64,000 bases of DNA from Ostreococcus lucimarinus (taxonomy: Eukaryota). This document shows positions 1 to 64,000 of this stretch, piece after piece. The stretch's first letter is position 1. The number at the start of each line of letters is the position of its first letter. The notes beneath the pieces are model-generated. The model did not search any database, was not told where the DNA came from, and was given only the letters and a program-made list of their open reading frames with translations. Both the position numbers and the translations under genes were made by a program. The stretch lies in assembly GCA_000092065.1 (NCBI GenBank), contig CP000585.1; one strand, 5' to 3'.

Positions 1-20
1 TGTGTTCGCGTCGTCGCGGT

Positions 21-590
21 TCACCGTCGCTCATCACGACGCTCGGAATCGTCGCGGTGGAAATCCCGACTTCGACTTCTACTACGGCTTCGACGCCGCT
101 CGCGACGCTTCTCCTTCTTCCTTCGCCGCCGTCGACGCTCCGACGCCGAATCTGACGATTCCGAACTCGAATCACTATCATCGCTCGAATCACGTCCTCG
201 TCGTTTCTTCTTTCTCGACGACTTTTTCCGTCCTCGCCTTCGTTCGTCGTCTTCGTCTTCGTCGCTCCGCGCGTCTCGTCTCCGCCTCGACCCTTTACCC
301 TTCCTTCCCTCCCCGCTCGTCGACGTCAGCGGCGGTAACCCCAACGCCGCGCGCATCGCCGCCTCCTCCGCCGCTTTCACGCGCGCGAACTCGCTCGCGG
401 TCGATTTTTCATCCTCCGTCTCCTTGTCCCTGTTGTACCAGTACACGTCTTTGCCTTTGCACCACCTCCCCGTCGTCGCCTTGACGCTGTGCCCCAGGTA
501 GAACTCGCGATCGGCGCTTTCCTTGACGTCGTTCCACGAGAACTGATCGCGGCCGCCGCGCGTGCCGCCGCGCGCCGGCCCTTCGGCCAT
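21..590 (-). CDS. MMTAG2-like protein with conserved N-terminal domain and RS/RD/K-rich tail. The ORF extends to a GTG at 653; the first ATG is at 590.
   Basis: N-terminus MAEGPARGGTRGGRDQFSWNDVKESADREFYLGHSVKATTGRWCKGKDVYWY matches the conserved N-terminus of the multiple myeloma tumor-associated protein 2 family (GGxRGGxDQFxWxxVK...YLGxS...GRWxKG). The C-terminus is Arg/Ser/Asp/Lys-rich low complexity. The stop lies just inside the window edge. Confidence 0.6.
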   Translation of the reverse strand: MAEGPARGGTRGGRDQFSWNDVKESADREFYLGHSVKATTGRWCKGKDVYWYNRDKETEDEKSTASEFARVKAAEEAAMRAALGLPPLTSTSGEGRKGKGSRRRRDARSDEDEDDERRRGRKKSSRKKKRRGRDSSDDSDSSSESSDSASERRRRRRKKEKRRERRRSRSRSRSRDFHRDDSERRDERR

Positions 591-674
591 TCGCGTCGCG
601 TTTTGAGGTTTGTCCCAAAACAGCGCGCGCTTTTCGGCTCTTCGGGACGCCACATCGCGCGTCGTCGCCGGTCG

Positions 675-1997
675 ATGTCGCGCGCGCTCGCGGTCTCGAT
701 CGCGCCGAGCGACAGCGCGCGTCGCGCGCGATCGCGGACGCGAGAGAGAGGCGCGATGACGCGCGCGGCGGCGGCGGTGGCGCCGTTTGAGTTTCAGACG
801 GCGACGAGGATGGTTTTCGGGAGGGACGCGCTCGAGCGCGTCCCGGCGCTCGTGCGCGAGCTCGCGACGTTAGAGGGCGTGGACGTGGAAAAGAATCCGG
901 TGTTCATCGTCGCCGGGGAGTCGACGCGGTTTTCAGAGCGACTGGAGCGATTGTTGAGGGAGGGCGGCGTCGGCGGGACGACGCGGACGTTTCACTGCCC
1001 TCGCGGCGAACCGACGGTGGCGAGCGCGCTCAGCGCGACGGAAGCGGCGGTGGAAAGCGATTGTGGAATCGTCATCGCGATCGGTGGTGGGACTCCGGTG
1101 GACACGGCGAAGTGCGTGGCGGCGATGATTACGAACCGGCGACCCGGCGAAAATCCGGATTTGTACGAGTATCTCGAAGTCGTCGGACGCGCGCAGCCGC
1201 TGACGAAGCGCACGGCACCGTTCATCGCGATTCCCACCACAGCTGGACCGGGGGCAGAGGTGGCGAAAAACTCCGTTCTCGAGGCGGGTGATCGTAAGGT
1301 GTCGATGCGGCATCCATTCATGCTGCCGTCGGTGGCGGTGATAGATCCGATGTTGACGCTGAGTCTGCCGCGCGCGGTGACGGTGGACACTGGACTGGAC
1401 GCGCTCACGCAGTGCATCGAGCCGTACGTGTGTTGCGTGCCGAATCCGATGATTGATGCGATTTCCATGGCTGGCATCGTCGCCGGCGCTGGCGCGCTTC
1501 GCCGCGTCGTGGACGACGGCTCAGACATCGACGCGCGCGAGCAAATGTGCCTGTGCTCGTACTACGGCGGCTTGTCCTTGGCGAACGCCAAGCTCGGCGC
1601 CGTACACGGGTTCAGCGGAACGCTAGGTGGTTTACTACACGCGCCGCACGGCGCGATCTGCGCATCGCTGCTGCCGCACTCGTGGACGATTAACATCGCC
1701 GCGTTGGAGGGGCGCGTCGCCGCCGAAGATCCGGCGCTCGCCGCGCGCGCGCTCGAGCGATACGCGCAAGTCGCGCGCGCGATCACGGGGAACGCAGACG
1801 CCACGGTGCAAGACGGTATCGCGTGGATCGTCGATCTGTGCGAATACTGCGGCGTACCGGGATTGGGAAGCCTCGGATTGAAGGAATCCGATTTCGCCTC
1901 CGTCGTGGAGAAGTCAAAACAGAGTTCGTCCATGAAGGGCAACTGCGTGGCGCTGAACGACGCCGAGCTCACGGCGATGCTCAAACTCGCGATGTGA
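675..1997 (+). CDS. Iron-containing (group III) alcohol dehydrogenase family protein, hydroxyacid-oxoacid transhydrogenase/ADHFE1-like, with an Arg-rich N-terminal presequence
   Basis: Fe-ADH signature AIGGGTPVDTAKCVAAM and overall Fe-ADH architecture. The ORF opens at 489, but that overlaps the divergent MMTAG2-like gene; the first ATG at 675 gives MSRALAVSIAPSDSARRARSR, which looks like a mitochondrial presequence. Confidence 0.8.
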   Translation: MSRALAVSIAPSDSARRARSRTRERGAMTRAAAAVAPFEFQTATRMVFGRDALERVPALVRELATLEGVDVEKNPVFIVAGESTRFSERLERLLREGGVGGTTRTFHCPRGEPTVASALSATEAAVESDCGIVIAIGGGTPVDTAKCVAAMITNRRPGENPDLYEYLEVVGRAQPLTKRTAPFIAIPTTAGPGAEVAKNSVLEAGDRKVSMRHPFMLPSVAVIDPMLTLSLPRAVTVDTGLDALTQCIEPYVCCVPNPMIDAISMAGIVAGAGALRRVVDDGSDIDAREQMCLCSYYGGLSLANAKLGAVHGFSGTLGGLLHAPHGAICASLLPHSWTINIAALEGRVAAEDPALAARALERYAQVARAITGNADATVQDGIAWIVDLCEYCGVPGLGSLGLKESDFASVVEKSKQSSSMKGNCVALNDAELTAMLKLAM

Positions 1998-2045
1998 TCT
2001 CGACGCGCGACGACCATCTATTGTTTTTGATCACTACTGTACACG

Positions 2046-2149
2046 CGCTACAATTTAGCTACCCACGCGTCGACGGCGGCGCTTCGACCGCGCCTACGCG
2101 CGCTACAATTTAGCTACCCACGCGTCGACGGCGGCGCTTCGACCGCGCC
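2046..2149. repeat. Tandem direct repeat: two ~49-bp copies (cgctacaatttagctacccacgcgtcgacggcggcgcttcgaccgcgcc), period 55 bp
   Basis: Exact duplication visible at 2046-2094 and 2101-2149, just downstream of the ADH stop. Confidence 0.9.
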
Positions 2150-2777
2150 GCCACGCGTCGTCGTCCTCCTTCGACTTGTCCACGCGCAAACTCTCCGCCG
2201 CGCGCGTCCATCCAAACCGTCTCAAAGCCGCGTCCACGGCCAACCCCACGGCGTTACAATCCTCGACCACGCTTTGATTACTCCGATACGCCGCGCGATC
2301 GCCGATGATGTCGCAATCCCCGACCATCGCCGTCGCGTACCTCCGCCCGCGCGCGTCGCCCGCGCCGTCGCCGTTTCGCGCCTTCGCCTCCCTCAAAATC
2401 ATCTTCACCGCGTCCCGCGCCTCCGCCGCCGGTTCGTCGCCCTCCGCCGTCTCCACCACGAACACCACCGTCGCCTCTTCCTCCGTCGCCGCGTCCATCG
2501 CGCGTCTCGTCGCCGTCACCGCGCACGACGCCACCTCCGCGCGTCGTCCCGCGCCCTTCCTCGTCCACGCCGTCGCCACCATCGCGCTCATCTCCCGTCC
2601 CAGCGCGCCGCCGAGGCACACCACGCGCATCGCGTCTTCGCCGTCGCCGTCGCGCGTCGTCGCGCGTCGCGCGCGTCGTCGCGCGCGTCGCGCGATCGCG
2701 TCGAGCACCGCGTCGACGCACGCGCGCAGCGACCGCGCGACGTCCCAGAGCGCGTGCGCGCGCGTCGCGCGCGGCAT
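2103..2777 (-). CDS. Hypothetical protein (224-aa ORF; plausible ~175-aa core MRVVCLGGALG...RRFGW). Its 3' end runs into the 55-bp tandem repeat.
   Basis: Protein-like amino-acid diversity (K, E, D, I, M, N, Q, W present), unlike the pure R/A/P-rich artefact ORFs nearby. No family recognised. It is overlapped by several artefactual ORFs. Confidence 0.35.
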   Translation of the reverse strand: MPRATRAHALWDVARSLRACVDAVLDAIARRARRRARRATTRDGDGEDAMRVVCLGGALGREMSAMVATAWTRKGAGRRAEVASCAVTATRRAMDAATEEEATVVFVVETAEGDEPAAEARDAVKMILREAKARNGDGAGDARGRRYATAMVGDCDIIGDRAAYRSNQSVVEDCNAVGLAVDAALRRFGWTRAAESLRVDKSKEDDDAWRRGRSAAVDAWVAKL

Positions 2778-2790
2778 GCGCGCGCGGATG

Positions 2791-2905
2791 GCGATCGATC
2801 CGCGTCAGCGCGCCGTCGACGCGCGCGTATGCGCAAACAGTCACGGGTCGATCGATCCGCGTCAGCACGCGGCGTCGACGTGTGCGCAAACAGTCACGGG
2901 TCGAT
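2791..2905. repeat. Imperfect tandem duplication (~56-58 bp unit, cgatcgatccgcgtcagcgcg...tgcgcaaacagtcacgggt, two copies)
   Basis: Direct visual alignment of the two copies. Confidence 0.8.
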
Positions 2906-2940
2906 CGACATCTCGAAATCGCCGCGGCGCTACAGTGGAC

Positions 2941-3168
2941 CCGCTTTGAAGGGTGACGAATCGCCATGTAGCGCCGCGCGATTGCACGCTAAAATCGATA
3001 TAGTGTTGGACCGACCGCGACCGACCGACGGGGCGCGACGGCGCGCGCGCGCGCGAGAACCCGCTTTGAAGGGTGACGAATCGCCATGTAGCGCCGCGCG
3101 ATTGAGCTAAAATCGATATAGTGTTGGACCGATCGCGACGGCGCGACGGCGCGCGCGCGCGCGCGAGA
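2941..3168. repeat. Tandem duplication of a ~120-bp unit (cccgctttgaagggtgacgaatcgccatgtagcgccgcgcgattg...gctaaaatcgatatagtgttggaccga...)
   Basis: Copy A 2941-3060 and copy B 3061-~3168 are near identical, with small indels. Confidence 0.9.
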
Positions 3169-3179
3169 CGCGCGCGCGC

Positions 3180-3300
3180 GAGCGATCGCGACGCGAGACG
3201 CGGGAGACGATGCGGGAGACGTCGCGACGCGAGACGCGGGAGACGACGCGGGCGACGACGCGGGAGACGACGCGACGCGAGACGCGCGACGCGAGGCGCG
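3180..3300. repeat. Microsatellite-like (GAGACGCGG / GACGACGCGG)n tract in the 5' leader of the giant gene
   Basis: Reiterated gagacgcgg gagacgacgcgg gcgacgacgcgg units. Read in frame they give the (RET/TRE)n stretch of the ORF-track protein before the real signal peptide. Confidence 0.7.
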
Positions 3301-3323
3301 AACGTCGAGGAGGGCACGGGACG

Positions 3324-6300
3324 ATGCGGCGATGGCGATGCGTCGACGCCGTGGTCGTCGGCGCGGCGTTGATGTTGATGGCGACGGTGACGTCGGCGTT
3401 GTCGGCGCGCGGCGCGGGCGCGCACCGCGATGCGGAGGGCGAAGGCGATGTCGGCGGCGTCGTCGACGACGCGGCGGACGCGAGCCGCGGCGCGAACGAG
3501 ACGGCGGGGAACGACGCGACGGCCGCGCTCGGCTGGGGATGCGACGAGACGCTCCGAGGGTGGAGAGACGAAGGGTATCGAGGGTGCCAGACGAGGACGA
3601 GGAACGGTCGCACGTGTCAGCAGTGGGATTCGCAGTCGCCCCACGGGCACTCGAGACGAAACTGCGCCAAGGGCTCGTGCGGGCGCGGGAACAACTACTG
3701 CAGAAATCCTGACGGCGAACCCACGATCTGGTGCTACACGACGAACAGAAACGTACGCTGGGAGTATTGCGATCCGTTACCTCAACCGGTGCATTGTGCG
3801 GGACGTTGGGGTTCGTACACGTCGTGCGACGCCTTGTGCGGGAGCGGACGCAAATACAAGACATACACGGTGACCAGAAACGCACAGCACGGCGGCCGCT
3901 CGTGCAGTTATAGCAACGGGGCCAAACACTATGCAGATTGTACCACCTCGTGCGCCGCTCCGACGGTTTCCATCGGTAATCCGTTGACGCGCGTGGCGTC
4001 AAACACTGTTGATTTCGGTCTCTCGGTGAAACACTCCGTGGCGTGCGGCGGCGATTGTCTAACGTCAGCTTGGTCGAGGCGATGGATGGTTAAAATCTTC
4101 GCGACGGTCAGAAAAGACGGCGTTTCGTGTTCATCCTACGGCGCATATCTCCCTTGCAAGCGCTGGGACGATTTTCGAGACGACACGACGCACCCATCCC
4201 AGTTACTGGGATTGACCACGGACACGGGCGCGCTCGATCCGGGAACGTACGTGATCGAGTACGTGGCCGTCTTGAATCACTACATCACGAAGCAAGAGCT
4301 GTCGCGCACGACAGGGACGCACACTTTCTCCATCGAGCGCGGTTGCGAATCGATTTTACCTTCGGCGTCGTCGGACAGCGGCGTGGAAAACTCTGAACTC
4401 ACCAAGTACGTCCTGTTGTCGGCGGATGATTTCGTCCGCGCGCCGTGCGACAAACTTCACGACGTGCGGGAATCGATCTTTCGCAAGTACGACACCAATC
4501 CAACCGACGGCGTACTCGATTACGACGAGCTCGACCGCGCGATTCGCGAACAAGGTGGAGACGGGTACATCTTGAAAGTGTGGAACCAGATTCGCCCGCT
4601 TCGTCTGTCGCTCGGCCACTTCATGGAGGCGATCGTCGCGCCGCACACGTGCGCGTCGTCTGAAAGCGTGCAGTCCGTATCTTTTAAGAGCGTCGTGTAT
4701 CCGTCGACCGAGGCTGGTCGAGAGACGACGCGTAAGGATTGCGCGAAAAACGCCGGAGCGATGGCTGTGGACTGGGGGTACGGACCTAAAAATCCACCTA
4801 AGTCGGGAGACACTGTGTGCGTCTTTGTGGACGGCGTCTTGTTTCAAGTCAACGAGCCGAAAAACACAGCGCCGCCGCACAGTAAGGATCATCACTCCGA
4901 GGTGGCTGGACTGTGGACCCTGACAAAAATTACCGATAAGCGACCCGTCGTGGGTGCGATCGGGGACGTGCAACCGTCTCTCGTCGCGCAGTTCACCTTT
5001 GACACCGAGCGCGAGATTGGAGACACCGTCAGAAGCGATCGCATTTTCTCCGCGGCGCCGCTCGCCTCGGGAGAAAAGGCTAGACCGTACATTTCGTATT
5101 CAGGTCAGCATATATCCGCGTGCTCGGGAGCGTCCGGTGGTCAGTGCATCGTAGCACGCGGAGACGGTTTTAACTACGTCGGCGATTCACTCGGCGGCGC
5201 CGTCGCGTTTTCAGCTTGGGTCAGGGTCGCGGAGAGCTCGGCGACGACGTTGATTGAATTCAGCGGTACGGATGGACAACTGAGGAATTCTTTCACGTTG
5301 GTCATGGACTGTTCTTCATCCGCGTGTACGCTGCGCGCGTCGTACGATTCTGTCGGAACTGGTGGCAATCTCGCAAAGAAAGAAATTTCGGCGCCAATGC
5401 GTCAGTGGGTGCTCGTGGGTTTCACGCTCAGCCATAACGCCGGCTTGAAACTGTTCGCATTGCCGGACGATTCGACGTCGACGACGACTGCGAGTCACCC
5501 CTCGTGGCCGAAAGACACGCTTCCAAAACTTCCAAACATCAAGCTCTTCTCAGCGTCGAGGGGCGGTGGTCAGCAGCACATCGACGACGTTCGATTGTAC
5601 GCCGGCGTCATGGACATGGAAATGTTTTTCATCGCGCGCGACTGCGGACGAGGCACGTTGTGCGCAATGCGCGCGCACGCGACTCCTTCGCATCGCCGCG
5701 TCGTCTGCGTGTTCACGCAAGTCAAGGGCGCGAAGACGGGACAGCCTGCGTGCGCCGGCGCGTTGTACTACGACGGAACGGCGATCGACGTACGCGCATC
5801 GATGGATCTCGCTGGAGTCTTTTTTGAGTTTCGAGACACCGCCTGGGAAGAAAAGTCGTTTGAAATCGAGCGTAGAGCGCCGGCGGTCAACGGTAACTTT
5901 GACTCCAAATTTGATACCGTCGTTCTGATTGAAGGCGGGTTGAAGGGCTGCGCCGCAAAGTTCAGCTCCATCACATACATAGATAGGGATGCCTCGTACA
6001 CGCCCTACTCCGAATGGCTGTATCGCATCACGACGAAGAATCCGGATTCAGACGACGCAAATGAGATAACGTACTTGTTGTCTCCCCAGCTCACTTTCCG
6101 CACGCCTTGGATGTCGCAGATCGAGGGACGCGTGCTGGCCGGCGCGTCCACTGAGGGAGTTCGAAACGTGCGAATGTGTGCAGAATTCGACACATTCGTG
6201 ACGCGCACGCCGGCGACTGAAGATTTTCAAGCTGACGTTGAGTATGAGAATCTCGCCGCTTTCAAAAGTGTGACGCATTCAAACAGAGCTCAAACGTCTA

Positions 6301-9300
6301 CGTCATACGTCGTCACGGATGGCGATGATGCGGGCAAAAGCAGCAACGTCGACGCTAACGAGCACATACGAATCAATCTCGGCAGTTGGGCATCCGTGTC
6401 GACTGTGGAGGTGTGCCATAAACGTCTGGAATCATCGGCGACGTCGATGTTCAGCGCGCACGTCCAAGATTACGACCCGGGTAAAAGTACTTACTTTGGA
6501 CACGATTGTTTGATGGACTCGGTGAGGGACGTGTGCGACGAGACGCTCCGAGGCCAGGGAGGCATAGGGTATCGAGGGTGCCAGACGAAGACGAGGAGCG
6601 GCCGCACGTGTCAGCAGTGGGATTCGCAGTCGCCCCACGGGCACTCGAACCGAAATTGCGCCAAGGGCTCGTGCGGGAACAACTACTGCAGAAATCCTGA
6701 CGGCGCACCCACGATCTGGTGCTACACGACGGACAGATACAAACGCTGGGAGTATTGCGATCCGGATCCGTTACCACACGCGTGTTTGACGTACACGTGT
6801 AAAGGCACCGACGTGAATTCGTTTCACGGACAGTACGTCACCGTGAAAGCCCTGACGAAGGCTCAAGTGACGGAAATCAAGGTCAACGGTCGCAAGACGA
6901 AATGCAAGTACACCGCGGTCACCGACGATGACGGCGAATACGCGATGGATCTCAAAGACACCTCAGGCAAGCTTCCGGTGAAAGCGACGCTGCACATCGG
7001 GGCTTACAAGGAGGAAATTTTCCCTGAAACTACGGAAGTCTTGATTGACTCAAAGAGGAACGCTCAAGGACAGTACCCGGTCCCGAAGAGTCAGGCGCAC
7101 AACGTGTTGCTCATTCTTCGAGAGAATTTCGAAACCTCCGAGCTTGGAATGCTTCGAAACGACAGGCGAACCGAAACCACGTCTTCGCCGCACGCGTCGG
7201 CGAATGGAGTTTACGTGGACGAATTTGCAGCTATGCAAGAGCTCGGATACGACGAGTTTGAAAACGCTGATGAATTTGAAAACGGTTTGCAAAACGACCA
7301 AACAGAGTACGATGTCCATCACGATGGCGGAAATGAGACGGCGGGGAACAACACGACGGCCGCGCTCGGCTGGGGATGCGACGAGACGCTCCGAGGGTGG
7401 AGACACGAAGGGTATCGAGGGTGCCAGACGAGGACGAGGAGCGGTCGCACGTGTCAGCAGTGGGATTCGCAGTCGCCCCACAGGCACTCGAGACGAAACT
7501 GCGCCAAGGGCTCGTGCGGGAACAACTACTGCAGAAATCCTGACGGCGAACCCACGATCTGGTGCTACACGACGGACAGACGCAAACGCTGGGAGTATTG
7601 CAATCCGTTACCTCAACCAGTAAACTGCTACGGTTATTGGGGACAGTGGTCGAATGAGTGTACTCCAACTTGCACGAGCGGCCGACGTTACAGATGGAGG
7701 TACTACAGAATCTCGAGATATCCTAGGCATGGCGGTCTGAGTTGCTCGTACAAAAACGGGCAAAAGGGCTGGGGGTACTGTCCGCCGAAACCGTGTCCAG
7801 TGAATTGTGATGGCAGGTTTGGATCGTGGTCGACGTGTAGTGCGAAGTGTGGTTGGGGCAAGAGACAAAAGACGTTCACAATACACACAGCAGCGGCACA
7901 CGGCGGCCAATCGTGTAGTCACAAGAACGGGTACACGGTAACCGAAAACTGTTATTCCCAACACTGTCCGCCACCCCCGCCGCCACCCCCGCCACCAGGC
8001 GCCGCCGAGGTGGAGGAATTCATCGAGTGGGTGCTTTTGAAGGGCGTCGAATCAAATCGAAAAGGGCATGTCGAAAGGACGCTAACAGGGTCAGGATGGA
8101 CGGCGGGTGCTGTGAGTAAACGCGCCATTCGTGGAGCATCCGATACCGTTCGAGGCGTCTCCGCCGTGTGCAAAGAGTCGACGAGCCAACACAGGATGAT
8201 TGCGATGAATTCACAGTCGACTGCGGATTCCACCTCTTACCAAAGTCTTGATTTCGCAATTTACTGTTTTCCTTGGAACTCGGTGAGTTATGTACGAGTC
8301 TATGAGAGAGGCAAAGCTTTTGGGAATGCTGCAAAGGCGTATAGTGAGAGCGCCGTCGTTCAGATCGCGCTCAACGATGCCGGCAAGGTGGAGTATTTCG
8401 TGGACGGTTTGAAGCTCATGACGAGCGATCAGACGGTGACGTATCCACTTCACGTTGATGTGAGCCTACACGAACAAGGCGCGTCGCTGGAGGATGTGCG
8501 CTGGACTAGGAGAGTCTCGTCACCTCCGCCCTCACCTCCACCTTCGCCGCCTCCGTCCCCTCCGCCTTCGCCGCCTCCGCCCCCTCCGCCTTCCCCGCCT
8601 CCGCCGAATCACGAACTCGAGGACGTTGATTTCGACGGATCGGGTAATGTGATGCGGAGCGAGTTGGTCGACTACATTGAAGCTATCACAATATCGTCCG
8701 AAGGTGGCCACGTCATCATTACGGACGATGTATGGGCGAAGCTCGATCGGGATGAAGACGGCGTGCTCGACGCGACTGAATTTAAGGACGTTGTGAACCG
8801 TATCGAGGCGCAACAGTTGGTCGTGGAGCCAATCATCGTGTTCCCACTTCAAGATGCCCAGTACATGTACGATTTCAGCATGTTTCAGACGTCTGACGAC
8901 GCTGCAAATAGCGGCCCGCGCACGGGCCACGTGCTAGAAGGCGGCGAATCGTGTGAAAATTTGATGATTGTGAGAAGTCGCTCCGCCACTCTGCCGTTCG
9001 GAAACGCTCAATGGACAAAATTTTACGAGACATTGCGAGACGAGCAACACCGTTTCGAGTGCAGAAATCTGAGTAAAATCGAGGTTCCAGCAATCGACGT
9101 CGGCGCGGTGGACAGCACGTACGTCATACCCGTGCTCGCGCACAAGAACGGCACGAATTACCTCATACTCGACACCACGTCCGTCGCGGTGCATACGTCG
9201 AACGAGACGAAAGCGTTGGATATGATGCATCGAATGACTCGAGATAACTTTCGTCTGCGCGTTCAAGCCCAAAAGCGGCTTCCGGATATCTTGCACAGCT

Positions 9301-12300
9301 TTAACAAGCCTCCCGTGCCGCGGGGTGCGTTGCCCGAGGCGCCGAGTGACGAGGAAATCGTCGAACAGGTATTTTCAGATCAAGTGGCGTTGGATAGGGT
9401 CACTTTATCAGTCAAGCATAAACGCGTCGAAGAGAAAGACTTTACGGATGACACGACAGTTATCGTAAACGGTGCCGTACTGTTCCCCAGGGATCTCGTC
9501 GAACAATCCAACGACTGCGGACTCTTCAAGGCGACTATTGAAGTATTCGAACCCGAAGGAGAAGTTGAGGAATACCATACGGATGAGCGAGGCTTCTTCA
9601 AGTTTGCTCTCACTCGTGGGAAAACGTTCAACATACGCCCAAAATACAAGAATCACACGATATGCTACGCTGGCAAAACCATAGAGAACGCTGTCGAAGA
9701 CGTGCACACATGCAAAGGACGCAGCGTGGTCAAGACGCTTCCAAACGTTCAAGATGGCAACTTTGTATTTTTCACCGACGTCACGCGAGGTGTCATCGAC
9801 CTTGGACTATACCACGGAGAGTGTGAACGGCGATACAGCGGTGCTGTGTTTAAGATCACGCCGATCAATGGATGCCACGCTCCAAAGTTTGTGAAGAGCG
9901 AAGAAGTTGAAGGGTGGAATGTCGCAAACACCGGGATGAGTGAGGACGCTAAATTTTGGCCGTTCGCCGCCATGGATTACTCGATCAAGCTCGTGTCGGG
10001 GCCTGACGTGAATGGCATCCAACCGTTGATTGAGAATGAGCCGTGGGCGGACGGATGTGGTACGGAGCCTGGCTCGATGGTGGCTTTCTTTCGATCACGA
10101 AACGCCCATGAACGAATGGCGGCCATGCGCGACGACTACGATTTGGTGACAATTCGGTACAAGTATCACGGCTACATTTGCGTTGAGATCGTGGACATTC
10201 CCAAAATACGAGATCCATTGGAAGTCTGTTACGATCCAAACGAAGCGGACGGTAATCTCACGATTCAACATTTCCTCGGAACTACGACTTCCGAAGATTT
10301 GGGCAGCGTGAGCGGTCAGATTCTTCTCCAAGCGAAAGTGTTCGAATTGCATCTTGATCAAGTCGACGGCGAGCCTGTGCTTTCAAAATGCTTTGAAGCG
10401 TTACCTAACAAGGAAGCTCAGACGGGCAGCACTCTGCTCAGTTTCAGACAGTCGGTCACCGATGAAGACGACAATGAGTGCCATCCAAACCGAGGCGGCG
10501 GACCACTGTGTGATTTTGACACGACGATCGAGCCTGCGTCCGAACTCGTCATTTGGAATACAGACGGTGATACCAGCGTGGAGGTCGTCGCTGGTACGCC
10601 TAATCTCGCCGGTAATCATCGACGAACTGTGGAATTCACCATCAAGCGCTTCGATACGTACAAACTCGTCACCGCGTACGCAAAGCGTGAGCTCATACCT
10701 CTGGGCTCGAAACCTCGAGGAGAAGGGCTCTTCGGACCGGACAGTGACGATGTCTACTGGGCGACTGTGCCTTTGGAGGGTTTGGTCTACACCGTCGTGC
10801 ACGATCCACCCGGTGGTCTCTCGTACGCGGAATTATCGACGGGCTCTCAAATTGGACTTCAGTTTGACTTGGTTGGGAAACGTATGGCGAGCGAGGGCAA
10901 AGGTGGGGCGTCGAAGAAACAACTTCCCGAAATCGATAAGTCCGTCGATGTTGGTTTCAACGCCGGATGGATCGCCGAAGGTTCTTTGTCGACGGACCTG
11001 CATTTGATCTCGTCAAAAGGCGAGTTCAAAACTAAAACGGATGGTCCAACGATGCGTATAACGAGCAAAGAAGACAAGGGGTGGAGTCTCGAAACCACGA
11101 CAGAACGAACGATTCGTTCGAGCAAGGACGCAGGTACTCCTGGGAGAGCAGGCGATGTCATTCTCGGCGGTGGTATCGAGCTCGTGTACAAAATATCGGA
11201 CATCTTGGATGTCGTAAACGATGTTCGAACACTCAAAAAGCCTTGCTTGTACGTGTATGGCGAAATCACGTGGTTACCGCGAAAGCCGACGTCGTACATC
11301 ATGAGCGTCGCGTCGATCGAGACACAAGTCATGCCTAATCTGTACTACTTGCGAACGTTGGTGCAGGAAGGTGGCATCGAAGCAGACGGGTCGGAAATGT
11401 TTTATGACTGCGCTTCCGGCGCGACGAGTAAAGAAATGACCAAGTGCACGAAAGAGGATCAAATCGAAGCTTGGATGCAATATCTCGACAACAAGATTGA
11501 CCTTTGGCGTCGAACACTTGAATGGTCTTCTCCGAAAGTGTTCACCATCGATGAGGGTGGTGTGAAGACGAAGTTTTACGAAGCCATCGAGAGAATCACA
11601 AAACCGGCGTCTGATGGTGGTTTTATGCACACGAACTACAAAGTCCAGGTGGAACAATTCAAGAAGGCGTACGCCAGACCGATTAAGGATATTATCGAAG
11701 AGGTCGGCAGTGCTTGGGATTCAAGTTTCTTCATGATGCCTTTCAACGGTATCGGCCCACCACCGTTTTTTGACGACCCGAGAGTAATTGGTGGCGTGGA
11801 TTGGATGCTTGATTCGCGGTACTGGGAGTATGGTAAAGGCGACACAGCTACGTACAGTAGAATCCGTGGGATTACACCTCGGACGGATTCTGACGCGAGA
11901 ATCGCCGCTTTTGCCTCCTTGGATGCCATTGTCAATACCGGAGGCATCATCGACACGGTGACGAAGAATTTAGACGCGCCGAAGAAACTCGCCGCCCGTC
12001 GCAAGGCGGCTGCCGCCGCTGCTGCTAAGATAAGTAAATCGTATGCTGCTAAGCAAAGGCTATTAAAGGCGGCCTCTAAATGGAAAAGTCTTGCAAAGAA
12101 ACCACCGCCGGGATTCATCACGAGATCCGCCCAAAAGCTCACGGCGGCCAAGAACATGGCCACAAAGGCGGCCAAGACCACAGCCGGACAAGTTGCGGGC
12201 GCCATCTTGCTCAGCGCGGCGGTAGCGGGCGCAGTCGCAGCTGGCCCGGCGATGGATCAGATGGGCTACAAGTATGCCGCCTATCCACGCAAGTATTACG

Positions 12301-14834
12301 AGGATGGCATACCGGCATTTGAAGAAAACTTCTTCGACGATGATTCTGGAGTGCTCACAAAAGAAGACCAAGCCAAAGATGAAGACGGGATGCGAGGAGC
12401 CTATACGTGGGGGATGTTCAGTTCGGCGACGAACGATTTGTTGCGACAATTTAAAAGTTGTGCCGGGAGAGAGTGCAATCGCGATGATATCAGAGTCGAA
12501 ACGCTGTCGATGAGCAACACATCTTTCGGCGAAGACTACTTACTTTGGAACACAAATGACGCACCTGATGTGTCGCGGAGGGTCGTGGCGTCCTTCACGG
12601 GTGGACAAGCTGCTACGGGTATGAATGTGACGACGAACGTGAACGCTACAGACGGTGTACCCGACAAGGGGACGTTATTATTGACGTTCGGCGGCGGTGG
12701 TCACACCGCAGATTATTCATTTTCTTCGAATGAAAAGATTGCAGATCTTCACACCAGCCTCGGTGTTCAACTGTCAGCAAAGCAGTCCAACAAATACAAA
12801 CTCAAACTCGGAGGCTTGCTCGGCTCGACCGTTCAACTTGCCATGGCGCTCGGCGGGGTGGACGATGAGGCTGTCTATACCTTCAAAAAGTCATTCGCTG
12901 AAGATCGAACGTTCGCTTGGAACAGACACGCCTCTCTGAAAACGTTGTACAGTCTAGGTGACGCTCAACTCGGAGATAAGTTTGTCGTGCAGGTTGGAGA
13001 AGACGTGCGCTTTGGTACGCCGGTGTTCATCACAAAGGGTGGCAGAAGCTCGTGTCCCGGTGAACCTTTGACGATGTTTCGACAGGCGGGCTTTTCCTTA
13101 TCCAAAGAAACTTCGTTTAACGAAAATCTGAATCCTGATGAAAGTGCTTTGTTACACTTGAAATTGACCAACGAGTCGCCGTACAAGGAAACGTTTCCGC
13201 TCGGAATGCGCATTGTTGACGGTCTCGTGATGTCGGTCCACAAAGTGATTCAGGACATGTACGAAACGCTGGCCAAGGAAGACGTGACAGGGTTGGACGT
13301 TTTGAAAGCCGTCGATAATTCGATCGCGTCGCTCGCTATCGGGAAAGATGCCGACGTCATCAAAACAATGAAAGAAAACGCGCGAGTGGCCGTGGAAGAA
13401 CACTCGGCGACAGCAGTGGACGTCGCAGCGGTGGTTGTACAAGCCTCGCGGAGAGCTCCACCAACGTTTGAAGACTTGCAGAACATCGAGTTCAGTATGG
13501 GTGGAGAGGAAGTATACTTTGGCGACGTATTACCTCTAAAATTTGTGGACGGTGAAGATTTGAAAGTTCAGAAGAAGGTACTTGAGACGTCTTTCGCGCT
13601 TACCGTGACGGCTGCGAGCCCGTCGAGTCTTCGACTGGAGCACGTCGCCGTCGTCGTCATGAGTTTATGCGAACACGAAATCAGCCTAATGTCAAAGTTC
13701 GGTCGAGAACCGATCAGCACGAACACTCTTCCGCTAGGATTGATGACGTGGAATCAAAAGTGTCCGAAAGTCGCCTTCGACGGTTCCACAGTGGCGGATT
13801 ACTTGTTCTCGAGCGTCTCATCTGCCACGCCCAAGCCACTCAAGTTGACCGTCTTCAATCCGGACGGAGCTTTGTTATGGCCTGGCTCTTCGGATGACGT
13901 CCGAGCTATCAACCCGAATCTTCGATTCGTTCGGTTGCAATATCGTCCCGCGAGCGGCGGCGAATGGATCACGGCAAAGTCTGAAGACAGCGATCCAAAG
14001 TTCAGTTACAAGAAAAACCTGTTATGCGACGGGTCACGTCTCGGTGGTTGCACTTTTGACTGGGACGTCAATAACCAGTACGAAAAGCTTCTCAGTGGCT
14101 TTAAGGATAACATTTACGAGTTGAGATTGAAGAACTTTTGCTTTGGCACGGAAAGTCGTCCGATCAGCGCCTTGGCGGACAGCACCGTTCACGAGTACGT
14201 CTCTGATCAAATCCTCACGCTCAGAGTGGACACCAAGACGCCGATTCCCGGCAGGTCGTATCCTTCGTTCAAGCGATTTTACACTGTCGAGTTCCCCGAA
14301 GCGATCGACTGCTCGGATCAAAAAGTTGCCATCACGAAGAAACGCGCATCCTGCGGAGACGACGGGCAAAGCGTCAATCAAGCCGTGAGCGAAGACGCAA
14401 TCAAGTCAGGCTTTGACTTCCAATGCTCCAATAACGAGGTTGGCTTCAAGTGGATGGTTGGATTTCCTAACACTGAAGTGGGTCAGTACGCCGTCGAAGT
14501 GAGCGGTGTTCGTGACGAAGCCGGGAACGCCGCCGCGCCGTTTACCTTCGTCATGGACGCGAACTGCGCGTCTTCTCAAAAGCTGTCCCTCGCGCGCTTC
14601 GGTCTAGGCGCGAAGAAACGGTCGACTGAGGAAACGGGCGATGTGCCAACGAGTGCATTTGACGTTCCAATCACATCGATGCCCGGCACGTGGGTTCTCG
14701 CGGGGTGCTGCCTCGTCGCCGTCTTCGCCGTCGTCGTCGGCGTTTTCCGTCGCGCGCCGCGCGTCGAGGACAAGGAAAAATCTCCACTCTCCTTTGTCGC
14801 CCGTCGACACCCGCCGTACGGCGCGGTGGTGTAA
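3324..14834 (+). CDS. Giant secreted type-I membrane glycoprotein (3,836 aa, single exon): signal peptide, 3 kringles, 3 TSP1 repeats, LamG/ConA-like segment, poly-Pro and SPPP repeats, EF-hand pair, large uncharacterised region, C-terminal TM helix
   Basis: Signal peptide MRRWRCVDAVVVGAALMLMATVTSALSA from ATG 3324. Kringle consensus: CDETLRGWRDEGYRGCQTRTRNGRTCQQWDSQSPHGHS..NYCRNPDGEPTIWCYTT..WEYC, three times. TSP1: WGSYTSCDALCGSGRKYKTY...GGRSCS, YWGQWSNECTPTCTSGRRYRWRY..., FGSWSTCSAKCGWGKRQKTFT.... EF loops: DFDGSGNVMRSE and DRDEDGVLDATE. Extensin-like: SPPPSPPPSPPPS. C-terminal TM: GTWVLAGCCLVAVFAVVVGVF then RRAPR. Confidence 0.85.
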   Translation: MRRWRCVDAVVVGAALMLMATVTSALSARGAGAHRDAEGEGDVGGVVDDAADASRGANETAGNDATAALGWGCDETLRGWRDEGYRGCQTRTRNGRTCQQWDSQSPHGHSRRNCAKGSCGRGNNYCRNPDGEPTIWCYTTNRNVRWEYCDPLPQPVHCAGRWGSYTSCDALCGSGRKYKTYTVTRNAQHGGRSCSYSNGAKHYADCTTSCAAPTVSIGNPLTRVASNTVDFGLSVKHSVACGGDCLTSAWSRRWMVKIFATVRKDGVSCSSYGAYLPCKRWDDFRDDTTHPSQLLGLTTDTGALDPGTYVIEYVAVLNHYITKQELSRTTGTHTFSIERGCESILPSASSDSGVENSELTKYVLLSADDFVRAPCDKLHDVRESIFRKYDTNPTDGVLDYDELDRAIREQGGDGYILKVWNQIRPLRLSLGHFMEAIVAPHTCASSESVQSVSFKSVVYPSTEAGRETTRKDCAKNAGAMAVDWGYGPKNPPKSGDTVCVFVDGVLFQVNEPKNTAPPHSKDHHSEVAGLWTLTKITDKRPVVGAIGDVQPSLVAQFTFDTEREIGDTVRSDRIFSAAPLASGEKARPYISYSGQHISACSGASGGQCIVARGDGFNYVGDSLGGAVAFSAWVRVAESSATTLIEFSGTDGQLRNSFTLVMDCSSSACTLRASYDSVGTGGNLAKKEISAPMRQWVLVGFTLSHNAGLKLFALPDDSTSTTTASHPSWPKDTLPKLPNIKLFSASRGGGQQHIDDVRLYAGVMDMEMFFIARDCGRGTLCAMRAHATPSHRRVVCVFTQVKGAKTGQPACAGALYYDGTAIDVRASMDLAGVFFEFRDTAWEEKSFEIERRAPAVNGNFDSKFDTVVLIEGGLKGCAAKFSSITYIDRDASYTPYSEWLYRITTKNPDSDDANEITYLLSPQLTFRTPWMSQIEGRVLAGASTEGVRNVRMCAEFDTFVTRTPATEDFQADVEYENLAAFKSVTHSNRAQTSTSYVVTDGDDAGKSSNVDANEHIRINLGSWASVSTVEVCHKRLESSATSMFSAHVQDYDPGKSTYFGHDCLMDSVRDVCDETLRGQGGIGYRGCQTKTRSGRTCQQWDSQSPHGHSNRNCAKGSCGNNYCRNPDGAPTIWCYTTDRYKRWEYCDPDPLPHACLTYTCKGTDVNSFHGQYVTVKALTKAQVTEIKVNGRKTKCKYTAVTDDDGEYAMDLKDTSGKLPVKATLHIGAYKEEIFPETTEVLIDSKRNAQGQYPVPKSQAHNVLLILRENFETSELGMLRNDRRTETTSSPHASANGVYVDEFAAMQELGYDEFENADEFENGLQNDQTEYDVHHDGGNETAGNNTTAALGWGCDETLRGWRHEGYRGCQTRTRSGRTCQQWDSQSPHRHSRRNCAKGSCGNNYCRNPDGEPTIWCYTTDRRKRWEYCNPLPQPVNCYGYWGQWSNECTPTCTSGRRYRWRYYRISRYPRHGGLSCSYKNGQKGWGYCPPKPCPVNCDGRFGSWSTCSAKCGWGKRQKTFTIHTAAAHGGQSCSHKNGYTVTENCYSQHCPPPPPPPPPPGAAEVEEFIEWVLLKGVESNRKGHVERTLTGSGWTAGAVSKRAIRGASDTVRGVSAVCKESTSQHRMIAMNSQSTADSTSYQSLDFAIYCFPWNSVSYVRVYERGKAFGNAAKAYSESAVVQIALNDAGKVEYFVDGLKLMTSDQTVTYPLHVDVSLHEQGASLEDVRWTRRVSSPPPSPPPSPPPSPPPSPPPPPPPSPPPPNHELEDVDFDGSGNVMRSELVDYIEAITISSEGGHVIITDDVWAKLDRDEDGVLDATEFKDVVNRIEAQQLVVEPIIVFPLQDAQYMYDFSMFQTSDDAANSGPRTGHVLEGGESCENLMIVRSRSATLPFGNAQWTKFYETLRDEQHRFECRNLSKIEVPAIDVGAVDSTYVIPVLAHKNGTNYLILDTTSVAVHTSNETKALDMMHRMTRDNFRLRVQAQKRLPDILHSFNKPPVPRGALPEAPSDEEIVEQVFSDQVALDRVTLSVKHKRVEEKDFTDDTTVIVNGAVLFPRDLVEQSNDCGLFKATIEVFEPEGEVEEYHTDERGFFKFALTRGKTFNIRPKYKNHTICYAGKTIENAVEDVHTCKGRSVVKTLPNVQDGNFVFFTDVTRGVIDLGLYHGECERRYSGAVFKITPINGCHAPKFVKSEEVEGWNVANTGMSEDAKFWPFAAMDYSIKLVSGPDVNGIQPLIENEPWADGCGTEPGSMVAFFRSRNAHERMAAMRDDYDLVTIRYKYHGYICVEIVDIPKIRDPLEVCYDPNEADGNLTIQHFLGTTTSEDLGSVSGQILLQAKVFELHLDQVDGEPVLSKCFEALPNKEAQTGSTLLSFRQSVTDEDDNECHPNRGGGPLCDFDTTIEPASELVIWNTDGDTSVEVVAGTPNLAGNHRRTVEFTIKRFDTYKLVTAYAKRELIPLGSKPRGEGLFGPDSDDVYWATVPLEGLVYTVVHDPPGGLSYAELSTGSQIGLQFDLVGKRMASEGKGGASKKQLPEIDKSVDVGFNAGWIAEGSLSTDLHLISSKGEFKTKTDGPTMRITSKEDKGWSLETTTERTIRSSKDAGTPGRAGDVILGGGIELVYKISDILDVVNDVRTLKKPCLYVYGEITWLPRKPTSYIMSVASIETQVMPNLYYLRTLVQEGGIEADGSEMFYDCASGATSKEMTKCTKEDQIEAWMQYLDNKIDLWRRTLEWSSPKVFTIDEGGVKTKFYEAIERITKPASDGGFMHTNYKVQVEQFKKAYARPIKDIIEEVGSAWDSSFFMMPFNGIGPPPFFDDPRVIGGVDWMLDSRYWEYGKGDTATYSRIRGITPRTDSDARIAAFASLDAIVNTGGIIDTVTKNLDAPKKLAARRKAAAAAAAKISKSYAAKQRLLKAASKWKSLAKKPPPGFITRSAQKLTAAKNMATKAAKTTAGQVAGAILLSAAVAGAVAAGPAMDQMGYKYAAYPRKYYEDGIPAFEENFFDDDSGVLTKEDQAKDEDGMRGAYTWGMFSSATNDLLRQFKSCAGRECNRDDIRVETLSMSNTSFGEDYLLWNTNDAPDVSRRVVASFTGGQAATGMNVTTNVNATDGVPDKGTLLLTFGGGGHTADYSFSSNEKIADLHTSLGVQLSAKQSNKYKLKLGGLLGSTVQLAMALGGVDDEAVYTFKKSFAEDRTFAWNRHASLKTLYSLGDAQLGDKFVVQVGEDVRFGTPVFITKGGRSSCPGEPLTMFRQAGFSLSKETSFNENLNPDESALLHLKLTNESPYKETFPLGMRIVDGLVMSVHKVIQDMYETLAKEDVTGLDVLKAVDNSIASLAIGKDADVIKTMKENARVAVEEHSATAVDVAAVVVQASRRAPPTFEDLQNIEFSMGGEEVYFGDVLPLKFVDGEDLKVQKKVLETSFALTVTAASPSSLRLEHVAVVVMSLCEHEISLMSKFGREPISTNTLPLGLMTWNQKCPKVAFDGSTVADYLFSSVSSATPKPLKLTVFNPDGALLWPGSSDDVRAINPNLRFVRLQYRPASGGEWITAKSEDSDPKFSYKKNLLCDGSRLGGCTFDWDVNNQYEKLLSGFKDNIYELRLKNFCFGTESRPISALADSTVHEYVSDQILTLRVDTKTPIPGRSYPSFKRFYTVEFPEAIDCSDQKVAITKKRASCGDDGQSVNQAVSEDAIKSGFDFQCSNNEVGFKWMVGFPNTEVGQYAVEVSGVRDEAGNAAAPFTFVMDANCASSQKLSLARFGLGAKKRSTEETGDVPTSAFDVPITSMPGTWVLAGCCLVAVFAVVVGVFRRAPRVEDKEKSPLSFVARRHPPYGAVV
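3507..3790 (+). repeat. Kringle-encoding DNA repeat, copy 1 (near-identical at nucleotide level to copies 2 and 3)
   Basis: The segment ggccgcgctcggctggggatgcgacgagacgctccgagggtgga...tgcgccaagggctcgtgcggg...aactactgcagaaatcctgacggcgaacccacgatctggtgctacacgacg recurs at 7343-7615, with few substitutions over >240 bp. Confidence 0.9.
6534..6770 (+). repeat. Kringle-encoding DNA repeat, copy 2
   Basis: Same unit: tgcgacgagacgctccgaggccagggaggcatagggtatcgagggtgccagacgaagacgaggagcggccgcacgtgtcagcagtgggattcgcagtcgccccacgggcactcgaaccgaaattgcgccaagggctcgtgcgggaacaactactgcagaaatcctgacggcgcacccacgatctggtgctacacgacggacag. Confidence 0.9.
7343..7615 (+). repeat. Kringle-encoding DNA repeat, copy 3
   Basis: Near-identical to copy 1, including 30 bp of upstream flank (gggaacaacacgacggccgcgctcggctgggga...). 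Confidence 0.9.
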
Positions 14835-14944
14835 ACGACGGCACAACACCACCGAAGCGGTCGTTCCCGAGATCATCACGAACGACGAATTTTGATTATA
14901 ATTTCCATGAAAACAAATTTTTACGACTTCACTCCGCGGGCGCG

Positions 14945-15946
14945 ATGATTCGAATCGTCACTCGCGCGCGCGACGCGGCGGCGTCGATGGGCGACGGCGC
15001 GACGACGACGACGACGCACCGGTTCGAGCGACGCGGTCTCGTCTTCGACGCGCGCGTGCGGCACGACGCCGAGGCGCGCGCGCTCGACGTCGCGCTGCGT
15101 CGCACCGACCGCGCGCGCGCGACGACGACGCGGTACGCGGGCGCGTTCGACGGCGCGTGGATCGAGCGCGTCGCGAACCGCGCGCGCGCGGCGACTTTCG
15201 ATCGACTTCGAATCGTCGACGGCGAGCGTCGCGCGCGGTCGGAGGCGGAGGCGGAGGCGGTGGGGCGGTTGGCGCGGGCGCTGCGACGAGGGATGGACGG
15301 CGGCGACGACGCGAGCGCGGCGGACGCGATGAGCGAAAAGACGCTGCGGCGGTTGCGGGACGGGCAAGACGCGGACGACGACGATGGCGTCGAGACGCGG
15401 TACGTGTTGATCGCGACGGAGATCGCGGAGGATGGGACGCGGACGCGCGTGCCGTTGCCGCTGGACCGCGTCGACGCGCGAATCGCGGCGGCGGCGGCGC
15501 GGTCGGGGAGGGACGAGACGAAAGCGAACGAGGACGCGGCGGCGCGGCTGAGGGATGCGTTGAGGGCCACGACGCGGGAGCGCGATGAGATGCGGCGCGC
15601 GTTGGAGCGACGAGCGAAGGCGCAGACCAGGGCGGCGTTGAAGGCGCAGGCGGCGGAGGCGAAGACGAAGGCGAAAATCGTCGAGCTCGAGGCGGAAAAC
15701 GAAGCGTTGCGCGAGAACGAAACGAAATTGAAGGTTAAAGTGCGCGATCTCGGGGCGACGTTGAAGTCGATACAGCGCACGCGAGGTGGCGCGGCGATCG
15801 CGGCGGCGCCGGTCGTCGGCCGCCGCGTCGTCGCGTCGCCGCCGCGACGCTCCTTCGTCGACGCCGGGGACGAAATGCTCGATGAAATCGACGCGAGATT
15901 GCACTCGCTGCAGACATTTCTGGCGCGCGCGAAGGACACGAAATGA
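14945..15946 (+). CDS. Hypothetical protein with N-terminal globular region and C-terminal coiled coil (333 aa from first ATG)
   Basis: ORF 14690-15946. The upstream part overlaps the 3' end of the giant gene, so the start was moved to ATG 14945 (MIRIVTRARD...). The C-terminal half has a heptad-like pattern: AKIVELEAENEALRENETKLKVKVRDLGATLKS. Confidence 0.5.
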   Translation: MIRIVTRARDAAASMGDGATTTTTHRFERRGLVFDARVRHDAEARALDVALRRTDRARATTTRYAGAFDGAWIERVANRARAATFDRLRIVDGERRARSEAEAEAVGRLARALRRGMDGGDDASAADAMSEKTLRRLRDGQDADDDDGVETRYVLIATEIAEDGTRTRVPLPLDRVDARIAAAAARSGRDETKANEDAAARLRDALRATTRERDEMRRALERRAKAQTRAALKAQAAEAKTKAKIVELEAENEALRENETKLKVKVRDLGATLKSIQRTRGGAAIAAAPVVGRRVVASPPRRSFVDAGDEMLDEIDARLHSLQTFLARAKDTK

Positions 15947-16022
15947 TTAGATTAGACTACTAGTGTGAATTAGAGACGGCGACAAAATGATGCTAAGCTA
16001 AACGCTACTGTACGTGCTACGT

Positions 16023-17981
16023 TTACGCGAGTCGTTCGCGGCGCTCGCGCTTCGGTCTCTCCGCCGCCTGTCGCTTCGGGAGCTCGCGATCGAAAACGTC
16101 GTCCCACGACTCTCCACGATGCCGTCCACAAAGAATTTTCACCACGGCGTCGATGTTGAGGACGGTGTGCGTTTGCTCGGGCCTGTGTTCGCGAATGGGT
16201 AATCGCGCGCATCGAAACGAACTCGCGTTCGCTCGCGTCAGGCTCGTCCGCATCCCTCGCGTCGCTAAATCGACGATGCCTCCGACCACGTACACCTTAC
16301 TCGCGTCCACTTCATCCAAAACCTCGGAAGCGTCCGGCGACATGTACACGACGTCGCGCGCGTCGAACGCCTCCTCAACGCTTCGCGGGTCCATCTTCAC
16401 CGAAGACCATCGATCGCTGAAGAAAAACTCTCGCGACTCTTCCGCGATGGGACCGCTGAAGTCACAATACGTCATCGCGAGTGCGTCTTCGCGGTGCGCG
16501 ATGCCGACGCACTCGCAGAGCTGCTTCGCCACGCTGCGTCTCGCTCGCGTGGAATCTTGCTCGTACGAGACGTCCACGGCCACGCGCAAGGCGTCCGGGT
16601 TACTAAACCGTTCCGATAGTTCGACGTTGGACTTCTTCTTCGACTTCTTTTCCCATTGCTTCTCGCTCTTGCCCGCGGCGTTCGCGAGCGCGTCTTCGAC
16701 GGTGAACGCGACGCTCGGCTCGAGCGGCGCCGTCGCCGTCGATCCGAGCGCCGTCGTCATGAACGATTTACCGAATCTGCACAAGCTCACCTCGGTGACG
16801 TTCTCGTACCCCAAAGCGCGCATTTCGTGCGCGATGGGAACACCGCTGATGAAGACGTGCCTCTCGGCGACGTCGCGAAACTTTTCAAGCGCGGGCGCGT
16901 ACTCGGACGCGCTCGCGCCCGGCGCGCTTCTCCCGTCGCCGTCGCCGCCGCCGAGCGCGACGCGGCGACCGAACGGTAAATTCGCGACGAGCGCGCGCAC
17001 GCGCTTACCTTTGCACCCGTACGCATCGTCAAAAGCACCAGGAACCAAAGCGTCGCGCTCGATCACGTTCGGCATCGCCGATGACTCGGGCGCGCGCGCG
17101 ACAAAGTGGCTGAGATTTTGCTTGGCCATGACGACGGCGCCCGGCGACACGTCGCCGCCCGCCGCGGCGAACCCACGCGTCCACGCCGCGTGGAGCATCG
17201 TTCCCGACCCACAACACGGATCGACGATGACGCTGTCACCGCTTCGAGCGTCGAACGCGCGCGGGTCGTGCGCTGAGGCGACGTTGACGCACGCGAGCGC
17301 GATTTCCGCGCGCGTCCCCGCGCTGAAATGCCGCGGCTTTCTCGCCCAATCCACCGCGCGCGCGCTCGGGCTCGACGGCGACGGCGCGTACGTCACCAAA
17401 CCGAACACGTACCCCCCCAAACCCTCCACCACCGCGAATCGCATCGCGTTCGACCGCTCGTCTCGCGAATCGTCGAGCCCGCGCGCGCTCCATCGCGCCA
17501 CGACGCCGCGAAATCGCCTCGACACCTCGTCGCTCGACATCCTCCTCGCGTTCCTCGCCACGCAGTCGTGATAAAACGCCACCGCGCGCGTCTCCACGCG
17601 CACTCTCATTCCCTCGACCGTCTCCAGCAGCTCCTCCGCGCTCGCCGCGCACGCCAACGGCATGATCTCCGCCCGCGTCCCCGCGCACGCCCGCGTCGTC
17701 CCGTCGCCGCCGTTCGCCGCCGCGAACATCCCCGCCTCCATCGCCCGCGCCGCCGGCCTCGTCACCGCCGCCACTTCGCACGCGTACGCGTTGTACAGAT
17801 TCTCGTTCTTGTGCGTCAGCACGATCCTCGGCGTCGTCGTCGTCGTCGTCTCGCGCTTCGTCGTCGTCCCGCCCGCGTCGTCCCTCGCCCACAGCCTCGC
17901 GCACGCCGCCGCGCCCTCGCGCGACGACAGCGCCCAGATCGCTAACACGTCGTCGTCGCACGCGCGTTCGCGGTCGTTCAT
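16023..17981 (-). CDS. Bifunctional tRNA methyltransferase fusion: THUMP domain + class-I (Rossmann) guanine-N2-type MTase + lysine-rich linker + TRM10-type SPOUT tRNA m1G9 MTase
   Basis: MTase motif I: VIVDPCCGSGTMLHAA. Motif IV: LVANLPFG (NPPY-like). THUMP-like region upstream. C-terminal 170 aa match TRM10/TRMT10: VYMSPDASEVLDEVDASKVYVVGGIVDLATRGMRTSLTRANASSFRCARLPI...HTVLNIDAVVKIL. The ORF runs on to 19043, but that part is antisense to SGF11, so the start was set at ATG 17981 (MNDRERACDDD). An alternative ATG lies near 18110. Confidence 0.7.
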   Translation of the reverse strand: MNDRERACDDDVLAIWALSSREGAAACARLWARDDAGGTTTKRETTTTTTPRIVLTHKNENLYNAYACEVAAVTRPAARAMEAGMFAAANGGDGTTRACAGTRAEIMPLACAASAEELLETVEGMRVRVETRAVAFYHDCVARNARRMSSDEVSRRFRGVVARWSARGLDDSRDERSNAMRFAVVEGLGGYVFGLVTYAPSPSSPSARAVDWARKPRHFSAGTRAEIALACVNVASAHDPRAFDARSGDSVIVDPCCGSGTMLHAAWTRGFAAAGGDVSPGAVVMAKQNLSHFVARAPESSAMPNVIERDALVPGAFDDAYGCKGKRVRALVANLPFGRRVALGGGDGDGRSAPGASASEYAPALEKFRDVAERHVFISGVPIAHEMRALGYENVTEVSLCRFGKSFMTTALGSTATAPLEPSVAFTVEDALANAAGKSEKQWEKKSKKKSNVELSERFSNPDALRVAVDVSYEQDSTRARRSVAKQLCECVGIAHREDALAMTYCDFSGPIAEESREFFFSDRWSSVKMDPRSVEEAFDARDVVYMSPDASEVLDEVDASKVYVVGGIVDLATRGMRTSLTRANASSFRCARLPIREHRPEQTHTVLNIDAVVKILCGRHRGESWDDVFDRELPKRQAAERPKRERRERLA

Positions 17982-18218
17982 TCGCACGCGGTCGCGCGCG
18001 CGCGCGAACTCGTCGTGGCGCGCGTCGACGATCGCCGTCGGTGGAAACCGCCCACCCTTCGAGCTCTTCGACGCGCGCGCGCGCACGCGACGACGCGCCG
18101 CGCGGGGCATCGACGCGCGTACGTACGATCGCGCCATCGATCGCGCCATCGCGCGCGTCGCGCTGTCGCGTCGTCGCGCGCGGACGCGCGAATGAATCAT
18201 CGACCGCACTGCGCGCCG

Positions 18219-18536
18219 ATGTCGACGCGCAAACGCGAGCGAACCATCGCCGAGCTCGTCGCGCGGTACGAACGACAAGGGACGATCGTTCGCGACGCGC
18301 TCGACGCCGCGGCGCGCGTCGTGAGCGACGACGCGGGCGCGGAGGCGGTGGTGGAGGCGACGCGCGAGGCGACGCGCGAGGCGACGAAGCGACGGCGCGA
18401 GGACGCGCGCGAGGCGCGGGAGCGCGAGGGGGGGCACGCGACGGTGACGGTGACGTGCCCGAAGTGCGGACGGGGGGTCGGCGCGCGAAGGTTCGCGTGG
18501 CACCTCGAGCGGTGTCTCAGGGCGAACGCGGCGTGA
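18219..18536 (+). CDS. SGF11: SAGA-associated factor 11 (SGF11/ATXN7L3)-like small protein with C-terminal SGF11-type zinc finger
   Basis: C-terminus CPKCGRGVGARRFAWHLERCL matches the Sgf11 zinc-finger consensus CxxCx(6-7)SRFAxHLEKC. Start set at first ATG (MSTRKRERTIAELV). Confidence 0.6.
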   Translation: MSTRKRERTIAELVARYERQGTIVRDALDAAARVVSDDAGAEAVVEATREATREATKRRREDAREAREREGGHATVTVTCPKCGRGVGARRFAWHLERCLRANAA

Positions 18537-18582
18537 GCGACGGCGAGCGACGGCGACGGCGAACGCGAGGACGAACGACGGG

Positions 18583-18975
18583 ATGAAGGCGAAGGCGCCG
18601 CAGGCGCAGGGGATGCGATGGATGAAACGGTGTAAGCGCCGGGCGAAGGAACGGGCGCGGGCGCGCGCGGAGTGGGGAGAGGCGAACGGGGCGGACGCGC
18701 GAGCGGAGACGACGACGACGGAGACGACGGAGACGACGGAGACGGAGACGACGACGACGACGACGACGAGCGCGTTGGATCGAGCGTTGCAGAGCGGGAA
18801 GAAGAAGAATAAGGGTAAGGCGAAGAAGAAGGAGTCGTACGCGGTGCGCGCGGCGTCGACGGTGCGCGCGGGGGTGTCGAAGAAGCGCGACGGCGCGAAG
18901 ACGAGCGAGGCGACGGCGCCGAAGTACGCGAGCGGGAATCCGTTCGCGGCGCTCGCGATGGCTCGGAAGCGATGA
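18583..18975 (+). CDS. Possible small Lys-rich protein containing an (ETT)n tract, or the SGF11 3'UTR
   Basis: ORF has a basic K/R-rich composition and ends ...KYASGNPFAALAMARKR. No family recognised. Confidence 0.25.
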   Translation: MKAKAPQAQGMRWMKRCKRRAKERARARAEWGEANGADARAETTTTETTETTETETTTTTTTSALDRALQSGKKKNKGKAKKKESYAVRAASTVRAGVSKKRDGAKTSEATAPKYASGNPFAALAMARKR

Positions 18976-19079
18976 CGCGCGCGATTCGGATGGTTCGAAA
19001 GGTGCGATCGTCGCTGGGTGTAATTTATGGTACAACAATACAAACAAAACTGCGAGAATTTCGCGCCTTTTCGGCGTTT

Positions 19080-19961
19080 CTACGAGGTTCTGTCGACGCT
19101 GGTTCGAGGCGAGCGCGACTCGGAACTTATCGATCTCGCCGACGCGTTCGACGTTCGACGCGCTTCGACGCCTCGACGCGACGGACTCATGGAACGATCG
19201 CTCTCGAAAGGCGACGTCGGCACGGACGACCCCGCGGGGCGCGTCTTACGATTCGCGAACGCGTCTCTCGCCGACCCGAAGGCGAATTGCCCGGACGCGC
19301 GTTTGGGCGACATCACGGGATCGTCGCTGACGTAATCGCTATCGCTCACCATCCCCCCCAGCGCTCTCACCTGTCTCTCCAGCGCCCTGTTCCTCTTCAG
19401 CAGCAGCGATATCTGTCCTTGCAGCAAGTTCACGATGTGTTCCTCCTCGCTCTCCAACGCGTTTTCCATTCGCACCTTCTCCTCCCTCAATCGCGCCGTC
19501 TCAAAGCTCAACCGATCCCGTTCTTTGCTCACGCTTTGATTCTCCCGTCCCAAATTTTCCAACACCGACGTCAGGCGGTGCATCATGCACTCTTGTTCGC
19601 GTTCCAACGCGTTTTCCATCTGCACCTTTTCCTCTTGCAGCGTTCGCAGGCGCCGTTCCAGCGCGTCGTCCACGCGTTGCGTCCGCATCGCGTGCGTCAG
19701 CGTCGCGTTCTCGTGCGTGAGAGCGTCGAGCTTTTTATTCAGCGTGCGCACGAGGAACTCCTCCTCCGCTTCGACCGTCTGCGCGAGTTTTTCCGCGCTC
19801 GAGCGCACGCGTCGTAATTCTTCCTCGAGCGTCGTCGTTTTCGCGCGCTCGAGCGCGAGCGCGCGCTCGAGCGACGCGCTCGCGTCGGCGTTGACGCCAT
19901 CGGGCGCGGCGTCGGCGTCCGAGCCGCTCGCGACGCGCGCGGTGCGGATGGGGTCGGGCAT
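19080..19961 (-). CDS. CCDC6: Coiled-coil domain-containing protein 6 (CCDC6)-like
   Basis: Repeated CCDC6-type blocks: EEEFLVRTLNKKLDALTHEN, EQECMMHRLTSVLENL and EEEHIVNLLQGQISLLLKRN (compare [20 protein letters not shown] in human). Followed by an S/P-rich tail. Confidence 0.75.
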   Translation of the reverse strand: MPDPIRTARVASGSDADAAPDGVNADASASLERALALERAKTTTLEEELRRVRSSAEKLAQTVEAEEEFLVRTLNKKLDALTHENATLTHAMRTQRVDDALERRLRTLQEEKVQMENALEREQECMMHRLTSVLENLGRENQSVSKERDRLSFETARLREEKVRMENALESEEEHIVNLLQGQISLLLKRNRALERQVRALGGMVSDSDYVSDDPVMSPKRASGQFAFGSARDAFANRKTRPAGSSVPTSPFESDRSMSPSRRGVEARRTSNASARSISSESRSPRTSVDRTS

Positions 19962-20031
19962 GCGTTCAGGGCGAATTGTGACGCCGGGCGGTTGGCGCCG
20001 TCGGCGGTGGGTCGGTCGATGGGATTAAAAG

Positions 20032-23000
20032 CTAATGAGACGTGTCGTAATCGGCGTATCGTGGATTGGCGCGACGCTCGCGGGCGTCGATGGCGTGCCA
20101 ATCGAATTTGAGCTTCGGCGCGATTTTCTTCAAAGCGTCCGGAAACGAGAGATGCGGTCCGACGCCGCCGTGGCGGACGACGGCCCAAAACACGCGAGGG
20201 GAGGCGACGGCCATGGAGGGAGGAGAGAGATTGGCGCGCGCGGCGGCGTTGGTGTCGGCGTCGGCGGCGACGAGGGCGAGAACGATGGGGAGCATGGCGG
20301 CCGGGATGTCCTGAACGCAGTCAGTTTTCTTCTGGCGACGTCCGGTGGAGATGTCGACGGCTTCGTATTTTACCACCAATCGACCGTCGGCGAGCGTCGA
20401 GTATTCGACGGCACCGGAACGCGCGGCACCACATTTCATGTTACCTTCGGACTCCTTAGCGCGTTCCTCCACCATGGCTTGGAAAGCTGTCTGAAGCGAA
20501 CGAATCGAAGCGTCGTTCACGGCGCGCTTACCGCCCTCGGCGGCGCGAAGGAGATCGATGGACATCGCGCCGGCGGCGCCACCACCGGCGCCAGCGCCTC
20601 GAGGATCCTCGTCTGGATCTTGTAACATCATCTCCGTACTCGTCTCGGATTGCTTGAGTACGGTTTTGAGCCGTCTCTGCACCTTGGCATCCAAAACAGA
20701 CGTATCCAACGCCTTCGCGCGAGCTGCTTTCGTCAACTTTGGTTTCGCCCTGGTCGTCACGATCGTCGCGTCGGCTTGATGCATATCCGGAGCGTTCTCC
20801 GCCTGAAGATTGATCAAATCATTCGCTTGAATCCCAAGCAGCGCGATTGGCGTGCAGAGATCACGGTCGGTGAGCGCGCGCGGCGGGAAACCGCACCGAA
20901 CGACGAAGGCATCAATACTCGCGCCAATCCTTGAAGAAATGCGCGCGCGCATCGCGCTCACCGTCGTCTTGCCCGCATTCGGCAATGTAAAGTCTTTCAC
21001 AGCGCCTCCATCGTTAGGGTCGCGAACGCGCATGGTCCACGCCTCGGATTCATCGTCTTCAGCGATTTCTTCCCGATTGGGGACTCCCGATTGGGGACTC
21101 CCGATGCCGAGAACGCCCCCGTCACTAGCGCGCGCTTCCAATTCTCGCGCGCTCGCCTCAAGTGCCTCGCGCATCCAGCGCGCCTCTTCTTCTTCGCCTT
21201 TCTTCTTTCCATTTCCAAGCACGCGCCCGTCGCCGCCGTTTCGAATGCGCTCGAAGTGATCAGTCACCGCCTTGGCTTTTCTCGCCGCAGCTTCGTCCGA
21301 GCTCTTCGACGGGACGAGCTCGAGACGTTCGAGAATGCGTCGACGCGAAAGCGATTCTGCCACCACTGTTGGCGCCACGTCAGCTTCAGAATCTTCTGTG
21401 ACGTCGTGTCTCGTCGTCGCGTCGAGCGAATCTAGAGACATCTTTGTGCCATTGCGCGCGAGCTCCGATTGTACGTCCAACATGATTTCCTCCGCGGTGT
21501 TCGCCATGGCGAAAACTTTCACGCGGACGGTGTCTTTTTGGCCCATGCGGTGCGCTCGCGAAATGACCTGCTGTTCGAGCGACATATTCGAAAGCGGCTC
21601 CATGAGGAATACGTACGAAACAAACGATAGATCCAAGCCTTCAGCGGCGGCGCGGTTTAGAAGCAAAACGGCGCAGTCGGGATCGTTTTTGAAATTCTTG
21701 AGCGCTTGCTCGCGATCGTATCGACTTTGCCCGATTCTCGTTATGCTTTCGTGAGGAACGCGCGCACCATAAAGTGCTAGATCAATCGTGTCCAAATGTG
21801 GACGAAAATCGCTATAGATGATGCACTTTTTCGGTGGCGGCGCGGTTGGGGTGAAGTCTCGCAGCCTGAGCGGCGTCGCTGCGTCCAGCATACGTTTGCG
21901 GCGTCTACCTTGTTGCGTCGTTCCTTCGCGCGCCTGTGCGTTTGCGTTTAATCGACCACTCCAACCCGGCGTGTTTTCCGACATCCCGTTCGCTTCACGA
22001 GCGAAGAACGCGTCACGATCGTCTTGTTGCTTGACGATTTCCGCGCTCACGGCGGCGCCTATCTTTCGCAGTTCGGCGAGCAAATGATCCACTTTAGAAC
22101 TTTCACCCTGCGCGTACACACCGTCACCGCCCCGACTCTCGTCGACTTTCCACGAGTGTTGTTCGAGCTTTGGCTGAAGCTCGATCAAATCCTTCGGAAC
22201 TTCTTGCACTGGATTCAAGTTGTTGTCATGGTCCTCCTCCATGAAGTAGGCCGATCCACACACAGGACATCCTCGCGGCGCACGGTGCACCCCCGGTGGG
22301 AGCTCTGGTTCGTTCACTCTCTCATCTTCGACGTCCTTGCCATTCAACGTTTTGCCTTTCGGAGGACCGCGCATGACGCAACCGCAGCACAAGATGTGCG
22401 CGCAAGGAGTGACGAGCGGCATCAAGACTTTGTGCAAGCACAAATCGCATGTCCCTTTGCACTGCATCAACATGGGCGAGACGCGTCTCACGCGTGCCTT
22501 GCGTTCTTCATCGCCAAAACCTCGCTCTTTTAGAAGTTGCATCAAAGCGAGAATCGTCTCATCGAATTCATCAGAAGAGCACGTGATCGGCATCTGGCCG
22601 ACGACACACGCGGCTTCGCGGAGGTTGGTCACCGTCGCTGCCGCTTCTCGAACGTTTTTGGGATTCAGCAAAGACTCTGTGTGGTTGGGGTCGCCCCAAT
22701 CTGCCAAAAGTAAATTACGTTTGACGAACGCGACGAGATCATTGTATGAATCGGCGTGTACATCGCTGAATTGCAGCATTGACGTCGTGCGCTTGAGCGG
22801 CGGCAGCTCGATGTGCGACTTGCACGTTCTCACCATGCATCGCCGCAGAACGTCACCGAGACGCACAACGGCATCCGCCTGAGCGAAACGGTCTCTACCT
22901 TCAAGTGGACGCTGCACCGCAGTAGTCCAAAGCCCCGCACTCGTCCCGTAAGGAGGCTGACGTAGAAATCCGAGCAGCGGTTGCAAATGTGCCGTCCCCG

Positions 23001-25284
23001 CGCCTTTGAGCGTCGTCGGCGTCGGTGTTCCTGTCATGAGCCAACGTGCATGTGCCTTCAGTGCACACGCCACAGAAAGCTTGGCCGTGACAGCTAAAGA
23101 CGCCCCGAGCTGATGGCCTTCATCCAAAATCACTCGCTGCCAAAGAATGCGTAAAATCGGCGTATCAACTTTTGAAAACTCTGTGGAAAGTCGATTGATG
23201 GGCATGATGACAATGTCAAAGTCGTTTGCTAAATCTTTCGCATCGACATGCGCCAGATCATTCAAGTGCACGGGTTCCAAGCTACCTTCGGTCTTGTAAA
23301 CTGAGCTGAAGCCGTCCACTTTCGGTGGTTTGTCCAGCACCGCGACGCGCGGGACACCCTCACCGGTGATGTTCCAAGTGCAAAACGATATTTGCTGCAA
23401 CCAATGCTCGATGAGGACACTCGGAATGATGATTAACGTCGCGCTCGATAACCAGACACGCATCGGCTCGCTGCTACTCCCTCTGTTATCGACGACGCGT
23501 ATGGCGTCGTGAAGTGCTTGCTTGTCTAAGATGAGGTCCTCCGTCGCCGACCCGGGCGGCGCGTACGGAATCGCGTTTTCCAACTTGCCGACTCCAGTGT
23601 ACGGTTCCAACCCGAGTGCGCGAAAAATCGGAGGCTGGTCCGAATTTCTGCGAAAGAGTGGCATCGAAAGCGGCATCGCGTGCGACACTTCCTCGGTGTT
23701 TTCTAAAATGTAATCGACGACGTCGCACGTCGCGGCGCGTCCAACGTACACGACGCAGTTTCGAAGAATGCTTTCAAAGTAAGACGTGTTTCGCGCCAAA
23801 CGCGCTGAATCTTCCTTCAACCCCGTGCGCGCGATGAAACCAATGGGGGCGCTGTGTGCCGAGCACTCCAAACGTGTCTGCCAATCTGGAACTTCCACCG
23901 TCGTCGCAGCGGCTAACGCCTCGTACGCTTGTTTCTCTTCTAATTTCGAACGCTTTGCGCTCCTACTCATCGTGCCATCCAACCCATTCTTGCACACCGA
24001 AGCAAAATACCCCACTGGCGTGTTACCGGCTGAGCGTTTGCTTCGCCTCAGGCCGGAAGAGTTACCTCTCGAAGAACTTCCCGCGAACGCGGCAGATGTC
24101 TTCATCGGAGTAATTGCGGGCGTTTCGGCGTCGAGTGTCGGTACGGCAGCCATCACCGCAGGTGAACCGTATCCGCCCGCACCACCGGAGTTTGTGTCTT
24201 CGTAGTACCAACATGATTCCATCTTACGCGCCGTGTAACCGATCGGTGGTGAAGGTCGCCAACCTCGTCGCGCCAGCACGAGCGCGAGCGCAGTCACCGT
24301 CTTCCCCAATCCGGGCTCGTCGCACAGCATTCCTCCTTGCGAGTCTTCGTATACGTCGGGATGGTGATCGCTTAACTCCCCCTTTAAAGTGTGAAGCCAC
24401 AGCACACGACCGTCCTCGCAATCGATTGGCTTCCAAAGTGGATCGAGAATCGGCGGTAGACGAGCGCGTTCGCGCCGTCGCATCCATCCGAGCGCCGCGC
24501 GTTGGTGCGGATGTAAAGTCAACGCCAATCCCGGTGACGTCTCTTCCACGCGCGAACGAAATCCTCTGCACGTACACGCGAGCGTGCTCGCGCACTTCGG
24601 GTCTAAAAATCCTAAAATTCGCTCCACGACGTCCTCTGGCAAATCGCCCGCGCACAAATATCCCGGCGTCGCCGCCTTAATCGTCGCGTGCTCCCGCCGC
24701 ATCTCCGGCCGCAACTCCTCCAACACCGCGCTCAACGTCGCTCGACGATCGCCCACGTGCGTCTGGCATCCTAAAACTCCACAAAACGGTCGCTCATCAC
24801 TCGCCGCCGCCTCCATCGCCTCCGCGTCGAGCGTCGCCGCGTCCCTCGTCGACAAATGTCCAAACGTCGTGATTCGCGCCGCCCGGCTCATCCCTCGCAC
24901 CACCGCTCTCGAGACACCCTCAACCATCATCTCGCATCGACACACGAGCGTCTTCGTCGTCGAAACGTCCGCGCTCGACCCGTCGTCGCGCGTCCGCGCC
25001 GCGCCGTCGTCCAGCGCGCCGACGCACATCACCCGTCCGAGCGCGCCGAACGCCACGAACGCCCGCGCGAACGTTCCCGACGCGCGCACTTCGAACGTCC
25101 TCGCGCTCGCGTCGCTCGCGTCGCTCGCGTCGCGCTCGACGACGCATTCGAACGCGTCCGAGACGAAATCTTGATTCGTCTCGACCGACCTCGGCGCGAC
25201 GCGCAGGACGTCGCCCGCGCCGACGCGCGCGTCGGACGCGCACGTCAGCGCGATGTGCGCGCGCGCGCCATCGCGCGGCGCCAT
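20032..25284 (-). CDS. SNF2-family helicase/ATPase with F-box-like N-terminal motif and RING finger (plant F-box/SNF2/RING family, 1,750 aa from first ATG)
   Basis: F-box-like LPEDVVERILGFLDPKCASTLACTCRGFRS. SNF2 N-terminal DExx region. RING: CDLCLHKVLMPLVTPCAHILCCGCV. Helicase C-terminal: LLLNRAAAEGLDLSFVSYVFLMEPLSNMSLEQQVISRAHRMGQ. The ORF start at 25347 is a GTG; the first ATG is at 25284. Confidence 0.85.
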   Translation of the reverse strand: MAPRDGARAHIALTCASDARVGAGDVLRVAPRSVETNQDFVSDAFECVVERDASDASDASARTFEVRASGTFARAFVAFGALGRVMCVGALDDGAARTRDDGSSADVSTTKTLVCRCEMMVEGVSRAVVRGMSRAARITTFGHLSTRDAATLDAEAMEAAASDERPFCGVLGCQTHVGDRRATLSAVLEELRPEMRREHATIKAATPGYLCAGDLPEDVVERILGFLDPKCASTLACTCRGFRSRVEETSPGLALTLHPHQRAALGWMRRRERARLPPILDPLWKPIDCEDGRVLWLHTLKGELSDHHPDVYEDSQGGMLCDEPGLGKTVTALALVLARRGWRPSPPIGYTARKMESCWYYEDTNSGGAGGYGSPAVMAAVPTLDAETPAITPMKTSAAFAGSSSRGNSSGLRRSKRSAGNTPVGYFASVCKNGLDGTMSRSAKRSKLEEKQAYEALAAATTVEVPDWQTRLECSAHSAPIGFIARTGLKEDSARLARNTSYFESILRNCVVYVGRAATCDVVDYILENTEEVSHAMPLSMPLFRRNSDQPPIFRALGLEPYTGVGKLENAIPYAPPGSATEDLILDKQALHDAIRVVDNRGSSSEPMRVWLSSATLIIIPSVLIEHWLQQISFCTWNITGEGVPRVAVLDKPPKVDGFSSVYKTEGSLEPVHLNDLAHVDAKDLANDFDIVIMPINRLSTEFSKVDTPILRILWQRVILDEGHQLGASLAVTAKLSVACALKAHARWLMTGTPTPTTLKGAGTAHLQPLLGFLRQPPYGTSAGLWTTAVQRPLEGRDRFAQADAVVRLGDVLRRCMVRTCKSHIELPPLKRTTSMLQFSDVHADSYNDLVAFVKRNLLLADWGDPNHTESLLNPKNVREAAATVTNLREAACVVGQMPITCSSDEFDETILALMQLLKERGFGDEERKARVRRVSPMLMQCKGTCDLCLHKVLMPLVTPCAHILCCGCVMRGPPKGKTLNGKDVEDERVNEPELPPGVHRAPRGCPVCGSAYFMEEDHDNNLNPVQEVPKDLIELQPKLEQHSWKVDESRGGDGVYAQGESSKVDHLLAELRKIGAAVSAEIVKQQDDRDAFFAREANGMSENTPGWSGRLNANAQAREGTTQQGRRRKRMLDAATPLRLRDFTPTAPPPKKCIIYSDFRPHLDTIDLALYGARVPHESITRIGQSRYDREQALKNFKNDPDCAVLLLNRAAAEGLDLSFVSYVFLMEPLSNMSLEQQVISRAHRMGQKDTVRVKVFAMANTAEEIMLDVQSELARNGTKMSLDSLDATTRHDVTEDSEADVAPTVVAESLSRRRILERLELVPSKSSDEAAARKAKAVTDHFERIRNGGDGRVLGNGKKKGEEEEARWMREALEASARELEARASDGGVLGIGSPQSGVPNREEIAEDDESEAWTMRVRDPNDGGAVKDFTLPNAGKTTVSAMRARISSRIGASIDAFVVRCGFPPRALTDRDLCTPIALLGIQANDLINLQAENAPDMHQADATIVTTRAKPKLTKAARAKALDTSVLDAKVQRRLKTVLKQSETSTEMMLQDPDEDPRGAGAGGGAAGAMSIDLLRAAEGGKRAVNDASIRSLQTAFQAMVEERAKESEGNMKCGAARSGAVEYSTLADGRLVVKYEAVDISTGRRQKKTDCVQDIPAAMLPIVLALVAADADTNAAARANLSPPSMAVASPRVFWAVVRHGGVGPHLSFPDALKKIAPKLKFDWHAIDARERRANPRYADYDTSH

Positions 25285-25435
25285 CGCGCGTCGCGGTCGC
25301 GCGGCGAGGCGCGCTCTGACGCGACCGGGACGGCGCCATCGCGGCACACGGCGTCGCGCCGCGCCCGACGCCGCGCCGCGCGCGTTGAACGCTCGACGCG
25401 CGCGCCCGCGCGCTCGCGCTCGCGCGCGCCGCGCG

Positions 25436-26438
25436 ATGGCGTCGAGCGCGCCCGCGGCGCGACGGCGTGGCGTCGCGAAACCACCGCTGATGCCGCGCGC
25501 GAACGAACGCGACGACGACGACGCGCCGGCGCGCGCCGCGCGGGACGGGGCGACGGCGACGGGGACGATGCGACGGACGCCGAGCTTTTCTGACGAGCTC
25601 GGACACTATTTCAAGGGGTTCGGCAGGCACGACGCGTACGCGGGAGGAGAGCAGGTGCGCGCGCGCGTCCCGCTCGCGCGCGAAGACTCGACTCGACGCG
25701 AAGGCGAACGACGACGCGCGGTGGGCGAGGGGCGAGACGGACGGGAAAACGAGGACTGACGATGGCGCGCGATGATTCGCGGGCGAACGATCGGCGCAGA
25801 TACGACCTTTGATGCGAGGATGGGTGCACTTCGCGTGCGTCGTGGCGGCGCTGACTGGACGAGGGCTGGGATACTTTAAGAACATGCCGGAACGCGCGTC
25901 GCTGTTCGTGCAGTGCACGATGTTGACGTATTTGGGGTCGACGTGCTTGCACATGGTGCCGTGGAAGACCGCGCTCGGGTACGATGTGGCGTTGGCGATG
26001 GATTTTATCGGGATATCGTGGGGCTTCACCTCGCACTCTATTTTGTGGACGGGCGGCGTGCACAGTTTTAGTCAATTCGGCGCGGTGGCGGTGTTCGCGT
26101 GCATGTGCTTGATGCAGGTGGCGGCGTTTAAACAAAAAAATAAACGCGTGTTGATGTTTATGCGTCGTCGGCGGCTGACGCTGATCCTTTTGAATATGAT
26201 TTTCCTGGGCGTCGTCGAGGCGAGAGCCATCGAGGATTTCAAGACGATGGTGGCGATTCAGGTCCTCTCCAAGATTGTCTCTCCGTGGTATTTCATGGCG
26301 TGCACGCGCTTCGACGCGAAGCACAAGTCATTCTTTGAGATTCAAGGCGTGTGGGGGCCGCATGAAAATTGGCACGTCATCATTCTCGTCGTGCACTTGC
26401 TGCAGCTCAAGGCGCTGCTGTCGCAAGACTCGTTTTGA
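25436..26438 (+). CDS. PAQR/hemolysin-III-like (CREST superfamily) 7-TM protein. Inferred 2-exon model: 25436-25654 + 25800-26438.
   Basis: Exon 2 has seven hydrophobic segments with the CREST motifs STCLHM...LAMDFIGIS (SxxxH...D) and HENWHVIILVVH (HxxxH). TM1 begins MRGWVHF (compare NIWTHL). Exon 1 encodes ...LGHYFKGFGRHDAYAGGEQ. It is joined by a GTGCGC..CAG intron that keeps the frame. Confidence 0.45.
25655..25799 (+). other. Inferred spliceosomal intron (145 bp, donor GTGCGC, acceptor gcgCAG, phase 0) in the PAQR-like gene
   Basis: There is an in-frame stop (TGA 25773) between the two coding segments. Canonical GT..AG boundaries restore a continuous PAQR-like N-terminus. Confidence 0.4.
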
Positions 26439-26676
26439 CGCGTCGCGACGGAGATTGACGCGCCCGCGAGCGGACGAGATGCTCGCGAGGTGACGCGTAA
26501 TGGGGAGGCGTCAATAATATTGTACTTGAACGACGTATTGTTCGTGACGCGCGCGACGATGCTCGCTTGTAATTGGAAGAAGTGACGCGTTGTGACGCTC
26601 GCCTTCGCGCTCGGCCCGGCGCTCGCCGCACACTCCCGCGCGCTCGAGCTCGTCGTGCGTCGAGAGCGCGCGCGAC

Positions 26677-27172
26677 ATGTCGTTGAAGAAACTCTACGAG
26701 ACCCACCGCGCGGGTCAAGAGCAAGTCAAGCGCGAAGTCGGTGCGTCGTCGTCGTTCATTCGTTCGCTCGTTCGCGCTCGCGCGTAACACCAAACGCGCG
26801 CTCGCGCCGTGACTGACGCGCACCGCGCCGCGCGCGCGCCGTCTCGCTCCAGATGCGCTGCGCAAAGAGACCGTCGCGCAGGTGTCCGCGCTCGCGGACG
26901 CGATGACGGATTCGGTGAACCACGGCGTGGTTGAGGTGTTTGAGAATCAAAAGCAAGTCGAGTCGTCGGCGCGCGCGCTGAACGAGACGGCGACGGCGTT
27001 TCGAGAGCGGTCGAGCGAGTGGGCGACGTCGCTGGAGGCGTTCGATAAAGAGCTTAGAGATATCGGGGATTTTGAAAATTGGGTCAAGGCGATGGAGCAC
27101 GATTTGGCGACGTTAGCGGCGGCGTTGGAAGCGAAGGTGAACGCGAAGGCGGCGAATGCGGCGGAAAAGTAG
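26677..27172 (+). CDS. BLOC1S1: BLOC-1 subunit 1 (BLOC1S1/GCN5L1). Two exons: 26677-26740 + 26853-27172.
   Basis: Spliced product MSLKKLYETHRAGQEQVKREVDALRKETVAQVSALADAMTDSVNHGVVEVFENQKQ...FDKELRDIGDFENWVKAMEHDLATLAAALE aligns along its whole length with BLOC1S1 (KEIGDVENWARSIELDMRTIATALE). Confidence 0.75.
26741..26852 (+). other. Spliceosomal intron (112 bp, donor GTGCGT, acceptor ctcCAG, phase 1) in BLOC1S1
   Basis: Exon 1 read-through hits TAA. Splicing restores the conserved BLOC1S1 N-terminus. Confidence 0.7.
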
Positions 27173-27250
27173 CGAGCGAGTATTGTACAGTAAACAACGA
27201 AGATCTAGCATGAATCGTAGCGTCATCATCGAATCAAATCGTTTCATGAC

Positions 27251-28430
27251 TCACGCGTCGGCGGCTTGCATTTCGACGTCGTCGTTCTTCTCTTTGTGCG
27301 CCGAGACGGCGTCGAACAGGGCGCATTTGACGGCGTACGACGCGAACATTTTCGATTGCTCTATCGCGAGCGATATCGCGTCTTGCGTCACCGTGCCGAG
27401 CGCGGAAACATCGCCTGCTTTCTCTAAATTCGATCCCGACGTCGGGGACATCGACATCGAGGCGAGCGACGCCGAAGACGTCGTCGTCGGACCGCCTCGC
27501 TTGATTTCCTTTTCGGCTTTGGCAATCTTCCCCTCCATGTCCGAGACTTGACTCGCGATGAGTTTTCGATTCGCCAGCAGCGTCGACGAACTGAGTGTGT
27601 TGACCCAATACTTCTTCGTCAACGAATCCAAGTTACGCGCGTCGAGCGAGCTCTTGAAAAAGCTCACATCCAACGAGTAATACTTGTTCGCGTGTACGCC
27701 AAAGTCTTCTATCTTGCTCTTTGGGATTCCTAGATTACTCGACGTCGACGGCTCCTCGGGCGCGGTGTATCCATCCGGATACGTCCGAAACGCTCCAATC
27801 TCCACCTTTTCCGCGCGACTCGTCCGGATCGGATCGATGACGATGGCTAAAAACGGTTCCCCGTACCTCTGATTCATGCTCTGCGTGTTCACGTCGATGC
27901 CCGACAACCAGCAGCCGTATCCTGGATGCGAGTGATACCACCCGACGACGTTTTCGTGTCTCCCGACCGCCTTACACGTGTGCGTATACTCCACCATGTA
28001 TTCATACGCCTCCGCCTGCGCGTTGACGCGCGTTTCCGTGCCTTCGACCGGGAGTTCGAACACGTCCAGCACGATGAAGGCGTCGTCCTTCGCGTACCCT
28101 TGCAGCATGCCCATGACTTCGATATCCCCACCGCGTTTGCAGTGCGCCGTCATCTTCATCAGCGCCAGCGCGGACACCTTTACCCTAGAACATAAACGCG
28201 CGAGCGTTTCGCGCCGTCGTCAGTCGCCCGGACGCGTCGCGCGCGGCGTGCGACTCGAGAAAAGTGCGATTGCGAGCGCAATCTGCCGGGGACAACCGTT
28301 ACCTCTTAAAGTAGTGAGGATCGCGCGCCCAAGGCTTTTGAGCGACGAGGAGCTTGTGCGCGACTTCATCGTATGCGTAGAGTTCGTCCGAGGTCGTGAT
28401 GGGAGGCGGGAGTGGTGGGTCTTCGTCCAT
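27251..28430 (-). CDS. CSN5: COP9 signalosome subunit 5 (CSN5/JAB1), JAMM/MPN+ metalloprotease. Two exons: 28430-28303 + 28184-27251.
   Basis: The JAMM motif is included: [25 protein letters not shown]. The flanking [11 protein letters not shown]...[13 protein letters not shown] is near-identical to CSN5. Exon 1 ...[16 protein letters not shown] joins [11 protein letters not shown], matching the human CSN5 segment [23 protein letters not shown]. Confidence 0.85.
28185..28302 (-). other. Spliceosomal intron (118 bp, donor GTAACG, acceptor ttcTAG, phase 2) in CSN5
   Basis: Exon 1 read-through gives AAG AGG TAA (stop). Splicing restores the conserved CSN5 N-terminal segment. Confidence 0.75.
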
Positions 28431-28656
28431 GTCGACGAGGGCGCGAGTGCGGCGCAGTCCGCGTTCGTTTGGTTTGGCTTGGTCCGTTCGATTAAATTTG
28501 ATATTACAGATGAATTTGATGATACACGAGTACAACAGTGAATGGTTTTAATGTCTCGAGGATTTAAATCGTTTCAGTTCGTCGCGTGCGGCGCCTTGCG
28601 CGCCGCCGCGGTGGATGTTTGTAGCACTGATGCTTTCTTGGTTTTCGCCTCTTTCT

Positions 28657-30465
28657 TCAATCTTGAGGGAATCCGTATTGTTCGAGTAATCGAAGTGTCA
28701 CGCCGTTGGTCCAGCCGAAACCACGTTGAGGGATGTATTCGCCGCCTTTACCCACGCCGTCCTCGGTCGAGCGCACGTCGTACTTTTCGTGCATGTAGCC
28801 CGTTGACTTCCACGCTTGATGCGCGGTGCGGAGCCACGAGTGCGCGAGCGTCTTCGCGTACTCTTCCTCGCGAGGGGCGAAAATTTGTATCGCTTCGACA
28901 ATCATGTGAGTCTCCGGCGCCCAAGCGTTAGGCCAATCCCATTGCTGACCGCTCTCGACGAGTGAGGTCGCGATGCCTTTGTCGGTGACCAACTTGGACT
29001 TTTTCAACGACTCGACGACTTCGTACGCTTGATCGCTGTCGGGATCGCAAGCGCCGCACCAAAGCGGAGTAAAATCGCTCGTAAACGGGCTCTCAGATGC
29101 CGCCGTGAGATCATCGCGATCGCGCACGATTCCTCGGGTGTCTTCGCCCATGAGCGGTTCGAACGCCATGTCTCGCCACCGCTTGACGTCGTCGTCCCAA
29201 AGCACGGCGTCAATCGCGCGCCGCCGCACCTCGCTCGCACGGGAGAACTTCTCGAGCAAATGGTTCAAGTACACGCGCTCGGCGAAGAGCTCGTCTTCGT
29301 TTTCCAACGACACTAATGCCTCGCGGGCGAGCAAAGCGATTTGCGTCTCCACTCGTAGCATAAATCCGTTCAAGTCGGATGGAATGATGTTGCACGTGCG
29401 AATCGTCTCCAAGTTATCGCCGTCTAGGAACCATCTCGAGCTGAAGTCGAAGCCGCTCTCCGCCGCGCTAGCAAGATGTCGATATATCTTACGCTTAGCT
29501 TCGAGCTTGGCCACGGCGTCCTCCACCTTTCTGGTCGCTCGGCGCGCCACCTCGACGTCTTCGCGATAGCTCTCTGGCCTCGGACGCGTGGTGTTGGCAA
29601 AATATCGCGACAGCTCGTGCGTCTCTCCGGTTTCCGTGTCACGAATCGTCACCGTGCGTTCACTTCGAGTGAGATAGGCGTATTCTTGCACCAGCAACGG
29701 CAACGCCTGTCGCAACCACTCGACGTCTCGCGTCGCTTGAAACACCTCGGCGACGCACGACGACAACAACGGCGGCTGAGATCGATTCAAATAGTACACG
29801 CGCGCGCCGTTGGGCACGAATCCGTACGTGGTGACCATGTACAACAAATTATTCGTCACTCCCAGCGCCGTGGCCGGCATCTCGCTCGTTAACAACCCCA
29901 AAACGATCCAATACGTATCCCAGTAGTAGGTTTCCCTAAAACGTTCCCCCGGCACCACCGCCGGGTACGGCAATCGAATCCTCGAGCTCGTCGTCCGTCG
30001 CGCCTCGCCCTCCGCGCCGACTTCTTCCTCAGCGTAGTCATCCGCGTCCAACCGCGCGAGCACGCGCCACAGCTCGTGCACGTGCGTCGCAAACTCCCTC
30101 GACTTTTCGCACCTCGCCCCTCTCGCCACCGCCGGCTCGCTTCGCCAGTCCGCCAGTTCCGGCATCTTAGACCTCTCCCTCGGTCCGCTCTCGAAGTGTT
30201 CGTTCAAGAATTCCCGCGCCGCCACGCTACACGTCGCCGCTCGCGACTGCGCCAGCGCCTCGAACACCTTCGCCGGCGGTGATCTCGACCGCGTGTCCAC
30301 GAAATCCTTCGAGTCGCGCCAAATCGCCGCTCGGTGCACCGCCGCCAGTATCGCCGCCGTGCAAAACGCCGCGTACGGCGCCTGCGCGCCGTCCGTCGCC
30401 GCGCCGCCGTCTTCCTCGACGTCGTCTTCGCTCGTCATCGCGCTGTGCGCCGCGTCCGCGAGCAT
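28657..30465 (-). CDS. Trehalase (glycoside hydrolase family 37)
   Basis: GH37 signatures PGERFRETYYWDTYWIVLGLL and QWDWPNAWAP, plus full-length trehalase-like architecture. Confidence 0.85.
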   Translation of the reverse strand: MLADAAHSAMTSEDDVEEDGGAATDGAQAPYAAFCTAAILAAVHRAAIWRDSKDFVDTRSRSPPAKVFEALAQSRAATCSVAAREFLNEHFESGPRERSKMPELADWRSEPAVARGARCEKSREFATHVHELWRVLARLDADDYAEEEVGAEGEARRTTSSRIRLPYPAVVPGERFRETYYWDTYWIVLGLLTSEMPATALGVTNNLLYMVTTYGFVPNGARVYYLNRSQPPLLSSCVAEVFQATRDVEWLRQALPLLVQEYAYLTRSERTVTIRDTETGETHELSRYFANTTRPRPESYREDVEVARRATRKVEDAVAKLEAKRKIYRHLASAAESGFDFSSRWFLDGDNLETIRTCNIIPSDLNGFMLRVETQIALLAREALVSLENEDELFAERVYLNHLLEKFSRASEVRRRAIDAVLWDDDVKRWRDMAFEPLMGEDTRGIVRDRDDLTAASESPFTSDFTPLWCGACDPDSDQAYEVVESLKKSKLVTDKGIATSLVESGQQWDWPNAWAPETHMIVEAIQIFAPREEEYAKTLAHSWLRTAHQAWKSTGYMHEKYDVRSTEDGVGKGGEYIPQRGFGWTNGVTLRLLEQYGFPQD

Positions 30466-30790
30466 CTCGCGTCGTTCGACGACGATCTCGACCCGCTCGC
30501 GAATCGGCGCGCGCGCGCGCGTGCCCTCGGGGCGCGGCGACGCGCGCGCGACGCGCGACGCGCGCGGGCGCGCGCGCGACGCGCCGAGCGCGCGACGTAT
30601 CGAGACCGTTCGCGCCGTCCTGGCGGTGCGCGCGCGCGCGAGACGCGCTCACGCGCGGGGGAGTGACGGCCGGGTCGACCGCGCGACGCCTCGGGCCCCG
30701 ACCTTTGAGACACCGAAAGACGCGAAGGCGAGACGAGCACGCGAGAAACCGGCGCGGAGGCGGAGACGCGAACGCGCGAGCGCGCGAAAA

Positions 30791-30814
30791 AACGAACGAA
30801 CGAACGAACGAACG
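30791..30814. repeat. (ACGA)6 / (GAAC)n microsatellite in the trehalase-GST intergenic spacer
   Basis: acgaacgaacgaacgaacgaacga, followed by an AT-rich stretch (ttaaatcttcatctactttttacttttaatctcc). Confidence 0.9.
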
Positions 30815-30847
30815 AAATCGGGTTAAATCTTCATCTACTTTTTACTT

Positions 30848-31555
30848 TTAATCTCCATCTACGTACGAGACGCACTTTTGCACGAGGTAGCGCCGCGCGT
30901 CGGCGCCGAACGCCTTCGCGTACGCGTCGCGGAGCGCGAGACGGCCCATGTAACGCGCCAGCGCGGGATACGGCGCGAAGCTGACGTCGGGAAAGAACTG
31001 CGGCACGTAGAGCAGATACGCGCCGACGGCGACGTCCGCGACCGAGAAATCGCCCAACAGATAATCTCGAGACGCCAAGACGTCGTCGAGCCGTCGGAGT
31101 CGCTTATTATTCGGGTCGCGCGCCTTGGTGTCCACCACGCCACCGCGCTCGTTCTCGACGAACAGCACGGGATCCAGCGACGCGTTCGCCCACGACACCC
31201 ACGCCGCCGCCGCGGCGCGCGTCTTCGGCGTGTCCAAACCGCCGTACGCGTCGGCGAGGTACATTAAAATCGCCCCGGACTCGAACAGTTCGAGCTCGCC
31301 GCCGTCCGCGTCGGCGTCGTCGCGCAGCGCGGGCACCTGTCCGAACGGGTGCGGGTTCGTCTCGTCCCTCGGCGCGCGCATCGCGAGCTCGAGGCCGATC
31401 TCGTGCGCGTACCAGTTCACCAGCGGCGACCGCGAGCCCTGCGACCCGTACAGCGTCGTCGCGCGCGTCGTCGCGCGGCGTCCCGACGTCGCGCGCGACG
31501 ACGCGCGTCGTCGCGCCGGCGTCGCCGCGCGCGCGCGCGTCGGCGCCGCGCGCAT
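30848..31555 (-). CDS. Glutathione S-transferase with ~33-aa Arg-rich presequence
   Basis: GST N-terminal thioredoxin-like domain: LYGSQGSRSPLVNWYAHEIGL...FGQVPALRDD...LFESGAILMYLADAYGG. The ORF start at 31648 is a GTG; the first ATG is at 31555 (MRAAPTRARAATPARRRASSR). Confidence 0.7.
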   Translation of the reverse strand: MRAAPTRARAATPARRRASSRATSGRRATTRATTLYGSQGSRSPLVNWYAHEIGLELAMRAPRDETNPHPFGQVPALRDDADADGGELELFESGAILMYLADAYGGLDTPKTRAAAAAWVSWANASLDPVLFVENERGGVVDTKARDPNNKRLRRLDDVLASRDYLLGDFSVADVAVGAYLLYVPQFFPDVSFAPYPALARYMGRLALRDAYAKAFGADARRYLVQKCVSYVDGD

Positions 31556-31689
31556 CGGCGTCGTTCGCGCCGCGCGCGTCGCGATGCGGTCGCGACGCCG
31601 CGCCGCGCTGACGTCACGACGACGAGACGCGCGGCGCGCCCCGCACACGACGACGCGCGCGACGCTCGAAGCGCGGCGAACGGCGCGCG

Positions 31690-32256
31690 ATGCTCGCGGC
31701 GACGCTCTCGACGCGCGTCGCGGCGCGCGCGCGCGGCGACGCGACGACGCGCGGCGACGCGCGCGCGCGCGTGGTCGCGCGCGCGAAAAAGGGCGGCGCG
31801 TTCCTTCGCGAATTCGGCCCGGAACCGACGGAGAGCGAGAAGGCGGCGATCGAGGCCAAGGCGCAGGACGCCGCGGGAGGGTTCCCGGCGCTGGAGAAGC
31901 AGGAAGGGCAGGACCCGTTCAGCGTGAACCTGATGGTGAAGAAGTTTGGGCCGCTCAACTTGGTGTGGAACGGCGTCGGGACGCTGCAAGTGCCGGACGC
32001 GGGAAGCAAGCCGGCGAGCGTGAACCTGGCGCGGGTGTGCTTGGCGCAGCGCGCGGAACTGCTGATCGAAAACTTTGAGCGGTTGTATCCGAAATTGAAG
32101 AACGAACGCGTGGAGTGGGCGCTGCAGCCGTTCGACGACCAATACGGCGACGCGTTCGATCCGTTCATGTCTTTACCGGACGATCAGGTCGACGAGTTGG
32201 TGCCCGGGAACTTGCAATTCTTGAAGAAACCGCGCAAGGTCGCGCCGGGGGCGTGA
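31690..32256 (+). CDS. Hypothetical organelle-targeted protein (188 aa). The N-terminus MLAATLSTRVAARARG resembles a transit peptide.
   Basis: Clean ATG. Well-mixed composition after the presequence. No family recognised. Divergent from the GST gene, with a 134-bp spacer. Confidence 0.5.
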   Translation: MLAATLSTRVAARARGDATTRGDARARVVARAKKGGAFLREFGPEPTESEKAAIEAKAQDAAGGFPALEKQEGQDPFSVNLMVKKFGPLNLVWNGVGTLQVPDAGSKPASVNLARVCLAQRAELLIENFERLYPKLKNERVEWALQPFDDQYGDAFDPFMSLPDDQVDELVPGNLQFLKKPRKVAPGA

Positions 32257-32408
32257 TTTAGATTTTGAAGATTGTTATCGACGTTCGCGCGTTCGTCTTC
32301 GTCCCCGCCGCCTCGTCGACGTCGATTGCCCGAGTTCGCGTCACTCGACGACGCGCGCGCGGTCGTTCGAGCGCGCGCTCTCTCTCGCGAGTTTATTTTC
32401 ACGACGTC

Positions 32409-34541
32409 ATGGCGTCGTGCGTCGCGCGCGCCGCGCTCTCGACGCCGTCGCGCGTCGTTTTCTACGACAAAAAGCGCACCCCAGCCGCCGCCACGCGCGC
32501 GAGGGTCGTCGTCCCGCGCGCCGCGGACGCCGACGCCGACGCCGCGGCGCCCGCGGACGCGTGGCTCGAAGCTCGCCGCGCGGACCTGAGCGCGCTGACG
32601 GTGGAGAAAGGGCTGAAACCGCTGTGTCGAGGGTACGGGCTGAAGCTCGGCGGCTCGAAGACGGCGCTGCTGGAGCGCGTGCTGGCGCACGAGAGCGCGA
32701 ATCGCGCGGAATTCGCGCCGATGGAGGCGGTGGTGGAAAAAGCGAGCGCGTGGAGAAATTCCAGGGTGGTTCGAGTGGACGAGGCGAGCGCGAGGGCGAT
32801 CGAGGAGGCGAATGCGGTCAAAGCGGAACGACGGGAAAAAGCCGGAGGCTGGGGACGGGACGAAGAGGACGATTACGGCGACGACGTGGACGAAGACCGA
32901 GGATGGGGGTCGTCGTGGGCGCGCAGGGAGGACGAGGAGGAATCGTCCACGGCGCGCATGCGAGATATCGAGGCGAGGTACCCGCAGTTGAGGTTGGCAG
33001 ATGAGAAATTGACCAAGGATGACTTGGCGCGACGCGTGGCGGTGGTGAACGGCTTGCGAGCGCTCGCCAAGGAAAAAGAAGGCTATGAGGCAGATGTAGG
33101 GTTGCATTTGGAAGCCATCGCGCGAGCGATCGATAGGGGCTATAGAGATATGCGAGGGAGCGCGCTGACGGTGTTGCAAAAAGAAGTTCGGGCGCGGATA
33201 GACGTGAGCGTGGACATCGACGTGCAACGCGGTCGATTCGCCGTGCTCGTGCAAGTCGTCGGTCGAGGCGGGACAGTTGAGCGCGAATACGACGACACCA
33301 AATTTTTCACGTTCAATGTCCGGCGACAAAATCGCATGCGAACGTTGATTCGTTACATGAGCGAGGAGATTAAAACTGGCGTCGCGCGTCTGGCGACGGA
33401 AGATTTCGTCGGTCAAATCGGCAACGTCGTCGACGGCACGTTGCGTTTCCGCACCGAAACCGGGTCGTGGATGATGGACATAAAAGGCGGCGCCGCGGGT
33501 GTGATCCCGCCAGAGGAGCAGCTCTTGACTTATAACGACTTACCACTCAAGCAAGGGGACGAGTTGTCGTGCTTCGTGCTCGACGTCGATCAAAACTTGT
33601 TCACCGGTCGCGAGCAAACCCCGGTGGTGCTGTCGATGACCATTCCGGCGTTGGTCGGCGCCATCATTCGCGAAGAAGTTCCAGAGGTTGCGCGCGGGGA
33701 GATAGAGATTAAGTCGATCGCGAGAATGGCAGGCAAGGTGACGAAAGTCGCGGTAGCTCTACGCGAAGGATCAACTTCGTGGAGCAACGCGGTGGAAACG
33801 TGCCTGGGCGAAGATCAGAGCATTTTGAGACGCATTCGCGAACGATGCGGCGGCGAAGTCGTGCACTTCCTTCCTTGGTCCGACGATCCAGCGGAACTGA
33901 TCAAGTCTTCTTTATTCCCAGCTGAAGTGTTACGAGTGGAAGAAAGCTTCCCGGATGGCACGCAAAAGCGAAAGTTTACGGCGTACGTGAAGGAGGTGGA
34001 TCTCCGTCGAGCGATCGGCGCCGGCGGTAATAACGTCAAACTCTGCGCGTCGCTCACCAACGCATTCATCGTCATCGAAGTTGACGAGACCGCAGGAAAC
34101 ACTCAACGTCGTGGATCTTTCAACGACGATCTGGACGACTCTTACGACAGTGGATTCTGGGGCGACGATCGCGAAGATGACTTTTTCGGCGGCGGCGACG
34201 CTGAAAATTTTGCCAACAATCTCAACAAGGATAGATTCAGCGAGCAGACGCAAAGCGTGCAACTGGACGATCTCGGCTGGCCCGATCTCGATGACTTCGA
34301 TGATTTACCCACCACGAATGCCGCGGGGCGGGGACCTCAGGACATCCCCTCGGTGAGCGAATTGAAAACGCTCGGCGAGACGTTCTCGCAATCGTTCGAA
34401 GGCGACGACGACGCGGAGGAATGGGACGTCGGTCCGGGCCGTCCGGGATTGACCACGTTCGGCGCTACGGGACGTCCGGGTGTCGTCGGCACCGCTCTCT
34501 TCTTTGGCGACGAAGCGGGTGAATACGACGACGACGAATAG
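32409..34541 (+). CDS. NusA-like transcription factor homolog (S1 + two KH-like domains) with N-terminal presequence, SAP domain and acidic C-terminal tail
   Basis: SAP: LTVEKGLKPLCRGYGLKLGGSKTALLERVL. NusA core: VGAIIREEVPEVARGEIEIKSIARMAGKVTKVAVAL...VHFLPWSDDPAELIKSSLFPAEVLRV...AIGAGGNNVKLCASLTNAFIVIEVDE (compare bacterial NusA EVPEI..G.VEIKAIAR.PG.RAKIAV......IVLWSDDPAQFV.NA..PA.V...AIGRNGQNVRLASQLTGW.L). The ORF start at 32265 is a non-ATG; the first ATG is at 32409. Confidence 0.65.
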   Translation: MASCVARAALSTPSRVVFYDKKRTPAAATRARVVVPRAADADADAAAPADAWLEARRADLSALTVEKGLKPLCRGYGLKLGGSKTALLERVLAHESANRAEFAPMEAVVEKASAWRNSRVVRVDEASARAIEEANAVKAERREKAGGWGRDEEDDYGDDVDEDRGWGSSWARREDEEESSTARMRDIEARYPQLRLADEKLTKDDLARRVAVVNGLRALAKEKEGYEADVGLHLEAIARAIDRGYRDMRGSALTVLQKEVRARIDVSVDIDVQRGRFAVLVQVVGRGGTVEREYDDTKFFTFNVRRQNRMRTLIRYMSEEIKTGVARLATEDFVGQIGNVVDGTLRFRTETGSWMMDIKGGAAGVIPPEEQLLTYNDLPLKQGDELSCFVLDVDQNLFTGREQTPVVLSMTIPALVGAIIREEVPEVARGEIEIKSIARMAGKVTKVAVALREGSTSWSNAVETCLGEDQSILRRIRERCGGEVVHFLPWSDDPAELIKSSLFPAEVLRVEESFPDGTQKRKFTAYVKEVDLRRAIGAGGNNVKLCASLTNAFIVIEVDETAGNTQRRGSFNDDLDDSYDSGFWGDDREDDFFGGGDAENFANNLNKDRFSEQTQSVQLDDLGWPDLDDFDDLPTTNAAGRGPQDIPSVSELKTLGETFSQSFEGDDDAEEWDVGPGRPGLTTFGATGRPGVVGTALFFGDEAGEYDDDE

Positions 34542-34606
34542 CCGCGCCGCGTTCACATTGCTGTAACTCAACCGACACACGACTTTTCTTCACACGACGA
34601 CGCACC

Positions 34607-35869
34607 ATGTCGACCGTCGACCCGTTCGTGTATCCGATGATCGCTCGCTCGCTCGCTCTCTTCGCGCTGAGCTTCGTCACCGCCGCCGACCGACGCGAGG
34701 ACGACGCGACGTTGCGGTTGGAACTGACCTTGACCACGCGCGTGGCGTCGGCGAGCGCGACGCTTCGCGTCGCTCGTCGGACAATGTCGCATCCCGAAGC
34801 GTTCATGCGCGCCTTCGCCGAAATGCTCGACGCGTACGGTCTCGAACAGACGAAGATGTTTTCACACGCGACGCTGTTCGTGCCGACGGCGTCCAACTGC
34901 GCGGTGCGGTTCGCCAAGAGTCTCGGCGCCGAGTGGAGCAGACAGGTCGTCGAGAGCGTCGGAGACGAAGTTCAATGTTGGTTGATACTGGATTTTGAAT
35001 GGTCGGGCGCGCAAGATTCTCGAACAACTTTCTTGCGGGACACGTTCGGGCTGTTCTTGAATGGATTGCGCGCGGCGATGTTGTTTGTTGATATTGGAGC
35101 GCGAGTCGACGAAGTCGTGTACGACGACGAACGATCGACGGCAAACGCGGCGACAGTATTCGTGAACTGCGCTCGGCGAATCGGGATCTCGGATTCGACC
35201 TGGGCCGCCATCGTGCGCGTTGTCGTTGGTTCGATCGAGAGTCGCCCCTTCATCGACCGCGACGGTATTTCGGTGTACATCAACGGAAGTTTGATGCCGT
35301 GGCGTCAGACTCGCGCCATGGTTGATCATTTGTGGACGCTCGACGAACGATTCAAATCGTTTGGACTCCCTCCGCTTCGCCAAGATCTCACTTTGGACGC
35401 CAATGCCGAGCACGTCGTATACTTTGCGCCACCTTGTGAGACGACAACGACGACGACGTACGTGCGCCGCGTCACGATACACTTTCTCTCCACCGCGGCA
35501 AAGCCCGCCGACGTGGTTTGCTCGGCGTTTCCGCTCGCGGGTGTCGCCGACGCGATGAAAACCACGATGACTTCCGATATTCCGATACGCGTCAGCGCAG
35601 AGTTGTCCACCGCGGGCATGTTCGACGCCCTGCAAATACTGAAACGCGACGATCCGATGCGATTTAGCTCGGCGGAGGAGAAGGAATTCATTGAGACGAG
35701 CGATCGCATCGGCCGGGGCGTGCTCGCGATTTTAGAATCGCCCTCGAGCGACGTCGCGCGAGACTTTTGCTCGCAGCGCGATGCGGATGATGAAGACTGG
35801 CGACGAAAGGTGCTGAGTAACCTTCGATCGAGTCGCGTGTACGCGGCGAATTGCGTGGAGATGAAGTGA
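34607..35869 (+). CDS. Hypothetical protein (420 aa), no recognised domain
   Basis: Clean ATG, protein-like composition, fills the gap between two confident genes. Confidence 0.5.
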   Translation: MSTVDPFVYPMIARSLALFALSFVTAADRREDDATLRLELTLTTRVASASATLRVARRTMSHPEAFMRAFAEMLDAYGLEQTKMFSHATLFVPTASNCAVRFAKSLGAEWSRQVVESVGDEVQCWLILDFEWSGAQDSRTTFLRDTFGLFLNGLRAAMLFVDIGARVDEVVYDDERSTANAATVFVNCARRIGISDSTWAAIVRVVVGSIESRPFIDRDGISVYINGSLMPWRQTRAMVDHLWTLDERFKSFGLPPLRQDLTLDANAEHVVYFAPPCETTTTTTYVRRVTIHFLSTAAKPADVVCSAFPLAGVADAMKTTMTSDIPIRVSAELSTAGMFDALQILKRDDPMRFSSAEEKEFIETSDRIGRGVLAILESPSSDVARDFCSQRDADDEDWRRKVLSNLRSSRVYAANCVEMK

Positions 35870-35914
35870 AAGAATTATACGCTGGTTTAACAACTGTTGG
35901 TACAACGACCGCGA

Positions 35915-36940
35915 TCACCCGCGGGCGCCTGGGAATAGCACGGTCTCGGCGAAGTCTCGCGCCCACTCTTCTCCGTACCAGCTTGCAAACATCGCGATCG
36001 CTGGATCGTGCTCTAACTGCCACGCGTCGTGCGCGTCTTGCGCCTCGCGCGCCGAAGCCTCCGTCAGCACGCACCTCCGCACGTCCTCGAGAGACAGACC
36101 GAATTTGCACGCTCCGTCCATCGCCTCTGCCTCGCGCTCGGCTTCATCCAAACGATCGAGCCAGACGTCTAAGTACGCCCGCACGACGTCCAGCGACCGC
36201 GCCATCGTCTCCTCGTTCGCGAGAGCCGGTCGCGCGAAGAACATCCCGCGCGAGAAATACGTGGCGTCTTCGTAAAACTTCTTCGACGGCGTCGTCGCGT
36301 TCAGCGCCTCCGCGCACGCCGACAGCGCGCCTCCATCCCTAAGTTTCAACAATTTCGGCACGTACGCGTCGTTGTAATCGCGATCCCGACTCATCGGCTG
36401 CAAATCCACCCCTATTAAAATCTTCCTCGCCGCGCCGACGCCGACGCAAATCAAATCCACGCCGAACACCGGCGCATCGCACGCCTCGCACGCCGGATAC
36501 ACCGCGCAGTTATAAATCTGCGCCTTCTCCCCCCCGTCGACGTACGTCGAGCGCACGCGCCGCAGCCTGCGCGACGACCACGCCTCCGTCGTCGTCGTCA
36601 CGCCGCGCTTCGCGTTCGCTCGCGCCGCGAACGCGTCGTCCACGCGCGCCTCCTCGAGTCCCTCGCCGCAGCGCGCGCGAAGCGTCGTCCGCACGCACGC
36701 CTCGTGTCGCCGAAAGCTGAACCGCGCGTCGCCCGCGTCGCCGTCCTCGCGCGTCCTCGCCGTCGCCTCGGCGTCGCCGCGCGCCGTCGCCCGCCCGCTC
36801 GCGCGTCGCCTCGGCGTCGCCGCGCGCGCGCGTCCCGCCGCGCGCCTCGGCGTCGCCGCGCGCGCGCGCGTCGACGCGTCCATCGCCGCGTTCGCGTCGC
36901 GCGCGATCGCGACCGCGCGCGCGCGCGTGTGCGACGGCAT
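35915..36940 (-). CDS. Ferredoxin-dependent bilin reductase (FDBR family; PcyA/HY2/PebA-like) with plastid-type presequence
   Basis: FDBR core KAQIYNCAVYPACEACDAPVFGVDLICVGVG (compare K.....V.FP....DlPiFG.DlV). Overall ~340 aa after moving the start from the GC-artefact ORF start at 37351 to ATG 36940 (MPSHTRARAVAIARDANAAMDAST...). Confidence 0.65.
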   Translation of the reverse strand: MPSHTRARAVAIARDANAAMDASTRARAATPRRAAGRARAATPRRRASGRATARGDAEATARTREDGDAGDARFSFRRHEACVRTTLRARCGEGLEEARVDDAFAARANAKRGVTTTTEAWSSRRLRRVRSTYVDGGEKAQIYNCAVYPACEACDAPVFGVDLICVGVGAARKILIGVDLQPMSRDRDYNDAYVPKLLKLRDGGALSACAEALNATTPSKKFYEDATYFSRGMFFARPALANEETMARSLDVVRAYLDVWLDRLDEAEREAEAMDGACKFGLSLEDVRRCVLTEASAREAQDAHDAWQLEHDPAIAMFASWYGEEWARDFAETVLFPGARG

Positions 36941-37525
36941 TCGCTCGCGCGCGCGTCGACGCCCATCGTCATCATGCGCGCGCGCGCGACCGCGAGCACC
37001 GTCGCGCGCGCGCCCGTCGCGCGCGTCGCCCGTCGCCGCGCGCGCGTCGCCGTCGCCGCGGCGCGCGCGCGCGCTGGACGCGCCGACGCCGACGCGAACG
37101 CGACGCCGACGGCCGCGGTCGACCGCCGCGCGGTCGTCGTCGTCGCGCTCGCGTCGTGCGTCGCGCGCGCCGCGATCGCGCCGACGCCCGCGCGCGCGGT
37201 CGATCTCGCCGAGGCCGCCGCCGCGAAGGAGGCGCGCAAGGCGGCGCTGCGCGCGGCGGCGGCGGCGAGCGCGACGTCGGGGCGAGGGGAATCGGCGTTC
37301 GACGCGCCCGAGTACGGCGTGAGCGAGGAGAGCCGCACGCCGAACGCGCACAGTCGACAGGAGGAGGGGCTGAAGAAGGCGGTTCGCGACAACGCGTGAG
37401 CGCCGGAGCGCGCGCGACGGCGCGAAGGGCGTCGCTTTTTGTAATCGTCAAAGTCACACACGTTTTTGTCGAGCGCGCGACGAACGCGCGCGACGTCACA
37501 CGCGCGCGATGGGACGACGACGGGC

Positions 37526-39910
37526 ATGAAGCGCACGCTCGAGGGGACGGTGAAGACGTCGGCGCGCGCGTCGCGCGCGCGGGCGGCGCGTGCGAGCGGG
37601 CGGGCGGTGGGACGGACGGACGCGGTGCTGGCGCGCGCGCGCGGCGCGACGCTCGGAGACGTGCGACGCGAGCAGATCGACGCGGCGCTGCGGTTACTGA
37701 TCGACGAGCAGTGCACGCTGCCGTTCGTGGCGAGGTATCGCAAGGAGAGGACGGATGGGCTGGACGAGGGACAGTTGCGCGCGGTGGCGGCGGCGCACGC
37801 GGAGTGGACGCGATTGGAATCGAAGCGCGAGAGCGCGTTCGAGGCGTTGACGCGGTTGGAGATCGTGGACGAAAGGTTGTTCGCGAGATTGCGCGAAGCG
37901 AGCGCGGTGGAGACGATCGAAGACTTGATGAGCAAGTATAAGACGAAGACGAGCAGTCGCGCGGACAGGGCGCGAGAGCTCGGCTGCGAACCGCTCGCGG
38001 AGAAGATTTTGAGCGACGGCGCGGGGGGGGTCGAGGCGTTAGCGCGCGCGTACGTGAATGGGAATGATGTTCCAGACGTGTGCGAGGCGTTGAGGCTGGC
38101 GAAAGATGTGCTCGCGGAGAGGGCGGCGAACGAGACGAGCGCTCGGGAGGCGGCGAGACGATCGACGTGGCAAAACGGAAGGCTTCAGTGCGCGTTGACG
38201 ACGAATGGGAAGGCGGCGGTGGAGGGAAAGATTGACGATAAAAAGATGAAGAAGATAGCCGACGCGTTGAGGGACTACTACGAGTTCAACGCGCCATTGC
38301 GAAGGGTGAAGCCGCATCAGACCTTGGCGATTTTACGCGGCGAAGCCGCGAAGGTGTTGCGAGTGAAGATTGATTTCGACGTCGCGTGGGCAACGTCGGC
38401 GGCGATGAAAGCCATGGTAGGCTCGAGACGCTTAGGTGGGGGTTGTTATAACGTCGTTAGCGAGGCGGTGGAAGATGGTGTGAAACGGTTGCTCGCACCC
38501 TCCATCGAACGCGAGGCGAAGAGTCGACTCAAGACGGAGGCGATGGAGCGCGCCATCGCAGATTTCGGCGCTAATCTTCGCTCACTGCTTCTTCAACCGC
38601 CGCTGACACCCGCAGCTGTCGTGCTCGGCGTTGATCCAGCGTATCGCACCGGCTGCAAACTCGCCGTGGTTGACCCTACGGGAGCTCTGCTCGATACCGG
38701 CGTCGTACACTTGCCGCAATTCGAGTCGAAGGTGAAACGAGAAGGCGGCGGTCAATCCGCAGCCGCGAGCAAGCTGCAAGCGTTGGTGAAGCAATGGAAC
38801 GTCAAGGCGATCGCGATCGGCGACGGCGTAGCGAGTCGCGAAACCGAATCGCTCGTCGCCACCGCGCTCGCTGGTTTTGAAGGCGTCGGTTGGCGCGTCG
38901 TCTCGGAAGCCGGCGCCTCGGTGTACAGCGCCTCCGAAATCGCGGCGAAAGAGTTGCCGGACATAGACGTGTCATTGCGCGGAGCGGTATCTATCGCGCG
39001 AAGACTGCAAGATCCGATGGCCGAGCTCGTTAAGATCGAGCCCCAGTCCATCGGTATAGGACTGTATCAGCATGACGTCAAGGAGAAGGAGCTCGCTGAC
39101 GCGTTGACGGCGACGGTGGAGAGCGCGGTGGCAAACGTCGGTGCGAATCTAAACACATCCTCACAGTCGCTCTTGTCGCGTATTCCAGGCCTCGGCCCGT
39201 CGCTCGCGGCGAAGATCGTGCGACATCGCTCTGAGCGTGGAAGGTTCCGCGAACGCGCCGCGCTGAAAACCATCGCGGGCGTGGGCGCAAAGACGTATGA
39301 GCAAATAATTGGGTTCTTGCGCGTCCCGGACGCGAAAGACGCGCTGGAGCGCACTTCGGTGCACCCCGAGAGCTACCACATCGCCAAAAAGCTGTTGAAG
39401 ATGCTCGAAAGAGACGTGGCTGAGGTGATTGATCTCACGGCGAGCGACGCCGGCGACACGTCGATGGACGCGCTGAAACGCCTCAAGCCCAAACTCAAGG
39501 CACTTCGCGACGACGTAAAAGACCTCGAGGCGCGCGCTGCGCGCCTCAAGTGCCACCCCTTAACGCTCAAAGACATCGCGAACGAACTCAGCGCCCCGGG
39601 TGATGACGCCCGAGGCCAAGCCGCCGAGCAAAACGTGCTCCGAACGCAAGCGCTCACGCTCGAGGACTTGCAAACGGGCGCCGAAATCAAAAACGCCGTC
39701 GTCCGCAACGTCGTCCCTTTCGGCTGTTTCCTCGATCTCGGCGTCGGCCGCGACGCCCTCCTACACGTCACCGCGATGCGCAAACGCACCGACGCCAACC
39801 CCAACGCCCAAATCGATCCCCACGCGCTCTATCGCGTCGGCCAAACGTGCGCCGTTCGCGTCAAATCCGTCGACATCGCTCGCCAGCGCATCGCCGTCGA
39901 GCTCCCTTAA
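37526..39910 (+). CDS. Tex-like transcription accessory protein (SRBD1-type: HTH/YqgF/HhH/S1) with N-terminal presequence
   Basis: LLIDEQCTLPFVARYRKERTDGLDEGQLR (compare Tex LLDEGNTVPFIARYRKE.TGGLDD.QLR), central YqgF/HhH region, C-terminal S1 domain GAEIKNAVVRNVVPFGCFLDLGVGRDALLHVT. Confidence 0.8.
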   Translation: MKRTLEGTVKTSARASRARAARASGRAVGRTDAVLARARGATLGDVRREQIDAALRLLIDEQCTLPFVARYRKERTDGLDEGQLRAVAAAHAEWTRLESKRESAFEALTRLEIVDERLFARLREASAVETIEDLMSKYKTKTSSRADRARELGCEPLAEKILSDGAGGVEALARAYVNGNDVPDVCEALRLAKDVLAERAANETSAREAARRSTWQNGRLQCALTTNGKAAVEGKIDDKKMKKIADALRDYYEFNAPLRRVKPHQTLAILRGEAAKVLRVKIDFDVAWATSAAMKAMVGSRRLGGGCYNVVSEAVEDGVKRLLAPSIEREAKSRLKTEAMERAIADFGANLRSLLLQPPLTPAAVVLGVDPAYRTGCKLAVVDPTGALLDTGVVHLPQFESKVKREGGGQSAAASKLQALVKQWNVKAIAIGDGVASRETESLVATALAGFEGVGWRVVSEAGASVYSASEIAAKELPDIDVSLRGAVSIARRLQDPMAELVKIEPQSIGIGLYQHDVKEKELADALTATVESAVANVGANLNTSSQSLLSRIPGLGPSLAAKIVRHRSERGRFRERAALKTIAGVGAKTYEQIIGFLRVPDAKDALERTSVHPESYHIAKKLLKMLERDVAEVIDLTASDAGDTSMDALKRLKPKLKALRDDVKDLEARAARLKCHPLTLKDIANELSAPGDDARGQAAEQNVLRTQALTLEDLQTGAEIKNAVVRNVVPFGCFLDLGVGRDALLHVTAMRKRTDANPNAQIDPHALYRVGQTCAVRVKSVDIARQRIAVELP

Positions 39911-40115
39911 CCGCACCATCGCTTGTGACGAGACTTTTAAAGACCTTCGTTCCTCCATCGGCCGTCGCGGGCGACGCCACGGCGCGCGCGTCCGCGAAAT
40001 TTCCAACCGACGAACCCGCCGCGGGCAGAATACAAGATGCGACGCCTCGCGCTGTGAGATCATCTTCGACCGGCGCGTCACTTCGAGTCGCGCACCGCGC
40101 GCCCGCCGCGCCACG

Positions 40116-42851
40116 ATGCGTGCGAAAGTTCTCGCGACGCTCTCCGTCGCGCTGTGCGCGCTGTGCGCGCTGTGCGCGGGCGCACACGGCGCCGTCATGG
40201 GCATCGATCTCGGCGGTGAGTTTCTCAAAGCTTCGCTCGTCGCTCCCGGCCGAACGCCGATCGCCATCACCCTGAACGAGGTTTCGAAGCGTAAAACGAC
40301 CGCCGCGGTGTCGTTTTTCAACGATGAACGCGCGATCGGGGAGCCGGCGAACGATTTGATGCCGCGATCGCCTACGGATGTGGCGACGCGAGCGAGAGAC
40401 GCTCTCGGCGCGCGCGCGAGCGATGAACGCGTGCGCGCGGTGAAGACGAATTCGAAGCTGGCGTATGAAATTGAAGGAGATGGTGCGAGAGATGGTGCGG
40501 TGAGAGCCGTGCTGGGGAAGAAGAGCTACGCGGCGGAGGAGTTGGTGGGGATGACGCTGGAGTACGCGATGGCGATCGGGGAGGCGGCGGGACGAGGGAA
40601 GATTCGTGACGCGGTGATCGCGGTGCCGCCGTTTGCGTCGCAATCGCAGCGAAGGGCGTTGCGGGATGCGGCGGAGATCGCTGGGTTGAACGTGCTGGCG
40701 ATGAAGAGCGATTTGTCGTGCGCGGCGCTGCAGTGGGGAATCGACAAGGAGTTTCCAGAGCCAAAGTGGGTCATTTTGGTGGACGTCGGACACACGTCCG
40801 CGGGTGCCGCGCTCGTGAAATACAGCTCGTTCTCCAGTGGTAAGGTGAAGAAACAGCACGGGCAATTCGAGATGGTGTCGGTGAAGTGGGACGAAACCGT
40901 GGGCGGCGACGCGCTCGACATGCTCCTCGTCGAGCACTTTCAAGAAGAGTTCAAACAAAAGCACGGTACGGATTTATCCACGATTCCGCGCGCTGTCGGT
41001 AAGATGCGTAAGCAAGTTCGCAAGACGAAGGAAATCCTGTCTGCGAACAAAGAAGCGCCGTTTAGTGTGGAATCATTGCACGACGAAATTGACTTGCGAT
41101 CGAAAATCACTCGCGACGAATTCACTACGCTCGCCGGGGATATTTTCGAACGCATGACTGGTCCGTTGCGAGCAATCGTGGCCTCGCTCGGCGACTTCAA
41201 CATCACGCTCGATGAAATCGAGGCTATCGAAGTCATCGGCGGGAGCACGCGCGTGCCCGGAGTGAAGGAGGAGATTGGAAAAGCCATCAATGGTCGCAAG
41301 TTTGACGTGCACCTCGACGCGGACGAAGCCGTGGCCATGGGCGCAGGTCTTTTCGCCGCCAACATGTCCACAACGTTCCGCATGCGAAAGTTTGGCGCCG
41401 CGGACGCGATGCCACATGGAATGACGTATGAAGTTACACCGAGCGACGATTTTACGTCGGGTGAAGCGGCCACGCTCGTTCCGGCGTTTGCGAATTCGCC
41501 GCTTCGCCAGCGAGTGCAACTGCTCAATCGCACCGAGGACGCTAAGTTCACCGTGAACCTTGATGTGTCGAACGGCTCACCGTTACCTCCGGGCACAGAC
41601 ACCGACCAAGTCATGGTCGTCGATGTCACCGGGGTGAAGGAGGCGATGGCAAAGTACAACGACACTGTGGGCAAGATGAACGTGTACTTTGAGTTTGATG
41701 CCAATGGCGTGTTGGATGTCTACGAGGCGGTGTACGCGGTTGAGATCATCGACTACGTTCCGGAAAAACCCAAAAAGAAGCCGAAAGTGGAAAAGACAAA
41801 GGTCGATAACAACGCAACAGAAGCCACCAACGTCACGGATGACGAATCGTCGGCGACTGAAAACGCAACCGAAGCAGAGATGAACGCAACGGCTGCGGAA
41901 GACGTCACGGAAGCCACTGAAAACACCACCGCAGAAGAAGTCGTGGAAGAAGAGGAGAATCCCAAAATGAAAATGCGCCGCCGCGTGATGAAGACTTCGC
42001 TTGAAGTTAAAGTTTCGGGCTTGCACATGGAACCGATGACGCAAGCGCAACTTGAAGCTTCCGTGTCTGTGCTCGGTGAGTTGCGTAAGGTTGACGAAGC
42101 TAAGCGCGCGCAAGAAGCGGCTAAGAGTAACCTCGAGGCGTACATTTACGCCATCCGTGCCAAGCTCGACGAGGATGAAATTCAAGTCGTGACGACAGAG
42201 GAGGAACGCGAAGCTTTGAAGGAGGAACTTACAGACAAAGAGGATTGGCTGTATATGGACGGTGCAGATTCCACCACAGAAGTGTTCAAGCAAACTCATG
42301 ACGACCTCAAGTCTAAGGGCGACGCCATTGAGTTCCGCGCTAAGGAAATGACGCGACGACCTGCGATGATTGCGAAGGCGAGAGCGTTTATCGAAAAGGC
42401 CAAGCCCGAAGTAGAGTCTTGGCCGGAAAAGAAACCGTGGTTGAACGAAACGCACGTCGCGAACTTACTTGAAGAGATCAAGCAATTCGAATCGTGGCTC
42501 GACGAGAAGATTGAGGCACAAGACAAGTTGGCGGCGACTGAAGCGCCAACGCTCGAGTCAACCGAGATAAAAATCAGCCAACGACCCATTGAGACCAAGT
42601 TCGGCAAGTTGAAGAAAAAGTCCAAGCCGAAACCTCCAAAGGTTGAGAAGAACGAGACAGAAGCGAATGAAACGGATGCGAACGAAACGATCGCGAACGC
42701 AACGGATGCAGACGCGCCTACAGACGAGCCGCCGGCGGAGGACGTCGCCGGAGGAACCGATGCGGATCAGTCCGCGGAAGAAGAGCAGGTTCAGCGCGAG
42801 ACAGAGGACGAGCAAACTCCCGATCAAACGCCTCCCAAAGATGAACTTTAA
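40116..42851 (+). CDS. HYOU1: ER-lumenal Hsp70-family protein, hypoxia up-regulated protein 1/GRP170/Lhs1-like, with signal peptide and C-terminal KDEL
   Basis: Signal peptide MRAKVLATLSVALCALCALCAGAHG. Hsp70 N-terminal ATPase motif: VMGIDLGGEFLKASLVAPGRTPIAITLNEVSKRKT. Long acidic C-terminal extension ending PPKDEL. The ORF start at 39600 overlaps the Tex 3' end; the first suitable ATG is at 40116. Confidence 0.85.
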   Translation: MRAKVLATLSVALCALCALCAGAHGAVMGIDLGGEFLKASLVAPGRTPIAITLNEVSKRKTTAAVSFFNDERAIGEPANDLMPRSPTDVATRARDALGARASDERVRAVKTNSKLAYEIEGDGARDGAVRAVLGKKSYAAEELVGMTLEYAMAIGEAAGRGKIRDAVIAVPPFASQSQRRALRDAAEIAGLNVLAMKSDLSCAALQWGIDKEFPEPKWVILVDVGHTSAGAALVKYSSFSSGKVKKQHGQFEMVSVKWDETVGGDALDMLLVEHFQEEFKQKHGTDLSTIPRAVGKMRKQVRKTKEILSANKEAPFSVESLHDEIDLRSKITRDEFTTLAGDIFERMTGPLRAIVASLGDFNITLDEIEAIEVIGGSTRVPGVKEEIGKAINGRKFDVHLDADEAVAMGAGLFAANMSTTFRMRKFGAADAMPHGMTYEVTPSDDFTSGEAATLVPAFANSPLRQRVQLLNRTEDAKFTVNLDVSNGSPLPPGTDTDQVMVVDVTGVKEAMAKYNDTVGKMNVYFEFDANGVLDVYEAVYAVEIIDYVPEKPKKKPKVEKTKVDNNATEATNVTDDESSATENATEAEMNATAAEDVTEATENTTAEEVVEEEENPKMKMRRRVMKTSLEVKVSGLHMEPMTQAQLEASVSVLGELRKVDEAKRAQEAAKSNLEAYIYAIRAKLDEDEIQVVTTEEEREALKEELTDKEDWLYMDGADSTTEVFKQTHDDLKSKGDAIEFRAKEMTRRPAMIAKARAFIEKAKPEVESWPEKKPWLNETHVANLLEEIKQFESWLDEKIEAQDKLAATEAPTLESTEIKISQRPIETKFGKLKKKSKPKPPKVEKNETEANETDANETIANATDADAPTDEPPAEDVAGGTDADQSAEEEQVQRETEDEQTPDQTPPKDEL

Positions 42852-42940
42852 CGATGAAAACAAATCGAAAATTTTTATTAATATCAACCGAGAGTATTCT
42901 TTCCAGCACAAAACAACGAGTCGTCGCAATTAAATTAAAT
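42852..42940. terminator. AT-rich convergent 3' end / polyadenylation region shared by the HYOU1-like (+) and sterol oxidase (-) genes
   Basis: 89-bp A/T-rich island (taacgatgaaaacaaatcgaaaatttttattaatatc...aattaaattaaatctaatcc) between two convergent stop codons, in otherwise ~68% GC DNA. Confidence 0.35.
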
Positions 42941-44050
42941 CTAATCCACCTTCTTGGAAGGCAAGGAGCGCTCGTTCGGCGCGCCTCGGAACACGGCTGG
43001 GTACGCCAAAGACTCACTCCCACCTCTAAGCTTGAGTTGATGCTTTCTAAATTCCTTATCCGTGCCAAACATCCAGTCGCACCACGTGAAAACGCTCGAG
43101 TACGGCCCTTCGAACGTCTTGTGATGGAAATCGTGGTGCACCGCGCCACCCCAAAATGGAATCAAATTTGTGGGATTCCACGGCACGTCGTAGCCAGAGT
43201 GATCCTCCACCGTTTCCACGAGCCTGAAAAACAACCAAACCCACAGCGTCACCATGTGCTTGGCGAAAAACAACGGCCCGAGCAACGTGCCGATGCCCAA
43301 AAAGAACGTCTCCACCGGGTGCGCGTACTCGGCGGCGATGCCGAACGGAAATTTGTGCTCGTGATGAATCTTGTGCACGTACTTGTACACCCGCTTATGG
43401 TGCAATCCCCTGTGAACCCAGTAAAAGTAGAAATCTTCAATCGCGAAAAACACCGGAATCTGCCACAACAAATCCCTCGATTTCGGCAACGCCTCCATCG
43501 CCAGCGAAAATCCAAAGTACGGCGCCACGAAATAAAACATCATTTGCATCGGCAACTGAATGAACACGTGCGACTTCAAAAGCTTCGTCAGGCACTTCAT
43601 CACCATTTCCTTGCTCGGCGTTTTATCCGGCTGTATCTTCCATCGCTTAAAGTATTCAAACTGATCCATCGCCAACCACGGCGTCCACGCGCCGAAGTAC
43701 ACCGCCTCGTGGTACGCGAACGTCAGCGGACCCGCGATGACGAACGGGTGAAAGTTATCCAGCACGACGCGCCAAACTTTCGCGAACATCGCGTCGACGC
43801 GTCGCTCGAGCGCGAGCGCGGCCTCGAGCGCGCGATCGACGAGGGGATCTTTCGACGCGCGGCGCGCGAATGCGGTCAGGTGCGACGTCAACGCGTCCGC
43901 GGACGCCGCGTGCGCGAGCGTCGCGGCGCCGGCGACGACGAGCGCGACGGCGAGGATCATCCTCGCGCCGTGATCGGGCATGGCGGGCGACGACGCGCGC
44001 GCCGGCGAGTGCGGCAGCGCAAGATGGGAGTCAGCCGCCAACGTCATCAT
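42941..44050 (-). CDS. C-4 methylsterol oxidase / fatty acid hydroxylase superfamily (SMO/ERG25-like)
   Basis: Histidine boxes HRGLHHKRVYKYVHKIHHEH and HHDFHHKTFEG, with N-terminal TM segments and ATG ATG start. Confidence 0.8.
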   Translation of the reverse strand: MMTLAADSHLALPHSPARASSPAMPDHGARMILAVALVVAGAATLAHAASADALTSHLTAFARRASKDPLVDRALEAALALERRVDAMFAKVWRVVLDNFHPFVIAGPLTFAYHEAVYFGAWTPWLAMDQFEYFKRWKIQPDKTPSKEMVMKCLTKLLKSHVFIQLPMQMMFYFVAPYFGFSLAMEALPKSRDLLWQIPVFFAIEDFYFYWVHRGLHHKRVYKYVHKIHHEHKFPFGIAAEYAHPVETFFLGIGTLLGPLFFAKHMVTLWVWLFFRLVETVEDHSGYDVPWNPTNLIPFWGGAVHHDFHHKTFEGPYSSVFTWCDWMFGTDKEFRKHQLKLRGGSESLAYPAVFRGAPNERSLPSKKVD

Positions 44051-44221
44051 TTTGGATAAAATGTCGCCGACGCGCGCGCGCGCGCCGCTCGAGTCGCGAA
44101 ACCGTCGCTCGCCGCGCCGTGCCGCGACGCGCGTGGCGCCGAGCTAAAAAACAATACAAACTACACCATCTACCGCGCGCGCGCGAGTCGCGCGCTCTAA
44201 ACGCGTCGTCGTCGACGCGGC

Positions 44222-44731
44222 TCACCGTCCCCTGGCCTCGAGCGAACGCGAACAAATATCCGCGCACTCAAACAAGCAGTACTCCCTCGACCGAAAGCTG
44301 TCCTTGAACACGATCGGGTCGCGACGAACGCTCGCCGGCCCCAATCCCGGCCCCCCGCCGCCGCCGCGCGCGCACGTCGCCAAGCATTTATTCGCGCACT
44401 TTTCCACCGCCTTCCCGTTCGGCCCCGACGTGAGCGACTTCAGCGACCGCCTCGCGCGCGAATCGCTCTCGCTCGCGCGCAATCCGTCCGGGACGTCTTC
44501 GATGTAAAACTCCGCGCGCGCCGACGGCGCGTGCGCGCCGACGACGACGCACGCCGCGACGCCGCACGCCGCGCGCGCCAACGCCGCGCCGTCGAACGCG
44601 TCGAACGAGCGACCGCGCCGGCGCGCGTCGTCGCGCGCCGTCGCGCCGGCGCGCGTCGTCGCGCGCGCGTCGCGCCGCGCGCGCGTCGACGCCGTCCCGA
44701 GGCGGCGCGGCGTCGCGCGCGCGAGCGTCAT
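44222..44731 (-). CDS. Small Cys-rich protein with bipartite plastid/thylakoid-lumen-type targeting sequence (hypothetical)
   Basis: N-terminal R/T/A-rich transit-like region, then hydrophobic ALARAACGVAACVVVGAHA ending AHA (AxA lumenal cleavage motif). Mature part has the Cys patterns KCANKCLATC and CLFECADIC. Confidence 0.35.
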   Translation of the reverse strand: MTLARATPRRLGTASTRARRDARATTRAGATARDDARRRGRSFDAFDGAALARAACGVAACVVVGAHAPSARAEFYIEDVPDGLRASESDSRARRSLKSLTSGPNGKAVEKCANKCLATCARGGGGGPGLGPASVRRDPIVFKDSFRSREYCLFECADICSRSLEARGR

Positions 44732-44769
44732 CGGCGTCGCGTTGTCGCGCGCGAAGCGACACTTCGCGC

Positions 44770-45912
44770 ATGCCGAGCGTCGCCGTCGTCAAGTTCGGCG
44801 GCGCCGTGCTCACGGACAAGCGTCAACGCGGCGTCGTCGACGCGCGCGGGCTCGCGGATTGCGCGCGCGTCGCGCGACTCGCGCGCGACGCGGGCGCGTC
44901 GTTGATCATCGCGCACGGCGCGGGGAGTTTCGGACACGGTGCGACGCGACGGACGCGCGCGACGCGACGGACGCGATGGACGCGACGCGCGACTGACGCG
45001 CGCGGTGGCGACGCGGTCGCAGCGGAGGCGAAGGCGTGCGGGTGCGCGCGCGGCGGTGACTTGCGGGACGCGGCGTTCGCGCTGGGCGTCGACGGGACGC
45101 GAGCGAAAGTGCTCGAATTGAATCGACTCGTCGTCGACGCGCTGCGAGATGCCGGCGTGAACGCGCGAGGGATGACGCCGTGGCGCGAGGGGTGGCGAAC
45201 GCGAGGGCCGGGGCGGCCGGAGACGAGCGGACGAGACGAAGGACGCGCGGTGCTCGACGCGGTGCGCGACGGCGTCGTGCCGGTGATACACGGCGACGTG
45301 GTCGAGGACGTCGCGCAAGGCACGTCAGTGTTGAGCGCGGATACGATCGTCGAGATGTGCGCGAAATGGGCGATGGAAGAGTGGCCCGATGAGTGCCCGC
45401 GAGTGGTGTTTTGCAGCGACGTCTTCGGCGTCTACGACTCGCCGCCGACGACGCGAATCATAAACGCCGACGTCACCGACGGCGACGTACCGCTCCGCGT
45501 GAACGAAACCGAAACCGCCGTGCTCTTACGCGACATCATCGTCGACGCCGACGCCGACGCGAGCGATGGCACTCGCGTTCCCTGGCGATGCGCTCGCGCG
45601 TCGCCGCTCGCGCGTCTCGCCGAAGCCGCCGACGCCGCCGCCCTCGACGCCACGTTCGCCATCGACGACGCCATCGCCGACGTCACCGGCGGTGTTCGCG
45701 CCAAGCTCACCACCGCGATCGCCATCGCCTCGTATCTTCCCCCAGGCCCTCCCCGCGTGTTCCTCGCTCGGCCGGGCGCGTTTGCCGCCGAACCGTCGCG
45801 CGTCTCCGATCACGCCCTCAACGCCATCCTCGCCTTCGACGCGCGCGGCGCGCCCGACGATGCGGCACTGAATAATTTTATCGGCACCGCCATCGCGCGC
45901 CGCGCGCCGTAG
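44770..45912 (+). CDS. IPK: Isopentenyl phosphate kinase-like (amino acid kinase superfamily)
   Basis: VVKFGGAVLTDK, IIAHGAGSFGH, VPVIHGDVVED and ADVTGGVRAKL match the IPK motifs LKLGGSILSDK, LVHGGGAFGH, VPVIHGDIVID and IDVTGGMKYKI. A low-complexity insert GATRRTRATRRTRWTRRATD is encoded by a short tandem repeat. Confidence 0.65.
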   Translation: MPSVAVVKFGGAVLTDKRQRGVVDARGLADCARVARLARDAGASLIIAHGAGSFGHGATRRTRATRRTRWTRRATDARGGDAVAAEAKACGCARGGDLRDAAFALGVDGTRAKVLELNRLVVDALRDAGVNARGMTPWREGWRTRGPGRPETSGRDEGRAVLDAVRDGVVPVIHGDVVEDVAQGTSVLSADTIVEMCAKWAMEEWPDECPRVVFCSDVFGVYDSPPTTRIINADVTDGDVPLRVNETETAVLLRDIIVDADADASDGTRVPWRCARASPLARLAEAADAAALDATFAIDDAIADVTGGVRAKLTTAIAIASYLPPGPPRVFLARPGAFAAEPSRVSDHALNAILAFDARGAPDDAALNNFIGTAIARRAP

Positions 45913-45956
45913 CGCCGATTTCCCCGTCTCGCGCGTCCCGCCTCGCGTGTCGTCCC

Positions 45957-48900
45957 ATGTCTAGAGTCCCAACCCTCCGCGCTCCGCGCGTCGGTCCCCA
46001 GTCGTCGCCTCTCGCGCCCGTCATGGCGCGCGCGAGCCGAGGCGTCGACGCGTCCGCCGACGCGAATGCCGACGCGTCCGACGCGCCCGCCGACGCGCCC
46101 GACGCGACGTCGCCGCACGTCGACGCGGCGGTGGGCGCCGACGACGTCGCGCCCACCGCCGCGATCGCGCCCGACGCGCAATCCGCGCCCGACGCGCACG
46201 ACGCGAGCGACGACGACGCGCCGAACGCCGCGAAATCGGAGAATAAAAACAGCACCGGTCGCGGAAGCGGACGCGCGAGCGATGGACCGCACGGTGGCGG
46301 CGGCGACGGGACGCTGACGGTCACCCCGGACTCGCCCGCGGACGAGACGTGGCGCGCGCGGCGCGGGCCGCTGGACGCGAGCGACGGTGGACCGTGGACG
46401 AGCGAGGACAGCGCGGGTGCGTGAGATTAATTCGACGCGCGCGACGACGCGCGCGGGACGGGAGAGGGCGCGAGAGGGTGGTGGCGACGCGATGATGGAG
46501 TGGACCTAGTGGTGGATCTCTCGCGACGCGCGACTGACGACGGATGTACCGACGGAAACAGGGCCGCAACCCGTGGACATGTACGGGAAATTCACGTGGA
46601 AGATTGAAAACTTTTCGGAAATCAGTAAGCGGGAATTGCGATCGAACGTGTTCGAGGTGGGCGGGTATAAGTGGTACATTTTGGTGTACCCGCAAGGATG
46701 CGACGTGAGCAATCACCTGTCGTTGTTTTTGTGCGTCGCCGATTACGACAAGCTGTTGCCGGGATGGAGTCATTTCGCGCAGTTTACGATTGCGGTGGTG
46801 AATAAGGATCCGAAAAAGTCCAAGTACAGCGATACGTTGCACCGGTTCTGTAAGAAGGAGCACGACTGGGGTTGGAAAAAGTTTATGGAGCTCACGAAGG
46901 TGCTCGACGGTTTCACCGTGGCGGACACGCTCGTGATTAAGGCTCAGGTTCAAGTGATACACGAGAAAGTCGCGAGACCTTTCAGATGCCTAGACCCGCA
47001 GTACAGGCGCGAGCTCGTTCGGGTGTACCTTACGAATGTCGAGGTGCGTAGAGGCGAAAAGCGACGTCTCGAGCCGTCGAACCGAAACATCCATCGTGCT
47101 GATGAAAACACATATCAAGCATTTCTCGTTCTGAGCAATATATTCTGATGAACATCTATACACCCATAGAATCTGAACGATGGATGGATTCGAGCTCGAC
47201 TGACTCGAGCGCGCGCGTGGCGAGACAAGCGACGACGACTGACTTTATTTTCATCTTGACCAAACGCAGGGCATTTGTCGAAGATTTTTAGATGAGAAGC
47301 GCGAGAAACTGATGACGATGCGCGCGGACGAAGAGCAATGGTCAAATCTTCGTCAATTCTGGAACTCTCGCGAGGGGAAAGAGAAGGTACAGCTCACGAT
47401 GGAGAAGTCTGACATTCTGCTCAAGGGGATCGTCAAGCGCTTCTTCAACGAAAAGGAAGTGACGTCGACGCTCGTCATGGATGCACTTTACTGCGGCTGC
47501 CGCGCGTTGGACATCGCGGAAAATGACTTGGAAGCCAAGGCGACCTCCGTGAGTACCTCGAATAAGTGCTCTGTGGCCATGAGCATCGTGCAAAACAAGA
47601 GTGTTTTGACGGGTGACTTTGTCTCGGCGCTCGAGCGGGCCGCTGACGGAACCGCGTTTGACGCGGACGAAGAAGACAAGAAATCCGCCTCGGATGACCT
47701 GTCCGCCACCGATGCCGTCGAACGCGATGAAAAACGATTAGCCGAACTTGGTCGTCGCACCATCGAGATGTACGTTCTCTCGCACGTGTTTGTCAACCGC
47801 GTCGAAATCGCGTTTCGCGAAGCCGAGGCGTTGATGCGCCAAGAGGCGCTTATCGCTGAGGAGGAAGAAGCCGAACGACTCGCACAAGAGCTTGAAGGTC
47901 AGAAGAAGAGCAAGAAGCAAAAGCAAAAAGAGCGTCAACGACAGAAGAAGGCTATCGAAGACGCTGAGAAGGCTGAAAAGGAGGCGGAAGAGGCTCGCAT
48001 TCGCGAAGAAGCCGAAGCGGCGAAGGAAGCTGAGCGCGCCGCCAAGGCAGCTGCTAAGGCAGCAGCGTTGGCAGAAGAGCGCGCGCGCGAGGAGGCGGAA
48101 GCGGCCATCAAAGCAAAGGCTGAAGCCGAAGCTCGCGCCGCGCGCGAAGCCAAGGCAGCGGCCAAGGCTGCCGAGAAGGCGAAACGAGAAGCCGAGGAAA
48201 AGGCCAAGGAGGACGAGGCGAGAAAGCTCAAGGAGGAAGCCGAAGCTAAGGCCGCCGCGGAGGCCGCGGCGAAGGCTATTCCGTCCCCTAAAGCTGATAG
48301 CCCTTCGACGCCCACCCGCACGAAGTCCATGTCGCAAGTTTCGTCACCTTCGAAGGTTATCCCGGCTCCGTTGTCGAACGAAGTGAGCACGTTGCGTTCG
48401 CGAATCTCTCAGCTCGAGCTTCAGCTCGACGAGAAGACGAGCGAATGCGCGCAACTTACCGCGGATTTGGACAAAGCGAAGGATATTATTTTGCAACTAC
48501 GAAGCGAGATGGTGAGCGGTGTATCGTCGATGTCGATGCAAAAGCAGTCGTCCATGGAGTCGCTTGGCGATGTCGCTCGTACCGCCCAGGCGGCTTCGGC
48601 GATGCTCGGCGATAGCACCAATATCGTGCGCATGGGATCATCGAGCATGATCGCGAATGGCGCATCCAACGGTGCGGTGACGTCGGGTATGCAGCCGATT
48701 TTGGCGAGCGCCAAGTCGCAGCCTCCGCTTCCTCCCGGGCCTCCGCCTCCAGGAAGCGGCGACGTCGGTCCGCCGCCGCCGCCGCGCGGTCCGCCGCCGC
48801 CTGGTTCGGCGCGCGTGAACGAAACTGGACCTGCATCGCCGCAACACAGTTCTAACAGCGGCTTACCGCCTTCCTTCGCCGCCATGGCGGCTGGATCGCG

Positions 48901-49120
48901 TCCGCCAGAACCTCCAGTGGTGCCGCCCGGCATGAGTAGCTACGGTCAACAACCGCCGCCGCCCGGCATGGGTCAGCAAGTCAATCCGCTCGGCACACCG
49001 CCATCGATGAAAACTATGGCCCCACCTCCGGGGATGGGTCACCCTTCCACGTGGTCTCCGGGCATACAGGAAGAGTTCCCGCACCTCGGCATGATCAGCG
49101 ACCTGTTGGACTTCGATTGA
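45957..49120 (+). CDS. Plant-type TRAF-like MATH-domain + coiled-coil protein. Three exons: 45957-46416 + 46562-47043 + 47270-49120.
   Basis: MATH domain YGKFTWKIENFSEISKRELRSNVFEVGGYKWYILVYPQGCDVSNHLSLFLCVADYDKLLPGWSHFAQFTIAVVNKDPKKSKYSDTLHRFCKKEHDWGWKKFMEL follows Arabidopsis TRAF-like proteins almost residue by residue. Exon junctions restore ...SAGPQPVDMYGKFTW and ...RVYLTNVE|GICRRFLDEKREKL (compare YLTNVEQICRRFVEEKRSKL). C-terminus EFPHLGMISDLLDFD. Confidence 0.75.
46417..46561 (+). other. Inferred intron 1 of MATH gene (145 bp, donor GTGCGT, acceptor aaaCAG, phase 1)
   Basis: Exon 1 read-through hits TGA directly after the donor. The downstream frame has a stop (TAG ~46508) before the conserved GPQPVDMYGKFTW. 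Confidence 0.6.
47044..47269 (+). other. Inferred intron 2 of MATH gene (226 bp, donor GTGCGT, acceptor acgCAG, phase 0); AT-richer than its flanks
   Basis: Exon 2 read-through shortly gives stops. Splicing joins YLTNVE to GICRRFLDEKREKL, exactly as in plant homologs. Confidence 0.7.
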
Positions 49121-49341
49121 TCGCGTCGCGACGTTTGGGGACGACGACAAACCACATCCGTCATCGATATCCGCCGCTAGCGAGCGAAACAACTGAAAAC
49201 CTGAACCCAGGAGAGTAGATAGACCGTCGCGCTTCCACGTAGAGCTTGGAAAGACAAATTCTCCTCATTTAAAACTTTTCCTCGCGAGCGCTAACGCGCC
49301 GTCGCGTCACTGCTCGACGCGTCACTGCTCGACGTCGCGCC

Positions 49342-50502
49342 ATGTCGACCCTCGATCTCGGCGTTCACGCTCGATGCGTGTGCGCCGTACCGAGCGTGGC
49401 GCGCGCAGACGGCGACGAACCATCGCCCTCGTCGTCGTCGTCGCGATTCTTCACCGCCACGAACACGCTAAGAGGCGAAAACAAATTGATCCAAGTCGAA
49501 TTCACTCCCGAGACGAAAACGTGCGCGACGACGACGTCCATCGCGCTCGAACACCGCTGTTGCGAGACCGTCGACGTCGACGAGACTGGTACACACGTCG
49601 TGGTGACGTACGAAGACGCAGGACGGGAGACGAAGCGCGTGCGAGGCGTGGCGACGGCGGCGGTGGGCGAGCGGGACGGCGCGAGCGGGACGCCGACGGA
49701 TTTAAGACTCGACGACGCGTCGTCGAGCGCGACGGCAAAAGACGTCGAAGAGTTTGAAACGGTGAAGTGCGCGCGATTGAACCGCGTCACCGGGACGTTG
49801 GTGACGGTGGATGAGTTTAAGGCGCGCGTGTGGCGTCGTCGGGACGACGGCGCGTTCGCGAGCGCGTCTTCGTGCGCCACTCGCGTCGATCAATCGCGCT
49901 CTGAGATCATCGGCGGAATGAATACGATGCAGGACGGCGTCGCACAAGGCGCATGGGATCCTCACTCGGCGGATGCGTTCGCGTGCGGTGTGGACGCTGA
50001 CGTCGTCGTGTTCGACGCGCGCACGGCGAGTCGCGCGCAGACGATTGAAAAGGCGCACGCCCAGCAAACGCGCGACGTGCGATACAACCCGAACAAACCG
50101 CACGAGATGATGTCGTGCGGCGACGACGGATTGCTCAAGATGTGGGACGCTCGCGCGCACGAGCGGCCGTTGAAAGTCGTCGCCGGGCACGAGCACTGGA
50201 TTTGGAACTGCGCGTACAATCCCGTATACGACGCTCTCACGCTCAGCGCCGGTTCCGACGGCACCGTGCGTCTGTGGTGCGATGACGACGCGTTACCGAG
50301 CGACTCGCACAGCGCTTCACGCGCGGACGCTCGAAGCGGCATTCGCGCCGTATCCCGCCGCGTCGTCCGCGCCGACTCCGTTTCGGCGCGCGCGTGCGCG
50401 TGGAGCGCCGCCGACCCTTGGACGTACGCCGTCGTCACCGCCGACGGCGCCTTCACCGCGCTCGAAGTTCCGCGCGAGGAAAAATATAGAATTCTCCTGT
50501 AA
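49342..50502 (+). CDS. EIPR1: EARP/GARPII-interacting protein 1 (EIPR1/TSSC1) WD40-repeat protein
   Basis: RDVRYNPNKPHEMMSCGDDGLLKMWDAR...GHEHWIWNCAYNPVYDALTLSAGSDGTVRLW...ACAWSAADPWTYAVVTADGAFTALEVPREEKYRILL is closely collinear with human TSSC1 ([27 protein letters not shown]...[28 protein letters not shown]...[36 protein letters not shown]). Confidence 0.8.
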   Translation: MSTLDLGVHARCVCAVPSVARADGDEPSPSSSSSRFFTATNTLRGENKLIQVEFTPETKTCATTTSIALEHRCCETVDVDETGTHVVVTYEDAGRETKRVRGVATAAVGERDGASGTPTDLRLDDASSSATAKDVEEFETVKCARLNRVTGTLVTVDEFKARVWRRRDDGAFASASSCATRVDQSRSEIIGGMNTMQDGVAQGAWDPHSADAFACGVDADVVVFDARTASRAQTIEKAHAQQTRDVRYNPNKPHEMMSCGDDGLLKMWDARAHERPLKVVAGHEHWIWNCAYNPVYDALTLSAGSDGTVRLWCDDDALPSDSHSASRADARSGIRAVSRRVVRADSVSARACAWSAADPWTYAVVTADGAFTALEVPREEKYRILL

Positions 50503-50560
50503 AGCGACGCACGTCCGAGCGAACGCCGCCGTCGCCGTCCGTCCGTCTCAGCGAAAAAAA

Positions 50561-50582
50561 GTCGGCACGCCGAGGTGCCGAC
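50561..50582 (+). other. Perfect 8-bp-stem hairpin (gtcggcac-gccgag-gtgccgac) in the EIPR1 3' flank, just after an A7 run
   Basis: Inverted repeat read directly. Located ~55 nt downstream of the EIPR1 stop, preceded by gcgaaaaaaa. Confidence 0.6.
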
Positions 50583-50791
50583 TCGGCGCCGACGCGTCAT
50601 TCCGAGACGCGACGATCGCGTCGCGCGACCGCGTCGACGCGCGCGGGCGACGTCGCGACGCGCGCGAGCGACAAAAACTAAAACGAGCGAACGAACGCGC
50701 GCGCGCGAGGTCGACGGCGCGACGCGGGCGCGGGCGCGCGACGCGGTGATTACGAATTCGACATTCGTCGTCGACACTCATCGGCGGACGC

Positions 50792-51859
50792 ATGGGGAAA
50801 GACTTTTACGAGACGCTGGGGGTGTCGCGCGCGGACGCGGACGATCAGGAAAAATTGAAAAAGGCGTACAAGAAGGCGGCGCTGAAATCGCACCCGGATC
50901 GACCGGGAGGCGACGCCGAAAAGTTCAAGGCGGTGGGTTTGGCGTACGATGCGCTGAGCGACGCGAACAAGCGGACGATATACGACCGATACGGTGAGGA
51001 GGGGTTGAAGCAAGGGTTCGTGCCGCCGGAAGCGAGGGGCGAGGCGAGCGGTGCGAGCGCGGGTGGGTTTCCGGGAGGAGGATTTTCGGGAAGCGCGCCC
51101 GGGAGTGGATTTCGCGCGTCGAGCGGCGGCGGCGGTTTCGGGTTCCCCGGCGGCGGCGGGTTTCATGAATTCACCGGTGCAGACGCGGAAGATTTGTTCG
51201 CCAGGTTTTTCGGCGGTGGCGGCGGCGGCGGCGCGGGGTCACCGTTTGGAGGAGGAATGGGCGACGCGTTCGGCGCGGGCGTGGGGAGCAAACGACGTCG
51301 TCCCGAGTGCGTGTTGAATCTCGAGTGCACGCTCGAGGAGCTGTTTAGAGGCGGACGCCGGGACATCAACTACGTTCGAAACGTGCGTGCGGGAACGAGC
51401 GGTCAGATGGCTCAAAGTAATGAGTGCATCTCGATCGATTTCAAACCCGGTTGGAAAACCGGCACGAAAATTACATTTGCCGGAAAAGGGAACGAAGACG
51501 CGCAAACCGGCGAAGCGGCGGATCTGGTCGTGGTGATCAAGGAAACGCCGCACAAATTCTTACGACGAGATGGAGATGACTTGGTGTACGAAGTTCCTCA
51601 AATCTCACTTCGCAGCGCGTTGATTGGTTGGAAGGTTGAATTCGTCAACGTAGACGGCGAGAAGGTGCGTCTATCGTTCGACGATCCTACGGCTCCAGGA
51701 TCGGCGCGCGCGGTTCGAGGAAAAGGAATGCCGAATCAGAAGACCGGGCGGAGAGGCGACCTCATCGTCACCGTAAAAACCGTCAAGTTTCCCTCGCATC
51801 TCAACTCGAAACAAAAAACATTGCTACGCGAAGCCTTCGCTCCAGGTGCCGCGGCGTGA
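50792..51859 (+). CDS. DnaJ/Hsp40 co-chaperone, subfamily B (Sis1/DNAJB-like)
   Basis: J domain: [60 protein letters not shown], with HPD motif. Followed by a Gly/Phe-rich region and the C-terminal peptide-binding domains. Confidence 0.85.
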
Positions 51860-51914
51860 GCTTCGTGGCGCGTAGACCGTCGGTACAATATTTTGTCATC
51901 ATCGACATATTACA

Positions 51915-54356
51915 TCACATCATCTTTCGAAAGTTCTCTCTAATTTGTTCTAGTTTGTGCGTCGGATTCGCGCTCTTTTTCATTTCCTTACCCGCGCATT
52001 CCACCGCTTCTTCGACGAGCAAATCGATGTCGTCGCCGATGCCTCGAAGGATGGCGTCAATTTCCGATCGGAGGCGTCGACATCGTTTCACGTCGATCGG
52101 CGTTAAAGCGTCATCGTCGACTTGATCGGATTTCGATTCCGCCTTCGAGCCATCGTCACCGATGGTTTGCGTCGCGGTAGTTTCCTTCGACTTGGCGCTC
52201 GCGCGAACGCGTGCGAGTTCTTCTTCGTAATCTTTGAGCATTTGTTTCGTTCGCGGGTTGAGGGTCGGATCGATTTCGTTGGAAATCGTTCGCATGCGAC
52301 ACGACGCGGCGTGGCCTTCCGCGTTGTACGGCGACACGTCTTCCTTCCCACAAGAACCGCACACGTGGTATCCAGAGCACTCGCCTTTCTTCTGCGAGCA
52401 AAATCCCTTCGCGCTACCGCCGAGGAGGGCCTTTTCAAACTCGCGAATGCCGACCATGGACTTCATGAAGTATAAAAAGCATGGTTGCTTGTTCGCGTCC
52501 GGAATCACACCGCACACAGAGTGCAGTTTACACTCTGGCTTGTGTTTGCCGCGTCCTTCTTCACCGCAGTGACCGCAAATGTGTCGAGAGTGACATCGAT
52601 CGCCCTTGCCGCACAACGCCCAGCCACCGCTGCTTCCGATTTTAAACTTTTGCGAGTCGCTCTCCATCTTGAAATAGTCTCCGAGAGAGTGCAAGTAGTA
52701 CTTTCGACACAAATCGACTGGAGCAGAGTCGGCGAAGACGGCGTGTAAGCGACACGTCGGTAAATGCGCGTCGTTGCCGCTCTTTCCGCACGCGCCGCAC
52801 ACGTGCTCGAGCATGCACTTGTCGCTGCGGGGACACAAATTCCAAACGTGCTTTTCTTGATCCCATCCGTTACGCAAAGCTCCGCCGGTGTCGTCCACGG
52901 AGTTCAAGTAATAATCCAAGCACACTTTGTTCTCCACGCGTTTATGAATGTTGGCGTAGAGTGACGGACACATTCCAAACGTGTGACGCGGCGACTCGCA
53001 GAGTTGACACACGTGTCGACTCACGCACCCGTTGCATCCGAACTTATCCCCGCGCAAATTAAACGCAGTGCATATTTCACCAGCCGACGGCTCGCGCTGC
53101 AGATCGCGGAACACGCTGTTCGTCGGTGGCGCGGAAACTTCCTCCTTGATGGAATCGTCGTCGAGCGCAGAATCGCCCAACGTCTCCGTGGCTTGACGAA
53201 GTATGCGCGATCGATTCAACAGATCTGTGAGTTCGGCCGGGGTGGCGTCCAGACCCAGTGCATCCGCTTCGAATCGACCGGCTGTGAGTTCGGCGAGGTC
53301 GATTTCGTCTGCATCGCCGCCACGAAGTCCGGAAATGTCTTCGTGCGGCGCCACGTCGACACCATCTTCTAGCGCGCCTCCGAGGACACCACTCGCTGAG
53401 GCGTCCACGGAAGAGAAAAACGGACTCAATTCTCTGTCACCCGCTGACGGGACGTTGTGCTCGAGTTGTTGATGCGAGTTCACCGACGGTGAAGTGTATC
53501 CGAGAGGGATGTTCGCGCCCACGCGCGCGTCTCCTGTATCACCTCCGAGAAGCGCCGCGGAAAAATCACTCATCATACTTTCGATGTAATCATCACCGCT
53601 CGCTCGCGCTGGCGCGGCTTCGCTCGGCGACGCGAAGGCTGGCGAAAAGAACGACGGCGACGCGGCGCCAAACGTACCCAGCGGCAGCGACGACGCACCA
53701 GGGCCGGACGCACTCCCCATCGGCGGTGTCTGCCCGTTCGTCGACGTCGGCCCACGAGTCGCGGTGCCCCCGCGCGTCGTTCGCGGCGTCAACATCGGCG
53801 ACTTCGTCCGAGTCGGTTGCCCCGTCGGTTGCCCCGCCGCGCGCGTCGGCGCCGGCGGCTCGCTCTGTATTATCCCTCCCGCTTCATCCTTCCTCAAAAT
53901 CCGCGGACTCGCCCCTTTCATGATCCCGCTCAACATCCCCAACACGTCTTGGTTCGTCGCTCCCATCATCTTCGCCGGCGGCGGTCCGCTCGGCGAGCCC
54001 TCCGTCGACGTCTCCCCGCGGTTCGCCGGCGCCCCGACGTTCGCGTTCGTCGCCTCACCATCATCCAGCACGCACACCCGTTCGCCGCGTTCCACTCGCA
54101 CCACGCGTATCGCTCGCGCGTTCACCAGCTCTCGCTCCACGTTCGCGTCGACGCACACGAATTCTTCCGCGTTCAGCGCCGCGCGCGCCGCGCTCGAGCT
54201 CACCAGCACCCGATCTGGGCTCTTCAGTCCGATCAGAATCACCCCGAGCCGTCCGCCGCCCGCCGAGCGCGTCTCGACGACGTATCGCTGTTTCTTCGTC
54301 CCGTCCGCGCCGAGCGCGAGCTTGAACACGCGCTTGGCGTCCGCGGGGGCGGGCAT
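51915..54356 (-). CDS. Multi-zinc-finger protein with four tandem Cys/His modules (pattern C-x5-C-x3-H-x-C-G-x-C-G-x7-9-H-x3-C-x2-H), family unassigned
   Basis: CNGCVSRHVCQLCESPRHTFGMCP; CPRSDKCMLEHVCGACGKSGNDAHLPTCRLH; CGKGDRCHSRHICGHCGEEGRGKHKPECKLH; CSQKKGECSGYHVCGSCGKEDVSPYNAEGHAASC. Long S/P/G-rich low-complexity region and an acidic/coiled C-terminus. Confidence 0.55.
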   Translation of the reverse strand: MPAPADAKRVFKLALGADGTKKQRYVVETRSAGGGRLGVILIGLKSPDRVLVSSSAARAALNAEEFVCVDANVERELVNARAIRVVRVERGERVCVLDDGEATNANVGAPANRGETSTEGSPSGPPPAKMMGATNQDVLGMLSGIMKGASPRILRKDEAGGIIQSEPPAPTRAAGQPTGQPTRTKSPMLTPRTTRGGTATRGPTSTNGQTPPMGSASGPGASSLPLGTFGAASPSFFSPAFASPSEAAPARASGDDYIESMMSDFSAALLGGDTGDARVGANIPLGYTSPSVNSHQQLEHNVPSAGDRELSPFFSSVDASASGVLGGALEDGVDVAPHEDISGLRGGDADEIDLAELTAGRFEADALGLDATPAELTDLLNRSRILRQATETLGDSALDDDSIKEEVSAPPTNSVFRDLQREPSAGEICTAFNLRGDKFGCNGCVSRHVCQLCESPRHTFGMCPSLYANIHKRVENKVCLDYYLNSVDDTGGALRNGWDQEKHVWNLCPRSDKCMLEHVCGACGKSGNDAHLPTCRLHAVFADSAPVDLCRKYYLHSLGDYFKMESDSQKFKIGSSGGWALCGKGDRCHSRHICGHCGEEGRGKHKPECKLHSVCGVIPDANKQPCFLYFMKSMVGIREFEKALLGGSAKGFCSQKKGECSGYHVCGSCGKEDVSPYNAEGHAASCRMRTISNEIDPTLNPRTKQMLKDYEEELARVRASAKSKETTATQTIGDDGSKAESKSDQVDDDALTPIDVKRCRRLRSEIDAILRGIGDDIDLLVEEAVECAGKEMKKSANPTHKLEQIRENFRKMM

Positions 54357-54603
54357 CGCGCCGCGTTCGCGGACTCGACACGGCGCGGGCGGCGCGACGC
54401 GAAACCGCGCGCGCGGTCGCGGCGCGTCCGCAAACGCGGCGCCGAACGACGCTCGATGCGCGCGTCGACGTGCCGCGGGCGCGGGCGCGGGCGCGCGCGC
54501 GACGAGGGACGCTCGCGGGACGCGGAGTGACGCGACGGGAGGTTGGCAGTCAACCGCCGGGGCGCGCGAGGCGGGCGACGAAGGAATCGAATGACAACTC
54601 GAG

Positions 54604-55407
54604 CTACTTCTTGCGCCTGACGGCTGGCTTGCGCTTCTGCGCCGGTTTACGCTTCGTCGCGGGCCTGCGAGCGGACGCGCCCGAGGCTTTGGAGGTCTCC
54701 GCGGCGCGCTTGCGCTTGGCGCCGACGGCGACGTCTTCGTCGTCGACGTCTTCGTCCTGGTCGAAGAGCGAACCGACGCCGAAATTCTCCATGCCGCCCA
54801 TCGCGCTCGGGTCTTCGCGAAGCTGCACGAACTCGCGGTGTACGCTCTCGATCTTGGCTACGTCGGCGTTGACGGCGACGACGACGACGGTGCCGGCGCT
54901 CGAGACGACGCGCGCGTTGTACATCACGCCCTTCATGTCAACCTTGAGCGCGCGCGAGGACTCGGCGAGCCAACGACCCACGGCGCCGGTATCGCCGTCT
55001 AAATCCACCGCCTCTCCGGCGCCTTCGATCTCAAACAAAACCTTGGACTTACCGCCTAAATTCGCCGTCGCGACGAGCTCCACGGCTGTCGAAGACGACT
55101 CCGCCGCCGGCTTCGCCGCGAGCGCCTTCGCCGTCTTCCCTTCGCTCGCCTTCGCCGCGTCGCCCGTCTCCCTCGCCGTCGTCGTCCCCATCGCGTCCTC
55201 ATCGCCACCACCGTCCCTCACCGCCGCCCTCGCCTCGTTCTCCTTCCCGTCGTCCGCGTCCACGATTCTCAAATCGTCGTCGCTCGACGAAGCCGCCGCC
55301 GCCGTCGCCGCCGCGCGCGTCCGCTCCGGCGACTTAAATTTCTCCACCCACGCCGGTTCGCTCTCGCTTCCCGATCCATCGTCGTCCGCGATCGTCGGCA
55401 GCGTCAC
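54604..55407 (-). CDS. Hypothetical protein (267 aa) with acidic N-terminus, central beta-rich segment and basic KRK-rich C-terminus. Start is GTG in the track (ATG start unresolved).
   Basis: ORF with protein-like central region LFEIEGAGEAVDLDGDTGAVGRWLAESSRALKVDMKGVMYNARVVSSAGTVVVVAVNADVAKIESV and a nuclear-localisation-like tail KRKRAAETSK...RKPAQKRKPAVRRKK. Confidence 0.4.
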   Translation of the reverse strand: MTLPTIADDDGSGSESEPAWVEKFKSPERTRAAATAAAASSSDDDLRIVDADDGKENEARAAVRDGGGDEDAMGTTTARETGDAAKASEGKTAKALAAKPAAESSSTAVELVATANLGGKSKVLFEIEGAGEAVDLDGDTGAVGRWLAESSRALKVDMKGVMYNARVVSSAGTVVVVAVNADVAKIESVHREFVQLREDPSAMGGMENFGVGSLFDQDEDVDDEDVAVGAKRKRAAETSKASGASARRPATKRKPAQKRKPAVRRKK

Positions 55408-55527
55408 CGTTCGTTTCTTCGTCGGCGTCGTCGTCGCCGTCTATCGCGCGTCGCGTCGTCGTTTCGTTTCGTTGCGTCAGTCGGTCCGCCGCGTTTGAAT
55501 TCCAGACAGCTCGTCGCGCGCGCGTCG

Positions 55528-55551
55528 CCATCCATCCATCCATCCATCCAT
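55528..55551. repeat. (CCAT)6 microsatellite in the divergent spacer between the 54604-55407(-) and 55759-56691(+) genes
   Basis: ccatccatccatccatccatccat. Confidence 0.9.
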
Positions 55552-55758
55552 CGTCGTCGCGTCGCGTCGTCGTCGTCGCGCACCTCGATCGGACTCGCGA
55601 CGGCGCGCAGCAGACTCGGTAACGGTTTGAACTCGTCGTCGTCGCTCGAGTCGTCGTTGATGACGATCATCGGCGCGAATCGATCGACCGCGCGCGTCGA
55701 AGAGTGACGCGATCGACTCGACGTCAATCATCGACGCGTCGCGCGTCGCGCGCGCGCG

Positions 55759-56691
55759 ATGCCGCGCTTGGAGCTCGAGCGCGATGACGTGCGAATAACG
55801 CCGACGCGCGGGCTCGGGTTCGCGTGCGAGACGGTGTCGCCGAAGCGCGACGGCGAGGCGATGAAGTCGACGGAGGTTGGTTCGGTGCTGCTGTTGCACG
55901 GATTGAATTCGCACGCGACGAACCCGAACGCGCGCGCGATGGCGGTGGCGCTCGCGAAACGAGGGATGCGAGTGATATCGTTCGATCTGCCGGGACACGG
56001 GGCGTGCGAGAGCGATGGGGACGCGCGAGGGGTGTACGCGGGGAAGGAGGCGGCGTTGGCGCGGGCGCGAAGCGCGTTGGCGGCGACGGCGACGGAAAGA
56101 TTCACGATCGTTGGATCGTCCATGGGAGGCGCGTTGGCGATATTTTGCGCGAATGCGATGCGCGGCGAGGAGGGACGCGCGGTCGAGCGCGTGGTGTTGA
56201 TAAATCCGTTGATGAAGATGAAGATGGCGCTGCCGCGCGTCGCGTTGGCGGCGCTGCGACTGGCGAGCTACGCGGCGCCGCGGTTGGAGGTGTCGCCGAA
56301 ACCGAGGGATAAGCTCGACGTGGACGAAGATCAGAGACCTGACTTTGACGACGAGGCGCAGGCGCAGTGCGACGCGGACGCGTTGAGCTGGGATAAAGGG
56401 GTGTCGTTGCGCACGGCGGTGGAGCTGTACGATTTAGTAGCGCACAACGCGGGAAATCGGCCGGAAGATTGCGGCATGGTGCGCTTGAGCTTCGAGACTC
56501 CCGTCTTACTCATCACGGGCGGACGCGACAACGTCATCTCGCCCGACACCGCCATCGATCGCGCGAAATTGGCCGTGCAAGCAGGTGGGAAGGCGGAGCA
56601 CGTGCAGTTCGCGCTCGCCGGGCACTCGTTGACTTTGCAAAGTCGCAGAGAAGAAGTGTTCGATCTCGTCGCGAATTGGCGATGGAAGTGA
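55759..56691 (+). CDS. Alpha/beta-hydrolase fold protein (serine hydrolase; lysophospholipase/monoacylglycerol-lipase-like)
   Basis: LLHGLNSHATNP...MRVISFDLPGHGAC...FTIVGSSMGGALA (GxSxG nucleophile elbow) ... ITGGRDNVISPD ... AGHSL (catalytic His region). Confidence 0.7.
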   Translation: MPRLELERDDVRITPTRGLGFACETVSPKRDGEAMKSTEVGSVLLLHGLNSHATNPNARAMAVALAKRGMRVISFDLPGHGACESDGDARGVYAGKEAALARARSALAATATERFTIVGSSMGGALAIFCANAMRGEEGRAVERVVLINPLMKMKMALPRVALAALRLASYAAPRLEVSPKPRDKLDVDEDQRPDFDDEAQAQCDADALSWDKGVSLRTAVELYDLVAHNAGNRPEDCGMVRLSFETPVLLITGGRDNVISPDTAIDRAKLAVQAGGKAEHVQFALAGHSLTLQSRREEVFDLVANWRWK

Positions 56692-56753
56692 GGTGAGGAT
56701 GTAATGATAATATCGGCTATTTCTTGTACACGACGTCCATCGGCTAAGAGATC

Positions 56754-57506
56754 CTATGCGACCGTTTTGTAAATGGTCAAAGACACGCCGAGTACGACGA
56801 GAATTAATATCGCGTCCATGCAAAATTTTCTCGTCGAGCGAATCTTCGTCACCGCCTCCTTCAACCGGGAGTTCGCCGTTCGCATGTCCGCGTTCACGGA
56901 ATCGAGCTTATCTTCGATCGCATCCGTGATCGGTTGCTGACGGCGCATCTCCTCTTGCATCTCGCCCCCGATGTCCTTCAACACGCCCAAACCGCGCGAG
57001 ATGACGTCCAAGCCTTTGTCTTGCTTGGCTTTCCGAGCTTCAAACTCTTGTCTAAACGCTTCGCTCGCCTCGCTTTGCTCCATGTTCAAGAACGGATTCG
57101 CACTCGATCCCGGATCGGCGTCGCTCGAGATGTTCACCACGGTCGACGTCCCCCCGAATCCCCCCGCCGGCTTTTTCTTTTGCGGCGGCAACCCGCGCGT
57201 GACGCCATCCGCCACCGCCTCGACTCGATCCTCCAAATTATCCACAATCTCCAACATCGCACGCACGTCATCCTCCGTCGTCCCCGCACTCTTCACCCTC
57301 GCGACCTTCCTCAGCTTCGGCAGCTCCCCGCGCAGATAATTCTTCCCTCGACGCACCTCCGCGTTGAGCGTCGCCACCGTCGCTCGATTTCGTTCGCTCT
57401 TCACCGCCGCCGCCTTTTCAATCAATTCTTCCAAAACCGTCTCCGAATTCGTCAGCATCGCCGCGAACGCATCGGTACCGCGTAATTTCGATATTCTCTC
57501 CTCCAC
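56754..57506 (-). CDS. Qc-SNARE, syntaxin-6/Tlg1/SYP6-like (SNARE motif + C-terminal TM anchor). N-terminus possibly incomplete (GTG start in track).
   Basis: DKGLDVISRGLGVLKDIGGEMQEEMRRQQPITDAIEDKLDSVNADMRTANSRLKEAV...RKFCMDAILILVVLGVSLTIY is collinear with syntaxin 6 ([74 protein letters not shown]). Confidence 0.7.
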   Translation of the reverse strand: MEERISKLRGTDAFAAMLTNSETVLEELIEKAAAVKSERNRATVATLNAEVRRGKNYLRGELPKLRKVARVKSAGTTEDDVRAMLEIVDNLEDRVEAVADGVTRGLPPQKKKPAGGFGGTSTVVNISSDADPGSSANPFLNMEQSEASEAFRQEFEARKAKQDKGLDVISRGLGVLKDIGGEMQEEMRRQQPITDAIEDKLDSVNADMRTANSRLKEAVTKIRSTRKFCMDAILILVVLGVSLTIYKTVA

Positions 57507-57571
57507 CTGCGCCGTGGTCTCCGTTTTCGGGAGATAGGCGTCGTATCTATCGCCGTTCGCGCCACCTGGTC

Positions 57572-57572
57572 A

Positions 57573-57601
<29 letters not shown>
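57572..57601. repeat. (GTC)10 microsatellite upstream of the syntaxin gene
   Basis: gtcgtcgtcgtcgtcgtcgtcgtcgtcgtc, ~65 bp upstream of the syntaxin ORF start and ~350 bp upstream of the YeeE-like ATG. Confidence 0.9.
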
Positions 57602-57604
<3 letters not shown>

Positions 57605-57950
57605 TCGTCTCCCTCTCGTCCGCCCCGCGTCCCACCGCCGCGCCTCTCCTCGTTCGACGACGCGCATCGCTCGCGTTTTCGCCCTCGCACGCACTTCTTC
57701 AACAGCGCGTCCGCGCGCGCGAGCAAATCTCCCGCCGACGCCATGCGCGCGCAAACGTCTTCCCGTCGTCGCGATTCCCGTTTTCCCGTCCCGTTTCCCC
57801 GTCGTCGCGCGCCCCCGTCGCCGCCGATCGACGCGCTCGACCGTCCGTCGTCGATCGACGCGTCCTCGATGTCGCGTCGCGCGTCGCGCGTCGCGCGGCG
57901 TCGCGTTTTGCCGTTCGATTCGCAGCGCGTCGTCGTCAGAATCGCGCGGG

Positions 57951-58997
57951 ATGTCGCGCGGCGCGCTCGAGTTCGCGCCCCATCACGCGCTGGGCGGCGG
58001 CGTCCTGCTCGGCCTGGCCGTGATCGGCAAGCTCGCGCTCACCGGGCGCGTGCTCGGCGTGAGCGGCGCGTTCAAGGGGCTCGTGCGGGGCGATCGCGCG
58101 CCGTGGCGCGTCGCCTTCGTCGGTGGTTTGCTCGCCGCGGGGGCGTGCGCGCGCGAACTCGGCGCGCTGGACGCGAGCGTGTCGACGGCGATGGTGAGCG
58201 GCGCGCGCGCGGCGTGCGCGGGGGCGCTGGTCGGCGTCGGCACGGCGATGGGACGGGGGTGCACGAGCGGGCACGGCATCGTCGGCAACTCGCGGCTGAG
58301 CGCGCGGAGCGCGGCGTACACGGTGACGTTCATGCTGGCGGGAGCGGTGACGGCGACGATGTTCGACACGAACGAGGCGCTGGGGGTGGACTCGACGCGA
58401 TACACGCTCGGGCGAGGGGCGCGGAGCGCGGAGGCGGATGAATTCGGGCTGTGGGTAAAAGTCGGCGCGGCGAGCGCGTGCGCGTTCGCCGCGGCGTGGT
58501 TTTACATCGCGCGCGCGATCAAGACGGGGAGTGACGATGGGAAGGAGGGACCGAGCGCGGCGAAGCGACACGCGATCGACGTCGTCGTCGACGGCGCCGC
58601 TGGGTTTACGTTTGGCCTAGGGCTGGCGGTGAGCGGGATGATGTCGCCGGCCAAAGTGTCGGGATTTCTGAGCGTCACGCGAGCGTCTTTCGACCCTTCG
58701 TTGATGTTTGTCATGGGCGGCGCGATGGCGGTGACGATGATCGGCATGCGCGTCATCGGCGCGCACACCGGTCGCCGACCGGCGTGCTCGTACAACTCGT
58801 TCGACTTCTCGTCGAACACCAAAATCGATAAACCTCTGCTGTTGGGCGGCGTGTTATTCGGCGCGGGCTGGGGCTTGGCCGGCATTTGCCCCGGTCCCGC
58901 CATGGTGTCCTCCGTCGCGACGCCGAGCGCGGAAAACTTGATGTGGATCGCCTCCTTCATCGCGGGCATGTGGGCGCACGAACGCGCCGCCGGGTGA
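57951..58997 (+). CDS. YeeE/YedE-family (DUF395) sulfur-compound (thiosulfate-type) transporter-like membrane protein
   Basis: Two-repeat polytopic membrane protein with the family Cys motif: VGVGTAMGRGCTSGHGIVG in repeat 1 and a related GAGWGLAGICPGPAMV in repeat 2. Gly-rich TM helices throughout. Confidence 0.65.
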   Translation: MSRGALEFAPHHALGGGVLLGLAVIGKLALTGRVLGVSGAFKGLVRGDRAPWRVAFVGGLLAAGACARELGALDASVSTAMVSGARAACAGALVGVGTAMGRGCTSGHGIVGNSRLSARSAAYTVTFMLAGAVTATMFDTNEALGVDSTRYTLGRGARSAEADEFGLWVKVGAASACAFAAAWFYIARAIKTGSDDGKEGPSAAKRHAIDVVVDGAAGFTFGLGLAVSGMMSPAKVSGFLSVTRASFDPSLMFVMGGAMAVTMIGMRVIGAHTGRRPACSYNSFDFSSNTKIDKPLLLGGVLFGAGWGLAGICPGPAMVSSVATPSAENLMWIASFIAGMWAHERAAG

Positions 58998-59219
58998 TTC
59001 GTCGCGCGATTCGATCCCGTCGACGCTCGTCGTCGATCATTGTGTCAATAATATAATGTAATACTACCTTGTACCTCTGCTTTCAATATCACGAGCGCTC
59101 GTTCGCGTTGGCGTCCGCGTCCGTCGCCTTCGCGCGCCGCTCGCGCGACGCCGCGTCCGCGTTCTCGGAAAAATCTCGTCCAGACCTGACCCTGGAGCTG
59201 CGGCACAATCGCACGCGTC

Positions 59220-60024
59220 ATGGCCTCCACCTCGTGCGCCTTTTCCGTCACCGCGCGTCCGCGCGCGACGAACAAATCCACCGCTCGCGGTAAACGCGTC
59301 GTTCGCGCCCGCGCGGCGGACGCCGAGGCCGCGCCGGCGGTGGATGTGAGCTCGACCGAGGTGCGATCGCGACGCCTCTTCGCCATCGTTTTCGCGCGCG
59401 CGACGCGAACGACGCGCGCGAGCGCGCGCGAAACGCGGCCGAGACGCGGATGCGATCGCGTCGCGTCGCGGGGGTCGACGACGCGGCGCGCGCGATCGGA
59501 GGCGCGATGAAAGAGACGCGGATATGCGAAAGTTATCCATAAAGACGACGAAGGCGCGCGGCGACGGGAGGACTGACGACGAAGGCGCGCGCGCGCGACG
59601 AACGCAGGTGAAGCAGTTCTACTACTGCGTCGCGAACGCCGATTTTATGCTCAACGATGAGAACAACGAGCACTTCCCGGAGATTTTGCGCGAACGACGA
59701 CGATTCTTCAAGGAAAAGTCCAAGCCGCAAGACTTTTGGATCGTGCCGAACCCGGCGTTTTTGGACGCGATGCCGGACGTGAAGAAGAAGATTCGTCAGC
59801 CGTGCGTCGCGGTCGTCACCACGGACAAAGTTTGGAACGATTTCGTCAAGTTGCGCATGGATAGAGTGTACAAGGGCGGCGTCGAGGGCGCGGTGTGCGA
59901 TATTTTGAAGAGCTCCGCCGCCATCGATCCGAACGCGTTCCCGGCGCCGACGAATTGGACCGCGCCGTACGCCAAGTACGCCGCGGGTTGGTGGAACGCC
60001 TTCGAGCCCAACGGTGGATTTTAA
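59220..60024 (+). CDS. ycf54: Ycf54 (LCAA; Mg-protoporphyrin IX monomethyl ester cyclase accessory factor) with chloroplast transit peptide. Two exons: 59220-59345 + 59608-60024 (an alternative donor is possible).
   Basis: Exon 1 gives a typical cTP: MASTSCAFSVTARPRATNKSTARGKRVVRARAADAEAAPAVD. Exon 2 VKQFYYCVANADFMLNDENNEHFPEILRERRRFFKEKSKPQDFWIVPNPAFL matches cyanobacterial Ycf54 (YYYALASQKFLLEEEPFEEVLKERRRDYGEKNKEIDFWQV..PAFL). Confidence 0.7.
59346..59607 (+). other. Inferred intron of ycf54 (262 bp, donor GTGAGC, acceptor acgCAG, phase 0). Alternative model: donor GTAAAC at 59290 with acceptor gaAG at 59584 (phase 1).
   Basis: Exon 1 frame continues into low-complexity sequence and stops at 59510. 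The Ycf54 homology only begins at 59608. Both models keep the frame. Confidence 0.5.
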
Positions 60025-60205
60025 TATTCTTCGCGGCATCACGACGCGTTTCCCGGCCGCTTAGCGTTTCATAGCCGTAGCGATTCTCGTTTCGATGTCA
60101 TCGACGCCTCACCTCCACTAATCTTTTCACTCATCTTTCAATCGTGCGCACGCGCGCGCGGCGCCACTCCGAGTCGTCGCGCGCGGACGGTCGAACCCGT
60201 GAGCG

Positions 60206-61588
60206 ATGATCGCATCGCGCGCGCGAATCGCCGTCGCCCCTCGACGCGCGCTCGCGTCCTCGCGCGCGCGTTCGCCCGCGCTCGCGTCGACGTCGTCGAT
60301 GAAACTCTCGCGCGCGGCGACGCCGCGACGCGTCGCGGCGACGCCGCGCGCGGCGGTCGACGCCGAGCGCACGGTGCGCGAAATGTACGAGCGAATCAAC
60401 GCTCGAGACGTCGACGGTGCGCTCGCGTGCGTGGATGAGAACGTGGTTTACGAGGATTTCAACTTTCCGGCGCCGTTTCGAGGCAAGGCGGCGGTGAAGA
60501 AGCTGTTCGAGGAGAGCTGCGAGGGCATACCGGACGATTTGACGTTCGTGATCGATGCGTCGACGTGCGGTGGGGACGCGGTGGGGCTGACGTGGCACGT
60601 GGAGCTGATGGGGGAGGCGTTTCCGAACGCGCGCGGGTGCTCGTTTTATCGCGTAGACGAGACGAACGGAAAGTTGGTCTACGCGCGGGATTGCGTGGAG
60701 TCGCCGTTGAAGCCGGGAGAGGCGAGTTTTGGGATCATACGGCTGGTGGCGCCGTTGGTGAAGAAACAAATCGCGGCGAAGAGGGGTGAGGGCGGCGGTG
60801 GAGACGGCGCCGTCGAGACGGCGAAATCCTCGTCTTCGGACGCGGGCGGAAACGCACTGGTGAGCGCGGCGTTTTGGCTCGCGGGCGCGGCGTACTGGTA
60901 CGTCTTGTTATTGTCACCTTCGGATAATCCGATTCCGGGTGACCCGGCGTATGCGATTAAGCCCGAGACGCTGCAAGAAGTCATCGCGGAATCAACAGAC
61001 TTCTTTTTCGTGCTTCCCGTGTTGAATAAGTTCGGGATTGACGCGTTAGGCACGGCGCCGGCGGTGCACCCCGTGTCTCTCGGTGTGTTCAACTTTGCGG
61101 AGGCATTCATTTTCATGCTACTCCCGCTGTACTTTATGGACAAACGGGGAAGAGATTTGCCTACGACGAAAATGTGGTCCATCGGTATGTTTCTTACGAA
61201 CGCCGTGTTGTTACCGTACATGGCGATTCGCGCGGCGACGCCGGTTCGTGATTGGAACCCGGAGTCAAATGCGAACGTGGATGGCTGGCGCGAGACGCGA
61301 TTGGGGGAAAAGGGCGTGATGAGTAAACTCTTTGGCGGTTTCGGACTCGCCGTCGGGCTTCTGTCAGTGTATTGGACTTTGTTTGAAGACCCCTCCGCGG
61401 GTGGGCTCAGCGAGCGGGCGGCGTACTTCAATAACCTGATGCACACCGATCGAGTCAGCGTGGCTTTTGTCGTAGATATCGCGCTTGTGTGCTGCTGGCA
61501 AGCTTACTTTATGAAATCTCTCGACAAGGACTCGGGCGCGCTCGCGTACATTCCGTATTGGGGATTATGCATTTGGCTGTTGATGTAG
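60206..61588 (+). CDS. Plastid-targeted (predicted) protein with SnoaL/NTF2-like domain fused to a polytopic membrane domain
   Basis: Presequence MIASRARIAVAPRRALASSRARSPALASTSS. NTF2/SnoaL-like VREMYERINARDVDGALACVDENVVYEDFNFPAPFRGKAAV. Then at least 5 hydrophobic helices (AFWLAGAAYWYVLLL, FFFVLPVLNKFGI, FIFMLLPLYFM, IGMFLTNAVLLPYMAI, FGLAVGLLSVYWTLF). Confidence 0.55.
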   Translation: MIASRARIAVAPRRALASSRARSPALASTSSMKLSRAATPRRVAATPRAAVDAERTVREMYERINARDVDGALACVDENVVYEDFNFPAPFRGKAAVKKLFEESCEGIPDDLTFVIDASTCGGDAVGLTWHVELMGEAFPNARGCSFYRVDETNGKLVYARDCVESPLKPGEASFGIIRLVAPLVKKQIAAKRGEGGGGDGAVETAKSSSSDAGGNALVSAAFWLAGAAYWYVLLLSPSDNPIPGDPAYAIKPETLQEVIAESTDFFFVLPVLNKFGIDALGTAPAVHPVSLGVFNFAEAFIFMLLPLYFMDKRGRDLPTTKMWSIGMFLTNAVLLPYMAIRAATPVRDWNPESNANVDGWRETRLGEKGVMSKLFGGFGLAVGLLSVYWTLFEDPSAGGLSERAAYFNNLMHTDRVSVAFVVDIALVCCWQAYFMKSLDKDSGALAYIPYWGLCIWLLM

Positions 61589-61639
61589 CTCGTTTAAAAA
61601 GAATTGTTTCGCGCTTTCGCGTATTGAATAACGGTACGA

Positions 61640-63988
61640 TCAGAGCTCGGACTTTTTGCTCTTCTTCTTCTTTCTTCTGCGTTTTTTCGCCTTCTTGGCA
61701 GCCTCTTCTTTGAGCTTCGCCTCCTCCGCTAAGATGGCGTCGAGGCGCGCCTGCGTCTCGAGTTCCTCCTGCGCTCTCTGGGCGAGGTCCTCACGTGACA
61801 GCGCGGCCTCGCCTTCGACTTCCTCGCTCATAATATCGCTCAAATCGAATTCTTCCTCGACGATTTCTTCCTCGACGATTTCCTCCACCGTCTCTCCACC
61901 TTCGACCAGCTTCGGCATCTCTTGAAACCTCCACGTCTTCACCTTGCCGCCGAGAATGTCTGTACAAAAGTCTCGAACTGCAATCTCGTCGAAAGCGCCC
62001 TTGTGCGTGGCGTAACGCGACGTGCGCATCGCCAGTACAGTCACAGTGGGATAATCCACTGGATTGTTCACGTCGAAGACGCTCGAGAATGTGCGCTGCT
62101 TGGTCGGATCGACGATGGCGAAATGATACGGCTTGCCGTACAGCGCCTTGGCGACGGCGTGGATAATCTTCTTGTGCTCCGCGTTGTCGTCTTTGATGAA
62201 CGCCACGACGCACAAACCACCTTTTGCCGCGCATTGTTCGTCGAGCGCCGCCGATGTATCCACGGTCATCGGCATCGAGACCAGTGCGTCCTTGTCGACG
62301 CCGATGACGTGGTCTCGAATCTGCTGCAACCACGAGTTGACGATGGGCGTCATCAACTGTTCGACGGGGTACTTTTGAACCGACATGCGCATGCCACCCT
62401 CTTCGTCGGAGTTTTTATCGGCTTCGCGATATACCACGACGAGCGCGGGTCGAGTCTTGATCTGGAACTGCTCCGTCAACGCCTCGCTGGTGTCCGACGT
62501 AACGCCGTAGATGAAATCTTTCTGCACCGCAGACATCAGGTGAAGCACCTTTCGAGACGTCTCATCGCTCTCATCGGCGAACAGCAATACTTTGGGCGCC
62601 ATGGACGCGACGCCAAACAACGCGCTGTCGATGTTCTTAGCCGTGACAGGAATGGTGGTGTCGACGACGTTGTCGAGAAAGAATCGCCCGACGGCGTCGG
62701 GAGCAAAGCCTTCAATAGTCGCGACCGATGGCTTGAAAACGATCGGATCGCGATCGTCGTCTTCGTCATCGGTCGATGGGAACATGACCAATTCCGCACA
62801 CTTATCTTTGGACTTGAACAATCCGAATTTCGTCACCAAAGCCCGTGCGGCTTCGTCGTCGTCTCGCGCGATGACTTCTCGGAAATCAAAGACGCCTTCG
62901 TACTCGTGGAAACTTTTGGGTAAGGCGTCGACGAGTTCGACGCACTCGTCGCTAGCCTTCGTGAACGCGACCACCTGAATACGCTTGTGATTCGACAGCA
63001 CGTCGGTTTCGAAATCTTTCGCGAGCGCAGGCTTGAAAAGAGACGTCGAAAAGTCTTGTTTTTGCCCATCCTTTTTCGGCGTCGCGTCGATGGTTTCCAT
63101 CTTCAACTCCACCTCCGGTCCGGCGTGCTCGGTCAAGAACTCCAAAACCACTTCGCGCTTCATCGACGCGCTCTCAAAGGGAATCGGCGTCGCAGAAACG
63201 TCGGTCGGGTACACGACGAGTCGCGCGTCCTCGGGAGCGCCGGGCAACTGCGGCGCGACGTCGCCCTCGTACACCGCCTCGATGAAGCGCACGCGACCCT
63301 CGAGAGCGTGAGAGATGGATTTCAACAACGCCGACGTCGACGGTTTGTTCGTCAATAAAACAGCGATCGGCAGCGTGACGTCGCCACCGAAAGCCGCGCG
63401 AATCGACGCCGCGCTCGCGAAGCGCTCGGCGTCCTCCGTCGCGCTCGCGCGATTCACCAAGTGCGTCGGCAAAGCGTTTTCCGCGAACGCCGCGAACGCC
63501 TTCGCCCGCACGTCCCCAACCTGACCGTCTTCTCGCGAAATCGGATAATTCACCGGCATTTTCGCCGACCGCCGCGCGTCGTACGGATTCAACGTCGCGA
63601 ACGTCGGGTACGCGCTCACCGCGGGAATCGTCGTCAACCGCGTCAGCCTCCCCAACCGCTCGAGATCGACCCCCTCCCTCGTCACGTCCAGGCTCCCGAA
63701 ATTCACCCTCAATTTCTCCCCCGCCCCCCTCGCCGCCTTCTCGAACTCGCGCGACACCTCCCCGCAGATCGCGCACTTCTCCGAGCTCCCCGTGAACGAC
63801 ACCACCCACGGCTCGCGCGAGCGCGTCGCCAGCGTCTCGAACGCGTCCACGTCCAGCGTCACCACCGCGCCCTCGCCGCGCGCGCCGCGCGCCCTCGCCA
63901 TCGCGAGCATCGTCACCACCGCCCCGAGCGCGCCTCGCGCGCCGCGCGCGCGTCCTCGCGTCGTTCGCTCGCGAGAACGCGCGAACAT
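61640..63988 (-). CDS. Large thioredoxin-like-fold protein (PDI-related?) with CxxC site, acidic region and Lys-rich C-terminus ending KSEL
   Basis: WVVSFTGSSEKCAICGEVSREFEKAA resembles a thioredoxin active-site region (W..F....C..C). Protein-like composition over 782 aa. The tail ...KKAKKRRRKKKKSKKSEL is a possible ER-retrieval variant. The ORF reaches within 12 bp of the window end. Confidence 0.5.
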   Translation of the reverse strand: MFARSRERTTRGRARGARGALGAVVTMLAMARARGARGEGAVVTLDVDAFETLATRSREPWVVSFTGSSEKCAICGEVSREFEKAARGAGEKLRVNFGSLDVTREGVDLERLGRLTRLTTIPAVSAYPTFATLNPYDARRSAKMPVNYPISREDGQVGDVRAKAFAAFAENALPTHLVNRASATEDAERFASAASIRAAFGGDVTLPIAVLLTNKPSTSALLKSISHALEGRVRFIEAVYEGDVAPQLPGAPEDARLVVYPTDVSATPIPFESASMKREVVLEFLTEHAGPEVELKMETIDATPKKDGQKQDFSTSLFKPALAKDFETDVLSNHKRIQVVAFTKASDECVELVDALPKSFHEYEGVFDFREVIARDDDEAARALVTKFGLFKSKDKCAELVMFPSTDDEDDDRDPIVFKPSVATIEGFAPDAVGRFFLDNVVDTTIPVTAKNIDSALFGVASMAPKVLLFADESDETSRKVLHLMSAVQKDFIYGVTSDTSEALTEQFQIKTRPALVVVYREADKNSDEEGGMRMSVQKYPVEQLMTPIVNSWLQQIRDHVIGVDKDALVSMPMTVDTSAALDEQCAAKGGLCVVAFIKDDNAEHKKIIHAVAKALYGKPYHFAIVDPTKQRTFSSVFDVNNPVDYPTVTVLAMRTSRYATHKGAFDEIAVRDFCTDILGGKVKTWRFQEMPKLVEGGETVEEIVEEEIVEEEFDLSDIMSEEVEGEAALSREDLAQRAQEELETQARLDAILAEEAKLKEEAAKKAKKRRRKKKKSKKSEL

Positions 63989-64000
63989 CTTTTTCCGAAT

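Follow-up and report, generated by a model that had tools for sequence, protein, structure and literature searches.

A native single-chain YedE1/YedE2-type membrane protein of the YeeE/YedE superfamily in Ostreococcus lucimarinus and other eukaryotes

Ostreococcus lucimarinus carries a native, intron-less nuclear gene whose product is a nine-transmembrane (TM) membrane protein with the YeeE fold. The gene lies in a stretch of 64,000 nucleotides of contig CP000585.1 (assembly GCA_000092065.1), here called the window. Judged by its sequence, the protein corresponds to a bacterial YedE1, a linker with a new central TM helix, and a bacterial YedE2, joined in one chain. The best explanation of the evidence as a whole, to which we give a probability of about 0.6, is a native single-chain version of the YedE1/YedE2 pair that would allow the cysteine-dependent passage of reduced sulfur. 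The substrate, the direction of transport and the cysteine-relay mechanism are proposed by analogy with the bacterial proteins. The features of the gene and its product are collected in Table 1.

Table 1. Features of the YedE1-linker-YedE2 gene and its upstream region (positions in the window)
Feature	Position	Strand	Extent or basis
Complete single-exon CDS, fused YedE1-linker-YedE2 membrane protein	57951..58997	+	348 aa plus stop
N half, YedE1/PmpA-type four-TM module, equivalent to the TsuA/YeeE C-terminal half	57951..58370	+	aa 1-140
Cys loop 1, GRGCTSGHG (Cys104); counterparts StYeeE Cys293 and CpYedE1 Cys104	58251-58277	+	translation, alignment
Linker, covered by neither A. tumefaciens gene	58371..58595	+	aa 141-215
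Central TM helix, ADEFGLWVKVGAASACAFAAAWFYIARAIK	58434..58523	+	aa 162-191; AF2 helix, translation
C half, YedE2/PmpB-type four-TM module (Pfam DUF6691), equivalent to the TsuA/YeeE N-terminal half	58596..58994	+	aa 216-348
Cys loop 2, GWGLAGICPGP (Cys313); counterparts StYeeE Cys91 and CpYedE2 Cys101	58866-58898	+	translation, weak alignment
Intergenic region common to the divergent SNARE gene, presumed promoter site	57507..57950	.	444 bp; ORF map, sequence
(GTC)12 microsatellite, inside the 444-bp intergenic region	57573-57609		tandem-repeat detection

A first-pass annotation of the window had placed the gene at these positions, and the program-made ORF list contains an uninterrupted 348-aa reading frame, from ATG to stop, at exactly 57951..58997 on the plus strand. 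Homologues of the 348-aa protein were found at E = 8e-216 (99% identity), 4e-187 (88%) and 1.6e-150 (Ostreococcus tauri, 74%). Because such close homologues exist, the frame is real and not a chance product of G+C richness. Among public assemblies, 589 indexed blocks contain the identical protein. On all four of the marine metagenome contigs carrying it that were examined, which include Tara Oceans contigs, the neighbouring genes are unchanged. The source is accordingly an abundant marine Ostreococcus distinct from O. tauri.

The relationship to the bacterial two-gene systems is clearest in Agrobacterium tumefaciens. Its plasmid pAt3 contains the operon blh-bigR-yedE1-yedE2-tauE, in which both middle genes are annotated yeeE/yedE. 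The first of them matches aa 13-140 of the alga's protein (42% identity, E 1e-19) and the second matches aa 216-345 (45% identity, E 1e-32); residues 141-215 match neither. The YedE1/YedE2 proteins of C. pinatubonensis, S. meliloti, Serratia ATCC 39006 and the A. tumefaciens/Xylella blh-bigR operon share with the alga's protein the order of the modules, four TM helices per module and one invariant cysteine per module, in the motifs GCTSGHG and GWGxxGxCPGP. They differ in being two separate polypeptides of ~130-145 aa, whereas the alga has one chain with a ~75-aa linker and a ninth TM helix. In the PmpAB proteins, PmpA has been shown to match the YeeE C half (Cys293) and PmpB the N half (Cys91), with H7 uncovered (Li et al., PMC11582611). 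This assignment agrees with the correspondence of halves found in our analysis.

The bacterial loci and plasmid records that were examined all have the two-gene form. A scan of bacteria and archaea with one genome per species (GTDB) recovered at least 540 relatives, mostly from Alpha-, Beta- and Gammaproteobacteria. Both halves could be located at 77 GTDB loci. At every one of these they lie side by side as two ORFs of ~140 aa, never fused, with the GCTSGHG gene preceding the DUF6691 gene, the order seen in the alga. Plasmid records likewise match in two pieces, a 'YeeE/YedE family protein' and a 'DUF6691 family protein', in 295 of 295 cases. A homologue of the Blh/MBL persulfide dioxygenase lies within 6 kb of the pair at 46 of 80 bacterial loci, an ArsR/BigR homologue lies nearby at 35 of 80, one or the other at 54 of 80, and TauE at 10 of 80. 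This context links the two-gene form with the metabolism of persulfide and sulfide. No blh-, bigR- or tauE-like gene and no other sulfur-related gene was found among the ORFs scanned in the window; the former is as expected for a eukaryotic gene.

The AlphaFold model of the alga's protein contains 13 helices, namely four elements (each a TM helix, a loop, a short helix and a TM helix) plus the central TM helix. This is the 13-helix hourglass arrangement that characterizes the YeeE/YedE superfamily. C104 and C313 occupy the position typical of superfamily cysteines, the buried loop of the second element of each half. In an alignment of 47 homologues, loop 1 is invariant at G103, C104, T105, S106, G107, H108 and G109, and loop 2 at G306, W307, G308, G311, C313, P314, G315 and P316. 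C104 and C313 are the only invariant cysteines in this alignment, and both are again invariant in 19 divergent eukaryotic members. The first-pass annotation had singled out the motif of loop 1, which is indeed encoded in the gene and conserved in the homologues, and which aligns with the GGCNIGH motif of StYeeE. By analogy with YeeE, C104 and C313 would lie in proximity to each other.

The two-repeat character proposed at first pass is borne out by the AlphaFold model, but the halves are barely alike in sequence. Compared with each other they give a BLAST E value of 5.6 and a profile-profile (hhalign) E value of 0.024, and the latter alignment puts both Cys loops in register. Through the central helix the second half would acquire the reverse topology, a role reported for H7 in YeeE (PMC7449682). 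Such a helix is not peculiar to Ostreococcus: a hydrophobic segment of 19 aa or more lies within the linker of 223 of 307 fused homologues. The two Cys motifs of these 307 proteins are 167-376 aa apart (median 200), as against ~135 aa in a concatenated bacterial pair.

The protein differs in several respects from TsuA/YeeE, the type to which it was initially assigned. Its sole significant Pfam match is PF20398 (DUF6691; E 1.8e-30, aa 213-343), and a scan of the 348-aa protein against NCBIfam gave no match. The check suggested with the initial assignment, a match to PF04143 (Sulf_transp), came out at 21.3 bits against a gathering score of 27 and covered aa 17-133 only (profile positions 183-309), while E. 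coli TsuA reaches 397.9 bits and covers positions 1-310. The TsuA assignment thus fails on a technicality, and it is the sister family PF20398 that matches. A bacterial DUF6691 protein itself aligns with Sulf_transp profile positions 18-101. The solved YeeE shows marginal similarity to the 348-aa protein (E = 0.007), with YeeE residues 212-322 pairing with the N half and residues 75-118 pairing weakly with the C half. The C half of E. coli TsuA aligns with the N half of the alga's protein by BLAST (E 6e-9, 141 residues), and hhalign of the family profile pairs aa 10-137 with TsuA 197-334. Since the N half resembles the C half of TsuA, the order of the halves is opposite to that in TsuA, and the fusion is therefore independent of the TsuA fusion.

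Proteins of the TsuA/YeeE type (E. coli b2013; S. thermophila 6LEO, 6LEP, 8J4C and 8K1R) consist of the N half (Cys22, Cys91), H7 and the C half (Cys293), whereas the halves are swapped in the alga's protein. Overall identity between the two is ~15%; identity to TsuA is ~30%, over one half only. The third conserved cysteine of TsuA/YeeE (StYeeE C22 or EcTsuA C25) has no counterpart in the alga, where GLAVSGMM, a sequence without cysteine, makes up the first buried loop in the DUF6691 half. The first-pass assignment therefore stands for the YeeE fold and the conserved Cys loops and falls for the TsuA type, given the swapped order and the absent third cysteine. No TsuB partner of the alga's protein was identified, its neighbours being the SNARE gene and Ycf54. 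Eukaryotic genes lack operon organization, so an adjacent partner gene is not expected. SoxT1A and SoxT1B of Hyphomicrobium denitrificans also belong to the YeeE/YedE superfamily and move or sense reduced sulfur (PMC11582611). As described, they are set apart by being full-length and TsuA-like, with three conserved cysteines, and by their location in sox/shdr clusters.

The first-pass annotation regarded YeeE/YedE proteins as essentially prokaryotic. This view is contradicted by the distribution of the fused form, which is widespread in eukaryotes, heterotrophs included. The closest matches to the alga's protein are all eukaryotic fused proteins, and the best 120 matches with both motifs are all fused, with the Cys motifs 178-242 residues apart. 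Named fused members come from Ostreococcus tauri, Micromonas commoda, Mamiellaceae RCC2288, Volvox, Gonium, Pleodorina, Polytomella, Chlamydomonas eustigma, Picochlorum, Pyramimonas, Tetraselmis and Euglena. The Micromonas and chlorophyte homologues are 42-52% identical to the alga's protein. When the search was repeated with divergent members as seeds, Myrmecia, the diatoms Chaetoceros, Fragilaria and Cyclotella, the fungi Umbelopsis and Neocallimastix, as well as Tetrahymena thermophila and Diplonema papillatum were added. No land-plant member is found among the named matches. When 1.84 billion representatives of 50% identity clusters were searched exhaustively with HMMER, 1544 proteins were obtained at E < 1e-30. 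The best 150 of these 1544 all score above 243 bits; most span nearly the whole profile and some are fragments. Two further members on contigs of 13-48 kb have eukaryote-like neighbours. A literature search on eukaryotic members (YeeE in algae, Chlamydomonas; DUF6691) found nothing relevant, and the eukaryote-wide single-chain YedE1-TM-YedE2 architecture, in the order opposite to TsuA, appears to be undescribed in the searchable literature.

The eukaryotic setting of the gene, noted at first pass, is evident from its surroundings. Its near neighbours in the window encode an alpha/beta hydrolase, a SNARE protein, Ycf54, a SnoaL_2 membrane protein and an OST3/thioredoxin protein. Farther away in the window are genes for a giant protein with Kringle domains, an SNF2/F-box protein, Hsp70, DnaJ, an EIPR1-like WD40 protein, trehalase and others. 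The YeeE-like, Ycf54, SnoaL_2 and OST3/Trx genes also form a block, close to a SNARE gene, in Micromonas-like contigs with only ~47% identity at the protein level. The Micromonas-like orthologues consist of two coding segments, which do not share a reading frame in three of the four contigs that were examined, and a GT-AG intron of ~160-270 nt is needed to give the full product of 341-342 aa. Two gene calls of 256 aa (P0092 and P0196) were considered as candidate cyanobacterial or other bacterial fused relatives and rejected; their megabase contigs are Mamiellales nuclear DNA with the same neighbours, and the calls cover exon 2 only.

A neighbour-joining tree was built from the concatenated halves with 100 bootstraps. 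Ostreococcus, Micromonas and other Mamiellales form a clade within a green-algal group that includes Euglena, and this Mamiellophyceae clade mirrors the species relationships. Diatoms, fungi, the ciliate and the diplonemid make up a second eukaryotic group adjoining the green-algal one. The proteobacterial pairs stand apart, with 15% bootstrap support for the split between eukaryotes and bacteria, and a single pair, from Oligoflexia, is placed among the eukaryotes. The search for a bacterial donor clade advised at first pass accordingly gave none: at 15% support, neither a bacterial sister group nor robust monophyly of the eukaryotes was obtained from this tree. With so little support in the tree, common descent of the fused proteins is argued chiefly from the fusion and linker that they share.

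The gene is vertically inherited in Mamiellophyceae, and the fused family is old. The eukaryotic family as a whole probably goes back to Proteobacteria in the distant past, its ultimate source being most likely a yedE1-yedE2 pair from that group. A plastid (cyanobacterial) origin was considered and discarded. No cyanobacterium is found in the best 80 GTDB loci, heterotrophs carry the gene, and most members, the diatom ones included, have no N-terminal extension. The Ostreococcus, Micromonas, diatom, fungal and ciliate proteins begin at the first TM helix, and extensions of ~85-93 aa occur in some Volvocales and Picochlorum proteins. No targeting peptide was found in the alga's protein. A more specific scenario can be put forward tentatively, and we hold it to be less probable than its negation: one ancient yedE1-yedE2 fusion, possibly dating to the mitochondrial ancestor, would be ancestral to all eukaryotic members. 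It would be separate from the TsuA fusion and opposite to it in order, with the new central helix re-inventing the nine-TM architecture, and the resulting protein would be the eukaryotic carrier for sulfane sulfur or thiosulfate.

The proposed function draws on what has been reported for the bacterial proteins. In YeeE, four buried loops form a central constriction ~15 A thin, which is lined by Cys293, Cys91 and Cys22 at a spacing of ~7 A; of the three, Cys91 and Cys293 proved essential (PMC7449682). YedE1E2 of C. pinatubonensis and S. meliloti gave faster uptake of polysulfide and elemental sulfur, and both subunits and both cysteines were required (PMC10812762). The counterpart of the loop 1 cysteine was thus essential in both studies (PMC7449682 and PMC10812762). 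For zero-valent sulfur, YedE1E2 stimulated import but had no such effect on export, and the same assay showed no activity of TsuA-type proteins (PMC10812762). The physiological substrate of YedE1E2 is not firmly settled, because the sole assay used heterologous over-expression in E. coli. For PmpAB-type proteins, sulfite or other sulfur ions have also been proposed as cargo.

In the mechanism that we propose for the alga, a YedE1-like and a YedE2-like four-TM module would be held in one chain, and the extra TM helix of the linker would turn the second module round so that it enters the membrane in the opposite orientation. Judging from the homologues, the four re-entrant loops would then meet in the middle of the membrane to form a narrow hourglass pathway, across which C104 and C313 would hand a small reduced inorganic sulfur species. 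Passage through a cysteine-lined constriction is to be expected because both Cys loops and a topology-reversing helix are kept in one chain. The substrate would most likely be sulfane (zero-valent) sulfur or polysulfide, to which the nearest homology points, with thiosulfate as the main alternative.

Other functions have to be weighed against this reading. The protein could instead be a TsuA/YeeE-type thiosulfate importer feeding cysteine synthesis. It has the same fold as the thiosulfate transporter YeeE, the essential C91 and C293 of StYeeE have counterparts, and there is the BLAST match between its N half and the C half of TsuA (E 6e-9). Against these similarities stand the PF04143 score under the cut-off and the lack of an NCBIfam match, the swapped halves, the missing third conserved cysteine, and an identity of ~30% over one half compared with 42-45% over both halves to YedE1/YedE2. 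The two types also behaved differently in the only head-to-head assay (PMC10812762). No TsuB/TusA-like gene is adjacent, a point of little force in a eukaryote, where adjacency is not expected. We regard such an importer as unlikely, though it is the strongest of the competing functions. An exporter or bidirectional channel for sulfite or thiosulfate arising from persulfide and sulfide detoxification is improbable to a further degree. The bacterial relatives do lie in blh-bigR operons beside the sulfite exporter TauE, the adjoining persulfide dioxygenase yields sulfite and thiosulfate, and a channel mechanism for YeeE was left possible by Tanaka et al. (PMC7449682). However, YedE1E2 raised import and not export of zero-valent sulfur (PMC10812762), and sulfite export is already served by the separate TauE gene in those operons.

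More doubtful still is a role as a selenium (selenite or selenide) transporter, like the selenium-linked YedE proteins. Mamiellophyceae have many selenoproteins, and the absence of land plants from the named matches would be in keeping with such a role. E. coli YedE (b1929), a putative selenium transporter by annotation, belongs to the same superfamily and shares with the alga's protein the order of the halves, as shown by the match between the YedE C half and the N half of TsuA (E 3e-25). Its similarity to the alga's protein is nevertheless at the level of motifs only (hhalign probability 7.6% over 29 columns; BLAST E values of 0.004 or worse), it is 401 aa long and paired with YedF, and the fused family also occurs in fungi (Umbelopsis, Neocallimastix). 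The marks of a YedE selenium transporter, significant full-length similarity together with a YedF or selenium-gene association, were not found for the alga's protein, and E. coli YedE is not the source of the eukaryotic fusion. The least credible alternative, already contradicted by the data, concerns origin and not function: a recent bacterial transfer into the alga, in line with the transfer suggested at first pass, or bacterial contamination of the assembly. The nearest relatives outside the eukaryotes come from Proteobacteria, and the gene has the highest G+C among the local genes (0.70, with GC3 0.88; window range 0.51 to 0.72). Yet the flanking intergenic DNA is equally G+C-rich, and base composition was dropped as a sign of transfer. 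The closest matches are all eukaryotic fused proteins (O. tauri at 74% identity), and the 42-52% identity to Micromonas and chlorophytes compares with 40-48% per half to bacteria, never with the linker. Both contamination, which was also discounted at first pass, and recent bacterium-to-alga transfer are rejected because of the eukaryotic neighbours, the block of genes conserved across Mamiellales and the intron needed in the orthologues of related genomes; the Mamiellophyceae clade that follows the species relationships likewise gives no sign of a recent or alga-specific transfer.

For the window, the result is mainly a correction: this is a normal conserved Mamiellophyceae gene, without evidence of transfer into the alga. 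The wider point is modest but real, in that a bacterial two-subunit sulfur importer has a single-chain counterpart in eukaryotes of several supergroups. How thiosulfate, polysulfide and persulfide sulfur move across the membranes of eukaryotic cells and organelles is poorly known. Thiosulfate uptake in fission yeast, for example, has been called obscure (PMC8310684). The fused family provides a concrete candidate for a eukaryotic carrier of sulfane sulfur or thiosulfate. It also offers a clean example of the same transporter architecture assembled twice, with the two halves fused in opposite orders.

The gene is already annotated in public databases and is not surprising for the window. Existing labels include 'Sulphur transport domain-containing protein' for O. 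tauri and 'uncharacterized membrane protein YedE/YeeE' at JGI. Its promoter is presumed to lie in the region shared with the divergent SNARE gene. The high G+C content of the stretch gives rise to many spurious antisense ORFs.

The YeeE-like gene belongs to a block that is common to Ostreococcus and the Micromonas-like Mamiellales and also comprises the genes for Ycf54, a SnoaL_2-membrane protein and an OST3-thioredoxin protein. The orientation of Ycf54 differs between the two, lying on the + strand in the Ostreococcus window and inverted, on the - strand, in the Micromonas-like contigs. The gene for the conserved SnoaL_2 protein lies beside the YeeE-like gene across Mamiellales. This protein has an N-terminal SnoaL_2/NTF2-like domain and a hydrophobic C-terminal half that is apparently multi-TM.

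The Micromonas-like orthologues are split past roughly codon 70 by a GT-AG intron of ~160-270 nt, whereas the Ostreococcus gene is intron-less. Because of this intron, automatic gene callers reported the Mamiellales relatives P0092 and P0196 as the 256-aa exon-2 product only. The Ostreococcus gene has a G+C of 0.70 and a GC3 of 0.88, both the highest among 13 local genes (GC3 of the genes compared, 0.64 to 0.80), and the intergenic DNA flanking it is likewise G+C-rich (0.67-0.69). The upstream spacer of 444 bp, which separates it from a divergent SNARE gene, contains a microsatellite with several further tandem repeats close by.

Features of the window and of the compared loci
Feature	Location	Strand
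3874-aa single ORF (Kringle)	window 3210-14834	+
(GTC)12 microsatellite	window 57573-57609	
Several short G+C-rich tandem repeats	window 57776-57906	
YeeE-like gene	window 57951-58997	+
SnoaL_2/NTF2-like protein, 460 aa	window 60206-61588	+
Conserved block	window 57951-63988; L003-L008 (Micromonas-like contigs) about 5500-12771	
GT-AG intron of YeeE-like orthologue	L006 about 5783-5947	
GT-AG intron of YeeE-like orthologue	L003 about 5707-5979	
TsuA and YedE, E. coli K-12	L001 3468-4526 and L002 2278-3483	

Within E. coli K-12, the N half of TsuA matches the C half of YedE (E 3e-25) and the N half of YedE matches the C half of TsuA (E 4e-9). The halves of YedE are thus permuted relative to TsuA, which, judged from these alignments, implies more than one change of half order in the YeeE/YedE superfamily. 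Three members of the family are atypical. The spacing of the two Cys motifs in P0435 (266 aa, from an ENA contig of 2.8 kb) is only 140 residues, suggesting that its halves are fused with no linker between them. The other two, both chlorophycean, are P0237 from Chlamydomonas sp. UWO241 (938 aa) and P0222 from Edaphochlamys (631 aa), which far exceed the normal length of the family; the excess may come from additional domains, from copies in tandem or from the merging of gene models.

Elsewhere in the window, the 3874-aa ORF encodes three Kringle domains and one spondin-like TSP1 domain, and is located where G+C is lowest (0.52-0.57 versus 0.60-0.72 elsewhere). A protein of this size and extracellular type is out of the ordinary in a picoalga.
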